IMG/VR virus record: IMGVR_UViG_3300045988_175774
Length of the DNA: 46,533 nt
DNA from: a virus
Direction: 5' to 3' (one strand)
Shown: positions 1 to 46,533 of the stretch, in pieces
Layout of the letters: each line of letters begins with the position of its first letter
How positions within the stretch are numbered: position 1 is the first letter of the stretch
The notes under the pieces: generated by a model
Told to the model about the DNA's origin: nothing
The model's input: only the letters and a program-made list of their open reading frames with translations
Database searches by the model: none
Translations under genes and position numbers: made by a program

Positions 1-40
1 CTTTTGATATAATAATTATATCATAATTTTTAAAAAAAAT

Positions 41-81
41 AAAGTTATATAAATATAAACTATTTATATAACTTTATGCTC
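41..81 (-). terminator. 16-bp perfect hairpin just downstream of the stop of the 101..349 gene
   Basis: Inverted repeat taaagttatataaata / tatttatataacttta with a 5-nt loop, read directly from the sequence. Confidence 0.4.
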
Positions 82-100
82 TATTATTTTATTCTTTTGA

Positions 101-349
101 TTAAAATAAATCATCTTCATCTTCATCTATTGTTTTTCCATAGTTATCATCTACCTTTAAAGCGTGCTTCATTTCATAAGTCATGAAAAGACCTACTATA
201 AAGCTAGCTATTACTATAGATATAACTGATGCTACCCAAAGCGGTAAACCAAAAGCCCAACTTATAATCAGTCCAAGACAGTAAATCCCTCCAAGGTACA
301 GCATAATTGTTCCTAATATGCAAGCAATTCCCATTAAAAAGAAAAACAT
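101..349 (-). CDS. small membrane protein with two predicted TM helices and an acidic C-terminal tail
   Basis: 82-aa ORF with two long hydrophobic stretches and a DEDEDD-rich C-terminus. Confidence 0.5.
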   Translation of the reverse strand: MFFFLMGIACILGTIMLYLGGIYCLGLIISWAFGLPLWVASVISIVIASFIVGLFMTYEMKHALKVDDNYGKTIDEDEDDLF

Positions 350-366
350 TTTTAATTTTCTCCTTC

Positions 367-663
367 CTATTTTATTTTCTTCATCATCATATCTCCGTCA
401 TAAAGGATATATTCTGGCGGAGTATGCGGAAAGAAAAATTCTTTAATTTGTTCAATTTCTTTTATTGTAATACCTGACTTAAAATCTCCTGAAAGTGTAA
501 CTGCCGCCAATGTTTCAGCGTCAGTAATCTCAGTGTGATTATACCAGTTTTCTGCTTTTGCTTTAAAACTTGCTTTCAAATTTAAAGTTAGCGGAAAACC
601 TTCTAATTTAAAGAAAGTTTCAATTTCTTTCATTGTAGCTTCGATCAGTTTTGTGTTTATCAT
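367..663 (-). CDS. hypothetical early protein; start moved to the in-frame ATG at 663
   Basis: RBS agaaagagg lies 8 nt upstream of the ATG at 663. The track start at 702 falls inside the TGaTATAAT promoter. Confidence 0.5.
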   Translation of the reverse strand: MINTKLIEATMKEIETFFKLEGFPLTLNLKASFKAKAENWYNHTEITDAETLAAVTLSGDFKSGITIKEIEQIKEFFFPHTPPEYILYDGDMMMKKIK

Positions 664-690
664 ACATATTACCTCTTTCTTTTTCTTTTT

Positions 691-712
691 TGATATAATC
701 ATTATATCATAA
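691..712 (-). promoter_or_regulatory. extended -10 promoter (TGaTATAAT) for 367..663; a near-copy of the motif sits at 1-12 and at ~6089-6102
   Basis: rc of 691-712 reads ttatgaTATAATgatt. The ~40-nt block ttttgatataat..cattatatcataattttt..aaaaaataaa repeats at 1-45 and 689-733. Confidence 0.5.
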
Positions 713-759
713 TTTTTTTAAAAAATAAAATATATTTCTTTTATTAAAATAAAAAAGAT

Positions 760-798
760 TATTATAATTAAGCAGAGTGAAACTCTGCTTAATTATAA
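760..798 (-). terminator. 17-bp perfect hairpin terminator after the AAA ATPase gene
   Basis: attataattaagcagag-tgaaa-ctctgcttaattataat; on the minus strand it is followed by a T-rich run. Confidence 0.55.
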
Positions 799-825
799 TA
801 TAATATAAGTTAAAATTAACTTAAA

Positions 826-1947
826 TTAAAGTGCATAATGAATTCTTTTACTAGGAATTTTTTTAATCAGCATGTATTCTGGTTTTGCAGAAATATATTT
901 ATTGTAAAGCTCTAAGAATTGTTTATCTTTTGGATTATTTAATTCTTCTTCAATAACACACTGTAAAGATTTACCTGGAATAATACAGCCATATTCTTTG
1001 TTGTAAATAACATCTTTTGGGTTGAAAGTACACATTAGTACGTTAAGCTTAAGAACGCTATCTTCAAATTCATAGATTCTGCTCTTATTATCAAACATAT
1101 CTACTAAACAATGGGTACATTCCGCAATAGCTCCATTCGAAAAATGAATAGTTAAATTATAATCATCGCCAGTAAGATGCAAAATATTCAAATCTTTAAT
1201 AGCCTCTTCAAAAGTTTCTTCATTTTGTAATTCAAAAGCAATGGCTCTTAAACAATCATAATTCAAATATATTTTTTCTGAAAAACTAATTATTTTATCA
1301 ATTTCTTTATATTGAGATTCCAAGAGATGATCTTCCATATACTCACGGATTTCCTCTGGCGTTGGATATTCAAAGCGAAAGTGATAATGAAAACGTCCTG
1401 GTCTATTAACTAAATAATCATTTAATCCTGTTAAATGATTACAAGTAATAACGAAAAGTTTTTTGCCCATGGCTATTCCATCAAACAAACTTAGCAATTC
1501 TGTTTGAGCTTTTTCATTTCCACCGCCATGTTTTCCGGAAAAAGTCTTATCAAATTCATCAAAAAGAATTATCACTTCTTGGTCAATAGAGTTAAGATAA
1601 TTTGCTATACCAGGTATATAGCTATTAACAATAATAACTGGATAACCTTTTTTAATACCTTCAATAACAAGAAGTTTTGAGAATAGAGATTTACCAATTC
1701 CCTTATCTCCGCTTAATATAACTCCTAAGTTGCGGTCAAATTTAGCGTAAGATCTTAGTACTTTCTGTACTTTTGATAAATGGACACCATAAATTTTTTC
1801 ATTTACTTTAATTTCTGCATATTTTTCTAAAGAAAAACCAGAATTGGGATTAAAACAAACTTGATACGATTGCGGCGGGAGTTGCGTATAAATTTGTATA
1901 CTATCATCATAAATTTTAAAGTTATTCCCAGTATTTATTGTTCTCAT
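826..1947 (-). CDS. classical AAA ATPase (Cdc48/FtsH-type AAA module)
   Basis: Walker A GDKGIGKS, Walker B IILFDEFD, sensor-1 TCN and second-region-of-homology LVNRPGRFHYHF (RPGRF arginine-finger box) are all present. Confidence 0.8.
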   Translation of the reverse strand: MRTINTGNNFKIYDDSIQIYTQLPPQSYQVCFNPNSGFSLEKYAEIKVNEKIYGVHLSKVQKVLRSYAKFDRNLGVILSGDKGIGKSLFSKLLVIEGIKKGYPVIIVNSYIPGIANYLNSIDQEVIILFDEFDKTFSGKHGGGNEKAQTELLSLFDGIAMGKKLFVITCNHLTGLNDYLVNRPGRFHYHFRFEYPTPEEIREYMEDHLLESQYKEIDKIISFSEKIYLNYDCLRAIAFELQNEETFEEAIKDLNILHLTGDDYNLTIHFSNGAIAECTHCLVDMFDNKSRIYEFEDSVLKLNVLMCTFNPKDVIYNKEYGCIIPGKSLQCVIEEELNNPKDKQFLELYNKYISAKPEYMLIKKIPSKRIHYAL

Positions 1948-1996
1948 AAAGTAATCCTTTCTTTTATTTATATTATAGTATATTTTTTTAAAAAAA

Positions 1997-2503
1997 TCAA
2001 TTCCAATTTTGCACGATTCTCAAAGGAGCGTTACAACAACCAGAAGCTAAAGCACTTTCCCCTCTTGTTAAAGAGGAAGAAACATCTCCATGAGCTACTA
2101 GTTTACCGCATTTTTTGCAATAGATTTCATACTTATACAGATCACGATGAGGTTTCCATATCTGCCCTTCCGCGAATCGTTTAGGATTTTTAATTCCCAT
2201 TCTTCGCATCTCCGCTTTCCAATACATATCATGACCATGAGGTTTTCCAGTATCCCATATTACAAAAGCATGAGCCAATTCATGCATTGCCGTAGTAATA
2301 ATTGCTTCTTTTGTTCCAAATTTTAATAATTTTTCAGAAAATTCAATAGATTCAATTCTCATAGTAAGATCACTTGTATGTTCAAATACAACTCGACCTA
2401 ACATAGTAACTAAATTAGGATTGATTACGATTGGACAGTAAATTGTTTTATTTCTTTCTTTCGCGATATAATTACATAAGCTAAGCATTTCTTTTTCAGT
2501 CAT
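1997..2503 (-). CDS. SprT/Wss1-like zinc metalloprotease with a C-terminal zinc ribbon (paralog 1)
   Basis: HELAHAF (HExxH) plus a downstream HGHD third ligand; YCKKCGKL...CC zinc ribbon. Paralogous to 2520..3023. Confidence 0.7.
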   Translation of the reverse strand: MTEKEMLSLCNYIAKERNKTIYCPIVINPNLVTMLGRVVFEHTSDLTMRIESIEFSEKLLKFGTKEAIITTAMHELAHAFVIWDTGKPHGHDMYWKAEMRRMGIKNPKRFAEGQIWKPHRDLYKYEIYCKKCGKLVAHGDVSSSLTRGESALASGCCNAPLRIVQNWN

Positions 2504-2519
2504 ATAAAATATACTCCTT

Positions 2520-3023
2520 TTACCAATTTTGTTGTATTTTAATAAAAGATTTACAGCATTTTGAAGAGTATAACTCTGGATATTTTGTTATATCACAAGC
2601 TTTATCTCTAGCTCCTATCAATTTTCCGCATTTCTTGCAATAAATAGTATATTTATTTATTTTTTCAGGTAATCCCTCGTAAAGCTGACCTTCCGCGATA
2701 GCCTTTGGATTAGCACCAAGTCTTTTCGCGATATCCTGCCAAATCTTATCATGTCCGTGTAATTCACCTGTTGTCCAATAAACAAAAGCGTGAGCTAATT
2801 CGTGTTTTATAGTATCCATAATTTGAGCTTCTGTTCCAAACTGAAGAAAATTTTTAGAGAACTCAATTTTCTTAATGCCGAAACCGTCTTCATATTTTAC
2901 CTGACCAAGAGTTTTAGTTAATCTTCCATTCTCTACAATAGGACAAGTAATGATAAAACCATTTTCTTTTGCTATCTTTTCACAAATTTCATTTACTTGT
3001 TTAATTGTCATTAACTGCATCAC
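2520..3023 (-). CDS. SprT/Wss1-like zinc metalloprotease with a C-terminal zinc ribbon (paralog 2)
   Basis: KHELAHAFVYW, HGHD and YCKKCGKL...CC; collinear similarity with 1997..2503 over the full length. Confidence 0.7.
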   Translation of the reverse strand: MMQLMTIKQVNEICEKIAKENGFIITCPIVENGRLTKTLGQVKYEDGFGIKKIEFSKNFLQFGTEAQIMDTIKHELAHAFVYWTTGELHGHDKIWQDIAKRLGANPKAIAEGQLYEGLPEKINKYTIYCKKCGKLIGARDKACDITKYPELYSSKCCKSFIKIQQNW

Positions 3024-3101
3024 AATCCTTTCTTTTAATATATATATTATATTATATTTTTATGAAAAAATCAATGAGAATTATCGGCGAGTAGTTGAGT
3101 A

Positions 3102-3130
3102 TTGAAAATGTATAAAAAATATGTTATAAT
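3102..3130 (+). promoter_or_regulatory. sigmaA-like promoter TTGAAA-N17-TATAAT for the plus-strand island
   Basis: ttgaaa at 3102-3107, tataat at 3125-3130, exact 17-nt spacer. Confidence 0.55.
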
Positions 3131-3162
3131 ATTTAATATAAACAAGAGAAAAGAGGGCGGAA

Positions 3163-3339
3163 TTGACAAGAGAAGAATTAAGTGCGGAATTGGGTATAAG
3201 CGAGAATAGGATATTACGTCACTGGCGGGAAGTGTGTAATAGTTATGAGCGGATTGGGATTAGATTGATTAAGATAGGAAAAGGCGAAAAGGCGGAGTAT
3301 GGTATTTTAAGAAAAGACGAGACTGTAGCTAGGTTTTAG
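3163..3339 (+). CDS. small helix-turn-helix protein (TTG start, 58 aa)
   Basis: The ORF is stop-free in a stop-rich A/G/T region. RBS aagaggg lies upstream. Translation LTREELSAELGISENRILRHWREV... is HTH-like. The ORF track missed it. Confidence 0.4.
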   Translation: MTREELSAELGISENRILRHWREVCNSYERIGIRLIKIGKGEKAEYGILRKDETVARF

Positions 3340-3349
3340 AGGAGGGTAT

Positions 3350-3553
3350 ATGGTAACAGTTGAGAATACAGACGGAACTATAAACACATATAGCAATTTT
3401 TGTTGTAATCATATAGATATAAAACAAAATAAAAGAGAAGGTTGGAGAATGTGTAAATATCTTGTTTCTGGAGAGTGCGGCAAGGAGAAAATTTTTTTAA
3501 TGAAAGACATTGGTAATAATTGTATTAGATGCCTTTCGTACGAACCAGAGTAG
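3350..3553 (+). CDS. Cys-rich zinc-ribbon small protein
   Basis: RBS ggaggg; CC..H...C..C...C..C pattern over 67 aa. Confidence 0.5.
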   Translation: MVTVENTDGTINTYSNFCCNHIDIKQNKREGWRMCKYLVSGECGKEKIFLMKDIGNNCIRCLSYEPE

Positions 3554-3866
3554 AAAGAAGAAGAAGAAGATTTTGACGCGGATGAAGCTGACTATGAAGA
3601 TCTTTAAGGTGAGAATTGCCGCATTATAAAAAATAGAGGATTTTCTTGGGAGAGAATTTTAAGATAAGAGGATATTATGACGAGAAAAGTTTAACTGTTT
3701 TGTTAAAAGACGAATTAAAAAGCTCTAATCGTTAAGAAAAAATTTAACAAAAGGTGTTGAAAAAGTGTACAAACCGATGATTTGTTGAAATTTTTAAGCA
3801 AATGTTGAAAATATTTTAAGTATAAATTTTATGTTTAAATATAAGGAGGAATATAAGGAGGAAAAT

Positions 3867-4484
3867 ATGGAAATTCAAAAAAATTCAAGACAAATACCTA
3901 GTAATAAAATTTATACTGCTAACAAGAAGTATTCAGATATTCTATATGGATATTTACAACATAATTCTCTTTTAGATAAAGAGTGTGGAATTAGGTATAT
4001 ACTTAAAAAAGATATTAGTTTTGTAAAAATTGCTAATGAATTAAAGATGCATAGGCAAACAGTTTCAAATAAATTTAAAGTTTTGATGGAACAAAATTTG
4101 ATTAGATACAATGAAGAGCTAAAAAGATATGAATTAGTTACTATTGATAAAACATTAGCAACTTTATTACCAGATGAAACAGTTAGGATTTGTTATAACA
4201 CTTTGCAAGATAGATGCTTAAGTATATTAGCTTATTTATTAAAAACTTATATTCAACATAATGAATCTTCTTGTCAAATAAATTTAGATGTTATAAAAGA
4301 ATATGTTGGAATTTGCGTTTCAAATAGAGGGTGTAATAATCAGGTTATAAAAGATAGCCTTTTAATATTACAAAAATTAGGTTTTATTCAATATCATACA
4401 GAAAGAAAACTAGATGGAGAAACAGGCGGTATAAGAACTATTTATATTTTAGATAAAGTATATAATTTTGTTACTTTTGATTAA
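3867..4484 (+). CDS. dual winged-helix DNA-binding protein (possible replication initiator or regulator)
   Basis: AGGAGG sits 7 nt before the ATG at 3867; the track start at 3831 lies within the duplicated RBS. Two wHTH-like segments are ISFVKIANELKMHRQTVSNKF and NLDVIKEYVG..GFIQY. Confidence 0.55.
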   Translation: MEIQKNSRQIPSNKIYTANKKYSDILYGYLQHNSLLDKECGIRYILKKDISFVKIANELKMHRQTVSNKFKVLMEQNLIRYNEELKRYELVTIDKTLATLLPDETVRICYNTLQDRCLSILAYLLKTYIQHNESSCQINLDVIKEYVGICVSNRGCNNQVIKDSLLILQKLGFIQYHTERKLDGETGGIRTIYILDKVYNFVTFD

Positions 4485-4518
4485 AAGATATAGTAAATAA
4501 AATACTAAGTAAAACTGC

Positions 4519-4552
4519 AAAATGTCGAAAAAGTGTAACACAATATAATAGT
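4519..4552 (+). repeat. 34-nt direct repeat, copy 1 (aaaatgtcgaaaaagtgtaacacaatataatagt)
   Basis: Identical 34-mer occurs again at 4639..4672. Confidence 0.9.
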
Positions 4553-4618
4553 AGAAGTAATTTCATTACTTCGTATTCAAGCACTTCGTGCTTTCATACT
4601 CGTAATGAAATTACTTCT
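4553..4618. other. long imperfect hairpin (17-bp outer stem plus inner 6-bp stem) lying between the 34-nt direct repeats
   Basis: agaagtaatttcattac ... gtaatgaaattacttct, with inner aagcac / gtgctt. Confidence 0.6.
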
Positions 4619-4638
4619 TAGCCGCCCGATAATTTTGT

Positions 4639-4672
4639 AAAATGTCGAAAAAGTGTAACACAATATAATAGT
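4639..4672 (+). repeat. 34-nt direct repeat, copy 2
   Basis: Identical to 4519..4552. Confidence 0.9.
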
Positions 4673-4749
4673 GGTATTAAAGTTATACCAGAAATATTAT
4701 ATTATATTATATTATATTATACATAACTATTATATAATAATAATAATAT

Positions 4750-4786
4750 AGGTAATGTATCATACCGAAGGTATGATACATTACCT
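4750..4786. other. 17-bp perfect hairpin (aggtaatgtatcatacc-gaa-ggtatgatacattacct), preceded by a (tatta)n microsatellite
   Basis: Perfect inverted repeat read directly from the sequence. Confidence 0.7.
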
Positions 4787-4899
4787 TAGTGTAAATTAAA
4801 ATGAAGAGTTTTATGCGGGGTAGGGATATTTAGTAGTTGAATCCGCTCTGTTTTAGAGGGACTCTTGTTTAATTTTAAAATGTCAAGGAACGTTTTAAA

Positions 4900-5600
4900 A
4901 AATGATTTGAAAATTTTAAGGTTTAAATAAATTAGGAAAGTTTTTTAGAAGGTATGAGAAAAAGTAAGAAAAGAAGTATAGTATACTTAGAGAATGGCAA
5001 AGAGTATTGCTGAATAATAACAAAGAGTTGGGAAGTTTTACTAAAAACGAGGTGTAGTTTTTTGGTTAGAAGAGTATGTAAGAGAGTGTTTAAATTATAA
5101 GAGAAGTATGGGAGTGCGGAGTTGAGTTTAATTAAAGTGCTTCCGCTTTTGAAATACAAGGTTAAATAAAAATTGTGGGTTACAGAATTGCTTAAATAAA
5201 ATTATTAAAATTTTGCGTGAGGAGTTTGATTTTGGAGAGAATTAAGGGTAGTTTTAATAAAATATAAGGATTGGATTAAAGGCGTGTGGGATTAAGGTAA
5301 TAAAATATTTTAGAATTAGAGAGAATTGAGGATAGGTTAATAAAAATAATAAGACTGGATAAAGAAAATTTGATGTTTAGATTAAGAGAGAGTATAAAGT
5401 TGGATTAAGAGAGAAGAAGGTTGAAGTATATAAAATAATAAGCGGAAATGAGGATTTTGAGATTGGAGTATGCGAGAGTAGAATTGGAGTGTAGAGAGGA
5501 TGAGAGTGAGGCATGAGTCTGAAAACATGGCAGAATATGTGAAAAAAGTGTGAAAAAATTGTGAAAAAAATTGTGAAAAAAATTGTGAAAAAAATTGTGA
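4900..5600 (+). other. about 700 nt non-coding purine+T tract with almost no cytosine on the plus strand
   Basis: Per-line counts give 0-6 C per 60 nt and G about 28%. Only low-complexity spurious ORFs occur on either strand. Confidence 0.8.
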
Positions 5601-5601
5601 G
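5538..5601 (+). repeat. tandem (t)tgtgaaaaaa(a) repeat, 5 copies of 12-13 nt
   Basis: gtgaaaaaagtgtgaaaaaattgtgaaaaaaattgtgaaaaaaattgtgaaaaaaattgtga. Confidence 0.9.
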
Positions 5602-5625
5602 GGGTCAGTCTCACTCTCCCCTCTC

Positions 5626-5656
5626 CCCTCCTACCTCAGAGCTCTTTATACGAGCT
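5626..5656 (-). terminator. hairpin cagagctc-tttatac-gagctctg overlapping the stop of 5646..6041
   Basis: Inverted repeat inside the only GC-rich patch of the region. Confidence 0.4.
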
Positions 5657-6041
5657 CTGAGAGGAATTTTCTAATAATTTCATCATCTGATAAAGCTTTT
5701 TCATTCTCCCGTTTTACATCTCTTTTCAGTTTATCTGTATCTACTCTTCTAACTCCAAATCTTGCCCTTGAAAGATTACCCATTTTACCAAAAGCCTCCA
5801 TAGTCTTTTCCATCTTAGTTAACTCTGTCATAAGATTCTTTCTATCCTCAGCAGATTCTTTTTTATCAATTGCCCCAAGAGCAATTCCATACGTTACAAA
5901 CGCGTCAACCAATTTGTTTCTTGCATCTACAATCGCCTTTGTGCGGTTTTCCTTGGTCTGCTCCGCTTCGATCTCAGCTTTTACCGCCTTAAGAATTTCA
6001 TCTGTTGTTTTGCCTTCAGCGATCATTTTTTTAATATCCAT
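5646..6041 (-). CDS. hypothetical protein, helical and charged
   Basis: 131-aa ORF with RBS aaaaggagaac; a TGaTATAAT extended -10 sits upstream at ~6089-6102. Confidence 0.6.
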   Translation of the reverse strand: MDIKKMIAEGKTTDEILKAVKAEIEAEQTKENRTKAIVDARNKLVDAFVTYGIALGAIDKKESAEDRKNLMTELTKMEKTMEAFGKMGNLSRARFGVRRVDTDKLKRDVKRENEKALSDDEIIRKFLSELV

Positions 6042-6641
6042 AGTATGTTCTCCTTTTGAAATGTTTATTTGTTTTTCTTTATGTATATATTATATCAAAA
6101 AATTATAGAAAATTCAAAGGGGAAGACATCTTTCTAGCTATTGTTGAGCTTAATTAGTTTCCAAAAATTTTAAATGAGATAAGGCTCGACGTAAAAATGG
6201 AAGGCGGAAAATAAAAATGGCTTTTTTTACTATTGTATCATATATTTTATTAAAAATCAAGCGGAGAGAAGTGAGGTATGCCATAATTGCGGGATTCTAG
6301 AAAGCCGAATGGAAATTCCAAACATCTAGGAAAAAAGCCCATATAGGCGATCTTTGGGGTAGGTCGGATCCGAGTCCTTTGAACTCGGACCGCTGATTAT
6401 ATCACAGCCGCCGCGTTTTGTCAATAGGCAAATTATACAAATTTTTCATTATTTTTTTAGTAATATTGCACAAATAGTCATTTTTACCAAATTTTCATTA
6501 AAAAATAAGATTTTTTTGGTAAAAATGACTAAAATAAATAAAAATGTACAAAAAAATAGCCAAAAACCGCGTAATTTTTGGCTATTTTGTATAGAATATA
6601 GAATTTTATTGAATTTTTATAAGAAATTTTGGTTATTTTGT

Positions 6642-6680
6642 ATAGAATAGTCAGAAATGTAAATTTTCTGACTATTCTAT
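6642..6680. terminator. 16-bp perfect hairpin downstream of 6706..7107 (T-run on the plus side)
   Basis: atagaatagtcagaaa-tgtaaat-tttctgactattctat. Confidence 0.45.
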
Positions 6681-6705
6681 GTAATTTTTAGTTACCTCAG
6701 ACTGC

Positions 6706-7107
6706 TTACTCCTCTACAGTTTCCTCTTCTTCTTTTGCAAGAGAAAAGTAAGGAACTCTTTTTTCAATTGTCCTGACCACTTCTTCAGATTCGACAAGCT
6801 GTTTAAGAAGAGCAGATAACTTCTGAGGAGAAAGTTTGTTCATCTCAGAGTTTTCTTTAATCATGGTTGTAACTGTAACAGGTTTACCAAATAACTCCAG
6901 AGCCACAAGAATGAGCTTTTTAATTTCCTCATTTTCTTTCTGATTTTTGGTTTTTTTACCGCTGGAAGATTTTTTATTCAACAGCTCAATTTCATGGCTG
7001 AGAAAGTTAAGTGCTTCTTCTTTTGGTTCAAAGTCACTTTCTTCCAGAAAAGCTCTAATAGTTTCAAACCAATCTTTTTTTGTCATTTTGTCTTTCATCA
7101 TATTCAT
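6706..7107 (-). CDS. hypothetical protein, family A paralog 1 (winged-helix-like core, acidic C-terminus)
   Basis: Paralog of 8408..8827 with a shared block ELFGKPVTVTTMIKEN..KLS.QKLSALLK..VVRT.EKRVPYFSLAKEEEE. RBS aaagaaagaggt. Confidence 0.65.
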   Translation of the reverse strand: MNMMKDKMTKKDWFETIRAFLEESDFEPKEEALNFLSHEIELLNKKSSSGKKTKNQKENEEIKKLILVALELFGKPVTVTTMIKENSEMNKLSPQKLSALLKQLVESEEVVRTIEKRVPYFSLAKEEEETVEE

Positions 7108-7134
7108 TACCTCTTTCTTTCTTTTGATATATTT

Positions 7135-7163
7135 ATTATAGCATACTTTTTTATTTTTGTCAA
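7135..7163 (-). promoter_or_regulatory. consensus promoter TTGACA-N17-TATAAT for 6706..7107
   Basis: plus attata at 7135-7140 and tgtcaa at 7158-7163; the promoter-plus-leader cassette is duplicated at 7417..7445. Confidence 0.65.
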
Positions 7164-7194
7164 TTACTTTTTTATTTTTTTTCTTTTCTGGTGC

Positions 7195-7389
7195 TTACTT
7201 AATATAAGCACCAGCAATAGACTTAACAGAGCCATCCGCGTTGAAAAAGATAACATTATTTTGAATAACGTTGATACCTTTATTCTTTGCAAAATTTCTG
7301 AACACAAAGTCTGTATTCCAGAGTTTAATAAAATCAGCTTTTCTCATGTTTGCAAAACCTTTTGTGTAGTTCATTGTTCTCATAGTCAA
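7195..7389 (-). CDS. small hypothetical protein (64 aa)
   Basis: Own copy of the promoter/leader cassette (leader ..tatatcaaaagaaagaaagaggtattgactATG). Confidence 0.5.
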   Translation of the reverse strand: MTMRTMNYTKGFANMRKADFIKLWNTDFVFRNFAKNKGINVIQNNVIFFNADGSVKSIAGAYIK

Positions 7390-7416
7390 TACCTCTTTCT
7401 TTCTTTTGATATATTT

Positions 7417-7445
7417 ATTATAGCATACTTTTTTGCTTTTGTCAA
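7417..7445 (-). promoter_or_regulatory. consensus promoter TTGACA-N17-TATAAT for 7195..7389 (cassette copy 2)
   Basis: plus attata at 7417-7422 and tgtcaa at 7440-7445; about 60 nt is identical to 7109-7170. Confidence 0.65.
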
Positions 7446-7452
7446 TTACTTT

Positions 7453-7758
7453 TTAATAAAAATAACTGTCTAAAATCATACTTTCTACAATAAGATTCTT
7501 ATTATCATAATAAGCAAGGGCAATAGAAGTTGCGTAAGCGTCAAGCCCTGGACTTTCAAAAATACATTCAGAAGAGACACTAAACTTATAGTTTTTTTGC
7601 TCAGGATTTTTTTCTAAGAAATCAGAAATAGCTTCACTTAAACGCTTGCCATTTTCATTCATTTCCATATAATTCTCTCTTTCGGAATCCCAAAAACCAT
7701 CTTCTTCCAAAAAAATACAAAGATTACTCATTACGTCTTCGAATAAATTTTTTGCCAT
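7453..7758 (-). CDS. hypothetical acidic protein (101 aa)
   Basis: ORF with RBS; no recognisable motif. Confidence 0.55.
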   Translation of the reverse strand: MAKNLFEDVMSNLCIFLEEDGFWDSERENYMEMNENGKRLSEAISDFLEKNPEQKNYKFSVSSECIFESPGLDAYATSIALAYYDNKNLIVESMILDSYFY

Positions 7759-8024
7759 GCTATCTACCTCTCTTGTTTTTATTTATTATTTATTTTATGT
7801 ATACATTATATCAAAAGAAAAAATAAAAGTCAACGGCATTTTGCACAAAGTATAATAAAATATTTTGTCTATTTTGACTATTGACAGGTTTAGCATTGTG
7901 CATAATAGAGAAAATTGGCGGATTTTGATATAAAATTTTGTTCATTTTACCTATTGACAGAGATTTTTGTACAAAACGGAGAATTTTGGGATAAAAAATT
8001 TTTTATTTTTGTGCATTTTTTCTC

Positions 8025-8118
8025 TTGACAAAATCGTCAGCGTGTGGTATAATGGATATTTCGGTCGCCTTGACCCAAGGCGACCCGCTATTATACCATA
8101 CTTTCGGGTGCTTGTCAA
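8025..8118. promoter_or_regulatory. element A: face-to-face consensus promoters flanking a GC hairpin
   Basis: Plus side: ttgaca 8025-30, 17-nt spacer, TGgTATAAT 8048-53. Hairpin: ggtcgcc-ttgacccaa-ggcgacc at 8063-8085. Minus side: TTGACA-N17-TGgTATAAT (plus tgtcaa 8113-18, attata 8090-95). Confidence 0.6.
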
Positions 8119-8407
8119 TAGGCAAAATAAACAAAATAAAAAATTTTTTGAGCCTTATTTTTGTTACATTTTCACAAAATTATAGACTGGGACTCTTTGT
8201 GCAACAATACTAAAATTATAAAAATTTTTTGGCTATTTTTTGTAATTTATGTGCATTGACTTTTTTGTTCTCTGGTATTTTTGAATAAAAAACATCCCTC
8301 CAGCAGCGGATTTTTTGTGCAAAAAGTAGAAAAAAAATGCATAAAAAAGGAGGACGGATTTTGTGCAATCCGCCCTCTTGACAAGGTTTATAAGTTACTT
8401 TTTAGTT

Positions 8408-8827
8408 TTACTCTTCTTTCTCAGTTTCTTCTTCTTCTTCTTTTGCAAGAGAAAAGTAAGGAACTCTTTTTTCAACTGTCCTGACTACTTTGCCCCCTTC
8501 AATCATTTTTTTCAACAGTGCAGATAACTTCTGAGAAGAAAGCTTACTCATTTCGGCGTTCTCTTTAATCATAGTTGTAACTGTAACAGGTTTACCAAAC
8601 AGCTCTAAGGCAATTTCAATAAGTTCCATAAGCTCCTCATTTTCTTTAATGTGAGCTGTTTTCTTTTTGCCTGGTGCTGAAGATTTCTTATTTAACAGTT
8701 CAATCTCGTGATTGATAAAGTCAAGTGTTTCTGTTTTCTTGTCAAAATCTTCTGTTTTTTCTACGATACCTGCCAGCAGTTTAAAAAAGTCTTTTTTTGT
8801 CATTTTGTTTGTGTTTGTCATAATCAA
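8408..8827 (-). CDS. hypothetical protein, family A paralog 2
   Basis: Paralog of 6706..7107; the 3' coding DNA is also near-identical (..ctcttcttcttttgcaagagaaaagtaaggaactctttttt..). Confidence 0.65.
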   Translation of the reverse strand: MIMTNTNKMTKKDFFKLLAGIVEKTEDFDKKTETLDFINHEIELLNKKSSAPGKKKTAHIKENEELMELIEIALELFGKPVTVTTMIKENAEMSKLSSQKLSALLKKMIEGGKVVRTVEKRVPYFSLAKEEEEETEKEE

Positions 8828-8862
8828 ATCCCCTTTCTTTCTTTAAAAATTTTTTTGGTGGC

Positions 8863-8900
8863 TTGCGGTCGGTGGTCGATTTTGCTGACCATCCGAACCG
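8863..8900 (-). other. GC-rich nested stem-loop in the 5' leader of 8408..8827
   Basis: gcggtcgg-TGGTC-gattttgc-TGACCA-tccgaaccgc lies between the promoter (8933..8961) and the RBS. Confidence 0.5.
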
Positions 8901-8932
8901 CTTGAAATTGTTTATCACTTTGTTACAATGTT

Positions 8933-8961
8933 ATTATATTACTTCTTTTTGCTCTTGTCAA
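8933..8961 (-). promoter_or_regulatory. consensus promoter TTGACA-N17-TATAAT for 8408..8827
   Basis: plus attata at 8933-38 and tgtcaa at 8956-61. Confidence 0.6.
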
Positions 8962-8969
8962 GCACTTTT

Positions 8970-9344
8970 TTATTTTTTCTTTGATGGTCTATGCTTGATT
9001 AACGAAATTGAATATTCCGCACCGCCAATTTTGAAAGTAATTTCTTTCTGCGGATTTTTGATTATCACGCTTTCAAAGTTCATTTCCTCAACTTCTTTCA
9101 AGTGACTTGCCAAAATTTCAATGATTTTGACTTTTTCCGCATCCAATTTTACCTCACGTTTTTTCGTGCTTTTTTTCTCTGGTGTACTCTGAACATAGTT
9201 CTTAATGCCTTTAGCCTTAATCTCCATTTCCGCCATTTCAAGAGCTTCCTCTTTAGTTACCGGTTCTCCGTCCGCTTCAAATTCTTTCATCAGCTTAATA
9301 GCAAGCTTTTCGATTGCATCTGCGGTCACTGTTGTTTTAGCCAT
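8970..9344 (-). CDS. hypothetical protein (124 aa)
   Basis: ORF with RBS aaaaaggatgtgatataacATG. Confidence 0.6.
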   Translation of the reverse strand: MAKTTVTADAIEKLAIKLMKEFEADGEPVTKEEALEMAEMEIKAKGIKNYVQSTPEKKSTKKREVKLDAEKVKIIEILASHLKEVEEMNFESVIIKNPQKEITFKIGGAEYSISLIKHRPSKKK

Positions 9345-9392
9345 GTTATATCACATCCTTTTTAAAATTTACTATTAACTTGTTACAATGGT

Positions 9393-9421
9393 ATTATATC
9401 GCATCTTAGCTTAAAAGTCAA
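9393..9421 (-). promoter_or_regulatory. promoter TTGACT-N17-TATAAT for 8970..9344; a ~60-nt cassette is duplicated at 10161..10219
   Basis: plus attata at 9393-98 and agtcaa at 9416-21; copy 2 has attata at 10183-88 and agtcaa at 10206-11. Confidence 0.6.
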
Positions 9422-10128
9422 GCACTTTCGTGTAATTCTTTTCTTTTTTTCTGCGGAAGTCTCCAGCATGACGGCTTAATACTTCTATCCATTTTTTTAT
9501 GCTGGTCAAAACATTTTTTCATAATTTCGATTTCAATTTTTACATCTTCTAAGCCCGTATGAGATTCTACAAAATCAATATTCTTTTTAATATATTTATA
9601 GCATACCTCAGCGTTAGTTAAAAGATTGCCTTTTTCAGACTCAAATCCGTTTTTCTCAGCAAATTTGATATAGGTGTTTGTACTTAAAATCATCTGACAA
9701 GCCATGTTCCAAATACAAAAATATTCTGTACCATAAGGGAAAAACCAGCGAATAAAACTTTTGCTATGGTATCTGATAGCATTATTCAAAGCTTTTCTAT
9801 CAAAAGCCATATTGTAAGCCCCAACTTTTTTCACATTATATTCTTTCATGTCTGTAAACATCTGTTTTCTAATATTGAAAATGCTTTTCATGGTTCTTTT
9901 CCCGCTTTTTAAATCATCCCAGTATTTCGGAATTTTTTCAGCGTAGTAGGCACTATTCATAGCTTCTTTCAAGTCGATAAACGTTTCAGCGACTACAAAG
10001 CTTCTTTCGGTGACAATGTTACCGTGTCTATTTACAATAGCATAGCCAATATCATAAGGAATTGGCTCGTTTACACTATTCGCAGTTTCTGTATCCAATA
10101 CCATGAAAAACTCTTTTCTTCTACTCAT
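9418..10128 (-). CDS. DnaQ-like DEDDh 3'-5' exonuclease
   Basis: Exo I MVLDTETAN, Exo II MAFDRKAL and Exo III ESHTGLEDV are present. Start set at ATG 10128, with RBS gaggaaa 7 nt upstream; the track start at 10143 is a TTG. Confidence 0.7.
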   Translation of the reverse strand: MSRRKEFFMVLDTETANSVNEPIPYDIGYAIVNRHGNIVTERSFVVAETFIDLKEAMNSAYYAEKIPKYWDDLKSGKRTMKSIFNIRKQMFTDMKEYNVKKVGAYNMAFDRKALNNAIRYHSKSFIRWFFPYGTEYFCIWNMACQMILSTNTYIKFAEKNGFESEKGNLLTNAEVCYKYIKKNIDFVESHTGLEDVKIEIEIMKKCFDQHKKMDRSIKPSCWRLPQKKRKELHESA

Positions 10129-10217
10129 TTTTGATTTCCTCAACTTTCATTTATTTTTTTACTATTAACTTGTTACAATGGTATTATATCGCATCCTAGC
10201 TTAAAAGTCAAGCACTT

Positions 10218-10403
10218 TCATAAAATTTTTTCAAAATCTTTTAACTGCTGACTCGCAGATAATTCTTTGATTTTATATTTATGCAATCTATTGTTTAAAC
10301 AATACTCGCACCCACCGTGGTTTCTGCAATGCACAGACACGGCTTTTGCTTTGCGGTATTCTTTTCTATGCTCTTTTCCACTTCTGATTGCTTTATCCAT
10401 CAT
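10218..10403 (-). CDS. small Cys/His-rich putative zinc-binding protein
   Basis: HCRNHGGCEYC motif in a 61-aa ORF. Confidence 0.45.
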   Translation of the reverse strand: MMDKAIRSGKEHRKEYRKAKAVSVHCRNHGGCEYCLNNRLHKYKIKELSASQQLKDFEKIL

Positions 10404-10420
10404 GTTTAACCACCTACTTT

Positions 10421-10894
10421 CTATAAGAAATTTTTTAATACTTCCATGATATTGTTTACATCAAAACTATTTTTGCCCCACTCTTTTCTATTGCGTTCCT
10501 CATCATCAAAAAGCCATCCCTTACAATCAACGACAGTACTTTTCGGTGTGCCATAGTTTACAATTTTGATTTCGTCCCATTTAATACTAGGTAAGTGTTT
10601 TTCAAGCCATGCAAGTTTTACACTTGTTACCGCTGTATTATAAGAAGCTGACCCGCTTTTACTTAACCAGCTTACAATACCAATTCTATAGCCATTAGCT
10701 TGTAACTTGTGAAGCACTCTTGCGAAAACTGAAAAATTGAAAAGTGGTTTTGCTACTTTGTATGGTGTAGTGTCTTCTTTTTCCAAATATGCTAACCAGT
10801 TTTCCACGCCGTAGAAGTTAGCAAGTGTGCCGTCCATGTCAAAATAAATAGTTTCTTTTGTGCTCATCATTTTTTTAACTGTATTATCCATCAT
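10421..10894 (-). CDS. HAD-superfamily phosphatase, resembling the 5'(3')-deoxyribonucleotidase (NT5C-like) family
   Basis: HAD motif I IYFDMDGTLANF (DxDGT); size about 157 aa. Confidence 0.65.
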   Translation of the reverse strand: MMDNTVKKMMSTKETIYFDMDGTLANFYGVENWLAYLEKEDTTPYKVAKPLFNFSVFARVLHKLQANGYRIGIVSWLSKSGSASYNTAVTSVKLAWLEKHLPSIKWDEIKIVNYGTPKSTVVDCKGWLFDDEERNRKEWGKNSFDVNNIMEVLKNFL

Positions 10895-11331
10895 AATAAT
10901 TACCAGTCCTTCCTTTTTTGATTATCGCAAGTGCCTTGCGACCGACCGCTCATTATGTAAGCTTTGCTTTATTTCTGTTTTAAGTTTAATGTCCTTCGAC
11001 AAGTATATATTACTACATCTTAGCGAAAAAGTCAAATTTATTTTTTATTGTGCAAAGTGATGAAATTTTACATAAAAATCATAGTATTTTTGTTAAAATG
11101 TACAAATGTAGAAAATTAATGCGGATTTAGGCGGATTCTTGTGCATTTTGCTACCTTAAATATTACATATTGTGTTTCTGCGTGTCAAAAAAGGTATGAT
11201 TTTTTATTAAAATTTCGTCACTTTGCACAAGGTGTAGAAAATTTTGATATTATTTTATTAAATTTTGTGCATTTTGTATACCATGTCAAAAAATGGGATT
11301 TTTTTAATTTATTTTTTGTGCAAATTACCTA

Positions 11332-11435
11332 TTGACAAAAAGGTGCTAGATGTGGTATAATAAAATTTCGGGGTGCCCCGACCCCGAACGGACTTTGCCC
11401 TCTTCCATTATAACATACTCGAGCCACCTTGTCAA
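11332..11435. promoter_or_regulatory. element B: face-to-face consensus promoters flanking a GC hairpin
   Basis: Plus side: ttgaca 11332-37 and TGgTATAAT 11356-61. Hairpin: ttcgggg-tgccccga-ccccgaa at 11367-88. Minus side: TTGACA-N17-TATAAT (tgtcaa 11430-35, attata 11407-12). Confidence 0.6.
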
Positions 11436-11503
11436 GAGTTTTTTTCAAAAAAAATGCACAAATTTTGGGATAAAAATTTTGAAAAATTTGTGCATTTTTT
11501 CTC

Positions 11504-11599
11504 TTGACAAAATGTCTCAACTATGTTATAATGGAAGGCTCGCGAGCAGTCAATGCGAGCCGAGCCGGCTATTATACCACATTTTCCGCGACTTGTCAA
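11504..11599. promoter_or_regulatory. element C: face-to-face consensus promoters flanking a GC hairpin
   Basis: Plus side: ttgaca 11504-09, 17-nt spacer, tataat 11527-32. Hairpin: ggctcgc-gagcagtcaat-gcgagcc at 11537-61. Minus side: TTGACA-N17-TGgTATAAT (tgtcaa 11594-99, attata 11571-76). Confidence 0.6.
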
Positions 11600-11721
11600 C
11601 CCCTTTTTAAAAAAATTTTTATTTTCGTCATTTTGCACAAAAATAAAATTCAGCATTTTGCACAAAAGAACAAAAGTCTAATTTACTTAGACTTTTGTTA
11701 TAAAAATTTTTCTATTTATGA

Positions 11722-11913
11722 CTAATTATTTTCATCATTTATTATTAAATTCACGTGATTTCTTTTTTTTCGTTTCATTATTGCTTCATAAGCAATTTCT
11801 ACTATTTCTTTTGAAATGTTTTGATTCTCTGCTATTTTACAGAATATAATTACTGTGTCATTTTCAAATCCTTTTGCTTGAATCATTTTATCCATCATCT
11901 CTGTCCTTGTCAT
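11722..11913 (-). CDS. small hypothetical protein, family B paralog 1
   Basis: MTRTEMMDKMIQAKGFEND..; RBS agagagg. Paralog of 12890..13030. Confidence 0.5.
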   Translation of the reverse strand: MTRTEMMDKMIQAKGFENDTVIIFCKIAENQNISKEIVEIAYEAIMKRKKRNHVNLIINDENN

Positions 11914-12202
11914 TATTGTTTTCCTCTCTTTCTTTAACTGTCTTTATTATATCACAAGAAGCTGATTTTGTCAATCCCTTTTTATAAAAATCAACTCCTT
12001 CAATTTCAAAACATTTGCGATAAGCGTTAATACAATTATACCAAGAATCATCATCGCTTACACACTTTGTCAGAATTTCATCATTCCATCCATCTTTAAA
12101 CAGGGGAAGCCAAACATTAGTTATTACGTCTTCATTAATGTATTTTCTGATGAACGAATTCATTCGTCTGAGATAATATTTTCTAATTTCAATTATTTCC
12201 AT
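11888..12202 (-). CDS. hypothetical protein (104 aa)
   Basis: ORF overlapping neighbouring genes; no recognisable motif. Confidence 0.5.
   Translation of the reverse strand: MEIIEIRKYYLRRMNSFIRKYINEDVITNVWLPLFKDGWNDEILTKCVSDDDSWYNCINAYRKCFEIEGVDFYKKGLTKSASCDIIKTVKEREENNNDKDRDDG
11946..11974 (-). promoter_or_regulatory. consensus promoter TTGACA-N17-TATAAT for 11722..11913, lying inside the 3' end of the upstream ORF
   Basis: plus attata at 11946-51 and tgtcaa at 11969-74. Confidence 0.55.
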
Positions 12203-12205
12203 CTC

Positions 12206-12403
12206 TTAAAAACTCCATTCTTGTTTTGCTCTTTTTTTGATATCATTATAATTTATTTTGTTAATCCTTTTTCTCCTCTTTAAAATTCTATTGACTTGTT
12301 TTTTAATATCCTTTAAATCTTCAAGACTGCAATAAATTTTATCACCCCGACTGTCTTTAATTGTATAAGGATAACTCTTATCATCGCTTTTTTCTACCGT
12401 CAT
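12206..12403 (-). CDS. small hypothetical protein; start moved to the ATG at 12403
   Basis: RBS agagaggtaagg precedes ATG (MTVEKSDD..); it shares the attatcaaatgaaagagagg leader. Confidence 0.5.
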   Translation of the reverse strand: MTVEKSDDKSYPYTIKDSRGDKIYCSLEDLKDIKKQVNRILKRRKRINKINYNDIKKRAKQEWSF

Positions 12404-12431
12404 TTTCCTTACCTCTCTTTTATTTGATAAT

Positions 12432-12460
12432 ATTATACTATAGGTCTTGGCTTTTGTCAA
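12432..12460 (-). promoter_or_regulatory. consensus promoter TTGACA-N17-TATAAT with a palindrome over the -35 (ataggtcttg..caagacctat)
   Basis: plus attata at 12432-37 and tgtcaa at 12455-60. Confidence 0.6.
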
Positions 12461-12476
12461 GACCTATTTTATTTTT

Positions 12477-12731
12477 TTATTTTGGAAGAACAACTTCAGC
12501 TTTAATCGGTTCTACTTTCTGAGATGCTTTAAAAGCTCTAATCTGTCCAGTAGCAAGGTTAACCGCCATGACCTTCCCTTGATGTTTGTCTAAGAAAAGA
12601 CCACTACTTTTATCAATAACCATGTATAATCCAATTTCATCAGTACCAGTTCTTTTACTAAAAAAAGTACTTCCTACTGTCAATTTCTCGATACAAGTTC
12701 CTACTGTTTTTTTATCAAAGTTGATTTTCAT
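12477..12731 (-). CDS. hypothetical protein; start moved to the ATG at 12731
   Basis: RBS agagagg precedes ATG (MKINFDKK..). Confidence 0.55.
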   Translation of the reverse strand: MKINFDKKTVGTCIEKLTVGSTFFSKRTGTDEIGLYMVIDKSSGLFLDKHQGKVMAVNLATGQIRAFKASQKVEPIKAEVVLPK

Positions 12732-12763
12732 TTTTGTTTTCCTCTCTTTCATTTGATAATATT

Positions 12764-12792
12764 ATTATACTATAAAGTCGGCTACTTGTCAA
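12764..12792 (-). promoter_or_regulatory. consensus promoter TTGACA-N17-TATAAT for 12477..12731
   Basis: plus attata at 12764-69 and tgtcaa at 12787-92. Confidence 0.6.
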
Positions 12793-12889
12793 CTATATTT
12801 TTTAAATGTTTAATTGTTTTTTCTCATTTTTACTATCTTTTTCTTTTTTCTTTGTCGCATGAGTTTTAAAACTCATGCGACTTTTACTA

Positions 12890-13030
12890 TTATTTTATTA
12901 CTACTGCGTAAGCAAGTTCTACTGTTGTATTTGAAACTTCGCTTTCTGCTAATTTACAAAACCAGATTGTTAGTTCATCTTCAAAACCTCTTTCTTTAAT
13001 CATTTTATCCATCATTTCTTTTCTTGTCAT
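12890..13030 (-). CDS. small protein (46 aa), family B paralog 2; missed by the ORF track
   Basis: rc translation MTRKEMMDKMIKERGFEDELTIWFCKLAESEVSNTTVELAYAVVIK; the DNA is collinear with 11780-11915. Confidence 0.45.
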   Translation of the reverse strand: MTRKEMMDKMIKERGFEDELTIWFCKLAESEVSNTTVELAYAVVIK

Positions 13031-13062
13031 ATCTAGCAACCACCTTTCTTTGAACTATCTTA

Positions 13063-13091
13063 ATAATATCACAAAAGCTTGAGTTTGTCAA
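13063..13091 (-). promoter_or_regulatory. promoter TTGACA-N17-TATTAT with a 14-nt palindrome over the -35
   Basis: plus ataata at 13063-68 and tgtcaa at 13086-91; palindrome cacaaaagcttg / caagcttttgtg. Confidence 0.55.
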
Positions 13092-13119
13092 GCTTTTGTG
13101 ATAATTTTTTTTACTTTTT

Positions 13120-13455
13120 TTATTTAAAATTACTATGCAATTCAATTACTTTACCGCAGTTGTCGCAAGTCCAATAATAAATTGTTCCAACGTTCCTATG
13201 ATTATCGGCGTTTGCAAATCGCCATTTATTGCCACACTCTATACAATAACCATTATTCCATACGGCTTTATCATTTGCTTGTTCACGCACTATTAAATTA
13301 CTAATAGTACAACCTATCAAAATAGCAATGATAATACCTAAAATCCATTTTAATATAGCTTTTCCATTTTCTAAGAAAATATTTACAAGCATCAAAGACA
13401 TAAAACTTCCTACAGTTACTGACATTAAAATTGCTACAATAATGAATTTAATCAT
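13120..13455 (-). CDS. membrane protein with two N-terminal TM helices and a C-terminal zinc ribbon
   Basis: Hydrophobic N-terminal half; CIECGNK...CDNCGK. Confidence 0.6.
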   Translation of the reverse strand: MIKFIIVAILMSVTVGSFMSLMLVNIFLENGKAILKWILGIIIAILIGCTISNLIVREQANDKAVWNNGYCIECGNKWRFANADNHRNVGTIYYWTCDNCGKVIELHSNFK

Positions 13456-13473
13456 TTTAACTACCTCTTTTTC

Positions 13474-13656
13474 TTATTTAATTTCTTTAAAGATACTTTC
13501 ATCTGTGGCATTACATAACTTATTATTTACGTTATACTTAGCATAAAGCCACTTTTTACAATCCCATTTTAGCGGACAATGATAACAAGTTGTAGTAAAA
13601 GCCGTGGTTTCCATCGGAATTGCAAGAAATATCTTTTTAAGTTTTTTAGCTATCAT
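13474..13656 (-). CDS. small Cys-rich protein
   Basis: 60-aa ORF with a CYHCP..C..C pattern. Confidence 0.4.
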   Translation of the reverse strand: MIAKKLKKIFLAIPMETTAFTTTCYHCPLKWDCKKWLYAKYNVNNKLCNATDESIFKEIK

Positions 13657-14110
13657 ATTATTTTTTTCTCCTTCCTTTTAACTATCTTTATAATACCATA
13701 TTAAAATTAGTTTATCAATCCCCTTTTATAAAAAATTATAAAAAAGGAAGATTTTTTTATCTTCCTTTTACTTTTGCTTTATTCTTGTTTTTTATTTTTA
13801 TCTTAATAATCTTAATAAATAGTTATTCTCATGCTCTTTTAAAAAAGCGTTAATTTCTTCTATCGTTTCAGCGTAAATCTCGCCTGTCTCAGTGTCTACT
13901 AACATCAATTTTTTACTTCCTAAAAATAATCCTAAATCTAACATATTTAAGCCCTCCATTAAGAAATTTTTACCAGATAACCGTTTGTATTTTTTTCCAC
14001 TGAAAAAATGTATTGATTATCTTTTAAGTATTTTTTTATAGTTTCAAATGCTTTTCGAGTTGTCAGTAACATTGTCATATTTCTTTACCTCTCTTTCATT
14101 TGATAATACT

Positions 14111-14139
14111 ATGATACTATATTTCCTTGCTTTTGTCAA
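14111..14139 (-). promoter_or_regulatory. promoter TTGACA-N17-TATCAT with the shared leader, upstream of a ~37-aa ORF (about 14080-13967)
   Basis: plus atgata at 14111-16 and tgtcaa at 14134-39; leader attatcaaatgaaagagaggtaaagaaatATG. Confidence 0.45.
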
Positions 14140-14195
14140 GCGTTTTAGGAAAATTTTTCAAAGATTTTTTTATGCGGATTTCCACTGAAAAAACC

Positions 14196-14265
14196 TGAAC
14201 TTAAGGAGATTGTAGGCGAACCGACTCCAGAACCGTCAAGTTCGGGAGTCCCTTTTTTATTTAAG
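14196..14265. terminator. GC-rich hairpin with T-runs on both strands (candidate bidirectional terminator)
   Basis: gactcc..ggagtc and gaactt..aagttc stems; plus side followed by cttttttattt, minus side followed by ttttttcag. Confidence 0.4.
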
Positions 14266-14574
14266 GAATGATTCTAAAGCCTTATAGCATAAATCAGCGT
14301 TTTCTTTATCTTTTATGCTAGTACCTTTAGAAAAGTCATTCATAGCGGCTGTTAGTAATTCCGATACTGAAATAAATTCAAATACCAGCTGTAAAGCCGC
14401 CAATTCATTAAGATTGACTTTTTTTCATCGGTTCTTTCCTATCTCCTTTTTAAATATTTTATTTTCTTTACATTATTACTATATCAAATTTTTTAATAAA
14501 ATTCAAAAAAGATACTTTATCTAAATAAGCAAAGAAAAGGGCTGAACCTATTCCGCCCTTTTCCCGCTTTTCCG

Positions 14575-14853
14575 CTATCCTATTATCTCTGCATCTGTAA
14601 TAATATCATCTGTCACGTTATCAGTCCCTAAAGAATCCATGTATAATTTAACTTTATCTTTTGCTTTAAAGCCATCTCCATAGAAACTCCAAACATGTTC
14701 ATAGTTATCCATGACAACCACTTCATTATTGAAAGAGCTAATCACTTTAGCTTCTCTTGTGTACTTAGTAAAGCTACCAAAACCGCAAATACTACTTAAA
14801 GTTGCACTTACTGCTAATCCTAAAATCACCTTTTTCACTATATCTAACTCCAA
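14575..14853 (-). CDS. small secreted protein (signal-peptide-like N-terminus)
   Basis: N-terminal hydrophobic segment VILGLAVSATLSSICGFG. Confidence 0.5.
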   Translation of the reverse strand: MELDIVKKVILGLAVSATLSSICGFGSFTKYTREAKVISSFNNEVVVMDNYEHVWSFYGDGFKAKDKVKLYMDSLGTDNVTDDIITDAEIIG

Positions 14854-15122
14854 CCTCTTTCTTTCTTAATCTTTTCGTATCTTTCTTTTGCTTCTTCTTC
14901 AATCTTCTTTTTGTTGTATACTCTAACTTTCATTCTGGTATATCCATCTCTTTTTAAACACCAACGTTCTGTTTTACGTTGTACTACTATCTTGTCGATA
15001 GCCCTTTGCTGTACCTCTTGCTTATGAGTGTTATAATATTTGATACTCTCAATTTCTAATAAAGTACTTATTGGTCTGTACTTATTGGTTACACTAAACA
15101 AAGTACATTGAATTGTTATCAT
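14844..15122 (-). CDS. small basic protein
   Basis: K/R-rich 92-aa ORF; promoter at 15148..15176. Confidence 0.5.
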   Translation of the reverse strand: MITIQCTLFSVTNKYRPISTLLEIESIKYYNTHKQEVQQRAIDKIVVQRKTERWCLKRDGYTRMKVRVYNKKKIEEEAKERYEKIKKERGWS

Positions 15123-15147
15123 CTTATCACCTCTCTTTTCAAGTATT

Positions 15148-15176
15148 ATTATACTACCTTATTATACCATTGTCAA
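15148..15176 (-). promoter_or_regulatory. consensus promoter TTGACA-N17-TATAAT for the 14844..15122 operon
   Basis: plus attata at 15148-53 and tgtcaa at 15171-76. Confidence 0.55.
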
Positions 15177-15329
15177 GCTTTTATTTACAGTATTTTTATT
15201 TATTTTAATGTATATTTACTCATGTTATTAAGACTAACAGTTAGTTTTAAATACATATTTATATCTTTTTTATAAATGGTAAAATAAAATATAATATAAA
15301 TATTATCATACTATTTTATTTAGTATTAT

Positions 15330-15585
<256 letters not shown>

Positions 15586-16240
15586 CTTAAGCTTAACCTC
15601 TCATTATAGCACCTTTAGCTCATTCTGTCAATAGACATTTTACACAATTTTTTCTTTAAAACTTTGTGCAGATTGCCCATTGACATTTCTTGTCTATTGA
15701 CATTTTGTACAAAAATCAAATTATATTTTTGTATACTTTTACCATTGACAGGGTTTGTCAATAGACATAATGTACAAAATTTTCCATGTATTTTTGTACA
15801 ATTTTACCTATTGACAAGTTCATTTTAGGAAAATATCTTTGTACATTTTTTACAAAAATTTAGCCAAAAATTTGTGCATTTTGCCTATTGACAAGCTTCT
15901 CGGAGCGTTGCGAAAGTATACGCTCCGACGATAGATGGCAAGCTACCAATAGCCAATAAAAATTCTAATCTTCTTGCTTTATTTTAGTTATTTAAAGAAT
16001 TTATTTTATTAGTTTAACTCTTTCTCCTCTTTGCTTAAAATAATGTGTTCAAAACTCTTCTGAACAAAAAGCATATCCTCTTTGGAAAAAGATTTGAAAA
16101 ATTATTTGTTAGGCGGTATCTTGTTGCTTCTTGCTCAAAAGAAATGCTCAAACTACAGACCATACTTAAACATAATGCCGGGGTATATTAAAGGATTAAA
16201 ATTTTTTACTTTTATAAAAAGATAGTGTTCTCCACAATTC

Positions 16241-16400
16241 TCTCTCCAAAAATTTTTTCAAATCTAAAAGTCTAAAAGTCTAAAAATAAAATCAAAAAAC
16301 GAGAATTAAAAATCTCTCCAAAAATTTTTTCAAATCTAAAAGTCTAAAAATAAAATCAAAAAACGAGAATTAAAAATCTCTCCAAAAAATTTTTTTAAAC
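16241..16400. repeat. tandem direct repeat of about 64-72 nt, about 2.3 copies
   Basis: tctctccaaaaattttttcaaatctaaaag(tctaaaag)tctaaaaataaaatcaaaaaacgagaattaaaaa appears twice, followed by a partial third copy. Confidence 0.85.
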
Positions 16401-16484
16401 AAATTAAAATAAAATAAAATAAAAAAGGATTTTAAAAAAATAAAAATATTTCTCATTTTTCTCTTTAAAAAACTACCCGCGATG

Positions 16485-17240
16485 TCAAGCAAGGCTCCGA
16501 AAGGCGTCTAAATTAGATCCATTAGGGATAGCAAAAATTATTTTTTTAAAAATATAATTATTAGATAATTTCATAAATATCTTTTTAACTTCATTAGGAT
16601 CTTGACCAAAAGCTCCGCATCCAAAAGCTCCTAAGATTAGAACATCAACTTTATTTTTCGCCGCAATGTCTAAAATAAAAGAAATTCTTTCTTTTAAAGC
16701 CTTAGTATTTTCTTCATCTGTTATCCCATTACGCTTAGCTTCTTTTTTATTCGGGGCTGCACAAGTGATAATATCACAATTATAAAAATCCTCAAAAAGA
16801 ACATTTGGACTATAAATTGCTCGATTCCAATATAAACCGCGATTTATTAAGTTTTTATTTTCTCCATAAAAATCTTCTCTTTGTCGTTGCAAAATATTAT
16901 AAAGAATAGATTTATGACATAAACTTTCTTCTTGAGTACTACTTCCTTTTAAAAAACCTCCGCCAGGATATTTAAAAGATGCAAAATTAAGTGCGGCAAT
17001 CTTACTATTAGGAAACTCAGATACAGCTTTTTTAATAGCATTAACAGTATCAGTTTCCCATATTTCTAAATAATTAAGATTTTTTTCATTTGTTTTATTT
17101 GTTTTATTTACAATAGAACCTGGTACGAAACCACTATAATATTTAGTCCTTGCATTACACCATGCGATTTTATCTGAATATTCTTTTTCCATTTTATAAA
17201 AATGATTTATGGCTTGAATAGCTCTTTCTTTTTTATTCAT
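16485..17240 (-). CDS. bacterial-type poly(ADP-ribose) glycohydrolase-like macrodomain (DUF2263 / TIGR02452 family)
   Basis: PARG signature GGG-X7-QEE (PGGGFLKGSSTQEES) plus the macrodomain diphosphate loop VLILGAFGCGAFGQDP. Confidence 0.7.
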   Translation of the reverse strand: MNKKERAIQAINHFYKMEKEYSDKIAWCNARTKYYSGFVPGSIVNKTNKTNEKNLNYLEIWETDTVNAIKKAVSEFPNSKIAALNFASFKYPGGGFLKGSSTQEESLCHKSILYNILQRQREDFYGENKNLINRGLYWNRAIYSPNVLFEDFYNCDIITCAAPNKKEAKRNGITDEENTKALKERISFILDIAAKNKVDVLILGAFGCGAFGQDPNEVKKIFMKLSNNYIFKKIIFAIPNGSNLDAFRSLA

Positions 17241-17260
17241 CTATTAACATCCTCGTTTTA

Positions 17261-17470
17261 TTAAAACATCGCGTTTGCCTGTTCATAATATTTTAATTCT
17301 TGAATCCAAGCGATTGGAATCACCATTTCCGCTTTAGCATATCTTTCCATAGCATCCATGATCTCATGTCTCCTAGTATTGATTATTTCTAATCTGAAAG
17401 TTTCACGCGGAACTAATCCTGCAACTGCAACTGTTTTCTTTGTTTCGTTATTTATAGTTATATTACTCAT
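17261..17470 (-). CDS. small hypothetical protein (69 aa)
   Basis: ORF lying between the PARG-like gene and the SLOG-like gene. Confidence 0.45.
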   Translation of the reverse strand: MSNITINNETKKTVAVAGLVPRETFRLEIINTRRHEIMDAMERYAKAEMVIPIAWIQELKYYEQANAMF

Positions 17471-17471
17471 A

Positions 17472-17819
17472 TTATTTTCCTCCTATTTTAATTACTTTAC
17501 CATGCTTTCCATTCATTTTCATTTTCATAATAATTTTTCTAATTATTGCATCTTTTCCGTCATAAAAAAATATACCAAAATCAATATTTTCTACCATTTT
17601 CTGAATTAATTTATCTATGTTGCGATCAAATACATATTCAATAGGAGCACCATTATTTTCTGCCCATATTTTTCCAATAGACTCCGAGAGCTTCTTCTCC
17701 GTATTCCCGCAAACAACAGTAAATAAATAACATTGCGTTTCGCAGATAAAATCTTCCATAGTTGCGGAGACTAGGCGATTATCTGCGAAACCGCGACTTC
17801 CAAGAATACTAATTCTCAT
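17472..17819 (-). CDS. SLOG-superfamily (DUF2493/YpsA-like) nucleotide-binding Rossmann-like protein
   Basis: N-terminal MRISILGSRGF, then ..VVCGN..G.D..IG.WA..NG.P.. spacing, consistent with DUF2493 phage proteins. Confidence 0.5.
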   Translation of the reverse strand: MRISILGSRGFADNRLVSATMEDFICETQCYLFTVVCGNTEKKLSESIGKIWAENNGAPIEYVFDRNIDKLIQKMVENIDFGIFFYDGKDAIIRKIIMKMKMNGKHGKVIKIGGK

Positions 17820-17900
17820 TTCTTTTTCCTCTTGTTTTATTTATAAAATAATTATAACAAAATTTTTTTAAAAAATCCAATTAAAGTGCTTTAATCAAAT

Positions 17901-17929
17901 TTGACAAAAAAATTTTTTTGTGGTATAAT
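17901..17929 (+). promoter_or_regulatory. consensus promoter TTGACA-N17-TGgTATAAT at the start of the plus-strand structural arm
   Basis: ttgaca at 17901-06 and tataat at 17924-29. Confidence 0.65.
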
Positions 17930-17956
17930 ATAATTGTAAACTAGAAAGGAGAAATT

Positions 17957-19117
17957 ATGACACCAATAACATTAGAAGATGAAGCTTTTGAGGAAAATAT
18001 TTTAAAAGAAGAAAAAAAAATAACAGAAAAACAAATCGAAGAAGAAAATATACAAACTACTATTAAACTAGATTATTCTTTAGAGACTCCTGAAGAGCGG
18101 AATGAATTAGTTAAAAAAATTATAGATAACACTCCTTCTGAGCAATTAACACCTAAATATTTAGAAATATTATCAGATTACATTATTTTTGCTATGGATA
18201 AGCAAGAGCGAAAACAGAAACAAATATTAACTGATAATCATATGGTTACAGTCAATAAAAGAGAAACTTCTTTTGAAGGATTAGTTGGTCGCTTAGAGAA
18301 TGGCGAAGATGGCATTTATAATATGATTGCTAATGATAAGAATATTATTTTTACACCTAAATTTCAAATAACTCAACAGGATATTGCGGAAATCCCTGAG
18401 TTAAAGCAACTTGTAGACGCGATTGCGGAAGTTGAAAAAGCTGAGAAAAAAGCAGTTGGTAAAAAGAAATTTTTATTAAAAAAGCAACTTATTGCTATGA
18501 GACAAGATCAATATGTAATTAGAAGTGCATACAAGCCACCAATTTATTGTATGAACGCAATTAAAAGTTTTAGCAAAATTGATTTTGATGAAAATGTTTC
18601 TATTAGCGGAAATGATGAAATTGAAGATAATAGCTTAGTTTCTTTTTTTAATCCTAAGCACATATCTGCATTATTATGTAACTATTCCCGCCTAAAAGAA
18701 GATGCATGGGGAAAATTCTACAGTGATTCATATTTTTTAATGGAGGATTTAGATACATTAATAGAGAAGACTCTAAGAGATAGTTATCCAATGTATTATG
18801 ACCTCTTGATTTATAAAATAGACGGAAAACAAAATCTTGAAATTCAGAGTCTGTTGAATCAAAAACACAATGTAAAACATTCAGTGGAATATATATCATC
18901 TTTATGGCGGAATAAAATACCTAAGCTATTGTCAGAGCAAGCTCAGGAAGACTATTTAATTTGGTATTATACAACTCAGAAAAAAGGAAAATGGAAAAAA
19001 TGTTCCCGTTGTGGGGAAATCAAATTAGCTCATAATAAATTTTTTTCAAAGAATAAGACAAGTAAAGATCATTTTTACAGTATATGTAAATGTTGTCGAA
19101 ATAAGAAAAATAAATAA
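17957..19117 (+). CDS. hypothetical protein with a C-terminal zinc ribbon
   Basis: RBS aaaggagaaatt; CSRCGEIK...CKCCR at the C-terminus. Confidence 0.75.
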   Translation: MTPITLEDEAFEENILKEEKKITEKQIEEENIQTTIKLDYSLETPEERNELVKKIIDNTPSEQLTPKYLEILSDYIIFAMDKQERKQKQILTDNHMVTVNKRETSFEGLVGRLENGEDGIYNMIANDKNIIFTPKFQITQQDIAEIPELKQLVDAIAEVEKAEKKAVGKKKFLLKKQLIAMRQDQYVIRSAYKPPIYCMNAIKSFSKIDFDENVSISGNDEIEDNSLVSFFNPKHISALLCNYSRLKEDAWGKFYSDSYFLMEDLDTLIEKTLRDSYPMYYDLLIYKIDGKQNLEIQSLLNQKHNVKHSVEYISSLWRNKIPKLLSEQAQEDYLIWYYTTQKKGKWKKCSRCGEIKLAHNKFFSKNKTSKDHFYSICKCCRNKKNK

Positions 19118-19129
19118 AGGAGGCTAATA

Positions 19130-20329
19130 ATGAATTATACTTGCAACAAATGCGGAAAGTCAATGGATGAAATAAATTTTTATACATATAAAAATGGTAA
19201 AAAAACAGAATTATGTAAAAAATGTTTAACTATGCATATAAATAATTTTGAACCTAATACTTTCCTATGGGCATTAGAAAAGATGGATGTTCCATATGTT
19301 CCAGAAGAATGGAATATTTTAAGGGATAAAGCCTATGCAAAAGACCCTTATAAAATGAATGGGATGTCGGTATTTGGAAAATATCTTTCTAAAATGCGGC
19401 TAAAGCAGTGGAAAGATTATAGTTGGGCAGATACAGAAAAGATCGCTCAAGAAAAAGAAAAAAAGACTCAAAAGGATCTTGAACAACAGAAAAAGTTTGA
19501 AGAAAGCATGAAGGAACAGCTTGAAAAAGGTGAAATTTCTGAAGCTGAATACAAAACGATGGTTTCTACCCCCACTCAAAACGCGGAATTGGCGGTAAAA
19601 GCTCCTAAGAATGAGATTGGAACTGACAATTTTTATGATGAAAATAATTTTATAAGCGAGGATGAATTAATTGATCCCGCCGCGGAATTAACTCAAGAAG
19701 ATAAGATTTACTTAGCTATGAAATGGGGACGTTTGTATAAACCAAATGAATGGGTTGAATTAGAGAAAAAATATGAAGAGATGACTAGTTCTTTTGATAT
19801 TCAAGACTCAGATACTACAGGAACTTTAATTCTTATTTGCAAAACTTATTTAAAGATGAATCAGGCGATCGATTGTGGTGACATGGATGGCTATCAGAAG
19901 TTGTCCAGAGTATATGATTCACTACGTAAATCCGCGAAATTCACAGCCGCACAAAATAAAGAAGTAAAAAGTGATTTTGTAGATTGTATTGGAGAGATGG
20001 TTGCCTATTGTGAAAAAAATGGCGGTCAGATTCCAAGGATGAAAATAGATGCACCAAATGATATAGTTGATAAAGTTATCATGGATTTAAAAGAGTATAC
20101 AAGATCATTAATCTATGATGATAAGTCTCTTGCTCAACAGATAGAAAATTATATTAAGCAGAGAGAAAATGCTGATGCAATGAAGAAAGATAGAGAAGAA
20201 GCTAAAGAAAAAGGCTATAATCAGATAGAAATAAAAGATAGAGATTATCAAGCTTATTTTGAAAATATTGCAAAAGAAAAAGAAGAAGATGAAAAAATTT
20301 ATATAGGAGAGGATGAAGGCTTTATATGA
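19130..20329 (+). CDS. zinc-ribbon / coiled-coil protein, positional candidate for the terminase small subunit
   Basis: RBS aaggagg; N-terminal CNKCGK..CKKC. Its stop overlaps the TerL start (ATGA), and it sits immediately upstream of the large terminase. Confidence 0.7.
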   Translation: MNYTCNKCGKSMDEINFYTYKNGKKTELCKKCLTMHINNFEPNTFLWALEKMDVPYVPEEWNILRDKAYAKDPYKMNGMSVFGKYLSKMRLKQWKDYSWADTEKIAQEKEKKTQKDLEQQKKFEESMKEQLEKGEISEAEYKTMVSTPTQNAELAVKAPKNEIGTDNFYDENNFISEDELIDPAAELTQEDKIYLAMKWGRLYKPNEWVELEKKYEEMTSSFDIQDSDTTGTLILICKTYLKMNQAIDCGDMDGYQKLSRVYDSLRKSAKFTAAQNKEVKSDFVDCIGEMVAYCEKNGGQIPRMKIDAPNDIVDKVIMDLKEYTRSLIYDDKSLAQQIENYIKQRENADAMKKDREEAKEKGYNQIEIKDRDYQAYFENIAKEKEEDEKIYIGEDEGFI

Positions 20330-22068
20330 GTTTAAAAGGTCTATTAGATTTATCTGAATCTAGAACCCTTAAGAAACAGGGCATGTCAGAAGAAAGACTA
20401 AAAGCTCAACTTCCTCATTTAAGAAAACTAATCGCTTATTATAGAGAATATCCAGACCTTTTGGTAGACTTTATGAAAGGTCCTGAGAGTACTTTTAAAT
20501 TCTTTTTTTATCAGAGAATATTCTTAAGGATTACGATGCGGCATAGGTATGTATATGCTACTTTTCCACGTGCGTATAGTAAATCATTCTTATCTATGAT
20601 GATTCTTATGTTAAGGTGTATTCTCTATCCTAATTCACATTTGTTTGTTACTACTGGTGGTAAAGAGCAGGCTGCCAGTATCACCATAGCGAAAATTGAA
20701 GAAATATGTAAGCTTATCCCCGCACTTAATAATGAGCTAGATTGGTCAAGGGGAGCTTCTAAAAAATCAAAAGATGATGTTAATTATATCTTTAAAAATG
20801 GTTCTTCTATTGATATATTAGCCGCTAAACAATCTTCTAGAGGCCAGCGTAGAACGGGTGGTTTAATGGAAGAATGTGTTCTTATAGATGGAGATATATT
20901 AAATGAAATAATAATTCCTACAACAAACGTTGATAGATTATTACCAGATGGAACTAGACATAAAGAAGAAATAATTAACAAGAGTCAAATATATATTACA
21001 ACAGCTGGGTGGAAGAATTCATTCGCGTATGACAAACTGACGGAACTTTTGGTTCAGTCTATGATTGAGCCTGATAAAGTTATGGTTATGGGTGGAACGT
21101 ATGAAACGCCTGTTGCGGAAGGGCTTTTAGATGAAGATTTTGTAGATCAGCTCAAATTACAAGGTACATTTAAAGAAGATTCTTTTGATAGGGAATATCG
21201 TTCTAAATGGAGCGGAGATGCAGAAAATGCATTTTATTCTTCTGAAAAGTTTGATAGGTATAGAGTGTTATCCCAACCAGAATACGAATATAGCGGAAGA
21301 AGTAGTAAATCAGCTTATTATGTTATAGGGGTGGACGTCGGACGTATAGGCTGCACAACTGAAGCTTGCATATTCAAAGTTACCCCTCAACCGCAAGGAA
21401 CGGCTTTAAAAAGTTTGGTTAATATCTATACTTATGAAGCAGAACATTTTGAGACTCAAGCAATTAATTTAAAAAAATTATTTTATAAATATAAAGCTAA
21501 AATTATCTCTATTGATGCGAATGGCTTGGGTATCGGGCTCATCGACTTCATGACAAGGGCGCAGATTGACCCCGAAACAGGAGATACTCTTCCGCCATTT
21601 GGAGTTGAGGGAGGAACATCAGAGGATGCTATTGCTCCTTACAGAAAAATTAAAGGCGGAGATGTGGAAGATAATGCTTTATATTTAATTAAAGCAAACG
21701 CACCAATTAACACTGAAGCTTATTCATACGCTCAGACTCAAATGTCTAGCGGAAAAATTAAATTTTTGAAAGATGAGTCTGAAGCTAAAGCTAAGCTAAT
21801 GTCATCAAAAGTTGGTCAGAATATGGATGCGGATAAAAGAAACGAATATCTAAAACCTTTTGTTTTAACAACAATTTTAAGAGAACAAATGCTAAATCTA
21901 GTTGAAGAAAATGAAGGAGTTAATATTATTTTAAAACAATCTTCAAGAGGTATAAAGAAAGATAAATTTTCTGCTTTTATATATGGATTATATTATATAA
22001 AGCAGGAAGAAGACCATAAGAAAAAGAGACGAAGTAGAAATATATCAGATTTTATGTTCTTTAGCTAA
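20326..22068 (+). CDS. terL: terminase large subunit
   Basis: Deviant Walker A PRAYSKS, a Walker B-like HLFVTTGG, and a C-terminal RNase-H-like nuclease motif VIGVDVGRIG. Size 580 aa and position are consistent. Confidence 0.85.
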   Translation: MSLKGLLDLSESRTLKKQGMSEERLKAQLPHLRKLIAYYREYPDLLVDFMKGPESTFKFFFYQRIFLRITMRHRYVYATFPRAYSKSFLSMMILMLRCILYPNSHLFVTTGGKEQAASITIAKIEEICKLIPALNNELDWSRGASKKSKDDVNYIFKNGSSIDILAAKQSSRGQRRTGGLMEECVLIDGDILNEIIIPTTNVDRLLPDGTRHKEEIINKSQIYITTAGWKNSFAYDKLTELLVQSMIEPDKVMVMGGTYETPVAEGLLDEDFVDQLKLQGTFKEDSFDREYRSKWSGDAENAFYSSEKFDRYRVLSQPEYEYSGRSSKSAYYVIGVDVGRIGCTTEACIFKVTPQPQGTALKSLVNIYTYEAEHFETQAINLKKLFYKYKAKIISIDANGLGIGLIDFMTRAQIDPETGDTLPPFGVEGGTSEDAIAPYRKIKGGDVEDNALYLIKANAPINTEAYSYAQTQMSSGKIKFLKDESEAKAKLMSSKVGQNMDADKRNEYLKPFVLTTILREQMLNLVEENEGVNIILKQSSRGIKKDKFSAFIYGLYYIKQEEDHKKKRRSRNISDFMFFS

Positions 22069-22141
22069 AACAAAATGGACAAATGTTTATAAAAAAGAAG
22101 AAATATTTTTAAAATACTATGAAAAAGAAGGGAGAGTTGCT

Positions 22142-22498
22142 ATGCGAGCAAGTAGAGGTGAAATAAAAATTGAAGAAATTCTTCAAGAGTCAGGTTTGAA
22201 TTTTAAAGAAGAGTATATTTTCTCTGACCTTGTAAGTTCTAGTGGTCGACCCCTCAGATTTGATTTTGCGATTTTAGATGATAATAACGAATTAGATTTT
22301 TTAATAGAATTTCAGGGAATCCAACATTATGAGCCAAAGAGTAAATTTGGCGGAATCTCTGGATTGCGGAAGCAGCAATATAATGATATGAAGAAGAGAG
22401 AATATTGTGCTAAGCACAATATTCCTCTTGTAATCATTCCTTATTGGGATGAAGGTAGACTTGATTATGATTATATTATGACTGCCGCAGGATATTAA
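22142..22498 (+). CDS. DUF559/Vsr-like PD-(D/E)xK endonuclease, possibly a homing-endonuclease-type insert
   Basis: RFDFAILDDNNELDFLIEFQGIQH motif; RBS gaagggagag; it lies between terL and portal. Confidence 0.55.
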   Translation: MRASRGEIKIEEILQESGLNFKEEYIFSDLVSSSGRPLRFDFAILDDNNELDFLIEFQGIQHYEPKSKFGGISGLRKQQYNDMKKREYCAKHNIPLVIIPYWDEGRLDYDYIMTAAGY

Positions 22499-22614
22499 AA
22501 TTTTTATTTTAATAAATTAGATAAAATTGTATTTTATGTTATACTATACTTAGAAAGGTTAAGGTGTATATCTTGATAAATAGAGTAGCAGAAATAAAGA
22601 AGAAGGGGTTCCAA

Positions 22615-24156
22615 ATGAGTATTAATGACTCCGCAGAAGATATATATACTCAATCTTTTAATGCAGTAGACTTTTCTAAAATCAAAGTTGGAATAAAAAC
22701 TTTAGATGATGCTATTGTAAACTTAGGAGAGCTAAAAAAAATTAATCCTAGGTTAGCTGATAAAAAAGAAGTTTTACGAGCTATTAATAATGGAGACTAT
22801 GAAACTATGAGAGATATATCTAATTTCTTTTATAAAACTAGTGGTATTTATAATAGACTTTGTAGATATATGGCATATTTATATAGATATGATTGGTTAA
22901 TTACTCCTTATATTAATTCAGATAATTTAAAGCCAGAAAAAGTATTAGATGGATTTAATAAAGCTTTAATGTATTTAGATAACTTTGAAGCTAAACGTTT
23001 TTTTGGGGAAGTTGCATTAAAAGTTATTAAGAATGGCTGTTATTATGGATATTTGATCCCCCAAAAAGATCGAATGGTAATACAAGAATTGCCGCCCAAA
23101 TATTGCCGTTCAAGATTTAGTGTTAATGGACGTCCTGCGGTAGAGTTTAATATGAGATTTTTTGATGAAGCATTTAGAGATACAACTCAAAAGATGAAAA
23201 TGCTAAATCTGTTTCCTGCGGAATTTAAGAAAGCTTATATTCTTTACAAAGAAGGAAAATTAAAAGCTGATTTTGCTGGAGATACATCTGGGTGGTATCT
23301 ATTAAACATTGATAACGTAATAAAATTTAACTTGAATGGAGATGATTTTCCAGCTTTTATTTCAGTCATTCCCGCGATTATAGATCTAGATGCTGCACAA
23401 GAGCTAGATAGAAAGAAAATGCAACAAAAACTATTAAAAATTATCATTCAGAAAATGCCTGTTGACAAAAATGGAGATTTGGTTTTTGATGTAGAAGAAG
23501 CTCAACAGTTACATAATAACGCTGTGAAAATGTTAGGAAAAGCGATTGGAATAGATGTTTTAACTACTTTTGCTGATGTTGAGGTCGCGGATATGGCTGA
23601 TAAGAGTTCCACTACTACTGTTGATGAATTGGAAAAAGTTGAGCGTGCAGTTTATAACGAAGCTGGAGTCTCTCAGATGCAATTTAATACAGATGGAAAT
23701 ATTGCCTTAGAAAAATCTATTTTGAATGACGAAGCTTCCATGTATAATTTATTAATTCAATTTGAAGGGTTTTTAAATACATTATTAAAGCCTTTTAATA
23801 AGAATCCAAAAAAAGTATACTATAAAGCACAGATTTTAACTACAACAATTTATAATTATAAAGAGATGGCTAAATTATATAAAGAACAGACTCAATTAGG
23901 TTATTCTAAGATGTTACCGCAAATAGCTCTAGGTCAATCTCAAAGTTCAATTTTAGCTAATGCTTATTTTGAAAATGATGTTTTAGATTTAGTAAATCTA
24001 TTTATTCCGCCTTTAATGTCTAGCACTATGAATGTAGAAGCATTAAACCAAGCAAAACCCGCGGAAGATGGAGAAGAAAAGAAAGCGGGCAGAAAAGAAA
24101 AAGCTGATGATGAGAAAAGTGAAAAAACTATGAAAAATATAGAATCTCAAGGTTGA
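22615..24156 (+). CDS. portal protein (positional and size-based)
   Basis: 514-530 aa directly after the terminase with an acidic C-terminus. ATG 22615 has RBS agaaggggt; the track start is GTG at 22564. Confidence 0.6.
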   Translation: MSINDSAEDIYTQSFNAVDFSKIKVGIKTLDDAIVNLGELKKINPRLADKKEVLRAINNGDYETMRDISNFFYKTSGIYNRLCRYMAYLYRYDWLITPYINSDNLKPEKVLDGFNKALMYLDNFEAKRFFGEVALKVIKNGCYYGYLIPQKDRMVIQELPPKYCRSRFSVNGRPAVEFNMRFFDEAFRDTTQKMKMLNLFPAEFKKAYILYKEGKLKADFAGDTSGWYLLNIDNVIKFNLNGDDFPAFISVIPAIIDLDAAQELDRKKMQQKLLKIIIQKMPVDKNGDLVFDVEEAQQLHNNAVKMLGKAIGIDVLTTFADVEVADMADKSSTTTVDELEKVERAVYNEAGVSQMQFNTDGNIALEKSILNDEASMYNLLIQFEGFLNTLLKPFNKNPKKVYYKAQILTTTIYNYKEMAKLYKEQTQLGYSKMLPQIALGQSQSSILANAYFENDVLDLVNLFIPPLMSSTMNVEALNQAKPAEDGEEKKAGRKEKADDEKSEKTMKNIESQG

Positions 24157-24175
24157 TTAAATTGGAGGTAGCTAA

Positions 24176-25600
24176 ATGTCAAGAATGAGTATAGCTACAA
24201 TAGATAGTCCAGAATTTATAAACGTTTCCCCATATAATCCTTTAATTTCAGAATGTGAAATTAAAGTTTTGTATTTGGGAGAAAATAGAAATCATAGCTA
24301 TATAAGTAAAGAAGTAGCTACAGAGATGGCTAATTCATTACCTGGATGTCCTATTGTAGGTTATTTTAAACAAGATGTAAAAGATTTTGGCGATCATGGG
24401 GATCAAGTGGTAATTGATGAAAATGGAATACATTTTAATTGTCTTACAAAGCCTTATGGATTTGTAGCTCCTAATGCTAAAATTTGGTTTCAAAAATTTG
24501 AGGATATAGACGATTTTGGAAATTCTATTATTAGAGAATATTTAATGACTACTGGATTTTTGTGGACAGGGCAGTTTGAAGAGGCTCAAGCTGTTGTTGA
24601 ACATGGAAAACCACATTCTATGGAATTAGATGAAGATTCTTTAAAAGGAGAATGGTCAAAAAATTATAAAACAGGTATAGACTTTTTTATTATAAATGAC
24701 GCAATATTTTCAAAATTATGCATTTTAGGAGACAAAGTTGAACCTTGTTTTGAGGGTTCGAACATAACAGCTCCATCTGTAAGTACATCGTTTACTAAAG
24801 TAGATGATAATTTTAAAAAGACTTTATATACTATGATGCATGAATTAAAAGATGCATTAGAAGGAGGACAAATGGCTTTAGAAAAAGATAATAAAAAAGT
24901 TTCTGATGAAAAGGACAAAAAAGAACAAAACTTTTCCGCAGAAAATCAAAATTCTACAGAGGGATTAAATCAAACTGATTTTGTAGCTTCTGATAAAGAT
25001 AAAAAAGAAAAAGAGGAAGCTAAAGAAAATCAGCCTAAAAATGATGAAACCACAAAGACAGAAGAAAATGATGAAGATAAGAAGAAAAACTTTGTAAAAA
25101 AAGAAGAGGATAAAACTGTTAAAGAAGAAAAAACTAATACAGAAGATTCTACTTCAAAGGAAGATAAAAAAGACGATAATAAAGCATCTTCTGATGATGA
25201 AGAAGAAAAGAAGAAGAATGATAAATATACTTTATTAGAAGCTCAATATCAAAATTTACAAAGTAAATACTCTGCATTAGAAGAGGATTTTCAATCATTA
25301 GTAGCTTTTAAAAATCAAATTGAAAATGAGAAAAAAGATGCTTTAATTAACAGTTTTTATATGCTTTCAGATGAGGATAAGAAAGATGTAGTTACAAATA
25401 AAGCTAAATATTCTTTAGATGATATTGAAGCAAAGTTATCTGTAATTTGTGTTAGAAAGAAAGTTAATTTTGATTTAGAAAATACCTCAAAAAATGAAAA
25501 AGATAATCCTGTTACAACTTTTAGCCTAGAAGAACAGGATAGTTCTATCCCAGCGTGGATAAATGCTTTAAAAAATACTCGAAACAGTAGAAATGATTAA
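24176..25600 (+). CDS. scaffold-like head assembly protein, possibly with an N-terminal protease-like domain
   Basis: Long D/E/K-rich low-complexity and coiled-coil C-terminal half (LLEAQYQNLQSKYSALEEDFQ); it sits between portal and capsid. Confidence 0.5.
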   Translation: MSRMSIATIDSPEFINVSPYNPLISECEIKVLYLGENRNHSYISKEVATEMANSLPGCPIVGYFKQDVKDFGDHGDQVVIDENGIHFNCLTKPYGFVAPNAKIWFQKFEDIDDFGNSIIREYLMTTGFLWTGQFEEAQAVVEHGKPHSMELDEDSLKGEWSKNYKTGIDFFIINDAIFSKLCILGDKVEPCFEGSNITAPSVSTSFTKVDDNFKKTLYTMMHELKDALEGGQMALEKDNKKVSDEKDKKEQNFSAENQNSTEGLNQTDFVASDKDKKEKEEAKENQPKNDETTKTEENDEDKKKNFVKKEEDKTVKEEKTNTEDSTSKEDKKDDNKASSDDEEEKKKNDKYTLLEAQYQNLQSKYSALEEDFQSLVAFKNQIENEKKDALINSFYMLSDEDKKDVVTNKAKYSLDDIEAKLSVICVRKKVNFDLENTSKNEKDNPVTTFSLEEQDSSIPAWINALKNTRNSRND

Positions 25601-25613
25601 GGAGGATATATAG

Positions 25614-26195
25614 ATGGCTACAACAATTAAAAGAATTGGTTTTGGTCAAGTTGAACCTAATCATTTGTCAGCTCAAAGAACTTCTCAGATTTACGCACAA
25701 TTACCAGCAAAATCTGATATTAGTATTCTTGAAAATGGTCAGTATGTAAAATATGACTATGCTAATGGAGAAGTTAATTTTACTGGCAAAGGTGAATGGA
25801 TGATGGTGTTCAACGAAGTAAAATTATACGATGATAAGTGGAGAGAGAGTTATAAAGATTTCGCTATGATTAAAGATAATTATACAGCGGGAAGCAATGA
25901 TATTACTCATGATGGCTTAGGTCCGTTTAAAGGTCAGATGGTTCCGCGTGTAATTAAAACAAATGTTGGAGATATTTATACTACTAATGCTGTTGGTGCT
26001 GCAAATACAAGCGGAAAAGCAGAGTATGCTGGTATTGCTCTTGAAGTAGGAGACTTTTTAAAAGTTAACACAACAGGCTTCTTAGTAAAAGATGAAACAG
26101 CAGAAGCTTCAACAGAAAGCATGCTATGGCAAGTAGTAAAAATTTATACTATGGCAGATGGACAACCAGCTGTTAAGGTAATGAGAGTTAAATAA
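25614..26195 (+). CDS. beta-rich head-associated protein (decoration or cement candidate)
   Basis: Strong RBS aaggagg; it immediately precedes the major capsid gene. Confidence 0.55.
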   Translation: MATTIKRIGFGQVEPNHLSAQRTSQIYAQLPAKSDISILENGQYVKYDYANGEVNFTGKGEWMMVFNEVKLYDDKWRESYKDFAMIKDNYTAGSNDITHDGLGPFKGQMVPRVIKTNVGDIYTTNAVGAANTSGKAEYAGIALEVGDFLKVNTTGFLVKDETAEASTESMLWQVVKIYTMADGQPAVKVMRVK

Positions 26196-26210
26196 GGAGG
26201 ATTATAAGAG

Positions 26211-27239
26211 ATGGCTTTAAGTAGAAAAGATTTATTTACATTAGCTAAAACCGTAGCAAAAGCTAATCCTTCTTCTCAGGTTGCTTATTCTTTCGGTAAT
26301 GAAAAATTTAGCTATGCAGATTTAAACGATACATTAAGAAACGAATTAAGAGAAATCGCGGGAACATACGCACTTTATCGCGAAAATAAGAATACAATTT
26401 TTGCTCTTATGGAAGAGACTATTGATGATGTTCTTCCAAAAAAAGTATTAGAGCAATATGGTCAATTCGCTGAAATTAAAACATTTAGTCAGGGAGACAA
26501 ACCTGTATTTACTCAGAGAATTACAGTTGCTTCAAAGAGACGTGCAAAGCAATTTATTACAAAAGTTGGATTAGCAGGTATTTATGAAGTATTCAAACTG
26601 GATGGTAAATCTTATGAAGTTCCTACAAGTGCTTTTGGTGGAGCTGCTCAAATTGGATTTGAAGAATTCTTAGATAAACGTATAGATTTCGCGGATGTTC
26701 TTGATATTATTATGGAAGGTTTGGATGAAAGCCTTTATCTTGAAATTGAAAGAGCTTTGAAAGGTGCCGTAACTAATTTACAAGCTAATAACAAGACTAC
26801 TCAAGGCTCTTTTGTAGAAGCTGAAATGGATAAATTATTAGCTGTAGCAGACTCTTATGGACAAGCTACCATTTATTGTACATATGAATTTGCGGCTACT
26901 ATGGTACCAGCTGAAGGTTGGGTTTCAGATGCTATGAAAGACCAAAAATGGAATAATGGTTATTTAGCAAGCTATAAAGGACATAGAGTGATTGTTTTAC
27001 CTCAGTCTTATGAAGATGAGACTAATAGTAAAAAAGTTATCGACCCATCTTATGCATGGATTATTCCTACTGGCGGAAATGATAAACCTGTAAAGGTTGC
27101 TCTTGAAGGACAGACTATTGTTAGAGAAATTGAAAATGCCGATATGTCAAGAGAAATTCAGGTTTATAAGAAAATGGGTGTTGCTGCAATTATTACTAAT
27201 AATATTTGCGTATATAGAAACACTGGTTTGACTCAATAA
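26211..27239 (+). CDS. major capsid protein
   Basis: Strong RBS aaggagg, size 342 aa, position after the scaffold, and a strong terminator directly downstream. Confidence 0.6.
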   Translation: MALSRKDLFTLAKTVAKANPSSQVAYSFGNEKFSYADLNDTLRNELREIAGTYALYRENKNTIFALMEETIDDVLPKKVLEQYGQFAEIKTFSQGDKPVFTQRITVASKRRAKQFITKVGLAGIYEVFKLDGKSYEVPTSAFGGAAQIGFEEFLDKRIDFADVLDIIMEGLDESLYLEIERALKGAVTNLQANNKTTQGSFVEAEMDKLLAVADSYGQATIYCTYEFAATMVPAEGWVSDAMKDQKWNNGYLASYKGHRVIVLPQSYEDETNSKKVIDPSYAWIIPTGGNDKPVKVALEGQTIVREIENADMSREIQVYKKMGVAAIITNNICVYRNTGLTQ

Positions 27240-27247
27240 TTTAATAT

Positions 27248-27280
27248 GGGGAAGATAATATCTTCCCCAATATTTTTATA
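27248..27280 (+). terminator. rho-independent terminator after the capsid gene
   Basis: ggggaagata / tatcttcccc stem followed by atatttttat. Confidence 0.65.
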
Positions 27281-27306
27281 TATATTTAGAGATAAAAGGA
27301 GAAAAT

Positions 27307-27876
27307 ATGTTAGAGAAAGATACTTTAATCAAAGTTATAAATAGAGATAATGGAACTGTTGGTTATACAATTCCTGACTTAGGAAATTTACATCGTAATT
27401 TTCAGCCAAGAGAAGAGAAAGAAGTTACTATGGACGAGTTGAGAAAGCTATCTTATTTACCAGGTGGAATGGTTATTTTAAAAGACTGTTTAATTATTAA
27501 AAATAAAGAGGCTTTAGAAGAATTACTTCCAGAAGTTGAACCAGAATATTTTTATTCAGAAGAAGATATTAAAAAATTACTTTTAACAGGCTCACTAGAT
27601 CAACTTATGGACTGCTTAGATTTTGCTCCTATTGGTGTTATTGATTTAGTTAAAGAGTTGGCAGTTAAGTTAAAAATTAATGATATTAGTAAGAGAGAAG
27701 CTATTTTTGAGAAGACTGGCTTTAATGTAAATAAAGCTATTGAAATTAATAAAGAGACAGATGAGAATGAAATTCCTAAAGAAAAAACTAGAAGAACCAC
27801 CCCAGTTTCTTCAACTTCAGCTGTGACAGGAAGAAGAACAGCTCCACCAAAATACAAAGTAACAGTTACAAAATAA
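27307..27876 (+). CDS. hypothetical head/connector-region protein
   Basis: RBS aaaggagaaaat; 189 aa. Confidence 0.55.
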   Translation: MLEKDTLIKVINRDNGTVGYTIPDLGNLHRNFQPREEKEVTMDELRKLSYLPGGMVILKDCLIIKNKEALEELLPEVEPEYFYSEEDIKKLLLTGSLDQLMDCLDFAPIGVIDLVKELAVKLKINDISKREAIFEKTGFNVNKAIEINKETDENEIPKEKTRRTTPVSSTSAVTGRRTAPPKYKVTVTK

Positions 27877-27895
27877 AACATAGAGGGAGGCAATT

Positions 27896-28465
27896 ATGAA
27901 TAATATTAATAAAACTCCTTTTTCTAAAGTTTATGATTGTTTTTTATCAACTAAGGTAACAGACGATATGTACTTAGAATTAACTGAATTAGAGACGTTT
28001 CGTATGTTGCAAGACCTCTTGCTTTCCGCGATATATAAATTTGAATTTCCGCGAGTTAATCTTTACGACTATGAAGAAGACTCTTTTGTAGATGAATCTA
28101 CTTATAAAGGTGTTGAAAGTAATAATATAGAAGTTAAAGCTTTTATTTATTCAGGTGGTTTTTTTAATAGTTTTTTAACTCAAGAGGAAATTAACATTCT
28201 TGCAGTTTACATGGTTGTAGAGTGGATAGGATATCAGTTAGCTTCGATTGAAAATACTAGACTTAAATATAGCGGTTCAGATTTTAAATTTACTTCTCAG
28301 GCAAATCATATGCATAAATTATTAGCAATTAAGAAAGATTATGAAAGAGAAGGATTTCATTTACAGAGATTGTATAAAAGAAGAAAAGTTGATAAAAAAG
28401 GCATTGTGCGTTCAACCTTCAATATTATTATGGAACCAATAGAGGAGGAACGTCATGATACTTAA
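27896..28465 (+). CDS. hypothetical head-tail joining-region protein
   Basis: RBS gagggagg; 189 aa. Confidence 0.55.
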   Translation: MNNINKTPFSKVYDCFLSTKVTDDMYLELTELETFRMLQDLLLSAIYKFEFPRVNLYDYEEDSFVDESTYKGVESNNIEVKAFIYSGGFFNSFLTQEEINILAVYMVVEWIGYQLASIENTRLKYSGSDFKFTSQANHMHKLLAIKKDYEREGFHLQRLYKRRKVDKKGIVRSTFNIIMEPIEEERHDT

Positions 28466-28760
28466 ATATGGTGCGGAAATAGATAAATCCGCCATTGATA
28501 AAAATCTAAATAGAATTACAAATCAAATCTATAAGTTATTGCCAAGTAGAGAAGAAAAATCAGATTGGCAAAAGCCATTAGCTACTATTATTGAAGAGCT
28601 GGCGGGAATGGATAGATTGTTATTTGACCAGCATGAAATTCTGTTTCCGCTCTTGTGTAAATTAGAAGGATTATTCCTACTATCAGAAGATAAAGATTTT
28701 TTTCTTTATAGAAGAACTATCTTTGAATGTTTAGGATTAATAAATAATATAAAAATATGA
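28455..28760 (+). CDS. hypothetical head-tail joining-region protein
   Basis: Overlapping start/stop coupling with neighbours; 101 aa. Confidence 0.5.
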   Translation: MILKYGAEIDKSAIDKNLNRITNQIYKLLPSREEKSDWQKPLATIIEELAGMDRLLFDQHEILFPLLCKLEGLFLLSEDKDFFLYRRTIFECLGLINNIKI

Positions 28761-29716
28761 ATGGATTAGATAATTTAAAAACTAGACTTAATTATTATGG
28801 TGGAAGTAAGGAACGAAGGCTTATTAATGATAAACTCAGATCATTAAAAAAAGCTATGTATTCTTATCAAGGTCAAACCGCGATTCTTGAAGACGGACGA
28901 GAGTTTAAGTGCTTAATTAACCCAAATAAATTAAATCCAGATTATGATAATAAAATACTTTCTATACCTTATAAAGATATATGTTTAAATAAAGGTAGAC
29001 TAGGGAAAACTTCTGAAGCAGAAGAAGAGTTGGGAATAAAGCCTGGAGACATTATCTCTTGGAAAGAAACTAATACTAAATGGATTATTTATTTACCTTT
29101 TTTAGAAGAGGTTGCTTATTTTAGGGCGGAGATTAGAAAGTGCGAGGCTCAAGCTGAATTAAACGGGAAGAAATATTGGATTTATATTAGAGGCCCTGTA
29201 GAAACTACTATTCAATGGAATAAAAAGAATAATACAGCTTGGAATGACTTAAATAATACCTTAGTTTTTTATATTACTAAGAATGAGGAAACTTTAGATT
29301 TTTTTCATAGATTTAAGTTATTGAAAATAGAAGGACAAACTTGGGAAGTTCAAAGCACGAATATCTTTTATGGGGAAGGTATTATTAAAGTTACTGTAAA
29401 AGAATATTATGAGAATCCGCTTCAAGATTATTATGAAGAGAGAGAAAAAGAAAAAAAAGAAGATTCAACAACAGAATCTGATATAGCCGGAGATGTTGAA
29501 GTATATCCATATGATATAAAAGAATATTCTTTAAAAGGAGATTTTAAAGAAGGCACTTGGAGTATAAATAATAATAAAGCGAAAATTATAGAAATAAAAG
29601 ATAATTCTGTTATTGTAGAGGTAGTAACTGGAAAAAGTGGAGAATTTATTTTAACTTACAGTGAAAAAGATCAAGGAAAGGTTTTAACTTTAAAAGTAAA
29701 AATCAATTCTTTGTAA
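28757..29716 (+). CDS. hypothetical structural protein (319 aa)
   Basis: Translationally coupled via ATGA overlap. Confidence 0.55.
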   Translation: MNGLDNLKTRLNYYGGSKERRLINDKLRSLKKAMYSYQGQTAILEDGREFKCLINPNKLNPDYDNKILSIPYKDICLNKGRLGKTSEAEEELGIKPGDIISWKETNTKWIIYLPFLEEVAYFRAEIRKCEAQAELNGKKYWIYIRGPVETTIQWNKKNNTAWNDLNNTLVFYITKNEETLDFFHRFKLLKIEGQTWEVQSTNIFYGEGIIKVTVKEYYENPLQDYYEEREKEKKEDSTTESDIAGDVEVYPYDIKEYSLKGDFKEGTWSINNNKAKIIEIKDNSVIVEVVTGKSGEFILTYSEKDQGKVLTLKVKINSL

Positions 29717-29743
29717 GATATGAATGGAGATAAAAGGAGTAAC

Positions 29744-30328
29744 ATGAAAAAAAATTTAGCCGTAACGAATATTCAATCATCTTTTCTTTCTTGCGAAAAA
29801 GATACTGAAAGAATATTAAAAAAACTTTTTGTTGAAAGTAGACCTTATAGTGATGATCTAAAAAGACTTTTAGTAATAAATACTAAAGACTGTTTAGATA
29901 ATAAAGAAGATGAACAGTATAAAAAAAGATTAACTGAAATGACTCTTGGAAAAATGATTGAGCAGGGTTATGTTAAATTAAAACCTAAGCTTAGACTTCC
30001 TGAACATGAAGAAATTAAATCTTATATAATTGTTTCTTATGATAATTTTACACCCAATAGAACAAATCCAGAGTTTAGAGATTGTACGATTAATTTTGAC
30101 GTATTATGTCATACTGATTATTGGGATATAGGAAACTATAGAGTGAGACCGCTTAAAATCTGCGGTTATATAGATGGGCTTTTGAATAATACAAAATTAA
30201 CAGGAATTGGAAAATTGCAGTTGGCAAGATGTAATGAATTGCTTTTAGATGAAGACTTAAGCGGATACAGTTTAACTTATAAAGCAATTCATGGCAGTGA
30301 TGACAAGATTCCTTCTGAGGAAGAATAA
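29744..30328 (+). CDS. hypothetical structural protein; start moved to ATG 29744
   Basis: RBS aaaaggag lies 5 nt before ATG (MKKNLAV..). Confidence 0.5.
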   Translation: MKKNLAVTNIQSSFLSCEKDTERILKKLFVESRPYSDDLKRLLVINTKDCLDNKEDEQYKKRLTEMTLGKMIEQGYVKLKPKLRLPEHEEIKSYIIVSYDNFTPNRTNPEFRDCTINFDVLCHTDYWDIGNYRVRPLKICGYIDGLLNNTKLTGIGKLQLARCNELLLDEDLSGYSLTYKAIHGSDDKIPSEEE

Positions 30329-31071
30329 TGAATAATGATTTACTTTTATTGTCTGGTAATGATATTGCTTTTACAGAAGCTCAACTTACTGTACATCAAC
30401 CTATTATTAAAGAGATTGCTTATATTGGAGAAGAAACTTTTTTTATGGGATGCGAATTTCTAAATTTTTCAAAAGATAATTTAAGTGAAGAGGACAAAGT
30501 TAATTTAGGAAATAAAACTAATTTTGAAATATTAATGTCAATAATGAAAAGTAAAAATGTTATTGCTCAACAGAATAAAAACTGTGCTTTATTAGTGCTA
30601 ATGTTATTATTTCCAGAATATAGTTTATCATTAGATATGTTTATGGAACAAATTGTTCTAAAAAAAGATGGGAAAGAATATTTTATCAATAATAAAAATT
30701 ATGAAGCATTTAAAAGTATTCTAATTTCTGTCTTTTGTTTAGATAAAAACAAAGATGATGTATCTTCATATAATCCTGGTAATGATGCAGCTAGAAAAAT
30801 TGCGGAAAAGCTGAAAAAAGGTCGAGCTAAAGTCGCATCTTTAAAAGGTGATTCTCAAAAAATTTCTATTTTAGAAAGATATATTTCTATCTTAGCTGTT
30901 GGAGAAAATAAAGATATAAATTCTTTAATGCAATATACTGTTTATCAATTATTTGATGAGTTCCAGCGGTTTGAATTAAAACAAAACTATGATATATACC
31001 TTAAGGCTAAATTAGCTGGAGCTAAAGATTTGGATGAAGTAGAAAATTGGATGAAAAATATCCATCCATAA
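30328..31071 (+). CDS. hypothetical structural protein (247 aa)
   Basis: ATGA overlap with the upstream gene. Confidence 0.55.
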   Translation: MNNDLLLLSGNDIAFTEAQLTVHQPIIKEIAYIGEETFFMGCEFLNFSKDNLSEEDKVNLGNKTNFEILMSIMKSKNVIAQQNKNCALLVLMLLFPEYSLSLDMFMEQIVLKKDGKEYFINNKNYEAFKSILISVFCLDKNKDDVSSYNPGNDAARKIAEKLKKGRAKVASLKGDSQKISILERYISILAVGENKDINSLMQYTVYQLFDEFQRFELKQNYDIYLKAKLAGAKDLDEVENWMKNIHP

Positions 31072-31155
31072 TATTACTTTTATGTATAAAGATAACTTAA
31101 AAAAGTTATTTTTAAAAGATAAATTAAGAATTTTATATAAGGAGGATAATGCGTT

Positions 31156-32100
31156 ATGAAGTTTGGCGTTAGAGAGATTTGTGATGTAGTGTTTAAAGCG
31201 AAAGCAAATGTCACTATTGGTAATACTAAATTCGTCAAAGGTCAGCCTGTACTTTATATAGATACAGCAAAAACTTCTACCTTAGAAGGTGCTGCAACCA
31301 CAGTCTATGCACAGGGTGGAAAAGGAAACACTAGACTGATCGCATGGGAAGGTGAAAAGACTTTAACTTTTACAGTTGAGGATGCTCTATTATCACCTAT
31401 TGGTTTTGCTGTACTTTCTGGAGCAGGCTTAATTAAAGCTGATAGTAAGAATTTAGTCCATGTTCATATGACAACTGATGTAATTGCGGGAGCAGAAGGT
31501 GTTTGTGAAATCACTTATGAAGCTTTTGATGATGAAACAACAACAATTTGTAATACAACAGATGTTCCTGTATTTGGTACTGTTTTAGATGGTTCTGGCT
31601 CAGGTATTAAATTTTTAGGAGCAGGTACATTTGAAGCAACAACCGCGACGGTAAATGTAAAATCTGCTACTATAGAAAATGCTATTGAAGTATCAAACGG
31701 TAAAACTTGTCAGATTAAATTTACAGGTGCGGTTGAAGGTCAGGTAGTAAGAATTGATTATTACATTATTAAATCTGCAGGTGCTCAGACCATCACTATT
31801 GATGCTGAAAACTTTGCTGGTTACTACTATGTAGAAGCTAGTACATTATTTAGACGTCAGGATACTGGAGTAGATATGCCTGCTGAATTAGTTATTCCAA
31901 ATGTAAAAATTCAGTCTAACTTTACATTCACTATGGCTGCTACCGGAGATCCATCTACATTTACTTTTACGATGGATGCCTTCCCAGGATATACAATGTT
32001 TGATAGAACAAAAAAAGTCCTTTGTGCAATTCAAATTATTGGTACTGACGCAGTAGATGGTGTTGAAGATACTGGTCATACAAACCATCAAAAAGGTTGA
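31156..32100 (+). CDS. major tail (tube) protein
   Basis: Strong RBS aaggagg, beta-rich and T/G/A/V-rich 314-aa sequence, strong terminator downstream, and position before the chaperone/TMP. Confidence 0.55.
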   Translation: MKFGVREICDVVFKAKANVTIGNTKFVKGQPVLYIDTAKTSTLEGAATTVYAQGGKGNTRLIAWEGEKTLTFTVEDALLSPIGFAVLSGAGLIKADSKNLVHVHMTTDVIAGAEGVCEITYEAFDDETTTICNTTDVPVFGTVLDGSGSGIKFLGAGTFEATTATVNVKSATIENAIEVSNGKTCQIKFTGAVEGQVVRIDYYIIKSAGAQTITIDAENFAGYYYVEASTLFRRQDTGVDMPAELVIPNVKIQSNFTFTMAATGDPSTFTFTMDAFPGYTMFDRTKKVLCAIQIIGTDAVDGVEDTGHTNHQKG

Positions 32101-32109
32101 TAATTAAAT

Positions 32110-32140
32110 AGGAGAGTTTAATAACTCTCCTATTTTTTAT
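32110..32140 (+). terminator. rho-independent terminator after the major tail gene
   Basis: aggagagtt-taata-aactctcct followed by attttttat. Confidence 0.7.
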
Positions 32141-32161
32141 TTATGGAGGAAGTGTAAATAT

Positions 32162-33259
32162 ATGGCAGATATTATAACTTTAAATCAAGAAGCTTTAGAC
32201 AGATTGCAAAAAATTATTTATGGAGAGGCAGCCTTAAAAGAAGCGGAAAAAGTAAAAGGAAATTACGAAATAGTTAAAAAAGAATCTATAAAATTTATCA
32301 ATTCTTTAAATAATTTAAAAGATTCTACCAGTATTTCTATTAGTGTTTCAGATTTTAAAATTTCAAATTATAAAACTGCAAAAGAACGAACTCGTCAATC
32401 TTTACGTAATGATAAAGTTGTGCAGGCTATTCTCGATTTTGAAAAAGCTTTTAATAATTTTATGGGAAGAACAATTACATTAACAATGGTAGATGATGAA
32501 GGTCAAGTCTTTTTTTATGATGATAAAGCTCAATCTGACATTTATTTAAAATCAGGAGGAAAATCTACGTCTCGTATTTCATTAGCTTTTGGTAAAGCTA
32601 ATGAAGAAAAGAATGTCAAAGTACTGCAAGAAATATTTGATCAAGTTTTTGAAACAAGCGAAGAAAAAAAACATACTAAAAGAGTTGAAGAAGTTTATAG
32701 AACCGCGATAAGTAGATATGATGAGACTCATGTAAAAGGAACTTCAGGTACAGAGAATAATTTTATATATTGGCATGACCCTGGAACAACAAGAAAATAT
32801 GCATTTGTAAAAAGCAAAGGTCTTTTAGGAGAGGGATATGTAAAGGCTTTATTTTCAATAGATAATAATATATCAGAGGATGAACGTTTTGGAGAAGAAC
32901 TTGATAAATATAATTTAGAAAATTATTATTATAATTATGTTCTTGCTGCTGATAATAGATCAGGTTCTGTTATAGGAGATATTGCAGATAGTATATTAGA
33001 CTCTATGCAACTAGCAGTAAAAAATAAAAAAGGTTATTCTCAAACTTTTGCAAATTTAGTAACAATAGCTCAATATATTATAGAAAATGAAGTTTCTATA
33101 GAATCTATGAAAGAATGGATAGAAAAGCAGGAAAAAGGTAGAAGTAAAGAATTTCAAAATTCTCCTTTAATAAAAAAAATAAATAAAAGACTTACTGAAA
33201 ATGTAAAAAATTCAGTTGAAGGAGAAGGTTATATTATAACTTATGCAACAAAAAGATAA
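32162..33259 (+). CDS. hypothetical tail-region protein (365 aa)
   Basis: RBS ggaggaag. Confidence 0.55.
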   Translation: MADIITLNQEALDRLQKIIYGEAALKEAEKVKGNYEIVKKESIKFINSLNNLKDSTSISISVSDFKISNYKTAKERTRQSLRNDKVVQAILDFEKAFNNFMGRTITLTMVDDEGQVFFYDDKAQSDIYLKSGGKSTSRISLAFGKANEEKNVKVLQEIFDQVFETSEEKKHTKRVEEVYRTAISRYDETHVKGTSGTENNFIYWHDPGTTRKYAFVKSKGLLGEGYVKALFSIDNNISEDERFGEELDKYNLENYYYNYVLAADNRSGSVIGDIADSILDSMQLAVKNKKGYSQTFANLVTIAQYIIENEVSIESMKEWIEKQEKGRSKEFQNSPLIKKINKRLTENVKNSVEGEGYIITYATKR

Positions 33260-33275
33260 AAATAATTTATAAAAC

Positions 33276-33304
33276 TTGACAAAAGAAAAATTTTATAGTA
33301 TAAT
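33276..33304 (+). promoter_or_regulatory. consensus promoter TTGACA-N17-TATAAT upstream of the chaperone/TMP genes
   Basis: ttgaca at 33276-81 and tataat at 33299-304. Confidence 0.55.
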
Positions 33305-33341
33305 ATTCTTATAAGATGAGATAAAAGGAGAAATAAATAAA

Positions 33342-33875
33342 ATGAAAGTAAGTTATGCAAATTTAAAATTAAAAACTAAAGATGAAATTAAAACTTTTAA
33401 TTTTAATAATACAGAAATAGAAGTTAAACAATATTTACCTATTGAAGATAAATATGATTTAGTTATGATTACTTTACAAAAAGCAGAAGAAAATGGTATT
33501 TATAATGCTTTAAAATTAGATATGTATTTTCATTTGCATTTAGTTTATATGTATACTAATTTAAGTTTTACAGAAAAACAAAAAGAGAATGAAATGAAAA
33601 TTTATGATACTTTAGAGAGCAATGGTTTTATTGATAAAATGATTGAAGTTATTCCTGAGGAAGAATATAATGCTTTATTTACTTTTATGGATGAAATAAT
33701 GCTTAATACTTTAAATTATACCAATACCGCGGGAGCCGTCATTCAAAGTATTATAAATGATTTACCTAAAAACGCAAAAGCTGCTAAAGATATAGTTGAT
33801 TCTTTTGATAAAGAAAAATATCAAGAGGTAATTGAATTTGCGAAAGCGGCTAATGGAAATCGTCCAATTGGGTAG
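33342..33875 (+). CDS. tail assembly chaperone candidate (positional, immediately upstream of the TMP)
   Basis: 177-aa acidic protein; RBS aaaaggagaaat. Confidence 0.45.
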   Translation: MKVSYANLKLKTKDEIKTFNFNNTEIEVKQYLPIEDKYDLVMITLQKAEENGIYNALKLDMYFHLHLVYMYTNLSFTEKQKENEMKIYDTLESNGFIDKMIEVIPEEEYNALFTFMDEIMLNTLNYTNTAGAVIQSIINDLPKNAKAAKDIVDSFDKEKYQEVIEFAKAANGNRPIG

Positions 33876-33958
33876 GATAAATTAATAAAAATGCCTTTAT
33901 TATCATATTATGGTAGTAAAGGTATTTTTTTATGCGTAATTTTAGGAGGTAAAAGGAT

Positions 33959-36900
33959 ATGGCGGCTACAAATCGTATTGATTTTACAGTTGGCTTTAAT
34001 ACAGATCAAAGTGGTTTATCAACCATTAAGAAGTCATTAGAAGAAATTCAAAAAATGACTTCTAGTGATTTGATGAACTTAAATAAAGGTATGGATTTAA
34101 GCGAAGCCAATAGCAGATTAACTCAGATAAAAGAATCTGCTAGTCAAGTTCAAAAAGCGTTAGATAAAGCTTTTAACGCGGATTTAGGAACATTAAATGT
34201 TTCTAAATTTAACAACGAATTAAAAAATTTAGATATAAATAAAATTTATAATGATTTTAATAGTGCGGGTTCAGCAGGACAAACCGCATTTAAAAATATG
34301 ACAACTCAGGTTTTAACTACTAATATGCAGTTAAAACAAACCCATAGTTTCTTAGAAAATATGGCTACAACTTTGTCTAATACTATTAAATGGAATATTG
34401 CGTCTGGAGCCATGAACGCATTAACTAATAATGTACAACAAGCGGTTAATTATGTTGAAAAATTAGATACTTCATTAAATAATATTAGAATTGTAACTGG
34501 CAAATCTGCGGAAGAGATGCGTGATTTCGCGGAATCTGCGAGTCAAACCGCTCAAGAGTTATCTGCGAGTACAAGGGATATAACTGAAGGAGCTTTGATT
34601 TACTATCAACAGGGTGACACAGATGAGAATGCTCTTGCTAAAGCTGAGATTACTCAGAAAACCGCGAATGTGTCTCAGATTAGCTCAGAACAGGCTGCGG
34701 AATATTTAACTGCGGTTTGGAATGGTTATAAAGTAGCTAATGAAGCTGCGGCTGAAGGAATGGACGTTTATGAAAAATATGTAGACAAGTTAGCGGCTGT
34801 AGCAGCTACAACTGCGTCAGACTTGGCTGAATCTTCTATGGCTATTTCTAAAGTAGCTTCCGCAGCAAGTTCTATGGGTGTTGACTTTGATCAGTTAAAT
34901 GCTCAGATTGCGACTATTATTTCTGTTACCCGCCAAGCACCAGAATCAGTAGGTACAGCTTTAAAAACAATTTATGCTCGTATGGGTGATCTAGCTGTTG
35001 ATGGTGTTGATGAATTTGGAGTTTCTCTTGGTGAAGTTTCTGGAAAGATGAAAACAATGGGCATTGACATCTTAGATGAGAATGGTCATCTAAAAGAGAT
35101 GGGAAATGTTATTGAAGAAGTAGCAGGTAAGTGGAGTATTTGGACAGACGAACAAAGACAAGCGGCAGCAGTTGCAATCGCAGGTAAGAGACAGTATAAT
35201 AACTTAATTGCTTTATTTGATAACTGGGATATGTACACTGATGCTTTAGATACTTCTAAAAATGCATTGGGAACTCTTGAAGAACAACAGGATATCTATT
35301 CTGAAAGAACAGAAGCTCATATCCAAAGAATGAGAACTACTTTCGAGGATTTATATGACTCCTTATTAAAACCAGAAGCCATTAATGAAGTTGTTGATGG
35401 AATTACTTTTGTTGTAGATAAAATTGCAACATTGGTTGATAATATCGGCGGTGGTAAGACTGTTCTTGCTGAGTTAGGATCTTTAGGTGTAAGAGTATTT
35501 AGTAAACAAATCGCTGGTGGTATTTCTACAACTATAGCTAATTTTAAAAATGTAAAATCTAATGCTGAACAACTTAATGCTCAGTTAGAGATTCTACAAC
35601 AGTATAAAGGATTATCTGCATTAGACGAAGATACTAAAGAATTAGTAAATATGAAGCAAGAGATTGTGGATTTAGGATCTGTTGCTACTACCGAACAACA
35701 GAACATTGCTAACGGTTTTATTGAACAAATAAATGCTTTGCAAAATCAAAAGAAACAGCTAGAAGAGAATGAGGAAGCTGCAAAAAATCTTTATAAAGCT
35801 TTAACTAATGAAGAATTAGACTTAGATAGCCTTAGAGGAAAGGGCAAAGAAGCAGAAAAAACAGATACATATAAAGAAGTTCAGAAGCAAGTAGCTGAGA
35901 CTCAGAAGCAGTATAAAAGTTTGAATAAAGAAGCCTCTAATTATGCTGGAGCTTTGACTTTAGCTACTTTTAATCAAAGACAAGCTTCTAAAGATAGTTC
36001 AAAGCAAGAAGAGGCAATTAAATCTTATGAAGCTTTAACTACCACTGTAAAAAATTATAATGATGAAGTAAAAAAAGTAATTTCTTCAAGTCCAGAAGTC
36101 GCAAGTGCTTATGAAAATTTTAATAAGAAATTAAAAGAGTATAGTGAACTCACAGGAAATGCTGAAAAATCAGTGGGAGAGTTGATTGCAACTTATCCAG
36201 AGCTAAGCAAGGCTTTTAAAGAGGTAACAGAAGCAAGTAAAGATTATGCTAGTCAAGCGGCAAGTGATGCACAGAAGGTCATGAAAACCGTTCAAGATGT
36301 CGCTGCTGGAACAGGAGAGCAAGTAAAAGAAAAGTTAGATGAGTCTCGCTCTGCATGGAAAAGCTTTATAGATGATGTAAGAAATACTGCGGTTATTCAA
36401 TCAGCCTTAGACATCGCGGGTTCTATTGGAGAAATAGGTTCTTCTATAGTTAGTTTAAAAGGAATATGGGATGTTTTTTCAGATGAATCTTTATCCGCAA
36501 CAGAGAAATTAGGGCAATCATTTACTATTTTGCTTTCTACTTTACCGCTTCTTATAAATGGAATTCAAGGACTTCAAGCAGGTCTTATAACTTTGGCTCA
36601 AACTGCAATTCCAGCTCTAGCTGGCTCTTCTTTAACTGCGGGGGAAGCATTTTTAGCATTATTTTCAGCCTCTTGGATTGGTTGGGCTGCGGCGGCAGTA
36701 GCAGCGATTGCAGGAGTAGTATTCATAATAGATCGAATGACTGTAAGTGCAAAAGAAGCGAAAGAAGCTTTAGAGAGTCAATTTGAAGAGTATGAAAAGG
36801 CTCAACAGGAAGTAGATGAATTAAATTCTAAGTTAGAAACAACACAAGAGAGATTAAAAGAATTATATCAAATTTCTCCAGATGAACTTACTCTTGCACA

Positions 36901-39900
36901 AAAAGAGGAACTAAAAACCTTAGAAGCCCAAAATGCAGCGTTGGCAACACAGCTTGAATTAAGGAAGAATGTGGCAAAAGCTGAGGAGAAGAAAACAGTA
37001 GAAGCCGCAGAACAAGCCGCAAAAAAAGATGCGTATGGTAAAGAACTTAACACGGCATCAGTAGACGCCTCAGTAGATAGGAGCCAATTAGCAGAAGTAT
37101 CTGGAATAAATATTGGAAACGGAAGGAAAGTTCAAGATATACTTCTTGATGATTCTGTTGCTAAGTTTCAACTAGGTGATGAGAAAGCTTATGAGGAATA
37201 TAAAGCTCAAGCAGAATATTCTATTTCCGAAATTAGAAATCTATTAGCGAAAGAGAATACTGGAATTAATTATGACCAGAGAGAAGCTTTAAAGGCTTAT
37301 GTAAGTAATTTAGAGTTCACTCTGTCTTCAGTAAATAAAAAATGGGAAAACTCTTCTGGTGAAGTTTCTAAAAGTTTAACAGATGCATATGATAATGCTT
37401 TAAAACAAATTCCTTTATTAGAAGAAACTGGTTCAAAATATGTTGACTACTATTATAATATTGTTGAACAATATTATAGAAAAACAGATACATTAGGTTT
37501 TGCTACTAAGCAAGCTTTTGGTGAAGCTTTAAGTGAAAACAAAGAAGCTTTTGATAAAATGAAAGCAGAGATAGAAAAAGAAGGCGGAATTGATGTATTA
37601 TTAGCGGATGATGGTAAAAAGCTACGAAATGTTATAGGTAGTAATGCTTTTGAATCTTTAAAAGAATACTCTACTCAAACAGGACTTTCTTTAGAAACTT
37701 TATTAAAGAGCCTTAATGAGATTGATGCTAAATATGATGATATTAAAGATGGGGCATCTATTGCGGCTAATACAGAGAAAAAAGAAATTGAAGAATTAAC
37801 AAAAAAACAAGAACAGTATCAAGAGGAATTAGATAAAAAATCTGTAATTAGTGAAATTTCTACTCAATTAGCTAGCGAAGGTAGCTTAGATAAATTAAGT
37901 AAAAGTAAAGAAGGAAAGGCTACTTTAGAGACTTTTAATCAGATGCTAGAGGAAACCGCAGGCATTTATAATAAAAATGTAAGTGCGGCTCAAGAGTTTG
38001 AAGAAGCTGCTGCTAGAGGCGTTCTTGGACAAATAGAATATTTAGAAGATTTAAGAGAAGCAGATTCTAATTATTATACTGAAGTTATCGAGTTAGAAAA
38101 ACAAAAATTAGAAGCGGAATTAGATTCTAATAAAAAAATATTAGAAGGATATGCACATAGAAAAACTGAATTAACTATGCATATCAATCAGCTAGAGGAT
38201 ATAAGAGAGAAAGAAGGTTCTCTTAGTAAAGAGCAACTAGATGAACTTAGTAATGCTCAAGTTGAATTGGAAGCAGTTACAGAAAAATATAATGAATATC
38301 AAAACGCTGTTTCAGATACAAAGAAAGAAATAGAGGATACTGATTGGGAATTAAAAATTGATTTAGCTGGTGCGGAAGAAATTTTAAGTATCGGTGATTC
38401 TATTTTAAGTGAATCTGATAAGATTAGAGAAGCAGCAATGATGATTGGTGAAGGATATGTTGTTGCGTCTGAGGATGCTAAACAGTTAGCAGAAGTTTTT
38501 CCAGAAATTATGGAAAACGCGGAAGTGTTAGCAGATGGACAGATTCAATTAAATCAAGGTGTAGTTGAAGAAACTTTAACTGGACAGCAGTCTATTCTTC
38601 ATGGAGATGTAACAACCGCTTTATCTAGAATAGATAGTCAGATTAAAATTTTAACTGCACAAAAAGAAGCTGCTGAGGCAGAGTTAGAATTATGGCAATC
38701 TGTATATCAAGGAAAAGTAGATATGGACTCTCAGGCTTTGGAAGCTATGGCGGGAGGACAGAAATCTTTTACTGAGTATTTGGTTGATTTAGGTGTTAAA
38801 GAATCTGACGCAGATAAAGCAGTTAAAGAAGCTATGGCGGGAAACTATGATGAGTTAGCTCGAATAGCAAAAGACGCTTCTATTAATATGGATCAAAACC
38901 TTAGTCAGGGTATTCAAGATGCAGCTAATAATTCAAAGACTAATTTAGGTGCTGTCGTTACTAACTTTATGGCTGTTATGAGAGCTGCTCAAGAAGCGGG
39001 AAAAGCTGCAGCCGCATCTACGGATGGAAAAGTTGCAGGAGACTACATCGACCCAAATAATTTATCTGGAGGAGGTTGGTCACAGAATTTTACCGGAAAA
39101 ACTCTGGATGCTAAGTTTAAAGGTGCTGAAAATAATGTTTCTACAGAAACAAAAGAATTTGCCGCAGATAAAATTAATGAAGCTAAAATAAGGATAAATA
39201 AGTATACAAAAGCGATATCTGAAATGGAGGCTTTAGCGTCAAGACTTCGTGAGAATGAAGCTAATTCTAATTTAGCTCTTGAAAGTGCAAAAGCAGGTGC
39301 TGGTGGTTCGACGCCTTTTGAGAAAGATAAGAGCAGTAAAGGTGGAAAAGGTAGCGGAGGAAAAGGCGGTTCTTCATCAGATGCACAAGCTGACAAAATA
39401 GATTTATTGCAAGATGAATCTGAAGTATACCATGACATAGACCTTGAAATTAAAAATATCACAAAAGATTTAGATGCTTTACAGAAAAAACAAGAAAAAC
39501 TTACAGGTAAAGAATTAACTAAAAATCTTCAAGAGCAGTTAGACTTATTAGAAAAACAAAAGAAAGCTTATGGTGAAAAGATAGAAGTAGCCGAAATTCG
39601 GTCAGGAGCATATAAATCTGCATTAAAACAAGAAGGGGTTACTTTTGATGCAGATGGAAATATAACCAATTATTTTAATATTATGAAAACCAAGCTGGAT
39701 AATGTCAATAAAATGATTACTAAATATAATGGCATGTCCAAGGCAGAGCAAAAGAAATATAAGCAAACGGTTGAAGATGCTAAAAAGGATTATGAGAATT
39801 TTAAAAAGATTCTTAGCAAATATGAAGATTTAAAAGCAGATGAAAAAGAAATAAAAAAACAACAGCAAGAAATAGAAGATAAAGCTACAGAAGTAAGAAT

Positions 39901-42490
39901 TAAGAAGTTTACCTTAAAAGTTGACTTGGCTCTTGATACAGCTCAAGCAGAGAGAGATTTTAATGCTTTTAAAAAGAAAGTTATTGATGGTATAAAAGAT
40001 GATGATTTTTCGGGTCAAGCTAATGCTTTACTATCTAATTTTAGTTCATATGTGAAGCCAGATGGTACAGGAGAGATTCAAGCTTTAACAGATCAGCTTA
40101 ATAAGACTAAGAGCGAAATTGAAATTATGGAAGCTGGCGGAAAATCAACTATTTATGGAGATAATCTTGCTAAAGCTTATGAAGACTTAGAGAAATATGA
40201 AAAAAATGCGGAGACCGCGTTAGAAAACTATGCACAAATATCAAAGGATATTGAAGAAACTTACCTAAGTGCAATAGATAAAGCTCAAGAAAAACTAGAT
40301 GAGCAATCAGAGCAATATGAATTTATATCTGATTTGATTGACCATGATAAAGACGTAATTGGTTTAATCTATGGCGATAAAGCTTATTCTCAATTAGCTA
40401 AATATTATGAGATGCAAAGAAAAAATAATAATGACAATTTGGACTTTGCAAGAAAACAAGTAGAATTCTGGAAACAGAGAATGGATAACGAAGAAGAAGA
40501 TTCTAAAGCTTGGAAAGAATATAAAGCTAATTATGAAAAAGCGGTTACTGATTTAAACTCTAAAGTTAAGAGTTCTATTGAGGAAGTTATTGAAGAATAT
40601 AAAAATACTATAAATAAAATCTTTGAAGATATTAACAAGAGACTAACTAACGGAAGCGGATTAGATCATGTTAAAGATCAATGGGATTTAATTAACAAAA
40701 ACGCAGATATGTATTTGGATAGTATCAATTCTTCTTTTGAAATTCAAAAACTTCAAAATAAGTATTTAGACTCTATTGATAATACGAGTAGTCTATCTGC
40801 TCAAAAGAAACTGAATAACTTGATGAATGAGCAAATTGAAATGCTTAAAGCTAAGGAAAAATTGACTCAATATGATGTAGATCGTGCTAATGCGTTATAT
40901 GAAATAGCTTTAAAAGAAATTGCTTTACAAGATGCTCAAAAAAATAAGTCAAAAATGAGAATGAGACGTGATTCTCAAGGAAATTATAGTTATCAATATG
41001 TTTCTGATGAAGATAGTATAGCTCAAGCACAGCAAGAGTTATTAGAAGCTCAAAATTCTCTTTATAATTTGGATAAAGACAAATATAAGAGTAATTTAGA
41101 TGAAATCTATAGTACTTATTCTGAGTTCCAACAGAAATTATTAGACTTGTATTCAGATACCACAATGGCGGATGAAGAAAGAGAAGAAAAGAAAAAGTTA
41201 TTAGCAGAACAATATGGCGAAATAATAAATAACTTAGTTGAACAAAATGAACAAGTTAAGCAGAATCTTCAGGATACAACTTTCCAAGAGCTAGCTAAAA
41301 AATATAATACCGATGTAGCTAACTTCCAAGGAATGTCAGATGAGGAAAAGAGAATCTTAATGGAGAGCATGATTCCGCAATGGAATTCAGGTGTCCAACA
41401 AATGGCTGATAAATTCGCGGGAGAAGGCGGTTTTATTCCAACTTGTGAAAATGCCTTTAAACAGCTAGATGAAGCTTTACTTACTTATAGAAATAACTTG
41501 AGTGAGACAAGCGAATGTTCAGGGGTAGATTTCAACAAGATTGCTGAAGGATATGATATGAATATCCAAAAAGCTAAAGAGCTTCTTGAGGAAAATGATA
41601 AGTTACTTGAAAAATACAAGGCTCAATTAGAAGCTGTTCAAGATGTACTTCGAGAAGTGAACCTATTAGAAGCAGCTTATAAAGCAGTTGCGGAAGCTGC
41701 TATTTCTGCGGTTACAGAAGCTAATAAATTAAAGCAACAGAAGGATAAGGAAGCAAGAGAAGAAGCAGATAAAGATGCTGCTGGAAATGGTAAAAGTGGA
41801 GATAATAAAAAGAATAACAAAAGTAATAAAGGTGGAGGAAAGAATACAATCGTTGATGTCAAAGCGGATCCTTCTGATACTCCAGCAAGTGCGGCTGACA
41901 TGGACGAAGGCGGTAAGAAATTTAAAGTTGGAGATAAGGTTAAATTATTAAAAGGAAAAAGATATTATTATACGTCTGAAGGAGCTGAACCTTCAGGAAA
42001 TAGAGGAGCTGGACAGAATAAACCTGGTACAATTACTCAGATTGAAAAGGGAGCTAAAAAGCCTATTCATGTTCAGAGTAATGACGGTCCATTCGGATGG
42101 CTTACGAAAGATGATATTAAGAAATTTGATACTGGCGGATATACTGGAGCATGGAATGGGAATGAAGGAAAAGTTGGTATTCTTCATCAAAAAGAGTTAG
42201 TCTTAAATAAAGAAGATACTAAAAATTTCCTATCTGCTATGAATGTCGTTAGAAGTTTAGATAGTGTTTTAGATACGATTAACGCATCTATGATGAATAG
42301 GTTAATTGGATTACTAGCCCAGACTACTACGTCTTTAAGCGGCATTTCCGCTTCCCAAGATTTGACTGTTGACCAAAAAGTTCAAATAGAAGCTTCTTTC
42401 CCTAATGTTCAAAATTCTGGAGAAATTGAGGAAGCATTTAAAAACTTAGTAAATTATGCAAGTCAGCACGCATATGATACTAAACGTTAG
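33959..42490 (+). CDS. tail tape measure protein (2843 aa)
   Basis: Giant coiled-coil-rich ORF with a central hydrophobic segment (..LLSTLPLLINGIQGLQAGLITLAQTAIPALAG..WIGWAAAAVAAIAGVVFII) and Gly/Lys-rich linkers. RBS ggaggtaaaagg. Confidence 0.8.
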   Translation: MAATNRIDFTVGFNTDQSGLSTIKKSLEEIQKMTSSDLMNLNKGMDLSEANSRLTQIKESASQVQKALDKAFNADLGTLNVSKFNNELKNLDINKIYNDFNSAGSAGQTAFKNMTTQVLTTNMQLKQTHSFLENMATTLSNTIKWNIASGAMNALTNNVQQAVNYVEKLDTSLNNIRIVTGKSAEEMRDFAESASQTAQELSASTRDITEGALIYYQQGDTDENALAKAEITQKTANVSQISSEQAAEYLTAVWNGYKVANEAAAEGMDVYEKYVDKLAAVAATTASDLAESSMAISKVASAASSMGVDFDQLNAQIATIISVTRQAPESVGTALKTIYARMGDLAVDGVDEFGVSLGEVSGKMKTMGIDILDENGHLKEMGNVIEEVAGKWSIWTDEQRQAAAVAIAGKRQYNNLIALFDNWDMYTDALDTSKNALGTLEEQQDIYSERTEAHIQRMRTTFEDLYDSLLKPEAINEVVDGITFVVDKIATLVDNIGGGKTVLAELGSLGVRVFSKQIAGGISTTIANFKNVKSNAEQLNAQLEILQQYKGLSALDEDTKELVNMKQEIVDLGSVATTEQQNIANGFIEQINALQNQKKQLEENEEAAKNLYKALTNEELDLDSLRGKGKEAEKTDTYKEVQKQVAETQKQYKSLNKEASNYAGALTLATFNQRQASKDSSKQEEAIKSYEALTTTVKNYNDEVKKVISSSPEVASAYENFNKKLKEYSELTGNAEKSVGELIATYPELSKAFKEVTEASKDYASQAASDAQKVMKTVQDVAAGTGEQVKEKLDESRSAWKSFIDDVRNTAVIQSALDIAGSIGEIGSSIVSLKGIWDVFSDESLSATEKLGQSFTILLSTLPLLINGIQGLQAGLITLAQTAIPALAGSSLTAGEAFLALFSASWIGWAAAAVAAIAGVVFIIDRMTVSAKEAKEALESQFEEYEKAQQEVDELNSKLETTQERLKELYQISPDELTLAQKEELKTLEAQNAALATQLELRKNVAKAEEKKTVEAAEQAAKKDAYGKELNTASVDASVDRSQLAEVSGINIGNGRKVQDILLDDSVAKFQLGDEKAYEEYKAQAEYSISEIRNLLAKENTGINYDQREALKAYVSNLEFTLSSVNKKWENSSGEVSKSLTDAYDNALKQIPLLEETGSKYVDYYYNIVEQYYRKTDTLGFATKQAFGEALSENKEAFDKMKAEIEKEGGIDVLLADDGKKLRNVIGSNAFESLKEYSTQTGLSLETLLKSLNEIDAKYDDIKDGASIAANTEKKEIEELTKKQEQYQEELDKKSVISEISTQLASEGSLDKLSKSKEGKATLETFNQMLEETAGIYNKNVSAAQEFEEAAARGVLGQIEYLEDLREADSNYYTEVIELEKQKLEAELDSNKKILEGYAHRKTELTMHINQLEDIREKEGSLSKEQLDELSNAQVELEAVTEKYNEYQNAVSDTKKEIEDTDWELKIDLAGAEEILSIGDSILSESDKIREAAMMIGEGYVVASEDAKQLAEVFPEIMENAEVLADGQIQLNQGVVEETLTGQQSILHGDVTTALSRIDSQIKILTAQKEAAEAELELWQSVYQGKVDMDSQALEAMAGGQKSFTEYLVDLGVKESDADKAVKEAMAGNYDELARIAKDASINMDQNLSQGIQDAANNSKTNLGAVVTNFMAVMRAAQEAGKAAAASTDGKVAGDYIDPNNLSGGGWSQNFTGKTLDAKFKGAENNVSTETKEFAADKINEAKIRINKYTKAISEMEALASRLRENEANSNLALESAKAGAGGSTPFEKDKSSKGGKGSGGKGGSSSDAQADKIDLLQDESEVYHDIDLEIKNITKDLDALQKKQEKLTGKELTKNLQEQLDLLEKQKKAYGEKIEVAEIRSGAYKSALKQEGVTFDADGNITNYFNIMKTKLDNVNKMITKYNGMSKAEQKKYKQTVEDAKKDYENFKKILSKYEDLKADEKEIKKQQQEIEDKATEVRIKKFTLKVDLALDTAQAERDFNAFKKKVIDGIKDDDFSGQANALLSNFSSYVKPDGTGEIQALTDQLNKTKSEIEIMEAGGKSTIYGDNLAKAYEDLEKYEKNAETALENYAQISKDIEETYLSAIDKAQEKLDEQSEQYEFISDLIDHDKDVIGLIYGDKAYSQLAKYYEMQRKNNNDNLDFARKQVEFWKQRMDNEEEDSKAWKEYKANYEKAVTDLNSKVKSSIEEVIEEYKNTINKIFEDINKRLTNGSGLDHVKDQWDLINKNADMYLDSINSSFEIQKLQNKYLDSIDNTSSLSAQKKLNNLMNEQIEMLKAKEKLTQYDVDRANALYEIALKEIALQDAQKNKSKMRMRRDSQGNYSYQYVSDEDSIAQAQQELLEAQNSLYNLDKDKYKSNLDEIYSTYSEFQQKLLDLYSDTTMADEEREEKKKLLAEQYGEIINNLVEQNEQVKQNLQDTTFQELAKKYNTDVANFQGMSDEEKRILMESMIPQWNSGVQQMADKFAGEGGFIPTCENAFKQLDEALLTYRNNLSETSECSGVDFNKIAEGYDMNIQKAKELLEENDKLLEKYKAQLEAVQDVLREVNLLEAAYKAVAEAAISAVTEANKLKQQKDKEAREEADKDAAGNGKSGDNKKNNKSNKGGGKNTIVDVKADPSDTPASAADMDEGGKKFKVGDKVKLLKGKRYYYTSEGAEPSGNRGAGQNKPGTITQIEKGAKKPIHVQSNDGPFGWLTKDDIKKFDTGGYTGAWNGNEGKVGILHQKELVLNKEDTKNFLSAMNVVRSLDSVLDTINASMMNRLIGLLAQTTTSLSGISASQDLTVDQKVQIEASFPNVQNSGEIEEAFKNLVNYASQHAYDTKR

Positions 42491-42492
42491 AT

Positions 42493-42523
42493 AAGAGAGG
42501 TTTTATACCTCTCTTATTTTTTT
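42493..42523 (+). terminator. rho-independent terminator after the TMP
   Basis: aagagaggt-tttat-acctctctt followed by attttttt. Confidence 0.7.
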
Positions 42524-42593
42524 GGACATTTTTATTTAAAAATCTTTAATAGAAAATCATATTTTATATAAAGAGAGAAAAGGAGTGTATAAG

Positions 42594-45500
42594 TTGAGTA
42601 ATAACATAGAAAGCAATATTTGCAAAGCTATTGATATTATCGTAAAGAAAGCGGTAAATCAAGCTAGTTATGATAAAACAATTCAAGCAACAATTCTTTC
42701 ATGTGTAGATGCTACTATTGGTAAATACAAAGTAAGGTATCAAGATAGCACTTTTTATGCGTACTCAGGGAATTCTGATACCACTTATACAGATGGTTCT
42801 AATGTCTATATACTAATTCCTGGTAATGATATGAAAAAAGATAAGACTATTTTAGGTACAACAAAAAAACTAGGTATTAACTATATAGCTACTTCAGAAG
42901 GAGAAGAGAGTTATGAACCTATTGGAAATAACTGTATTTCTTCATCTACTATTTTTGGATTAAGTTCATATTTAAAAGGCGAACAAGAGAAAATCTTATA
43001 TAGTAGAGATTTTCCAAATAAGAATTTAATAAAAGTAGATAGTGCATCTGCGGAAGAGTATATAAAACAATCTGCAAATTTAGTTTGTAGCATGAAAGTA
43101 AGGACACTACTGCCGCCAGAACAACAGAGCAGAGGTAACTACGGTATTATCTTTGCGTTAGATTTTTTAGATAATGCGACTAATAAAATTATAACGAGAA
43201 ATTATGTTATAGATGTAGATAAAATGACAGGTAATCCTTATAAATTGGTTTACTCAACCAAACAATATGGTATTTTTGATATAGATGGAATAAATTTTAA
43301 ATCTATAAAAGAAATTAAATTATTTTGTTATAATTTCCCGAATAGTAAGGAGAATTATATTGATGATATTTTTATAGAAGATTTGCAATTTTATGGAGTT
43401 GCAAAACTTAGCGAGGAGGATATTAATGGTTGTAGTTTAAGTATCATAACTCCGCAAGGTAATTTTTTCAATAAAAATGCAAATAAAAATGATTATAAAA
43501 AGCTACAAGCACAAGTTAGAGTTAAAGGTAAAGTTATAGATAATAATTCTCAAAAACTTCCTTTCTATTGGTTTGTGGAAGATATTAATATTACATCAAA
43601 AAGTTTAGGTTATCATAAGTATGGCGGTCAGGGTTGGAGATGTCTAAATAAGTATAATATTATTCAAGATGCAAATGAAGAAACTGGTGAAGCCGCGATA
43701 GTAGAATATGTTGCTCTTGATTCTGAATATAAAGTTTATTTTGAAGACGTAATTGCAAAAGAGACTAAATATAAATGCGTTGTTATTTACGATGAGAGTG
43801 CTTTAGAAAAACAGATTGTGATTAAAAATTATAATTCTAATTATCAATTTTCATTAGTATCTGATTTAGGAGAGCAGTTTTATTATGATGTTGGTTATCC
43901 TACTTTAACTTGTTTAATGAATGGAGAACAAATAAAAGATACGAGTAATTATGAATTCTCTTGGATTACTGTTGATAGCATAGGCGGTTTTAGTAATCTT
44001 GAAGAGACGACCGCGGAAAATGAAGAATATAATAACGCAGTTAAGAATAAAAAAGATTTAGAAAAAGCTATTAGTGATGGTACAAAATATTACGAAGTTG
44101 TAAAGGATGAATTAGACAGATATAATGCTGTTATAGAGAAATATAATACAATAACAAGAGTAGAAAAAGATAAGATCATTCATATAGATGTGCGTTCTAT
44201 TACACGAAATAAAACTTATAAATGTGCGGTATATTATATTAGAAATGGAAGTAAAACCTTCCTAGGATCAGCATCAATCACTTTAACTAATTCTTTAAGC
44301 ACAGAAGGTTTATATACTTTAGTTATTAATAATGGTATCCAAACTTTTAAATATAATGAAAATGGAATTAGTCCAGCTTCTAAATCATTAGAGAAACCTA
44401 TTACTTTGCAAGCTTTAACTTTTACTATTTATAATAATTTAGGTCAACCTATTGATGATGAAGTGGCTAAACATTGCAAAATTAAATGGATTGTTCCTTC
44501 TAAAAACACTATGTTAAAGATTTCATCTGATTATAATAATGTCAAAGATGAAGATTTAATCAATAATACAACAACATATAATAATATTACAACATTAACA
44601 TATGGTATTGAAGATAAGTATTCTGTTAATAAGGTTAGAAATAATATTCAATTAGCAGTAGAATATAAAGAGATGAATCTAATTGCGGAGACTAACTTTA
44701 CTTTTGTTAAAGAAGGAGAGTCTGGAACAAATGGAACTGATATTGTATGTAAGATAGTTCCAAACGTTAAAGATGGAGAACCTATTCCAGTATATCCAAT
44801 CCTTACTAAAAGCGATGCTACCTATAGTTTTAATTTTAACAAGAAAGATAATGCGTCTAATTTTAAAATTGAAATATGGAAAGATGGAGAAATAGTTTTT
44901 AGCGGAAGCACTACATCAGGTGATACGACAGTAGTTTGGAGCGTATTAAAAAATAAATATGGACTTGATTATGGGAATTCTAGCGGTACAGATTATTCTT
45001 TCATACAAATTAATCCGCAGAATGGAAATGTTTCATTAATTTCTACAAATGGGAAGCCTTTACCTTGGGATGATCACTCTGGAGTTGCTAATATTATAAA
45101 AGCTACAGTAAAATACGATGGAATAACTTATTATGCTACTATGCCAATTATAGTTGCGGAAATTTATGATGACAACTATAAAGTTAATTTAAAAGATTAT
45201 ACTGGTTTTAGGTATGTTATTTATAATGCGGATGGAAGGAAACCTAAATATGACAATGCTACTCCTTTTACTTTAGAAGTTAAGAAACGTATGCAAGAAG
45301 CTAATGGTTATGTGGATATTAGTACCAATTCAAAAACTAATTATAATTGGAAAAGAAAAGGAAGCATTTTAGAATATCACCAGAGTTCTGGAATTAATGA
45401 TTTAACTTGTTGGGAAGAAAAATCTTCTTTACATTTAATAGATATTAGTCCAACAAACATTCCAATAAATCAGCATAGCTATAAGCCTGTTGATGATTAC

Positions 45501-46533
45501 GATGGACAGTGCGTAAATAGTGGCATAGTATGTACAATAAAAGATGAAACTATTATTAATAACAATGACCTTATTGCAAATATTTATATACCAGTTCATT
45601 TATACTTAAATAGATTTAATAATGCGGCTATAAATGATTGGGATGGTAATAGTGTTAATGTAAATAGTGACGGCGGATTTATTCTATCTCCGCAAGTTGG
45701 AGCAGGAGTAAAAGATAATAATAATGCCTTTACAGGTATTGTTATGGGAAAGGTACAAGAAGCTAATCAAAACAATGTTGAGGTAGGATTATTCGGATAT
45801 AATAAAGGTCAAAGAAATATATTTTTAGACGCGGAAACGGGTAAAGCTATTTTTGGTGTTAATAATGGCGGACAAATTATTTTAAATCCATCTGAGGGAA
45901 AAGCTGAGATAAAATCTGGAAATTATAATGATTCAGGAGAACAAAAAGGCGGTATGTTAATTGATTTAACTACGCCAAAAATCAACTTTGGTACAGGTAA
46001 TTTCAGTGTTAATAGCAGTGGTTATTTAACAGCAAAAGGTGGAGGAAGTATTGCTGGATGGAAAATCGGTAATACAGCATTAACTTCTGACAATAATAAA
46101 GTTTCTTTTAACTCCTTAAGCGAAAAGGCTGATGGTACATCTATAGTAATAAAAGCTGGCGATTATTTTACTGTAGATTTTAACGGTAAGATAAAAGCTG
46201 CTAAAGGAATACTTGGTAGCGGTACTTCTCCTATTACGATAGGAAAGGGAGAAGGTACAAGTGAAGGAAAAAGTGCTTTATATAGTAAAAAAACATCAAA
46301 AGATAGTAGTAGTGATGGTTTTTATCTAGGAACGGATGGATTAGCTCTTGGTAATCGACATGATACATGGGTAAAAGGTGAGGCAAAAACAGTTAGTAGT
46401 TTTCAAGTTGACACAAACGGCACTGTTTACATGAAGGAAGGATATATTGGAGGTAGTGACCAAGGAAATCCTCCTCTGAGGATAACTGAAAGTAGTATTA
46501 GATATAAAAAGACATCTTATAATGAAAAAAAGA
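42594..46533 (+). CDS. large distal tail, fibre or receptor-binding protein (>1313 aa, TTG start, 3'-partial at the window edge)
   Basis: RBS aaggag lies 8 nt before TTG at 42594. I read the frame by hand and found no in-frame stop through 46533. It is absent from the ORF track because no stop lies in the window. Confidence 0.6.
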   Translation, partial: MSNNIESNICKAIDIIVKKAVNQASYDKTIQATILSCVDATIGKYKVRYQDSTFYAYSGNSDTTYTDGSNVYILIPGNDMKKDKTILGTTKKLGINYIATSEGEESYEPIGNNCISSSTIFGLSSYLKGEQEKILYSRDFPNKNLIKVDSASAEEYIKQSANLVCSMKVRTLLPPEQQSRGNYGIIFALDFLDNATNKIITRNYVIDVDKMTGNPYKLVYSTKQYGIFDIDGINFKSIKEIKLFCYNFPNSKENYIDDIFIEDLQFYGVAKLSEEDINGCSLSIITPQGNFFNKNANKNDYKKLQAQVRVKGKVIDNNSQKLPFYWFVEDINITSKSLGYHKYGGQGWRCLNKYNIIQDANEETGEAAIVEYVALDSEYKVYFEDVIAKETKYKCVVIYDESALEKQIVIKNYNSNYQFSLVSDLGEQFYYDVGYPTLTCLMNGEQIKDTSNYEFSWITVDSIGGFSNLEETTAENEEYNNAVKNKKDLEKAISDGTKYYEVVKDELDRYNAVIEKYNTITRVEKDKIIHIDVRSITRNKTYKCAVYYIRNGSKTFLGSASITLTNSLSTEGLYTLVINNGIQTFKYNENGISPASKSLEKPITLQALTFTIYNNLGQPIDDEVAKHCKIKWIVPSKNTMLKISSDYNNVKDEDLINNTTTYNNITTLTYGIEDKYSVNKVRNNIQLAVEYKEMNLIAETNFTFVKEGESGTNGTDIVCKIVPNVKDGEPIPVYPILTKSDATYSFNFNKKDNASNFKIEIWKDGEIVFSGSTTSGDTTVVWSVLKNKYGLDYGNSSGTDYSFIQINPQNGNVSLISTNGKPLPWDDHSGVANIIKATVKYDGITYYATMPIIVAEIYDDNYKVNLKDYTGFRYVIYNADGRKPKYDNATPFTLEVKKRMQEANGYVDISTNSKTNYNWKRKGSILEYHQSSGINDLTCWEEKSSLHLIDISPTNIPINQHSYKPVDDYDGQCVNSGIVCTIKDETIINNNDLIANIYIPVHLYLNRFNNAAINDWDGNSVNVNSDGGFILSPQVGAGVKDNNNAFTGIVMGKVQEANQNNVEVGLFGYNKGQRNIFLDAETGKAIFGVNNGGQIILNPSEGKAEIKSGNYNDSGEQKGGMLIDLTTPKINFGTGNFSVNSSGYLTAKGGGSIAGWKIGNTALTSDNNKVSFNSLSEKADGTSIVIKAGDYFTVDFNGKIKAAKGILGSGTSPITIGKGEGTSEGKSALYSKKTSKDSSSDGFYLGTDGLALGNRHDTWVKGEAKTVSSFQVDTNGTVYMKEGYIGGSDQGNPPLRITESSIRYKKTSYNEKK

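Follow-up and report, generated by a model that had tools for sequence, protein, structure and literature searches.

The DNA analyzed here (the window) is a 46,533-nucleotide stretch of a viral genome (IMG/VR record IMGVR_UViG_3300045988_175774). Near its first nucleotides, three adjacent genes are encoded on the minus strand. Two of these code for SprT-type zinc metallopeptidases with a C-terminal zinc ribbon: SprT1 (2520..3023, 167 amino acids as listed) and SprT2 (1997..2503, 168 amino acids), a diverged paralog whose catalytic and zinc-ribbon residues are intact. The third gene (826..1947, read from 1947 to 826) codes for a single-domain classical AAA ATPase of 373 amino acids. All three open reading frames (ORFs) are located where the original prediction placed them. 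However, that prediction described the two protease genes as downstream of the ATPase gene, whereas in the direction of transcription they lie upstream of it. Judging from their homologs, which number in the thousands, the three are real genes rather than chance ORFs. For SprT1, a start at ATG 3020 (166 amino acids) is more likely than one at GTG 3023. The ATG candidate has an AAAGGA ribosome-binding site upstream, and the homologous protein P0001 begins with MQLM.

Three smaller genes flank this group. On the minus strand, a 111-amino-acid gene (367..702) serves as a clade-specific marker of synteny downstream of the genes of interest, and a hydrophobic, transmembrane-like 82-amino-acid gene (101..349) comes next in the same leftward array. 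At the other edge, a 58-amino-acid gene (3163..3339, plus strand) is transcribed divergently. The 111-amino-acid protein has no family match in Pfam, PHROG or NCBIfam, and a Pfam search with the 82-amino-acid protein yields a weak holin-family match under the cut-off. No tRNA or Rfam element was found in the window, and positions 1-6000 have zero nucleotide matches among cultured phages. A PADLOC search returned nothing meaningful, with one weak PDC-S73 match for the ATPase and zero for the SprT proteins. The phage probably derives from the human gut, and its host is presumably a low-GC Firmicute.

The SprT and ATPase units each stand behind their own copy of a sigma-70-like promoter, and the ATPase unit has its own terminator; all promoters and terminators at this locus are consensus-based predictions. 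An early promoter (P1, 3046..3074, minus strand) with the arrangement TTGATT-17-TATAAT precedes SprT1. A near-identical copy (P2, 1972..2000, minus strand), which belongs to repeat families D2/D9, is situated directly before the ATPase gene, and a third copy with three mismatches (701..729, minus strand) precedes the 111-amino-acid gene. These three copies of the promoter pattern in the window compare with an expectation of 0.01, and the promoter cassette occurs seven times within positions 1-18000. The 58-amino-acid gene has a divergent promoter of its own (3102..3130, plus strand; TTGAAA-17-TATAAT with a TG element, 11 of 12 matches). A strong intrinsic-terminator-like hairpin (760..800, minus strand), with a 19-bp stem followed by a T-run, lies 26 bp past the ATPase stop codon. 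Another terminator-like site at 2285-2268 lies within the stretch of SprT2 that encodes HELAH and was taken to be a chance occurrence.

The predicted products of the first two genes are SprT-type zinc peptidases, each with a C-terminal zinc ribbon. Both pass the Pfam SprT-like model PF10263 (cut-off 25.6 bits), SprT1 with 52.2 bits (E = 6.1e-14) and SprT2 with 43.2 bits (E = 3.9e-11), and the two proteins are 45% identical (BLASTP, E = 5e-48). In both, the HELAH motif spans residues 74-78 and the HGHD motif residues 89-92. An alignment of 24 sequences shows no variation at H74, E75 and H78. The third zinc ligand, the H91 within HGHD, is conserved to at least 90% in that alignment and does not vary in 80 relatives. 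The zinc ribbon comprises four invariant cysteines. The original prediction was correct on these motifs and on the number of cysteines, but the ribbon is built from a CxxC knuckle (129/132) and a CC knuckle (156/157) rather than from a second CxxC.

An AF2 model of SprT1 (pLDDT 86.9) contains a metalloprotease lobe and a zinc-binding subdomain arranged as in SPRTN. Foldseek ranks the SprT domain of human SPRTN first (6mdw and 6mdx; E = 9e-4, probability 1.0, TM 0.53), followed by minigluzincins. The SprT/Spartan part of the original family assignment thus holds, both for the Pfam model and for the fold, but its Wss1 part does not, with no WLM family among Pfam matches at E<=1. SprT1 is basic (pI 8.9), and the zinc-ribbon part is more so (pI 9.1-9.2). 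A regular-expression search for the SHP box and the VIM found neither in SprT1 or SprT2.

SprT1 matches 643 cultured-phage records, although its identity to any cultured-phage protein among the matches listed is at most 42% over the aligned part. Like the phage SprT-like peptidases already catalogued (PF10263; PHROGs 3768, 6445, 9897 and 1006), which are named "SprT-like protease" in actinobacteriophages, the window proteins are small, stand-alone HExxH...H enzymes encoded among early or accessory genes, with a patchy distribution and one to three copies that vary between close relatives. Many phage SprT matches cover the protease lobe only, whereas the subfamily described here has the full C-terminal zinc ribbon of the bacterial type. 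In size and in this two-part layout the proteins also resemble bacterial SprT (about 150-170 amino acids), and the bacterial SprT models NF003339 and NF003421 align to SprT near full length. However, the scores (38.3 and 28.4 bits, respectively) fall well short of the 113 and 175 bits required for equivalogs, and the NCBIfam search gave sub-threshold matches only. The phage proteins are therefore homologs, not orthologs, of bacterial SprT.

The third gene product belongs to the classical AAA clade by its sequence hallmarks. It passes Pfam AAA PF00004 (34.8 bits, cut-off 21.2) and matches PHROG 2376, annotated as "ATPase", with E = 3.5e-101 (residues 1-288 on profile positions 1-282 of 363). 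The protein carries Walker A (GDKGIGKS, 80-87), Walker B (ILFDEFD, with D130 and E131), sensor-1 (T168-C-N170) and the second region of homology LVNRPGRF (R182, R185). As the original prediction held, the classical hallmarks are all present, and they are invariant across 72 homologs (G80/G85/K86, D130/E131, T168-C-N170 and N181-R-P-G-R185-F). A pore-loop-like Y110-I-P112-G113 motif includes an inserted proline; residue 110 is aromatic and G113 is conserved in 71 of the 72 homologs each. This motif is missing from a distant homolog of an E. coli phage, and alignment with such distant members is restricted to residues ~22-280.

The layout of the ATPase consists of an N-terminal beta-hairpin (27-42), the AAA alpha/beta domain (54-195), a helical lid (197-252) and a beta-rich C-terminal domain (261-363) with a conserved [IL]-H-Y-x-[VLI] end. 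The C-terminal domain and this tail are traits of the PHROG 2376 branch to which the protein belongs. In the monomer model, the loop of the second region of homology (181-191) has low confidence, as expected of an inter-subunit element. The best PDB matches are Afg2, NSF, p97-D2, paraplegin, Mpa, Bcs1 and YjoB, with Bcs1 as the top Foldseek match. The protein contains a single AAA domain, preceded by a ~52-amino-acid region with a beta-hairpin, and has neither a p97 N-domain nor a D1-D2 tandem.

Members of PHROG 2376 are found in Herelleviridae, in Phapecoctavirus/phi92, in the 126-129 kb Lactococcus phages AM8 and phiL47, and in the jumbo phages CBB, BF and fHe-Yen9-03. Their neighbors differ from phage to phage and include tRNA arrays, NAD-salvage genes, ligase and kinase. 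This family is possibly the "BCS1-like" AAA+ group of jumbo phages (Iyer et al. 2021, PMC7824862). We found no characterized member of the ATPase family in the literature. The ATPase and the SprT proteins both belong to large phage families that have already been catalogued. The original statement that this is not a characterized phage function is accurate for the biochemistry, but the genes themselves have been described (PMC7824862).

To compare relatives (loci designated L003, L004 and so on), the slot occupied by the three genes was delimited by homologs of the 58- and 111-amino-acid genes. Two SprT genes plus the ATPase gene occupy the slot in the window and in L088. One SprT gene plus the ATPase gene is found in L003, L084, L004 and L101, the ATPase gene alone in L089, L091 and L093, and SprT alone in L102. 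In L099, which shares just the upstream 217-amino-acid homolog, SprT also occurs without an ATPase gene after it. The contigs with SprT only are short (2.3-2.9 kb) and ~11 kb of those with ATPase only is covered, such that a partner gene could be elsewhere. Homologs of the 58-amino-acid gene border the slot in L003, L084, L088, L089, L093, L101 and L102, with or without SprT or ATPase. The 111-amino-acid homolog follows the ATPase gene in L003, L004, L045, L089, L091, L093 and L101, and in L102 it follows the SprT and 73-amino-acid genes. As a general partner of the ATPase, the 111-amino-acid gene was rejected, since an iterated HMM search found it in the near clade only (14 ORFs in 12 loci).

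At this slot, what separates close relatives is the clean insertion or deletion of precisely one gene. L101 and L089 share 92-93% DNA identity on both sides of a 500-bp segment (L101 616-1115) that corresponds to the SprT gene and is missing from L089. L003 lacks window positions ~3000-2561, a clean deletion of SprT1, and keeps SprT2 alone at 96% identity; the DNA flanking the deletion is 84% identical toward the promoter (window 3719-3001) and 93% identical toward SprT2 and the ATPase gene. In L102, a 254-bp segment with a 73-amino-acid ORF stands in place of the 1212-bp ATPase gene. The indels at the SprT position start right after a promoter or ribosome-binding site in close relatives, and the same promoter stands ahead of whichever gene comes first. 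P2 is present in L088, L003 and L084 and absent in L101 and L004. In L004 and L101, SprT and ATPase are separated by a gap of 14-18 bp with no internal promoter, which indicates that the two genes are truly co-transcribed there.

Beyond the near clade, there is essentially no linkage between the two families. The ATPase family comprises 4152 homologs and 390 cultured-phage records. Among the 80 best IMG/VR ATPase loci, SprT is nearby in only two, L003 and L004 (6 kb flanks, phmmer E<=10). A reciprocal profile search, in which 53 IMG/VR loci of the SprT subfamily were located with the 24-sequence alignment, found an ATPase gene within 5 kb in two, the same L003 and L004 contigs. Exact-motif scans overlook known SprT variants such as HEMAHVL in L004, and so we make no claim of genome-wide absence from such scans. 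When ORFs within 3 kb were clustered at 83 ATPase loci, no universal neighbor emerged beyond shadow ORFs, and the neighbors vary. The largest cultured SprT groups are phages of Mycobacterium (213), Klebsiella (118) and Pseudomonas (89). These genera are outside the top ATPase genera listed and therefore have at most seven ATPase records each, and the ATPase-rich Enterococcus, Staphylococcus, Lactobacillus and Lactococcus are outside the top SprT genera listed. In Phapecoctavirus genomes with both families (e.g., Mt1B1_P17), the genes are ~21 kb apart on opposite strands. The pair is retained in a narrow clade only, where each gene is also found alone.

Given that close relatives gain and lose SprT and ATPase separately, the genes resemble accessory early genes that are independent of each other. 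We consider it probable that the two SprT genes and the ATPase gene form distinct early-gene cassettes that happen to be neighbors and can each be exchanged on their own, rather than an unfoldase-protease machine. On this reading, SprT and ATPase are adjacent by chance, in a plastic early region and in this lineage only. The locus would be part of a hyperplastic early-gene array in a large phage, presumably transcribed early by the host RNA polymerase, and the phage's own sigma factor would drive the structural genes in the opposite half of the genome. Transcripts that start at the SprT promoter and read through could co-express all three genes, although neither SprT nor the ATPase would require the other.

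SprT1 and SprT2 are predicted to function as zinc endopeptidases of the kind represented by bacterial SprT, and their basic zinc ribbon probably binds nucleic acid. Their distribution and the literature suggest that they most likely cut one or more host DNA-associated or defense proteins during takeover. The patchy SprT-like peptidases of jumbo phages, present in one to three copies, have been interpreted as cleavers of host proteins (Iyer et al. 2021, PMC7824862), and a SprT-like gene of a mycobacteriophage is toxic and causes filamentation (PMC7474061). No anti-defense role of a phage SprT was found in the literature. The two diverged copies and the variation among zero, one and two copies probably reflect changing targets. 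The ATPase would be a stand-alone, ring-forming protein remodeler of the classical AAA type, with a substrate or partner of its own across thousands of SprT-free phages. The natural zero-, one- and two-copy SprT variants and the ATPase-replacement variants in near-identical gut phages offer ready isogenic comparisons for the roles of SprT and PHROG 2376.

An alternative that we regard as unlikely is a facultative two-component ATP-dependent protease, analogous to Wss1/SPRTN-Cdc48, in which the AAA ring extracts or unfolds DNA-bound proteins and feeds them to SprT. SprT would then be an optional part that depends on the ATPase and not the reverse. The ATPase is of the same broad clade as Cdc48/p97 and is encoded nearby; it retains all the classical AAA catalytic motifs and the pore-loop-like motif, and SprT is basic with an SPRTN-like fold. 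Where SprT occurs in the near clade, its usual position, seen in four lineages, is directly upstream of the ATPase gene and in the same orientation, which is also what a facultative partnership would look like.

However, the dedicated AAA-SprT operon of the original prediction does not withstand the test of co-conservation (two of 80 and two of 53 loci). Fifty-one of the 53 viral SprT loci have no adjacent ATPase gene, as is also the case for the syntenic L102 and L099, and in the window the ATPase gene is served by a promoter and a terminator of its own. The ATPase genes of the SprT-containing L101 and the SprT-free L089 are ~92% identical in DNA, and ATPases with and without a linked SprT are interspersed in a neighbor-joining tree. 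The single-gene indels in near-identical relatives also argue against a partnership of this kind. The phage SprT proteins lack the SHP, VIM, UBZ, PIP and SIM elements and the WLM match of SPRTN/Wss1. The ATPase, unlike Cdc48/p97, has a single AAA domain instead of an N-D1-D2 arrangement and is not co-conserved with SprT. In addition, no fusion of SprT to an AAA domain was found among the 150 best SprT representatives (80-254 amino acids). There is a slim chance that in the window, L004 and L101 the AAA ring serves SprT as an optional unfoldase that strips DNA-bound host or defense proteins, a minimal counterpart of Wss1/SPRTN-Cdc48 in prokaryotic viruses that arose independently of the eukaryotic interaction motifs. 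A partnership, if true, would amount to viral convergence on a eukaryotic DNA-protein-crosslink repair module.

A role for the SprT proteins in phage genome maintenance, in which they would repair DNA-protein crosslinks on replicating phage DNA as SPRTN does and independently of the ATPase, appears slightly less probable still. The best fold match is the SprT domain of SPRTN including its zinc-binding subdomain, the zinc-ribbon part is basic, and the alignments to bacterial SprT models are nearly full length, although the scores are below the equivalog cut-offs. However, SprT genes are dispensable in relatives that are 92-93% identical in DNA, and their variable copy number and patchiness are more typical of conflict genes than of housekeeping repair (PMC7824862). 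The host toxicity of the mycobacteriophage gene (PMC7474061) points the same way. A split FtsH-like protease with the AAA ring and the HExxH peptidase ring on separate polypeptides, also proposed originally, is highly improbable: The classical AAA domain does adjoin HExxH proteins and FtsH is among its distant matches, but the SprT/minigluzincin fold contradicts this reading (with no M41 match in Pfam at E<=1), the ATPase has no transmembrane segment and most closely matches Bcs1, YjoB, NSF and Afg2 instead of FtsH, and the two genes are gained and lost independently.

The organization of independent cassettes resembles the promoter-terminator cassettes (PeSLs) of T4-like phages, for which promoter-flanked cassette shuffling has been outlined (PMC2839356, PMC4122927). 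In both cases, small accessory genes lie between repeated regulatory sequences, and close relatives differ by gene-sized clean indels at the repeats. In contrast to PeSLs, the window represents another phage group with other promoter sequences, and the stem-loop terminator follows the ATPase gene but not every cassette. The end points of the indels suggest that recombination may take place at the promoter repeats. The repeated-promoter array implies that T4-style modular shuffling is probably also at work in large phages of gut Firmicutes. In L003, the 111- and 82-amino-acid genes are duplicated together.

The two SprT-like zinc peptidase genes and the classical AAA ATPase gene at 826-3023 are likely to be independent cassettes. 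In order of transcription, SprT1 (3023/3020..2520) is followed by SprT2 (2503..1997), the ATPase (1947..826), a 111-aa gene (702..367) and a gene for an 82-aa hydrophobic protein (349..101), all on the minus strand. Profile matches and catalytic motifs bear out the three genes of the original prediction. Only one point of substance needs correcting: the proteases, placed downstream of the ATPase, are both upstream in the direction of transcription. The SprT and ATPase genes belong to known, uncharacterised phage families, and the members here are new.

The window sits in a syntenic clade in which these genes occupy a slot between a divergently transcribed 58-aa gene (3163-3339) and the 111-aa gene. 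Every combination occurs between the two markers: two SprT genes with the ATPase (the window and the related viral locus L088), one SprT with the ATPase (L003, L084, L004 and L101), the ATPase alone (L089, L091, and L093 with a 54-aa ORF before it), and SprT alone (L102). In L099, a short contig that shares just the upstream 217-aa homologue, SprT also lacks a following ATPase and is succeeded by unrelated small ORFs. The SprT-only contigs are short and the ATPase-only contigs were read over ~11 kb, the absence of a partner holding for that span. Three comparisons are decisive. The DNA of L101 and L089 is 92-93% identical on both sides of 500 bp, the SprT gene, that are missing from L089. L102 retains SprT and a 100-aa gene, and has a 254-bp, 73-aa ORF in place of the 1212-bp ATPase gene of L101. 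In L003, the sole loss is the SprT1 reading frame (window ~3000-2561); the promoter and SprT2 are retained, with flanking DNA 84% identical to the window on the promoter side and 93% on the SprT2/ATPase side. Therefore, neither gene requires the other at this slot. The ATPase is unchanged when SprT comes or goes, and SprT-linked and SprT-free members are interspersed in a neighbor-joining ATPase tree drawn without support values. L003 also carries, downstream of the ATPase, a tandem duplication of the gene pair for the 111-aa protein and the 82-aa membrane protein (2639-3919 of that locus).

The two families seldom travel together. With 4152 homologues in the protein collection, the ATPase family is very large; its 390 cultured-phage records fall in Herelleviridae, Phapecoctavirus/phi92, large Lactococcus phages (AM8, phiL47) and jumbo phages. 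A SprT gene lies within the 6-kb flanks of only two of the 80 best IMG/VR ATPase loci (phmmer E<=10), namely the 92%-identical L003 and the 56%-identical L004. The same two contigs are the only ones, among 53 IMG/VR loci encoding the SprT subfamily, with an ATPase within 5 kb. At E<=1e-3, that subfamily comprises 4883 cluster representatives, of which the top 150 are all 80-254 aa and include no AAA fusion. In cultured phages the families are mostly in different genera; Phapecoctavirus Mt1B1_P17 has both, ~21 kb apart on opposite strands. By the proposed check of co-occurrence in other phages, AAA and SprT-like genes are mostly unlinked. What lies next to the ATPase differs between phages: Enterococcus phages have tRNA arrays there, and others have ligase or kinase genes. 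In the unannotated faecal phage MT835544.1 (7025-10966), three ORFs after the ATPase homologue look by eye like an NAD-salvage-type cluster of RNA-ligase-type, PRPP-synthetase-type (Prs) and nicotinamide phosphoribosyltransferase (NadV) genes.

Both SprT proteins pass the Pfam SprT-like threshold, and they align nearly end to end with bacterial SprT family models at scores under the equivalog cut-offs. They are 45% identical, basic (pI ~9), and keep HELAH, HGHD and four invariant cysteines. The SprT1 model (pLDDT 86.9) best matches the human SPRTN SprT domain, then minigluzincins. These results agree with the predicted Cys4 SprT-like metalloproteases; WLM, the Wss1 peptidase domain, has no match among the Pfam results for the three proteins. 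Judged from distribution and literature, both proteins are probably active zinc endopeptidases whose basic zinc ribbon lets them work on or near nucleic acid. They probably target host proteins. Early position, dispensability, variable copy number and diverged paralogues together fit a pattern that Iyer et al. read in this way (PMC7824862), and a mycobacteriophage SprT-like gene, being toxic and inducing filamentation (PMC7474061), fits the same reading. Less probable is a role in repairing protein-DNA crosslinks on phage DNA.

Promoters and terminator were assigned as consensus matches. A TTGATT-17-TATAAT promoter (3074-3046, minus strand) precedes SprT1, a near-identical copy (2000-1972, minus strand) directly precedes the ATPase, and a third related promoter precedes the 111-aa gene; this 29-nt pattern occurs three times versus 0.01 expected. 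A predicted terminator with a 19-bp stem lies beyond the ATPase stop codon. Relatives have the same promoter in front of whichever gene comes first. In the leftward 18 kb, a repeat finder places the promoter cassette seven times (2-43, 688-729, 1959-2000, 3033-3074, 7122-7163, 14465-14506 and 17838-17879), and further promoter-like repeat families (D1, D4, D6, D7) occur in 1-18000. From sequence, the leftward half appears to be built of small-gene cassettes, each with its own promoter. Its layout resembles that of the promoter-terminator cassettes reported to mediate modular shuffling in T4-like phages (PMC2839356, PMC4122927).

In L004 and L101, the ATPase begins 14-18 bp after SprT without its own promoter, which implies co-transcription. 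This is the main point in favor of a facultative unfoldase-protease pair, which we nevertheless consider improbable, since each gene is present without the other at the slot and the docking elements of the eukaryotic system are missing. In SPRTN and Wss1, the C-terminal tails carry SHP or VIM motifs for binding p97/Cdc48, and the p97 N-domain receives them (see also PMC10308373, PMC4559962). In contrast, the phage SprTs are limited to a protease lobe and a zinc ribbon, with no SHP or VIM motif in either, and the ATPase has a single AAA domain and lacks an N-domain of the p97 type. The domain assignments of the original prediction were right, whereas its partnership is unsupported, given the rare linkage, the single-gene indels and the full range of slot states. 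A split FtsH-like unfoldase/protease is rejected because M41 has no match among the Pfam results for the three proteins.

The ATPase is an AAA protein by profile, with a Pfam AAA score of 34.8 bits (cut-off 21.2) and an E value of 3.5e-101 to PHROG 2376 'ATPase'. All 72 aligned sequences share invariant Walker A, Walker B and sensor-1 motifs and an invariant NRPGRF second region of homology, and a pore-loop-like Y-I-P-G motif is nearly invariant. The best solved relatives by sequence (E around 1e-5) are Afg2/Drg1, NSF, paraplegin, p97-D2 and Mpa. An AlphaFold2 model (72 homologues, pLDDT 81.3) runs from an N-terminal beta-hairpin through the AAA alpha/beta domain and the helical lid to a beta-rich C-terminal domain (261-363), modeled with confidence, and a disordered tail. 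This tail includes a nearly invariant [IL]-H-Y-x-[VLI] end (residues 369-373; 72 family members), which is reminiscent of AAA-unfoldase docking tails, though off the HbYX register. The nearest folds are Bcs1 and YjoB, the latter described as a substrate-specific chaperone (PMC9565160). Family distribution and literature suggest that the protein is most likely a classical AAA remodeller or chaperone that acts on its own. The conserved tail and the private beta domain are candidate sites for binding a partner, which would have to be present in the thousands of phages without SprT.

At ~30% GC, the window is part of a phage genome. Its portal protein places it closest, among cultured phages, to Phage Phass-1 from the human gut (39%) and to Enterococcus phages of 134-142 kb (32%); a human-faecal scaffold without annotation encodes a portal protein 76% identical. 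Small genes fill the leftward half (1-17900). There, four ORF-poor stretches (7838-8034, 11047-11743, 15624-15896 and 16241-16426) hold dense repeat families with 'TTTGTGCATTTT...CTATTGACA' and 64-65-nt tandem repeats, possibly clustered promoters, operators or an origin-like region. Another ~1.1 kb (4500-5640) is without a convincing ORF, gave no match in Rfam and tRNA searches, and carries the 12-nt tandem repeat TGTGAAAAAAAT (x5.4, 5538-5600). The rightward half begins with a phage sigma factor (17957-19117, plus strand; PHROG 5767, E 1.7e-51), then terminase, portal and structural genes, which implies an early/late switch between host-type and phage-sigma promoters. A single 2843-aa ORF (33959-42490, plus strand) ends this module. 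A 251-aa protein (16485-17240, minus strand) has a microbial-type PARG (poly/mono-ADP-ribose glycohydrolase) catalytic domain (PF10021, E 3.6e-26), and could possibly counter ADP-ribosylating host defences.

Follow-up and report, generated by a model that had tools for sequence, protein, structure and literature searches.

Three units, each made of two consensus promoters that face each other across a short GC-rich palindrome, are located in the leftward early region of a large uncultured gut phage. Recurrence of this layout across a gut-phage clade points to what is probably a working regulatory module, and the reading we tentatively favor, with somewhat less than even confidence, is that each pair gates transcription through competition and interference between its two promoters, A (plus strand in the window) and B (minus strand). 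The window (the whole 46,533-nucleotide stretch analyzed; IMG/VR record IMGVR_UViG_3300045988_175774) belongs to a siphophage genome of ~135-140 kb, a relative of phAss-1. It encodes a sigma-like protein; no lysogeny genes were seen in the window, and no tRNA or tmRNA genes were found there.

Perfect TTGACA-N17/18-TATAAT pairs are present at all three places named by an earlier sequence-only reading. All six promoters are 12/12 consensus and carry the TGn extension (6/6). The window holds 17 perfect promoter sites (0.09 expected), and the composite face-to-face pattern with N17 spacers retrieved units 1 and 3 from the window and nothing from 100 shuffles, which upholds the claim that the elements are nonrandom. 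Gaps from -10 to -10 are 36, 45, and 38 nt (units 1 to 3). Start sites within units are predicted to lie 24-32 nt apart (the earlier estimate was about 20-30 nt), with that of A1 placed by the usual 7-nt spacing after the -10. The units and their neighboring sites are as follows.

6396..6424, minus strand: half unit, a B-type perfect promoter without a facing partner
7805..7833, minus strand: proximal promoter C1, TTGACT-N17-TATAAT with TTTGTGCA module
7982..8024, plus strand: A1 upstream module, AATTTTGGGATAAAAA...TTTGTGCATTTTTTCTC, with a "GGGA box" and the TTTGTGCA motif
8025..8053, plus strand: promoter A1 (unit 1), TTGACA-N17-TGgTATAAT, antisense to early genes; predicted start ~8058-8063
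8063..8085, no strand: hairpin 1, shared GC palindrome GGTCGCCTTG-ACC-CAAGGCGACC
8090..8118, minus strand: promoter B1 (unit 1), codirectional with early genes; predicted start ~8083-8086, within the stem
8119..8154, minus strand: B1 upstream module, TTTTGTTTATTTTGCCTA beside the -35; inverted repeat I2
8350..8377, minus strand: intrinsic terminator of the upstream winged-helix gene (8408-8827)
10421..10894, minus strand: early gene, NT5C/5'-3' deoxyribonucleotidase-like protein, downstream of units 2 and 3
11007..11035, minus strand: proximal promoter, TTGACT-N17-TAATAT, of the 5'-deoxyribonucleotidase-like gene
11289..11331, plus strand: A2 upstream module; repeat family D9
11332..11361, plus strand: promoter A2 (unit 2), N18 spacer; predicted start ~11365-11370
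11367..11388, no strand: hairpin 2, TTCGGGG-N8-CCCCGAA
11407..11435, minus strand: promoter B2 (unit 2), 18 nt from hairpin 2; predicted start ~11400
11461..11503, plus strand: A3 upstream module; repeat families D9 and I10
11504..11532, plus strand: promoter A3 (unit 3); predicted start ~11537-11539
11537..11561, no strand: hairpin 3, GGCTCGC-N11-GCGAGCC; alternative registers up to 11570
11571..11599, minus strand: promoter B3 (unit 3); predicted start ~11564-11566
11669..11699, minus strand: terminator hairpin of the upstream early operon

Hairpin 1 lies 9 nt from the A1 -10 and 4 nt from the B1 -10, and C1 sits immediately before the ribosome-binding site and gene 7453-7758. The terminator at 8350..8377 stands 230 nt before B1, and of its two strands only the minus one has a T-run. 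Hairpin 2 is followed on the minus strand by AUUUUAUUAU and is terminator-like there, and the 68-nt spacer at 11436-11503 is common to A3 and the divergent B2. The A3 transcript likely has its 3' boundary at 11669..11699, though the plus-strand T-run is weak. Past the half unit at 6396..6424 come a GC hairpin (~6366-6392) and then a terminator (6331-6348), and the whole looks like a candidate ~70-nt small RNA gene.

Conservation reaches beyond the hexamers and stem-loop geometry to which the sequence-only reading had confined it, since ~45-65 nt upstream of each promoter is also conserved; besides the hexamers, the upstream modules, TTGACAA, the TG extension, and an A-side GGWAATTYC are kept. 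The A1 and A3 upstream regions are 89% identical over 53 nt (repeat family D9), and the arms of unit 1 show 71% complementarity across 65 nt (inverted repeat I2). Unit arms are the same promoter modules as at unpaired promoters. The two arms are not equivalent: A and B differ in hairpin spacing, upstream signature, and orientation to genes. The A-type signature recurs before A-type promoters of related phages, and the B1 -35-adjacent motif is common to B-type promoters of other phages. Promoter A has its own conserved upstream box and stands back-to-back with the gene-proximal promoter C; no open reading frame was called downstream of A. Promoter B is codirectional with genes in all three window units and in the majority of related contigs. 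A terminator lies 16-22 nt upstream of the -35 of B in 25/37 related units, several of these hairpins having an A-run before and a T-run after; window units lie 70-230 nt past a terminator, farther than in related contigs. The region bounded by the promoters and an A-run/T-run terminator hairpin is ~100-110 nt in many relatives. There were no gene calls within the unit regions of a near-identical genome, and the nearest start codons downstream are ~270-600 nt from the units.

The quoted stem sequences of the three hairpins are present. Hairpin 1 folds into a 10-bp stem with a 3-nt loop (-17.8 kcal/mol; z, -4.7), and hairpin 2 (11367-11388) has a z of about -2. The hairpin 3 segment alone is weak (plus-strand z, -1.8; minus-strand z, -0.7; not better than shuffles), and the spacing in unit 3 is atypical (4 and 9 nt). 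The stems had been read as compensatory variation; three unalignable copies from one genome are not strict covariation, but covariation does appear in an alignment of 22 units from related phages (8-bp stem, 176 cells). In these 22 units, the stem is paired in 89.8% of cells (69% in shuffles, 30-41% with slid partners), and double-change cells number 40 versus 16 in shuffles, a count reached in 0/500 shuffles. Selection thus acts on pairing rather than on stem sequence, in keeping with the earlier view that function, not repeat identity, is selected. The stems are almost wholly Watson-Crick, with G-U in 4 of 176 cells on one strand and 3 on the other, and this lack of strand bias fits use on both strands. 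A canonical intrinsic bidirectional terminator was ruled out, the terminator scan being passed only by the minus strand of unit 2. The hairpin is usually flanked by GAAAUUUCC-AUUAUA and, on the opposite side, by NNN-AUUAUA, and some B-only half units of relatives have a U-run after the hairpin.

A search for the architecture in related phages, as the sequence-only reading had proposed, recovered about 47 distinct units in ~30 large gut-phage contigs and phAss-1; the search demanded consensus hexamers, which in part selects for the promoter quality seen across the family. The 47 distinct inner segments are GC rich, with a hairpin of roughly 25-27 nt in most units. It begins 7-9 nt after the -10 of A in 23/47 units (9 more differ there merely by outer GG/CC pairs added in the fold) and ends 2-4 nt before the -10 of B in 29/47. 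Four relatives have all three units at orthologous positions; unit identity is 97-98%, against 93-96% for these relatives overall, and among close relatives the units are better conserved than adjacent genes. Variation in orthologues of hairpin 1 is confined to the loop. The DNA alignment of phAss-1 with unit 1 still gives 70% over 143 nt, with portals only 39% identical, and a face-to-face unit also precedes the phAss-1 homologue of the 5'-nucleotidase-like (NT5C-like) gene. The sequence, geometry, conservation, covariation, and orientation of the units are directly supported.

That the units are no simple MITE agrees with their being fixed at orthologous sites in relatives 93-96% identical and with the phAss-1 homologue. 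We rejected a MITE or IS repeat; the three copies have promoter and upstream modules in common (71-89% identity) around unrelated centers. A related explanation is that inverted copies of one promoter cassette abut by chance, the pairing being a functionless by-product of promoter/terminator cassette shuffling (as in T4-type PeSLs) or of a selfish palindromic repeat. Promoter-upstream modules do recur many times over, in either orientation and in some cases lacking a -10 box; arm similarity extends past the hexamers, and where close relatives differ in gene content, they do so at cassette boundaries. We nevertheless hold this highly improbable, given spacing that varies by no more than a few nucleotides in most of the 47 units, covarying stems, different and consistently oriented A and B signatures, units more conserved than neighboring genes, and a unit preceding one and the same gene family both in phAss-1 and in the window; presence/absence polymorphism was not found among relatives.

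T4-type PeSL cassettes are short, conserved composite terminator/early-promoter motifs repeated between small early genes (PMC2839356, PMC4122927). The part from terminator to B has this cassette form in 25/37 units, and indels occur at the cassettes; the paired promoter and the downstream hairpin fall outside it. The PeSL stem-loop is a terminator upstream of the promoter, whereas the selected hairpin here is downstream, at the transcript start; moreover, two cassettes stand head-on here, and the phage group and host phylum differ.

What the gating account adds to this is predicted from sequence: promoter activity, start sites and transcript ends, mutual exclusion, and regulatory outcome. Read by the host primary-sigma RNA polymerase, a unit would be a compact early-transcription module in which B would restart transcription toward early genes just past the terminator of the upstream gene. 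The A transcript would cross B back to that terminator, which appears bidirectional in many relatives, and, ending there, would be a short noncoding RNA, estimated at ~100-110 nt in most relatives and ~165-320 nt here; window units 1 and 3 are without a good plus-strand terminator, so transcription from A there may continue into upstream genes in antisense. Open complexes are known to protect DNA from about -55 to +20. With polymerase covering to ~+20 and predicted starts ~24-32 bp apart, A and B would not be occupied together, and firing of either would sweep over the other. The pair would in this way set the polymerase flow from B into the downstream gene, which would also be served by the proximal promoter C. 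The palindrome stands at the very start of both transcripts, so the A and B RNAs would share one stem; the predicted start of B lies 2-4 nt within the stem, and the 5' hairpin of the B RNA would therefore be shortened. Such a 5' stem would shield both RNAs from 5'-end-dependent RNases, and the stem, with the U/A-rich complement of the facing -10 box behind it, could pause or weakly terminate transcription. Short overlapping sense/antisense RNAs or promoter collision would be a natural consequence of the predicted start spacing, and among the roles in the sequence-only reading this antisense/collision idea fits best; its polymerase decoy, RNA-primed origin, and packaging signal found no specific support.

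Convergent promoters are known to interfere in coliphage 186 (pR/pL), IS10 (pIN/pOUT), and P22 (Pant/Psar). Starts are 36 bp apart for pIN/pOUT and ~69 bp apart for Pant/Psar, so these facing promoters, like ours, start within a few tens of bp of each other. One promoter of each yields a short stem-loop noncoding RNA whose sequence is antisense to the other transcript at its 5' end. The present units differ in that the predicted overlap is only ~24-32 nt, the palindrome would be in both RNAs, no ribosome-binding site is covered, both promoters are full consensus, three modules occur in the window, where no lysogeny genes were seen, and conservation is clade-wide. Cis-antisense control of the IS10 RNA-OUT or P22 sar kind was rejected; the overlap misses the translation start, with start codons ~270-600 nt away. 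Coliphages 186 (pR/pL) and P2 likewise have convergent promoters linked by transcriptional interference. The 186 starts are 62 bp apart, so that both promoters can be occupied, whereas ours are predicted to be too close for double occupancy. The 186 promoters each have an operon to drive and are governed together by repressor operators; here, A is without a gene. A 186/P2-type lysis/lysogeny switch was also rejected, no open reading frame being called after A and no repeated operator occurring in the promoter spacers.

Several observations sit awkwardly with gating, among them the shortened B hairpin, the lack of a good plus-strand terminator in units 1 and 3, the atypical spacing and weak hairpin of unit 3, and the consensus-only promoter search. 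In addition, the sense/antisense overlap is the hairpin alone and covers no ribosome-binding site; throttling a perfect promoter is puzzling for a lytic phage in which promoter C already supplies the gene; and a GC-rich initial transcribed sequence could impair escape at both promoters. Poor escape at both would favor reading the units as RNA polymerase traps, roadblocks, or insulators, in which two maximal-affinity promoters and a GC-rich start hold slow-escaping polymerase, and the bound enzyme blocks read-through from either side or, on the entering genome, sequesters or positions host polymerase. The units have the full set of consensus -35, 17-bp spacer, TG extension, -10, and GG right after the -10, and GC accounts for 60-70% of their first ~25 transcribed bases, against 30% for the genome; in Escherichia coli, features of this kind delay promoter escape (T5 N25 versus N25anti). 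Units also stand at operon boundaries right after terminators in related contigs. We judge trapping quite unlikely all the same: three sites per genome cannot titrate the polymerase of a cell, promoter-bound polymerases are usually dislodged by elongating ones, and DNA binding alone leaves the selected base pairing of the palindrome unexplained.

The hairpin itself could be the product. Units would then be factories for abundant, very short 5'-triphosphate GC-hairpin RNAs made from both strands early in infection and working in trans, either against a host RNase or RNA sensor, as its decoy or sponge, or as a phage-protein ligand; both strands would give the same stem, and annealing could give a 24-32 bp duplex. 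Single-promoter forms, which consist of promoter, hairpin, linker, and terminator or of promoter, hairpin, and U-run, suggest, on the gating reading as well, that short RNAs carry the hairpin as a 5' element, and those with a terminator look like tiny RNA genes. These half units carry a perfect promoter, a hairpin, and an immediate U-run or nearby terminator with no other payload; the hairpin is the sole element common to A-only, B-only, and paired forms; stem sequence is free while pairing is kept; and a winged-helix gene family adjoins many units. We still think this alternative unlikely. Stems differ between units and phages, which makes a sequence-specific target improbable; paired units are without a canonical terminator save on the minus strand of unit 2, so short products are not assured; mutual exclusion would restrict output, not double it; and we know of no trans target.

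In one sub-clade, a loop motif (..GNCGTG..) is kept over differing stems, which suits both such hairpin RNAs and a protein-binding RNA or DNA site after early promoters, to which the facing promoter would be secondary: an antitermination site like lambda boxB/nut or a target of the adjacent winged-helix proteins. The B-side hairpin with its U-rich tract also resembles an attenuator needing read-through, and putative DNA-binding winged-helix paralogues flank units. A protein site is nonetheless very doubtful, since the three hairpins of the window share neither loop nor stem sequence and the interior of hairpin 3 is inverted, with no other change, in a close relative (L108), which speaks against oriented loop recognition; in L080, 13 nt of hairpin 3 is deleted. 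No antiterminator gene was identified.

Under the gating account, a shared 5' stem has ready parallels. Stem-loops at the 5' terminus stabilize Firmicute RNAs, and the Bacillus ermC and aprE leaders and E. coli ompA, like the units, have a stable stem-loop a few nucleotides from the 5' end for which any pairing sequence suffices. Those stabilizers serve one mRNA, whereas here one palindrome would serve two opposed transcripts; by analogy, the shared stem may stabilize the unit RNAs.

Transcription-primed replication origins, with two convergent short RNAs priming leading strands in opposite directions, seem scarcely probable. The geometry resembles a bidirectional start point, flanks are AT rich, and there are several copies per genome, like the multiple origins of T4. 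An RNA hairpin would, however, compete with the stable RNA-DNA hybrid required, iterons and DnaA boxes are absent at the units, the cumulative GC-skew minimum lies at ~17-18 kb, away from the units, and half units with terminators resemble RNA genes. N4-type hairpin promoters were also rejected for the window, whose 2843-aa open reading frame is a tape measure protein and not a giant virion RNA polymerase.

Nothing similar to the units was found in Rfam (covariance models over 5000-18000 gave no match near gathering score) or in the literature searched, consistent with the claim of an undescribed element. Hairpin 1, searched against 185,579 species genomes, gave no arrays, which speaks against a solitary CRISPR repeat or RNA anti-CRISPR for this hairpin, and two single matches in proteobacterial metagenome-assembled genomes. 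Separate IMG/VR matches with TTACG..GTAA repeats in the promoter spacers look more like a 186/P2-type switch.

The window has a G+C content of about 30% and encodes, from 17.9 kb rightward, a sigma-like protein, a large terminase, a portal, and a 2843-aa tape measure protein. The portal shared 76% identity with an unannotated gut phage fragment and 39% with the portal of the related gut siphophage phAss-1, with large Enterococcus and Bacillus siphophages as more distant matches, and near-identical proteins were found on contigs of 134-141 kb. According to the phAss-1 paper, members of the group are gut siphophages of ~136 kb, their tape measure proteins are very long, and their hosts are probably clostridial. 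Most proteins of the phages carrying the units are still annotated as hypothetical. Small genes between 5 and 16 kb are oriented leftward. Perfect TTGACA-N16-19-TATAAT sites numbered 17 in the window (0.09 expected), 12 of them on the minus strand at 6.4-15.7 kb. The leftward 5-16 kb region thus appears to be early and transcribed by the host polymerase.

Three promoter pairs that face each other across a GC-rich hairpin, claimed in the sequence-only reading, were recovered at exactly its coordinates. They are listed here with their surroundings, unit 1 in gene-direction order; A denotes the plus-strand promoter of a unit, B the minus-strand promoter, and C the gene-proximal promoter of the downstream gene.

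8408-8827, minus strand: gene upstream of unit 1
8350-8377: terminator between that gene and promoter B1
8025-8118: unit 1
7805-7833: proximal promoter C1, followed by a ribosome-binding site
7453-7758: gene downstream of unit 1
11504-11599: unit 3
11332-11435: unit 2
10421-10894, minus strand: early gene for an NT5C/5'-3' deoxyribonucleotidase-like protein (5'-nucleotidase-like), whose homologue in phAss-1 also lies downstream of a face-to-face unit

The composite pattern did not occur in 100 shuffles. All six promoters matched the consensus at 12 of 12 positions and carried a TG extension, and every perfect plus-strand promoter of the early region (three of three) belongs to a pair. Gaps between the -10 boxes were 36, 45, and 38 nt in units 1, 2, and 3, with a G+C content of 60-68%. 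Hairpin 1 pairs perfectly over 10 bp around a 3-nt loop (z -4.7); hairpin 2 was moderate against shuffles, and hairpin 3 alone was not clearly better than shuffles. In the gene direction, the terminator at unit 1 is followed by B1, the hairpin, A1 reversed, the A1 upstream module, and two -35-only modules before C1. Units 2 and 3 lie one behind the other upstream of the 5'-nucleotidase-like gene; as at unit 1, that downstream gene has a proximal promoter. The module measures ~95 bp, or ~230 bp with its upstream parts, and in a near-identical 135.6-kb genome the gene caller called no genes in the unit regions. The 5'-nucleotidase-like gene lies at ~83 kb in that genome, whose start may not be its physical end, and is functionally reminiscent of the pre-early dmp (Dmp) of phage T5.

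Contrary to the claim that only hexamers and stem-loop geometry are conserved, the repeat extends well past the hexamers into upstream modules: A1 and A3 were ~89% identical over 43 upstream nt, and the arms of unit 1 were 71% complementary over 65 nt. The units are asymmetric. On the A side, GGWAWTTYC comes after the promoter, and then the stem (5-9 nt); on the B side, 3-4 G/C-rich nt precede the stem, except in unit 2 (18 nt). Unit 3 has atypical spacing.

Compensatory stem variation, proposed from the three copies, was borne out across 22 distinct related units aligned over an 8-bp stem (176 cells). Pairing reached 89.8%, against 69% in column shuffles, and fell to 30-41% when the partner was slid by 1-3 columns; double-change cells numbered 40, against 16 in shuffles, and none of 500 shuffles reached the observed score. 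Single stem positions alternate among C-G, G-C, U-A, and A-U, which argues that pairing rather than sequence is selected. Four IMG/VR relatives were 93-96% identical to the window over the region and 97-98% identical in the unit regions, with substitutions in the loop, promoter spacers, and upstream modules and none in hexamers or stems. Unit 1 and its flanks were 70% identical to phAss-1 over 143 nt. We conclude that the units are a real, selected regulatory element. The covariation speaks against the rival account of the units as a by-product of cassette shuffling. The repeated terminator-promoter cassettes resemble the PeSLs of T4-type phages. Tests for a simple MITE were negative, as the sequence-only reading had argued. 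A single large change in the unit regions lay within hairpin 3 (window 11537-11566): the 18 nt between its stem arms were exactly inverted in one close relative (L108, 7030-7056), and 13 nt were deleted in another (L080, about 7330-7345), so loop orientation is not critical there. Such rearrangements are of the kind promoted by palindromes.

Strand asymmetry of G-U pairs, considered as a sign of which RNA matters, was absent: Watson-Crick pairs filled 154 of the 176 cells, and G-U pairs numbered four on the A strand and three on the B strand. Folding energies leaned at most slightly to the A strand. Such symmetry would follow from use of the hairpin on both strands or as DNA. One rival reading takes the units as protein-binding hairpins.

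A search for the architecture in related phages, suggested as a check, found face-to-face GC units recurring in gut-phage contigs and in phAss-1. Scanning IMG/VR for the face-to-face pattern gave at least 120 loci, of mixed families among the matches listed. The GC-centered group comprised at least 46 matches and at least 35 distinct units, mostly on ~60-200 kb contigs; a stricter GC-type pattern occurred in 25 stretches in all of IMG/VR, and allowing one mismatch per hexamer gave 47 distinct centers, two of them in phAss-1:

130714-130804: phAss-1, first face-to-face unit
132917-133008: phAss-1, second face-to-face unit

A large AT-rich-centered family among the matches listed carries TTACG..GTAA repeats in its promoter spacers and sits mostly on 25-50 kb viral contigs (loci L001, L010, L015, L019, L027, L036, and others); these are probably repressor-controlled lysis/lysogeny switches. 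Hairpin spans, seeded with 7-bp arms, were mostly 25-27 nt. Among the 47 folded centers, the main helix began 7-9 nt past the -10 box of A in 23, the fold added outer GG/CC pairs to the helix start in nine more, and the helix stopped 2-4 nt before the -10 box of B in 29; the spacing of the units is tightly constrained. Megablast of window positions 7000-13000 found no match among cultured and deposited phages, more sensitive blastn of unit 1 gave an alignment to phAss-1 only, and tblastn with the 5'-nucleotidase-like protein matched uncultured gut phage records only. By these searches, no cultured model carries the unit. In phAss-1, a plus-strand "hypothetical protein" coding sequence (record 130698-131642; 40698-41642 in our locus L122) starts inside a face-to-face unit and spans most of it; this annotation may be spurious.

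In all three window units and on most related contigs, B runs with the neighboring genes and A against them. An intrinsic terminator of the upstream gene ends 16-22 nt before the -35 box of B in 25 of 37 non-redundant units, with its T-run passing into the conserved module TTTTGTGCATTTTGCCTA-TTGACAA. Several such terminator hairpins are bordered by an A-run and, on the opposite side, a T-run and could thus also stop the transcript from A; the strict count of the scan gave 5 of 37 units with bidirectional terminators, and reading the stems by eye suggests more. The conserved box upstream of A (ACAAATTTYGGGAWAAAAA ... TTTGTGCA) differs from that of B, and beyond it lies the back-to-back promoter C for the downstream gene.

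Counting seven bases on from the -10 box to place each start, we predict that A and B start ~24 (unit 1), 32 (unit 2), and 25 nt (unit 3) apart. Polymerase bound at a promoter extends to about +20. Polymerases at A and B would thus claim one and the same 15-20 bp of the hairpin, and each would cover the start of its partner, so the two promoters are presumably not both loaded. The A RNA would have its 5' end 0-3 nt ahead of the stem, a placement suited to the 5'-terminal stem-loops that protect RNAs in Firmicutes; the B RNA would start a few nt inside the stem and keep a shortened version of it. The A RNA would then cross the B promoter and, in many relatives, end at a terminator hairpin ~50-60 nt beyond. 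The nearest structures downstream of A3 (11669-11699) and A1 (8350-8377) are both poor plus-strand terminators. Our preferred reading, though somewhat less likely than not, is that the unit is a gate working by competition and interference, which would set a sense restart promoter, B, against a dedicated antisense promoter, A, while both RNAs make use of the palindrome; its least secure part is the regulatory purpose. A polymerase trap or insulator is a rival reading.

GC hairpins faced by at least one strong promoter had two such promoters in 37 cases and one in ~27 (either spacing class). Half units with A only consist of a promoter, hairpin, short linker, and terminator (loci L031 at 13385 and L040 at 4258) and, from their sequence, look like ~75-nt RNA genes; another leads into a longer structured RNA (L083 at 783). 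In half units with B only (L031 at 11930 and L082 at 2198), a U-run comes directly after the hairpin, so that transcription from the promoter would meet a terminator at once. The window holds one comparable candidate, without an Rfam match:

6331-6424, minus strand: candidate ~70-nt small RNA gene, with a perfect promoter (6396-6424), a 5' GC hairpin, a spacer, and a GCCUAUAUGGGC-U6 terminator

These half units mark the hairpin as a 5'-proximal element of short transcripts, with or without a facing promoter. They bear on the rival view of the units as a hairpin-RNA factory, in which, during the first minutes of infection, mutually exclusive, maximal-strength promoters would each copy one strand of a shared palindrome, yielding very short 5'-triphosphate GC-hairpin RNAs in both directions, with the hairpins or a 24-32 bp two-strand duplex as the species active in trans. 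We consider this joint proposal improbable. Its products could act as decoys for host RNase or RNA-sensing defenses or as ligands of the winged-helix (Z-alpha-like) phage proteins encoded nearby.

The closest working analogues are the face-to-face promoters of IS10 (pIN/pOUT), P22 (Pant/Psar), and 186/P2. Neither these nor the PeSLs share the defining combination of the units, namely, start sites apparently too close together to be occupied at once, a single covarying palindrome shared by the two 5' ends, several early-region copies in a phage with no lysogeny genes seen in the window, and conservation across a clade. A canonical terminator was rejected on the U-tract test except on the minus strand of unit 2; an N4-type hairpin promoter was rejected for the window, whose giant open reading frame is the tape measure protein; and CRISPR-repeat mimicry was rejected for hairpin 1, of which bacterial genomes contained no arrays. 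An Rfam E-value scan and a tRNA scan gave no match. The sequence-only reading knew of no phage element with this geometry, and we found none described in the literature searched on convergent promoters with a hairpin in phage and on phAss-1, whose paper does not contain the word "promoter." The units are best classed with convergent-promoter/antisense modules, as a variant not found described in the sources searched. If the gate model holds, they would represent a new wiring of early transcription in a lytic phage, in which only one of a full-consensus promoter pair can be loaded, a shared palindrome caps both RNAs, and the arrangement is repeated along the early region. The module is conserved more tightly than neighboring proteins across a clade of ~80-200 kb phages recurring in human gut metagenomes. 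It is small, sharply defined, and directly testable, its size allowing easy in vitro work though the phage is uncultured, and it could be used as a compact element to set the direction of transcription in Firmicutes. It also flags several probable small RNA genes and TTTGTGCA as a candidate regulator-binding motif.

That motif occurred 18 times in the window (2.25 expected), with 14 copies falling into four islands of AT-rich, non-coding DNA, frequently 9 nt upstream of a TTGACA box:

6467-6474: first island
7842-8367: second island
11264-11666: third island
15663-15878: fourth island

It is conserved upstream of early promoters in related phages also and may be either a site bound by protein or a specialized upstream element of promoters. 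Seven TGTRYA-N9-TTGACA modules, mostly alternating in orientation and ~65 nt apart, stand at the head of the leftward early region (15626-15893); six lack a -10 box, and a GC hairpin (15900-15928) follows. This cluster could be a regulatory hub or an origin. A transcription-primed origin is also a rival reading of the face-to-face units.

Two gene families recur downstream of units, the 5'-nucleotidase-like family (window and phAss-1) and a ~125-aa family that adjoins face-to-face units in many related phages and has two paralogues in the window, 66% identical:

8408-8827, minus strand: first paralogue, upstream of unit 1
6706-7107, minus strand: second paralogue

Both have a C-terminal winged helix in the predicted structure. 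Fold matches were best to Z-alpha, then to MarR, ArsR, and HxlR, all weak (E > 0.01), and the Z-alpha likeness of the model is a weak lead only. It is possible that this predicted winged-helix family regulates the units.

Elsewhere in the window, positions 12252-13740 have only short, lower-identity matches and no full-length counterpart in relatives otherwise 93-96% identical; the breakpoints coincide with promoter cassettes, a pattern resembling PeSL-like modular gene shuffling. A minus-strand gene at 16485-17240 encodes a microbial-type poly(ADP-ribose) glycohydrolase domain (Pfam E value, 3.6e-26) and may have an anti-defense function. The divergent region separating early from late genes contains a run of ATT triplets (15545-15575) and three direct repeats 64-72 nt apart (16241-16427; TCTCTCCAAAAATTTTTTCAAATCTAAAAGTCTAAAA...).

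Follow-up and report, generated by a model that had tools for sequence, protein, structure and literature searches.

Phage-encoded proteins with SLOG, Macro, NADAR or Nudix domains have been proposed to counter host signals derived from ADP-ribose (ADPr) (Iyer et al. 2022, PMC9503650). Large phages often encode SLOG domains, and in DNA viruses these are found together with Macro domains at a frequency above expectation (PMC9503650). The anti-Thoeris proteins known so far, Tad1-8, TadIII-1 and TadIV-1, are sponges or direct binders, and none of them is described as being of the SLOG or PARG type in the anti-Thoeris literature that we examined. Bacterial-type poly(ADP-ribose) glycohydrolases (PARGs) strip ADP-ribose from the 2'-OH of RNA and from 5'-phosphate ends; in the same work, only the PARG-type enzymes released ADP-ribose from the RNA 2'-OH, and only the NADARs acted on ADP-ribose linked to guanosine in RNA. 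The gene for the Deinococcus radiodurans enzyme (DrPARG) sits in a ligase-PARG-PNK operon (PMC11833690).

In this work, we have analysed an operon in which a PARG gene and a gene for a SLOG-like protein are found together. It lies in a 46,533-nucleotide stretch of viral DNA (IMG/VR record IMGVR_UViG_3300045988_175774), the whole of which we call the window. A sequence-only reading of this DNA had proposed that the two proteins form a counter-defence module directed against NAD-derived signals or ADP-ribosylation.

Results

Phage and operon

The close relatives of the window are contigs of 131-141 kb from gut metagenomes, and its G+C content is ~30%. Taken together, the gene layout and the sizes of the relatives point to an SPbeta-like phage architecture, and the window, about one third of the genome, would derive from an SPbeta-like phage of ~135 kb from gut Bacillota. 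The arm with the packaging and structural genes runs on the + strand and is headed by a 386-aa phrog_5767 gene labelled 'sigma factor', followed in order by the genes for a protein with a YonG_N domain, the large terminase, the portal, virion proteins and a 2843-aa tape-measure protein. Scans of the window for tRNAs and Rfam families gave no matches and neither did PADLOC, which found nothing ThsA-like in it; in the same 46.5 kb no RNA ligase, PNK or ADP-ribosyltransferase and no other NAD/ADPr gene was found. When GenBank phages were searched by DNA, nothing was recovered apart from a partial match over structural genes to a fecal contig.

The three minus-strand ORFs that had been described from the sequence, of 115, 69 and 251 aa, are present exactly as claimed, and their location where the leftward genes diverge from the packaging and structural arm was confirmed (Table 1). 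An RBS, AAGAGGAAAAAG, precedes the ATG of the 115-aa gene at 17819, and further upstream there is a candidate promoter, which is absent from the list produced by the consensus scan because its -35 element matches at just 3/6 positions. The genes are separated by gaps of 1 nt (115-aa/69-aa) and 20 nt (69-aa/251-aa). The single promoter candidate, these short gaps and the terminator-like hairpin together indicate that the trio is one sigma-70-type operon. Thus, of the trio's own promoters foreseen by the earlier reading, one candidate was found upstream, serving a single operon, and not several.

Table 1. Features of the leftward operon and its surroundings; positions are those of the window
Feature	Position	Strand	Basis and remarks
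115-aa degenerate YAcAr/DUF2493-family SLOG-fold protein (MRISILGSRGF...)	17472-17819	-	ORF; first gene of the leftward operon
69-aa ORFan	17261-17470	-	ORF; starts 1 nt past the stop codon of the SLOG-like gene
251-aa bacterial-type poly(ADP-ribose) glycohydrolase (PARG_cat_microb / TIGR02452)	16485-17240	-	ORF, profiles, AF2 model
Candidate operon promoter	17851-17880	-	-35-like TTGGAT at 17875-17880, 18-nt spacer, extended -10 TGtTATAAT (hexamer at 17851-17856); inferred by eye
Terminator-like hairpin and T-run	16476-16493	-	Consensus scan; overlaps the PARG stop codon
Divergent promoter, perfect TTGACA-17-TATAAT	17901-17929	+	Drives the 386-aa phrog_5767 gene
PARG catalytic signature G93-G-G-FLKGSST-Q103-E104-E105	16926-16964	-	Sequence; aligned to DrPARG
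Diphosphate-binding loop G204-AFGCGAF-G212	16605-16631	-	Aligned to GAWGCGVF of DrPARG
PARG cassette, 906 bp	16356-17261		blastn break-points against L001, L001 ORF list, remnant alignment

The 251-aa PARG

Profile searches, which had been set as the check on the proposed PARG identity of the 251-aa protein, returned matches that are beyond chance and far exceed the curated cut-offs, to PF10021 (E=3.6e-26; 92.7 bits, cut-off 23.5) and TIGR02452 (E=7.2e-53; 179.8 bits, cut-off 50). In a phmmer search of the PDB the only hits were the PARGs of D. radiodurans (1e-21) and Thermomonospora curvata (1e-19), which rose to 1e-40 and 7e-36, respectively, when the family profile was used. The two motifs on which the original call was based, GGG-X7-QEE and GAFGCGAFG, are both present, and the call is backed by the two profiles and by the fold. 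The former is intact and aligned to GGGFLGGAQAQEE of DrPARG, with Q103, E104 and E105 invariant in 20 homologues; in the diphosphate loop GAFGCGAF (204-211), residues G204, A205, G207, G209 and F211 are invariant in the same comparison, and the protein keeps 45/45 of the columns that are invariant among these 20 sequences. The AF2 model (pLDDT 90) gave 3sih as a Foldseek match with E=5e-17, with TM scores of 0.81-0.82 for 3sih/3sig and of 0.72-0.76 for DrPARG.

Judged by its sequence, the 251-aa protein is a genuine member of the bacterial-type PARGs, and the profile scores, the aligned motifs, the retained invariant columns and the superposition of the model indicate that the enzyme is very probably catalytically active. 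With the PARG of T. curvata (3SIG), DRB0099 of D. radiodurans (5ZDB) and SCO0909 of Streptomyces coelicolor it shares the Pfam/TIGRFAM family, the GGG-X6-8-QEE signature and the diphosphate loop, as well as the macrodomain fold (TM 0.75-0.82). It differs from the solved bacterial PARGs in sequence (26-30% identity) and in lying in an early phage operon with no adjoining ligase or PNK genes.

Genes for PARGs are rare in GenBank phages (20 of 50,697 records), where they occur in Lak megaphages, Bacillus phage G and other huge phages; in IMG/VR there are at least 275 copies, for the most part on large gut contigs. The nearest cellular homologues belong to Lachnospiraceae and Erysipelotrichaceae (45-47% identity). 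One homologue with 48% identity (P0014) is encoded directly 3' of a 722-aa kinase-phosphatase-RNA-ligase protein. An RNA ligase or PNK-type kinase gene was found within 5 kb of PARG in 7/25 dereplicated viral clusters, a count that rests on iterated searches, versus 3/69 bacterial clusters. This proximity in viruses matches the RNA activity and the operon described for bacterial-type PARGs (PMC11833690). A general linkage between PARG and Pnkp, suggested by one locus (L031), did not prove general in a search with that single protein. As a separate observation, 2/25 viral clusters have a gene for a nicotinamidase-like isochorismatase no more than 5 kb from PARG. The RNA-repair context of other phage PARGs is absent here, and the window carries no such partner genes.

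Presence and absence of the PARG gene

A relative of 134.6 kb (L001), 95.7% identical over the adjacent arm, lacks the segment of the window that corresponds to the PARG cassette and has ~103 bp in place of its 906 bp. This phage keeps the SLOG-like gene and a 67-aa version of the 69-aa protein. It also retains a remnant of ~50 nt homologous to the 3' end of the PARG gene and the terminator, which is consistent with deletion. In another contig (seen as both L016 and L035) the PARG ORF is frameshifted and split in two. The PARG gene is, accordingly, a dispensable cassette that is present in some of these phages and absent from others.

The proposal that PARG and SLOG form a module did not hold up, since the PARG gene is deleted or frameshifted in relatives and the two genes are not linked outside the lineage. 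No PARG gene was found within 4 kb of the SLOG-like homologues in 14 more distant loci, and the 5 kb on either side of PARG contained no SLOG/YAcAr gene in 77 other viral loci and 80 bacterial ones; among 80 viral and 80 bacterial PARG loci examined in all, a SLOG-like or YAcAr gene within 5 kb was seen only in the three that belong to the lineage of the window. Adjacency is thus confined to this lineage (L009-L018, L033-L035). In contig UViG_3300045988_085326, another SPbeta-like phage, the PARG and SLOG-like genes are ~100 kb apart. On this sequence evidence, the two genes do not appear to be a conserved pair or a co-evolved module; that they adjoin each other within a single operon in most phages of the lineage may still point to a shared function.

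What remains constant is the setting of the SLOG-like gene, which in 13/14 distant loci is found opposite the counterparts of the 386-aa and 399-aa genes, at or near the head of a leftward unit. The homologues of its 69-aa neighbour are at least 81% identical and come only from the same phage lineage. This small protein matches nothing in Pfam, NCBIfam or PADLOC, and distant homologues were not found, nor was any seen in the distant SLOG-like loci. It would therefore be classed as an ORFan restricted to the lineage, in which it accompanies the SLOG-like gene.

The SLOG-like protein

The 115-aa protein had been assigned to the DUF2493 SLOG family. As regards fold and homology the assignment stands, while the family model itself falls short and the canonical ligand loops are lost. 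Pfam PF10686 (YAcAr) matches the protein at E=0.0012 and 19 bits, below the gathering cut-off of 28.2, and at E<=0.01 it matches just 6/62 members of the SLOG-like family. Support for the homology came from profile-profile comparison, in which hhalign matched the SLOG-like alignment A4 to three canonical N-terminal YAcAr domains with 98.0% probability (E=1.7e-13), no sequences being common to both alignments. In addition, there are BFVD matches to DUF2493 proteins (probability 1.00), and DprA and the DprA-like ShosA are among the top structural matches. An exhaustive HMMER search yielded ~95 representative homologues, mostly standalone proteins of 100-115 aa; a PDB sequence search with the SLOG-like profile returned only noise, and tblastn against GenBank phages gave no match.

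The losses affect the three segments that characterize canonical YAcAr domains. The GGxxGxD loop after strand 2 (GGARGAD) is replaced by GNTEKKLSES, the DW..YGK.AG..RN insert after strand 3 is deleted in the SLOG-like family, and the GxxGT loop after strand 4 (DGKSKGT) is replaced by DGKDAII. In Rossmannoid domains the ligand crevice is formed by the loops that follow the strands. When the conservation in the 62-sequence alignment was mapped onto the secondary structure, precisely these loops were the least conserved (top-residue frequency 0.18-0.30, gap fractions 0.11-0.35), and the loops preceding the strands were the most conserved (0.67-0.90, gap-free), with LF at 32-33, NGAP at 56-59, D80 and GKHG at 104-107. 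From the order and topology of the secondary-structure elements in the AF2 model, the conserved residues of the family would be placed opposite the usual ligand crevice. The poor conservation on the crevice side, combined with the loss of the canonical loops, speaks against a SLOG pocket of the classical kind and makes it less likely that the protein is a sponge for gcADPR, an idea that our analysis does not support. We regard the 115-aa protein, by its sequence relationships, as a degenerate homologue of YAcAr/DUF2493 with a SLOG fold.

Some members of the family are joined to other domains. Natural fusions of a canonical YAcAr domain with a degenerate SLOG occur in P0126, P0128 and L020 (PF10686 at 6.8e-16), and P0167 combines a degenerate SLOG with a C-terminal DUF488-N3a-like region, recognized by its resemblance to a neighbour in L019 that matches PF22751. 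Genes for DUF488-N3a proteins were also seen next to SLOG-like genes, and one SLOG-like locus also encodes an AAA_33 kinase and an RNA ligase, together with an ORF that appears to have a metallophosphatase-like N-terminus.

The protein shares its fold and a detectable homology with viral YAcAr/DUF2493 SLOGs such as those of mycobacteriophage D29 (gp61-like), Gordonia phage GMA3, Ralstonia phage RSL2, Marseillevirus and pandoraviruses, and, as a small standalone SLOG-like protein of a large phage, it resembles those of Iyer et al. 2022 (PMC9503650). Unlike canonical viral YAcAr proteins, it lacks the loops and the insert, and its conservation is concentrated in NGAP, D80 and GKHG. Compared with the SLOG domain of ThsA, the Thoeris sensor (7UXS), it has 14% identity, carries no SIR2 or other effector and shows unconserved ligand loops. 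With the anti-Thoeris sponges Tad1 and Tad2 it has in common that it is a small early phage protein; no relation to them was detected with Pfam, PHROG or PADLOC, and its fold neighbours are SLOG proteins.

Discussion

We propose that the operon carries two independent early accessory genes, one coding for a competent PARG that acts on ADP-ribose adducts and the other for a degenerate SLOG that works through protein contacts. We assign to this joint reading a probability of about 0.55; the identity of the domains, the state of the motifs, the structure of the operon and the patterns of presence/absence and synteny are shown by the sequences, and the substrates, the timing of expression and the counter-defence role are what we infer. 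The PARG would cut poly(ADP-ribose) at its ribose-ribose (1''-2') O-glycosidic bond and, by analogy with SCO0909 and DRB0099, would also strip ADP-ribose from the 2'-OH of RNA and from the 5'-phosphate ends of RNA and DNA. Its most likely use to the phage would be the removal of ADP-ribose adducts set by ADP-ribosyltransferase toxins or defences of the host on proteins or on nucleic acids, the latter either of the phage or related to translation, which would make it a dispensable, strain-variable counter-defence or repair gene. To our knowledge, reversal of toxic RNA ADP-ribosylation by bacterial-type PARGs was shown only in 2025, and we know of no assays of phage PARGs.

A counter-defence role directed at ADP-ribose is plausible. 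The same concept, a phage-borne reversal of host ADP-ribosylation, is embodied by orphan antitoxin-like ADP-ribosylhydrolases of phages, which neutralise DarT (PMC11825919), and by DarG macrodomains. The phage clade described here is PARG-type, unlike the DarG-type macrodomains or the NADARs, and activity of PARG-type enzymes on the products of DarT is not established in the literature that we consulted on these enzymes. As for the 115-aa protein, it would be a degenerate member of a viral YAcAr/DUF2493 SLOG clade that lost the ligand loops and kept the opposite face, and it most likely works by protein contacts and not as a classical nucleotide sponge. A possible partner may be another SLOG domain, as in the fusions of YAcAr with a degenerate SLOG.

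Could the two proteins instead act together against a signal? In such an anti-signalling module the SLOG-like protein would sequester an NAD-derived signal of the TIR/Thoeris type, either gcADPR or a related compound, and the PARG would degrade the signal or ADP-ribose messengers. A joint action of viral SLOG, Macro and NADAR proteins against ADPr-derived signals has already been proposed (PMC9503650), the two genes share an operon, and the 1''-2' glycosidic bond of 2'cADPR is chemically the poly(ADP-ribose) linkage that PARGs cut (see also the discussion in PMC11833690); to this may be added that the literature we searched describes no anti-Thoeris protein of the SLOG or macro type. We nevertheless consider such a module improbable. 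The SLOG-like protein has lost the canonical SLOG loops and conservation in its family is lowest in the loops on the crevice side, linkage with PARG is not conserved, and close relatives lose or frameshift the PARG gene yet retain the SLOG-like one. Furthermore, PADLOC gave no ThsA-like match, and the signal of type I Thoeris is the 1''-3' isomer, which does not contain the PAR-type bond (PMC13243611). The loss of PARG in close relatives also fits an accessory and not a core regulatory role, and it speaks against the equally doubtful idea that the enzyme serves an ADP-ribosylation cycle of the phage itself, as a 'toggle' with a phage ADP-ribosyltransferase (ART) encoded elsewhere in the ~135-kb genome, or the recycling of ADP-ribose or NAD. 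Toggles of this kind have been proposed in surveys of jumbo phages (PMC7824862), the nicotinamidase-like isochorismatase in 2/25 viral clusters would suit it, and the window, at about one third of the genome, leaves room for a phage ART; against it, the 46.5 kb analysed contain no ART or NAD-salvage gene that we could find.

The SLOG-like protein might also have nothing to do with ADP-ribose, being a DprA-like factor for ssDNA or recombination, or an early regulator, in which case its proximity to PARG would be accidental. This is unlikely in our view, even though DprA and ShosA figure among the top structural matches, the gene sits beside the divergent early/late control region in 13/14 loci, and SLOG fusions to helicase, HTH and nuclease domains are published for phages (PMC9503650), ICP1 HelB being a further example. 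With only 115 aa the protein lacks a DprA C-terminal domain or a SAM domain, and the fusions and neighbours of the family are a second SLOG, DUF488-N3a and RNA-repair genes, not recombination genes. A more speculative version of the protein-contact idea, which we hold to be very improbable, is that the degenerate SLOG is a protein-level immune antagonist: its NGAP/D80/GKHG surface would pair with SLOG-containing host effectors (ThsA, ShosA/DprA-like) or cap ligand-induced assemblies, and in some strains the PARG would remove PAR-type (1''-2') linkages, possibly including that of 2'cADPR. If true, this would be the first SLOG-mimic inhibitor and the first enzymatic destroyer of a TIR-derived signal.

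What do these genes mean for the biology of the phages that carry them? Phages with either kind of gene had been known before, the degenerate SLOG subfamily being the more unusual element, and neither changes current concepts, as the idea of SLOG and Macro proteins as ADPr counter-measures is already published. In our preferred reading of two independent accessory genes, the natural variation of the PARG gene, which is intact, frameshifted or deleted in near-identical phages, offers a ready comparison for the role of PARG against ADP-ribosyltransferase-based immunity. Likewise, the degenerate SLOG subfamily, with its fixed promoter-proximal place and the 'wrong' face kept, may provide a tractable candidate for a non-canonical SLOG function.

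A repeated motif in the leftward arm

The motif TGTCAATRGNNAA, which is the complement of the extended −35-like sequence CCTATTGACA, was observed 16 times against 2.9 occurrences expected. Its copies cluster, in either orientation, in the intergenic stretches of the leftward arm, and they may form an array of operators or early promoters, or else an origin. Downstream of the gene for the poly(ADP-ribose) glycohydrolase (PARG) lies an ORF-poor spacer of 1.36 kb (15123-16484), and the equivalent region of the relatives is likewise devoid of called genes. The elements found in this spacer are listed in the table together with the motif copies and with other minus-strand genes of the window, among them one whose match to the 5'-deoxynucleotidase NT5C is borderline (24.9 bits, the cut-off being 24.8).

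Repeats, predicted promoters and other minus-strand genes in the window
Feature	Position	Strand	Remarks
Tandem repeat	16241-16426		Unit of 64 bp, 2.5 copies; PARG-downstream spacer
Periodic repeats	15626-15895		65 bp; PARG-downstream spacer
Hairpin CGGAGCG-N13-CGCTCCG	near 15905-15931		PARG-downstream spacer
(TAT)n and (TTA)n microsatellites	within 15123-16484		PARG-downstream spacer
Perfect sigma-70 promoter, predicted	15631-15603	minus	Followed by ~480 nt without ORF; PARG-downstream spacer
Perfect sigma-70 promoter, predicted	15176-15148	minus	PARG-downstream spacer
TGTCAATRGNNAA copies	15626-15893, 7874-8125, 11325-11509, 6419	both
SprT-like metalloprotease genes, two in tandem	1997-2503, 2520-3023	minus
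AAA/nSTAND3-like ATPase, 373 aa	826-1947	minus	Adjoins the SprT-like pair
157-aa protein	10421-10894	minus	Borderline NT5C match

Altered genes in other contigs

In a 140-kb relative (L015, 1-1936), the gene for the 580-aa terminase is replaced by three ORFs of 114, 215 and 400 aa, the second with a faint match to LAGLIDADG_3, a replacement that suggests insertion of a homing endonuclease or an intron into the terminase gene. The 386-aa and 399-aa genes have homologues in an IMG/VR contig (L024, 1315-3572) that are split into several short ORFs, and these could possibly be pseudogenes, assembly errors or the result of recoding.

Relatives of the SLOG-like and PARG genes in other contexts

The degenerate SLOG domain is also found in natural fusions (L020, 3620-4345; proteins P0126, P0128 and P0167), some of which carry a canonical YAcAr domain on the N-terminal side, while in P0167 the degenerate domain precedes a stretch similar to DUF488-N3a. 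At two further loci (L019 and L021), the degenerate SLOG gene is immediately preceded by another weak SLOG/DprA-like gene and has a DUF488-N3a gene downstream. In another SPbeta-like phage (L062, 1497-7547), the PARG and SLOG-like genes are ~100 kb apart. The genes flanking PARG there encode proteins of 494, 241 and 347 aa; judged by eye from the sequences rather than by profile scans, the second is a lambda-phosphatase-like metallophosphatase and the third resembles a nucleotidyltransferase carrying an HTH domain.

Genes of the RNA-repair type were seen beside homologues of both proteins. A distant SLOG-like homologue (L030, 1788-5059) is embedded among genes for an RNA ligase (PF09414 together with the PHA02142 OB fold) and a PNK-like kinase of the AAA_33 type, and a further ORF with a metallophosphatase-like N-terminus, a likeness seen in the appearance of its sequence rather than by profile scan; these neighbours form a set like that of T4 RNA repair. 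A PARG homologue with 48% identity, on a bacterial or large contig (L031, 2772-5777), is directly preceded by a Pnkp-like fusion of 722 aa, in which an AAA_33 kinase is joined to Metallophos and RNA_lig_T4_1, an arrangement that echoes the ligase-PARG-PNK operon of D. radiodurans.
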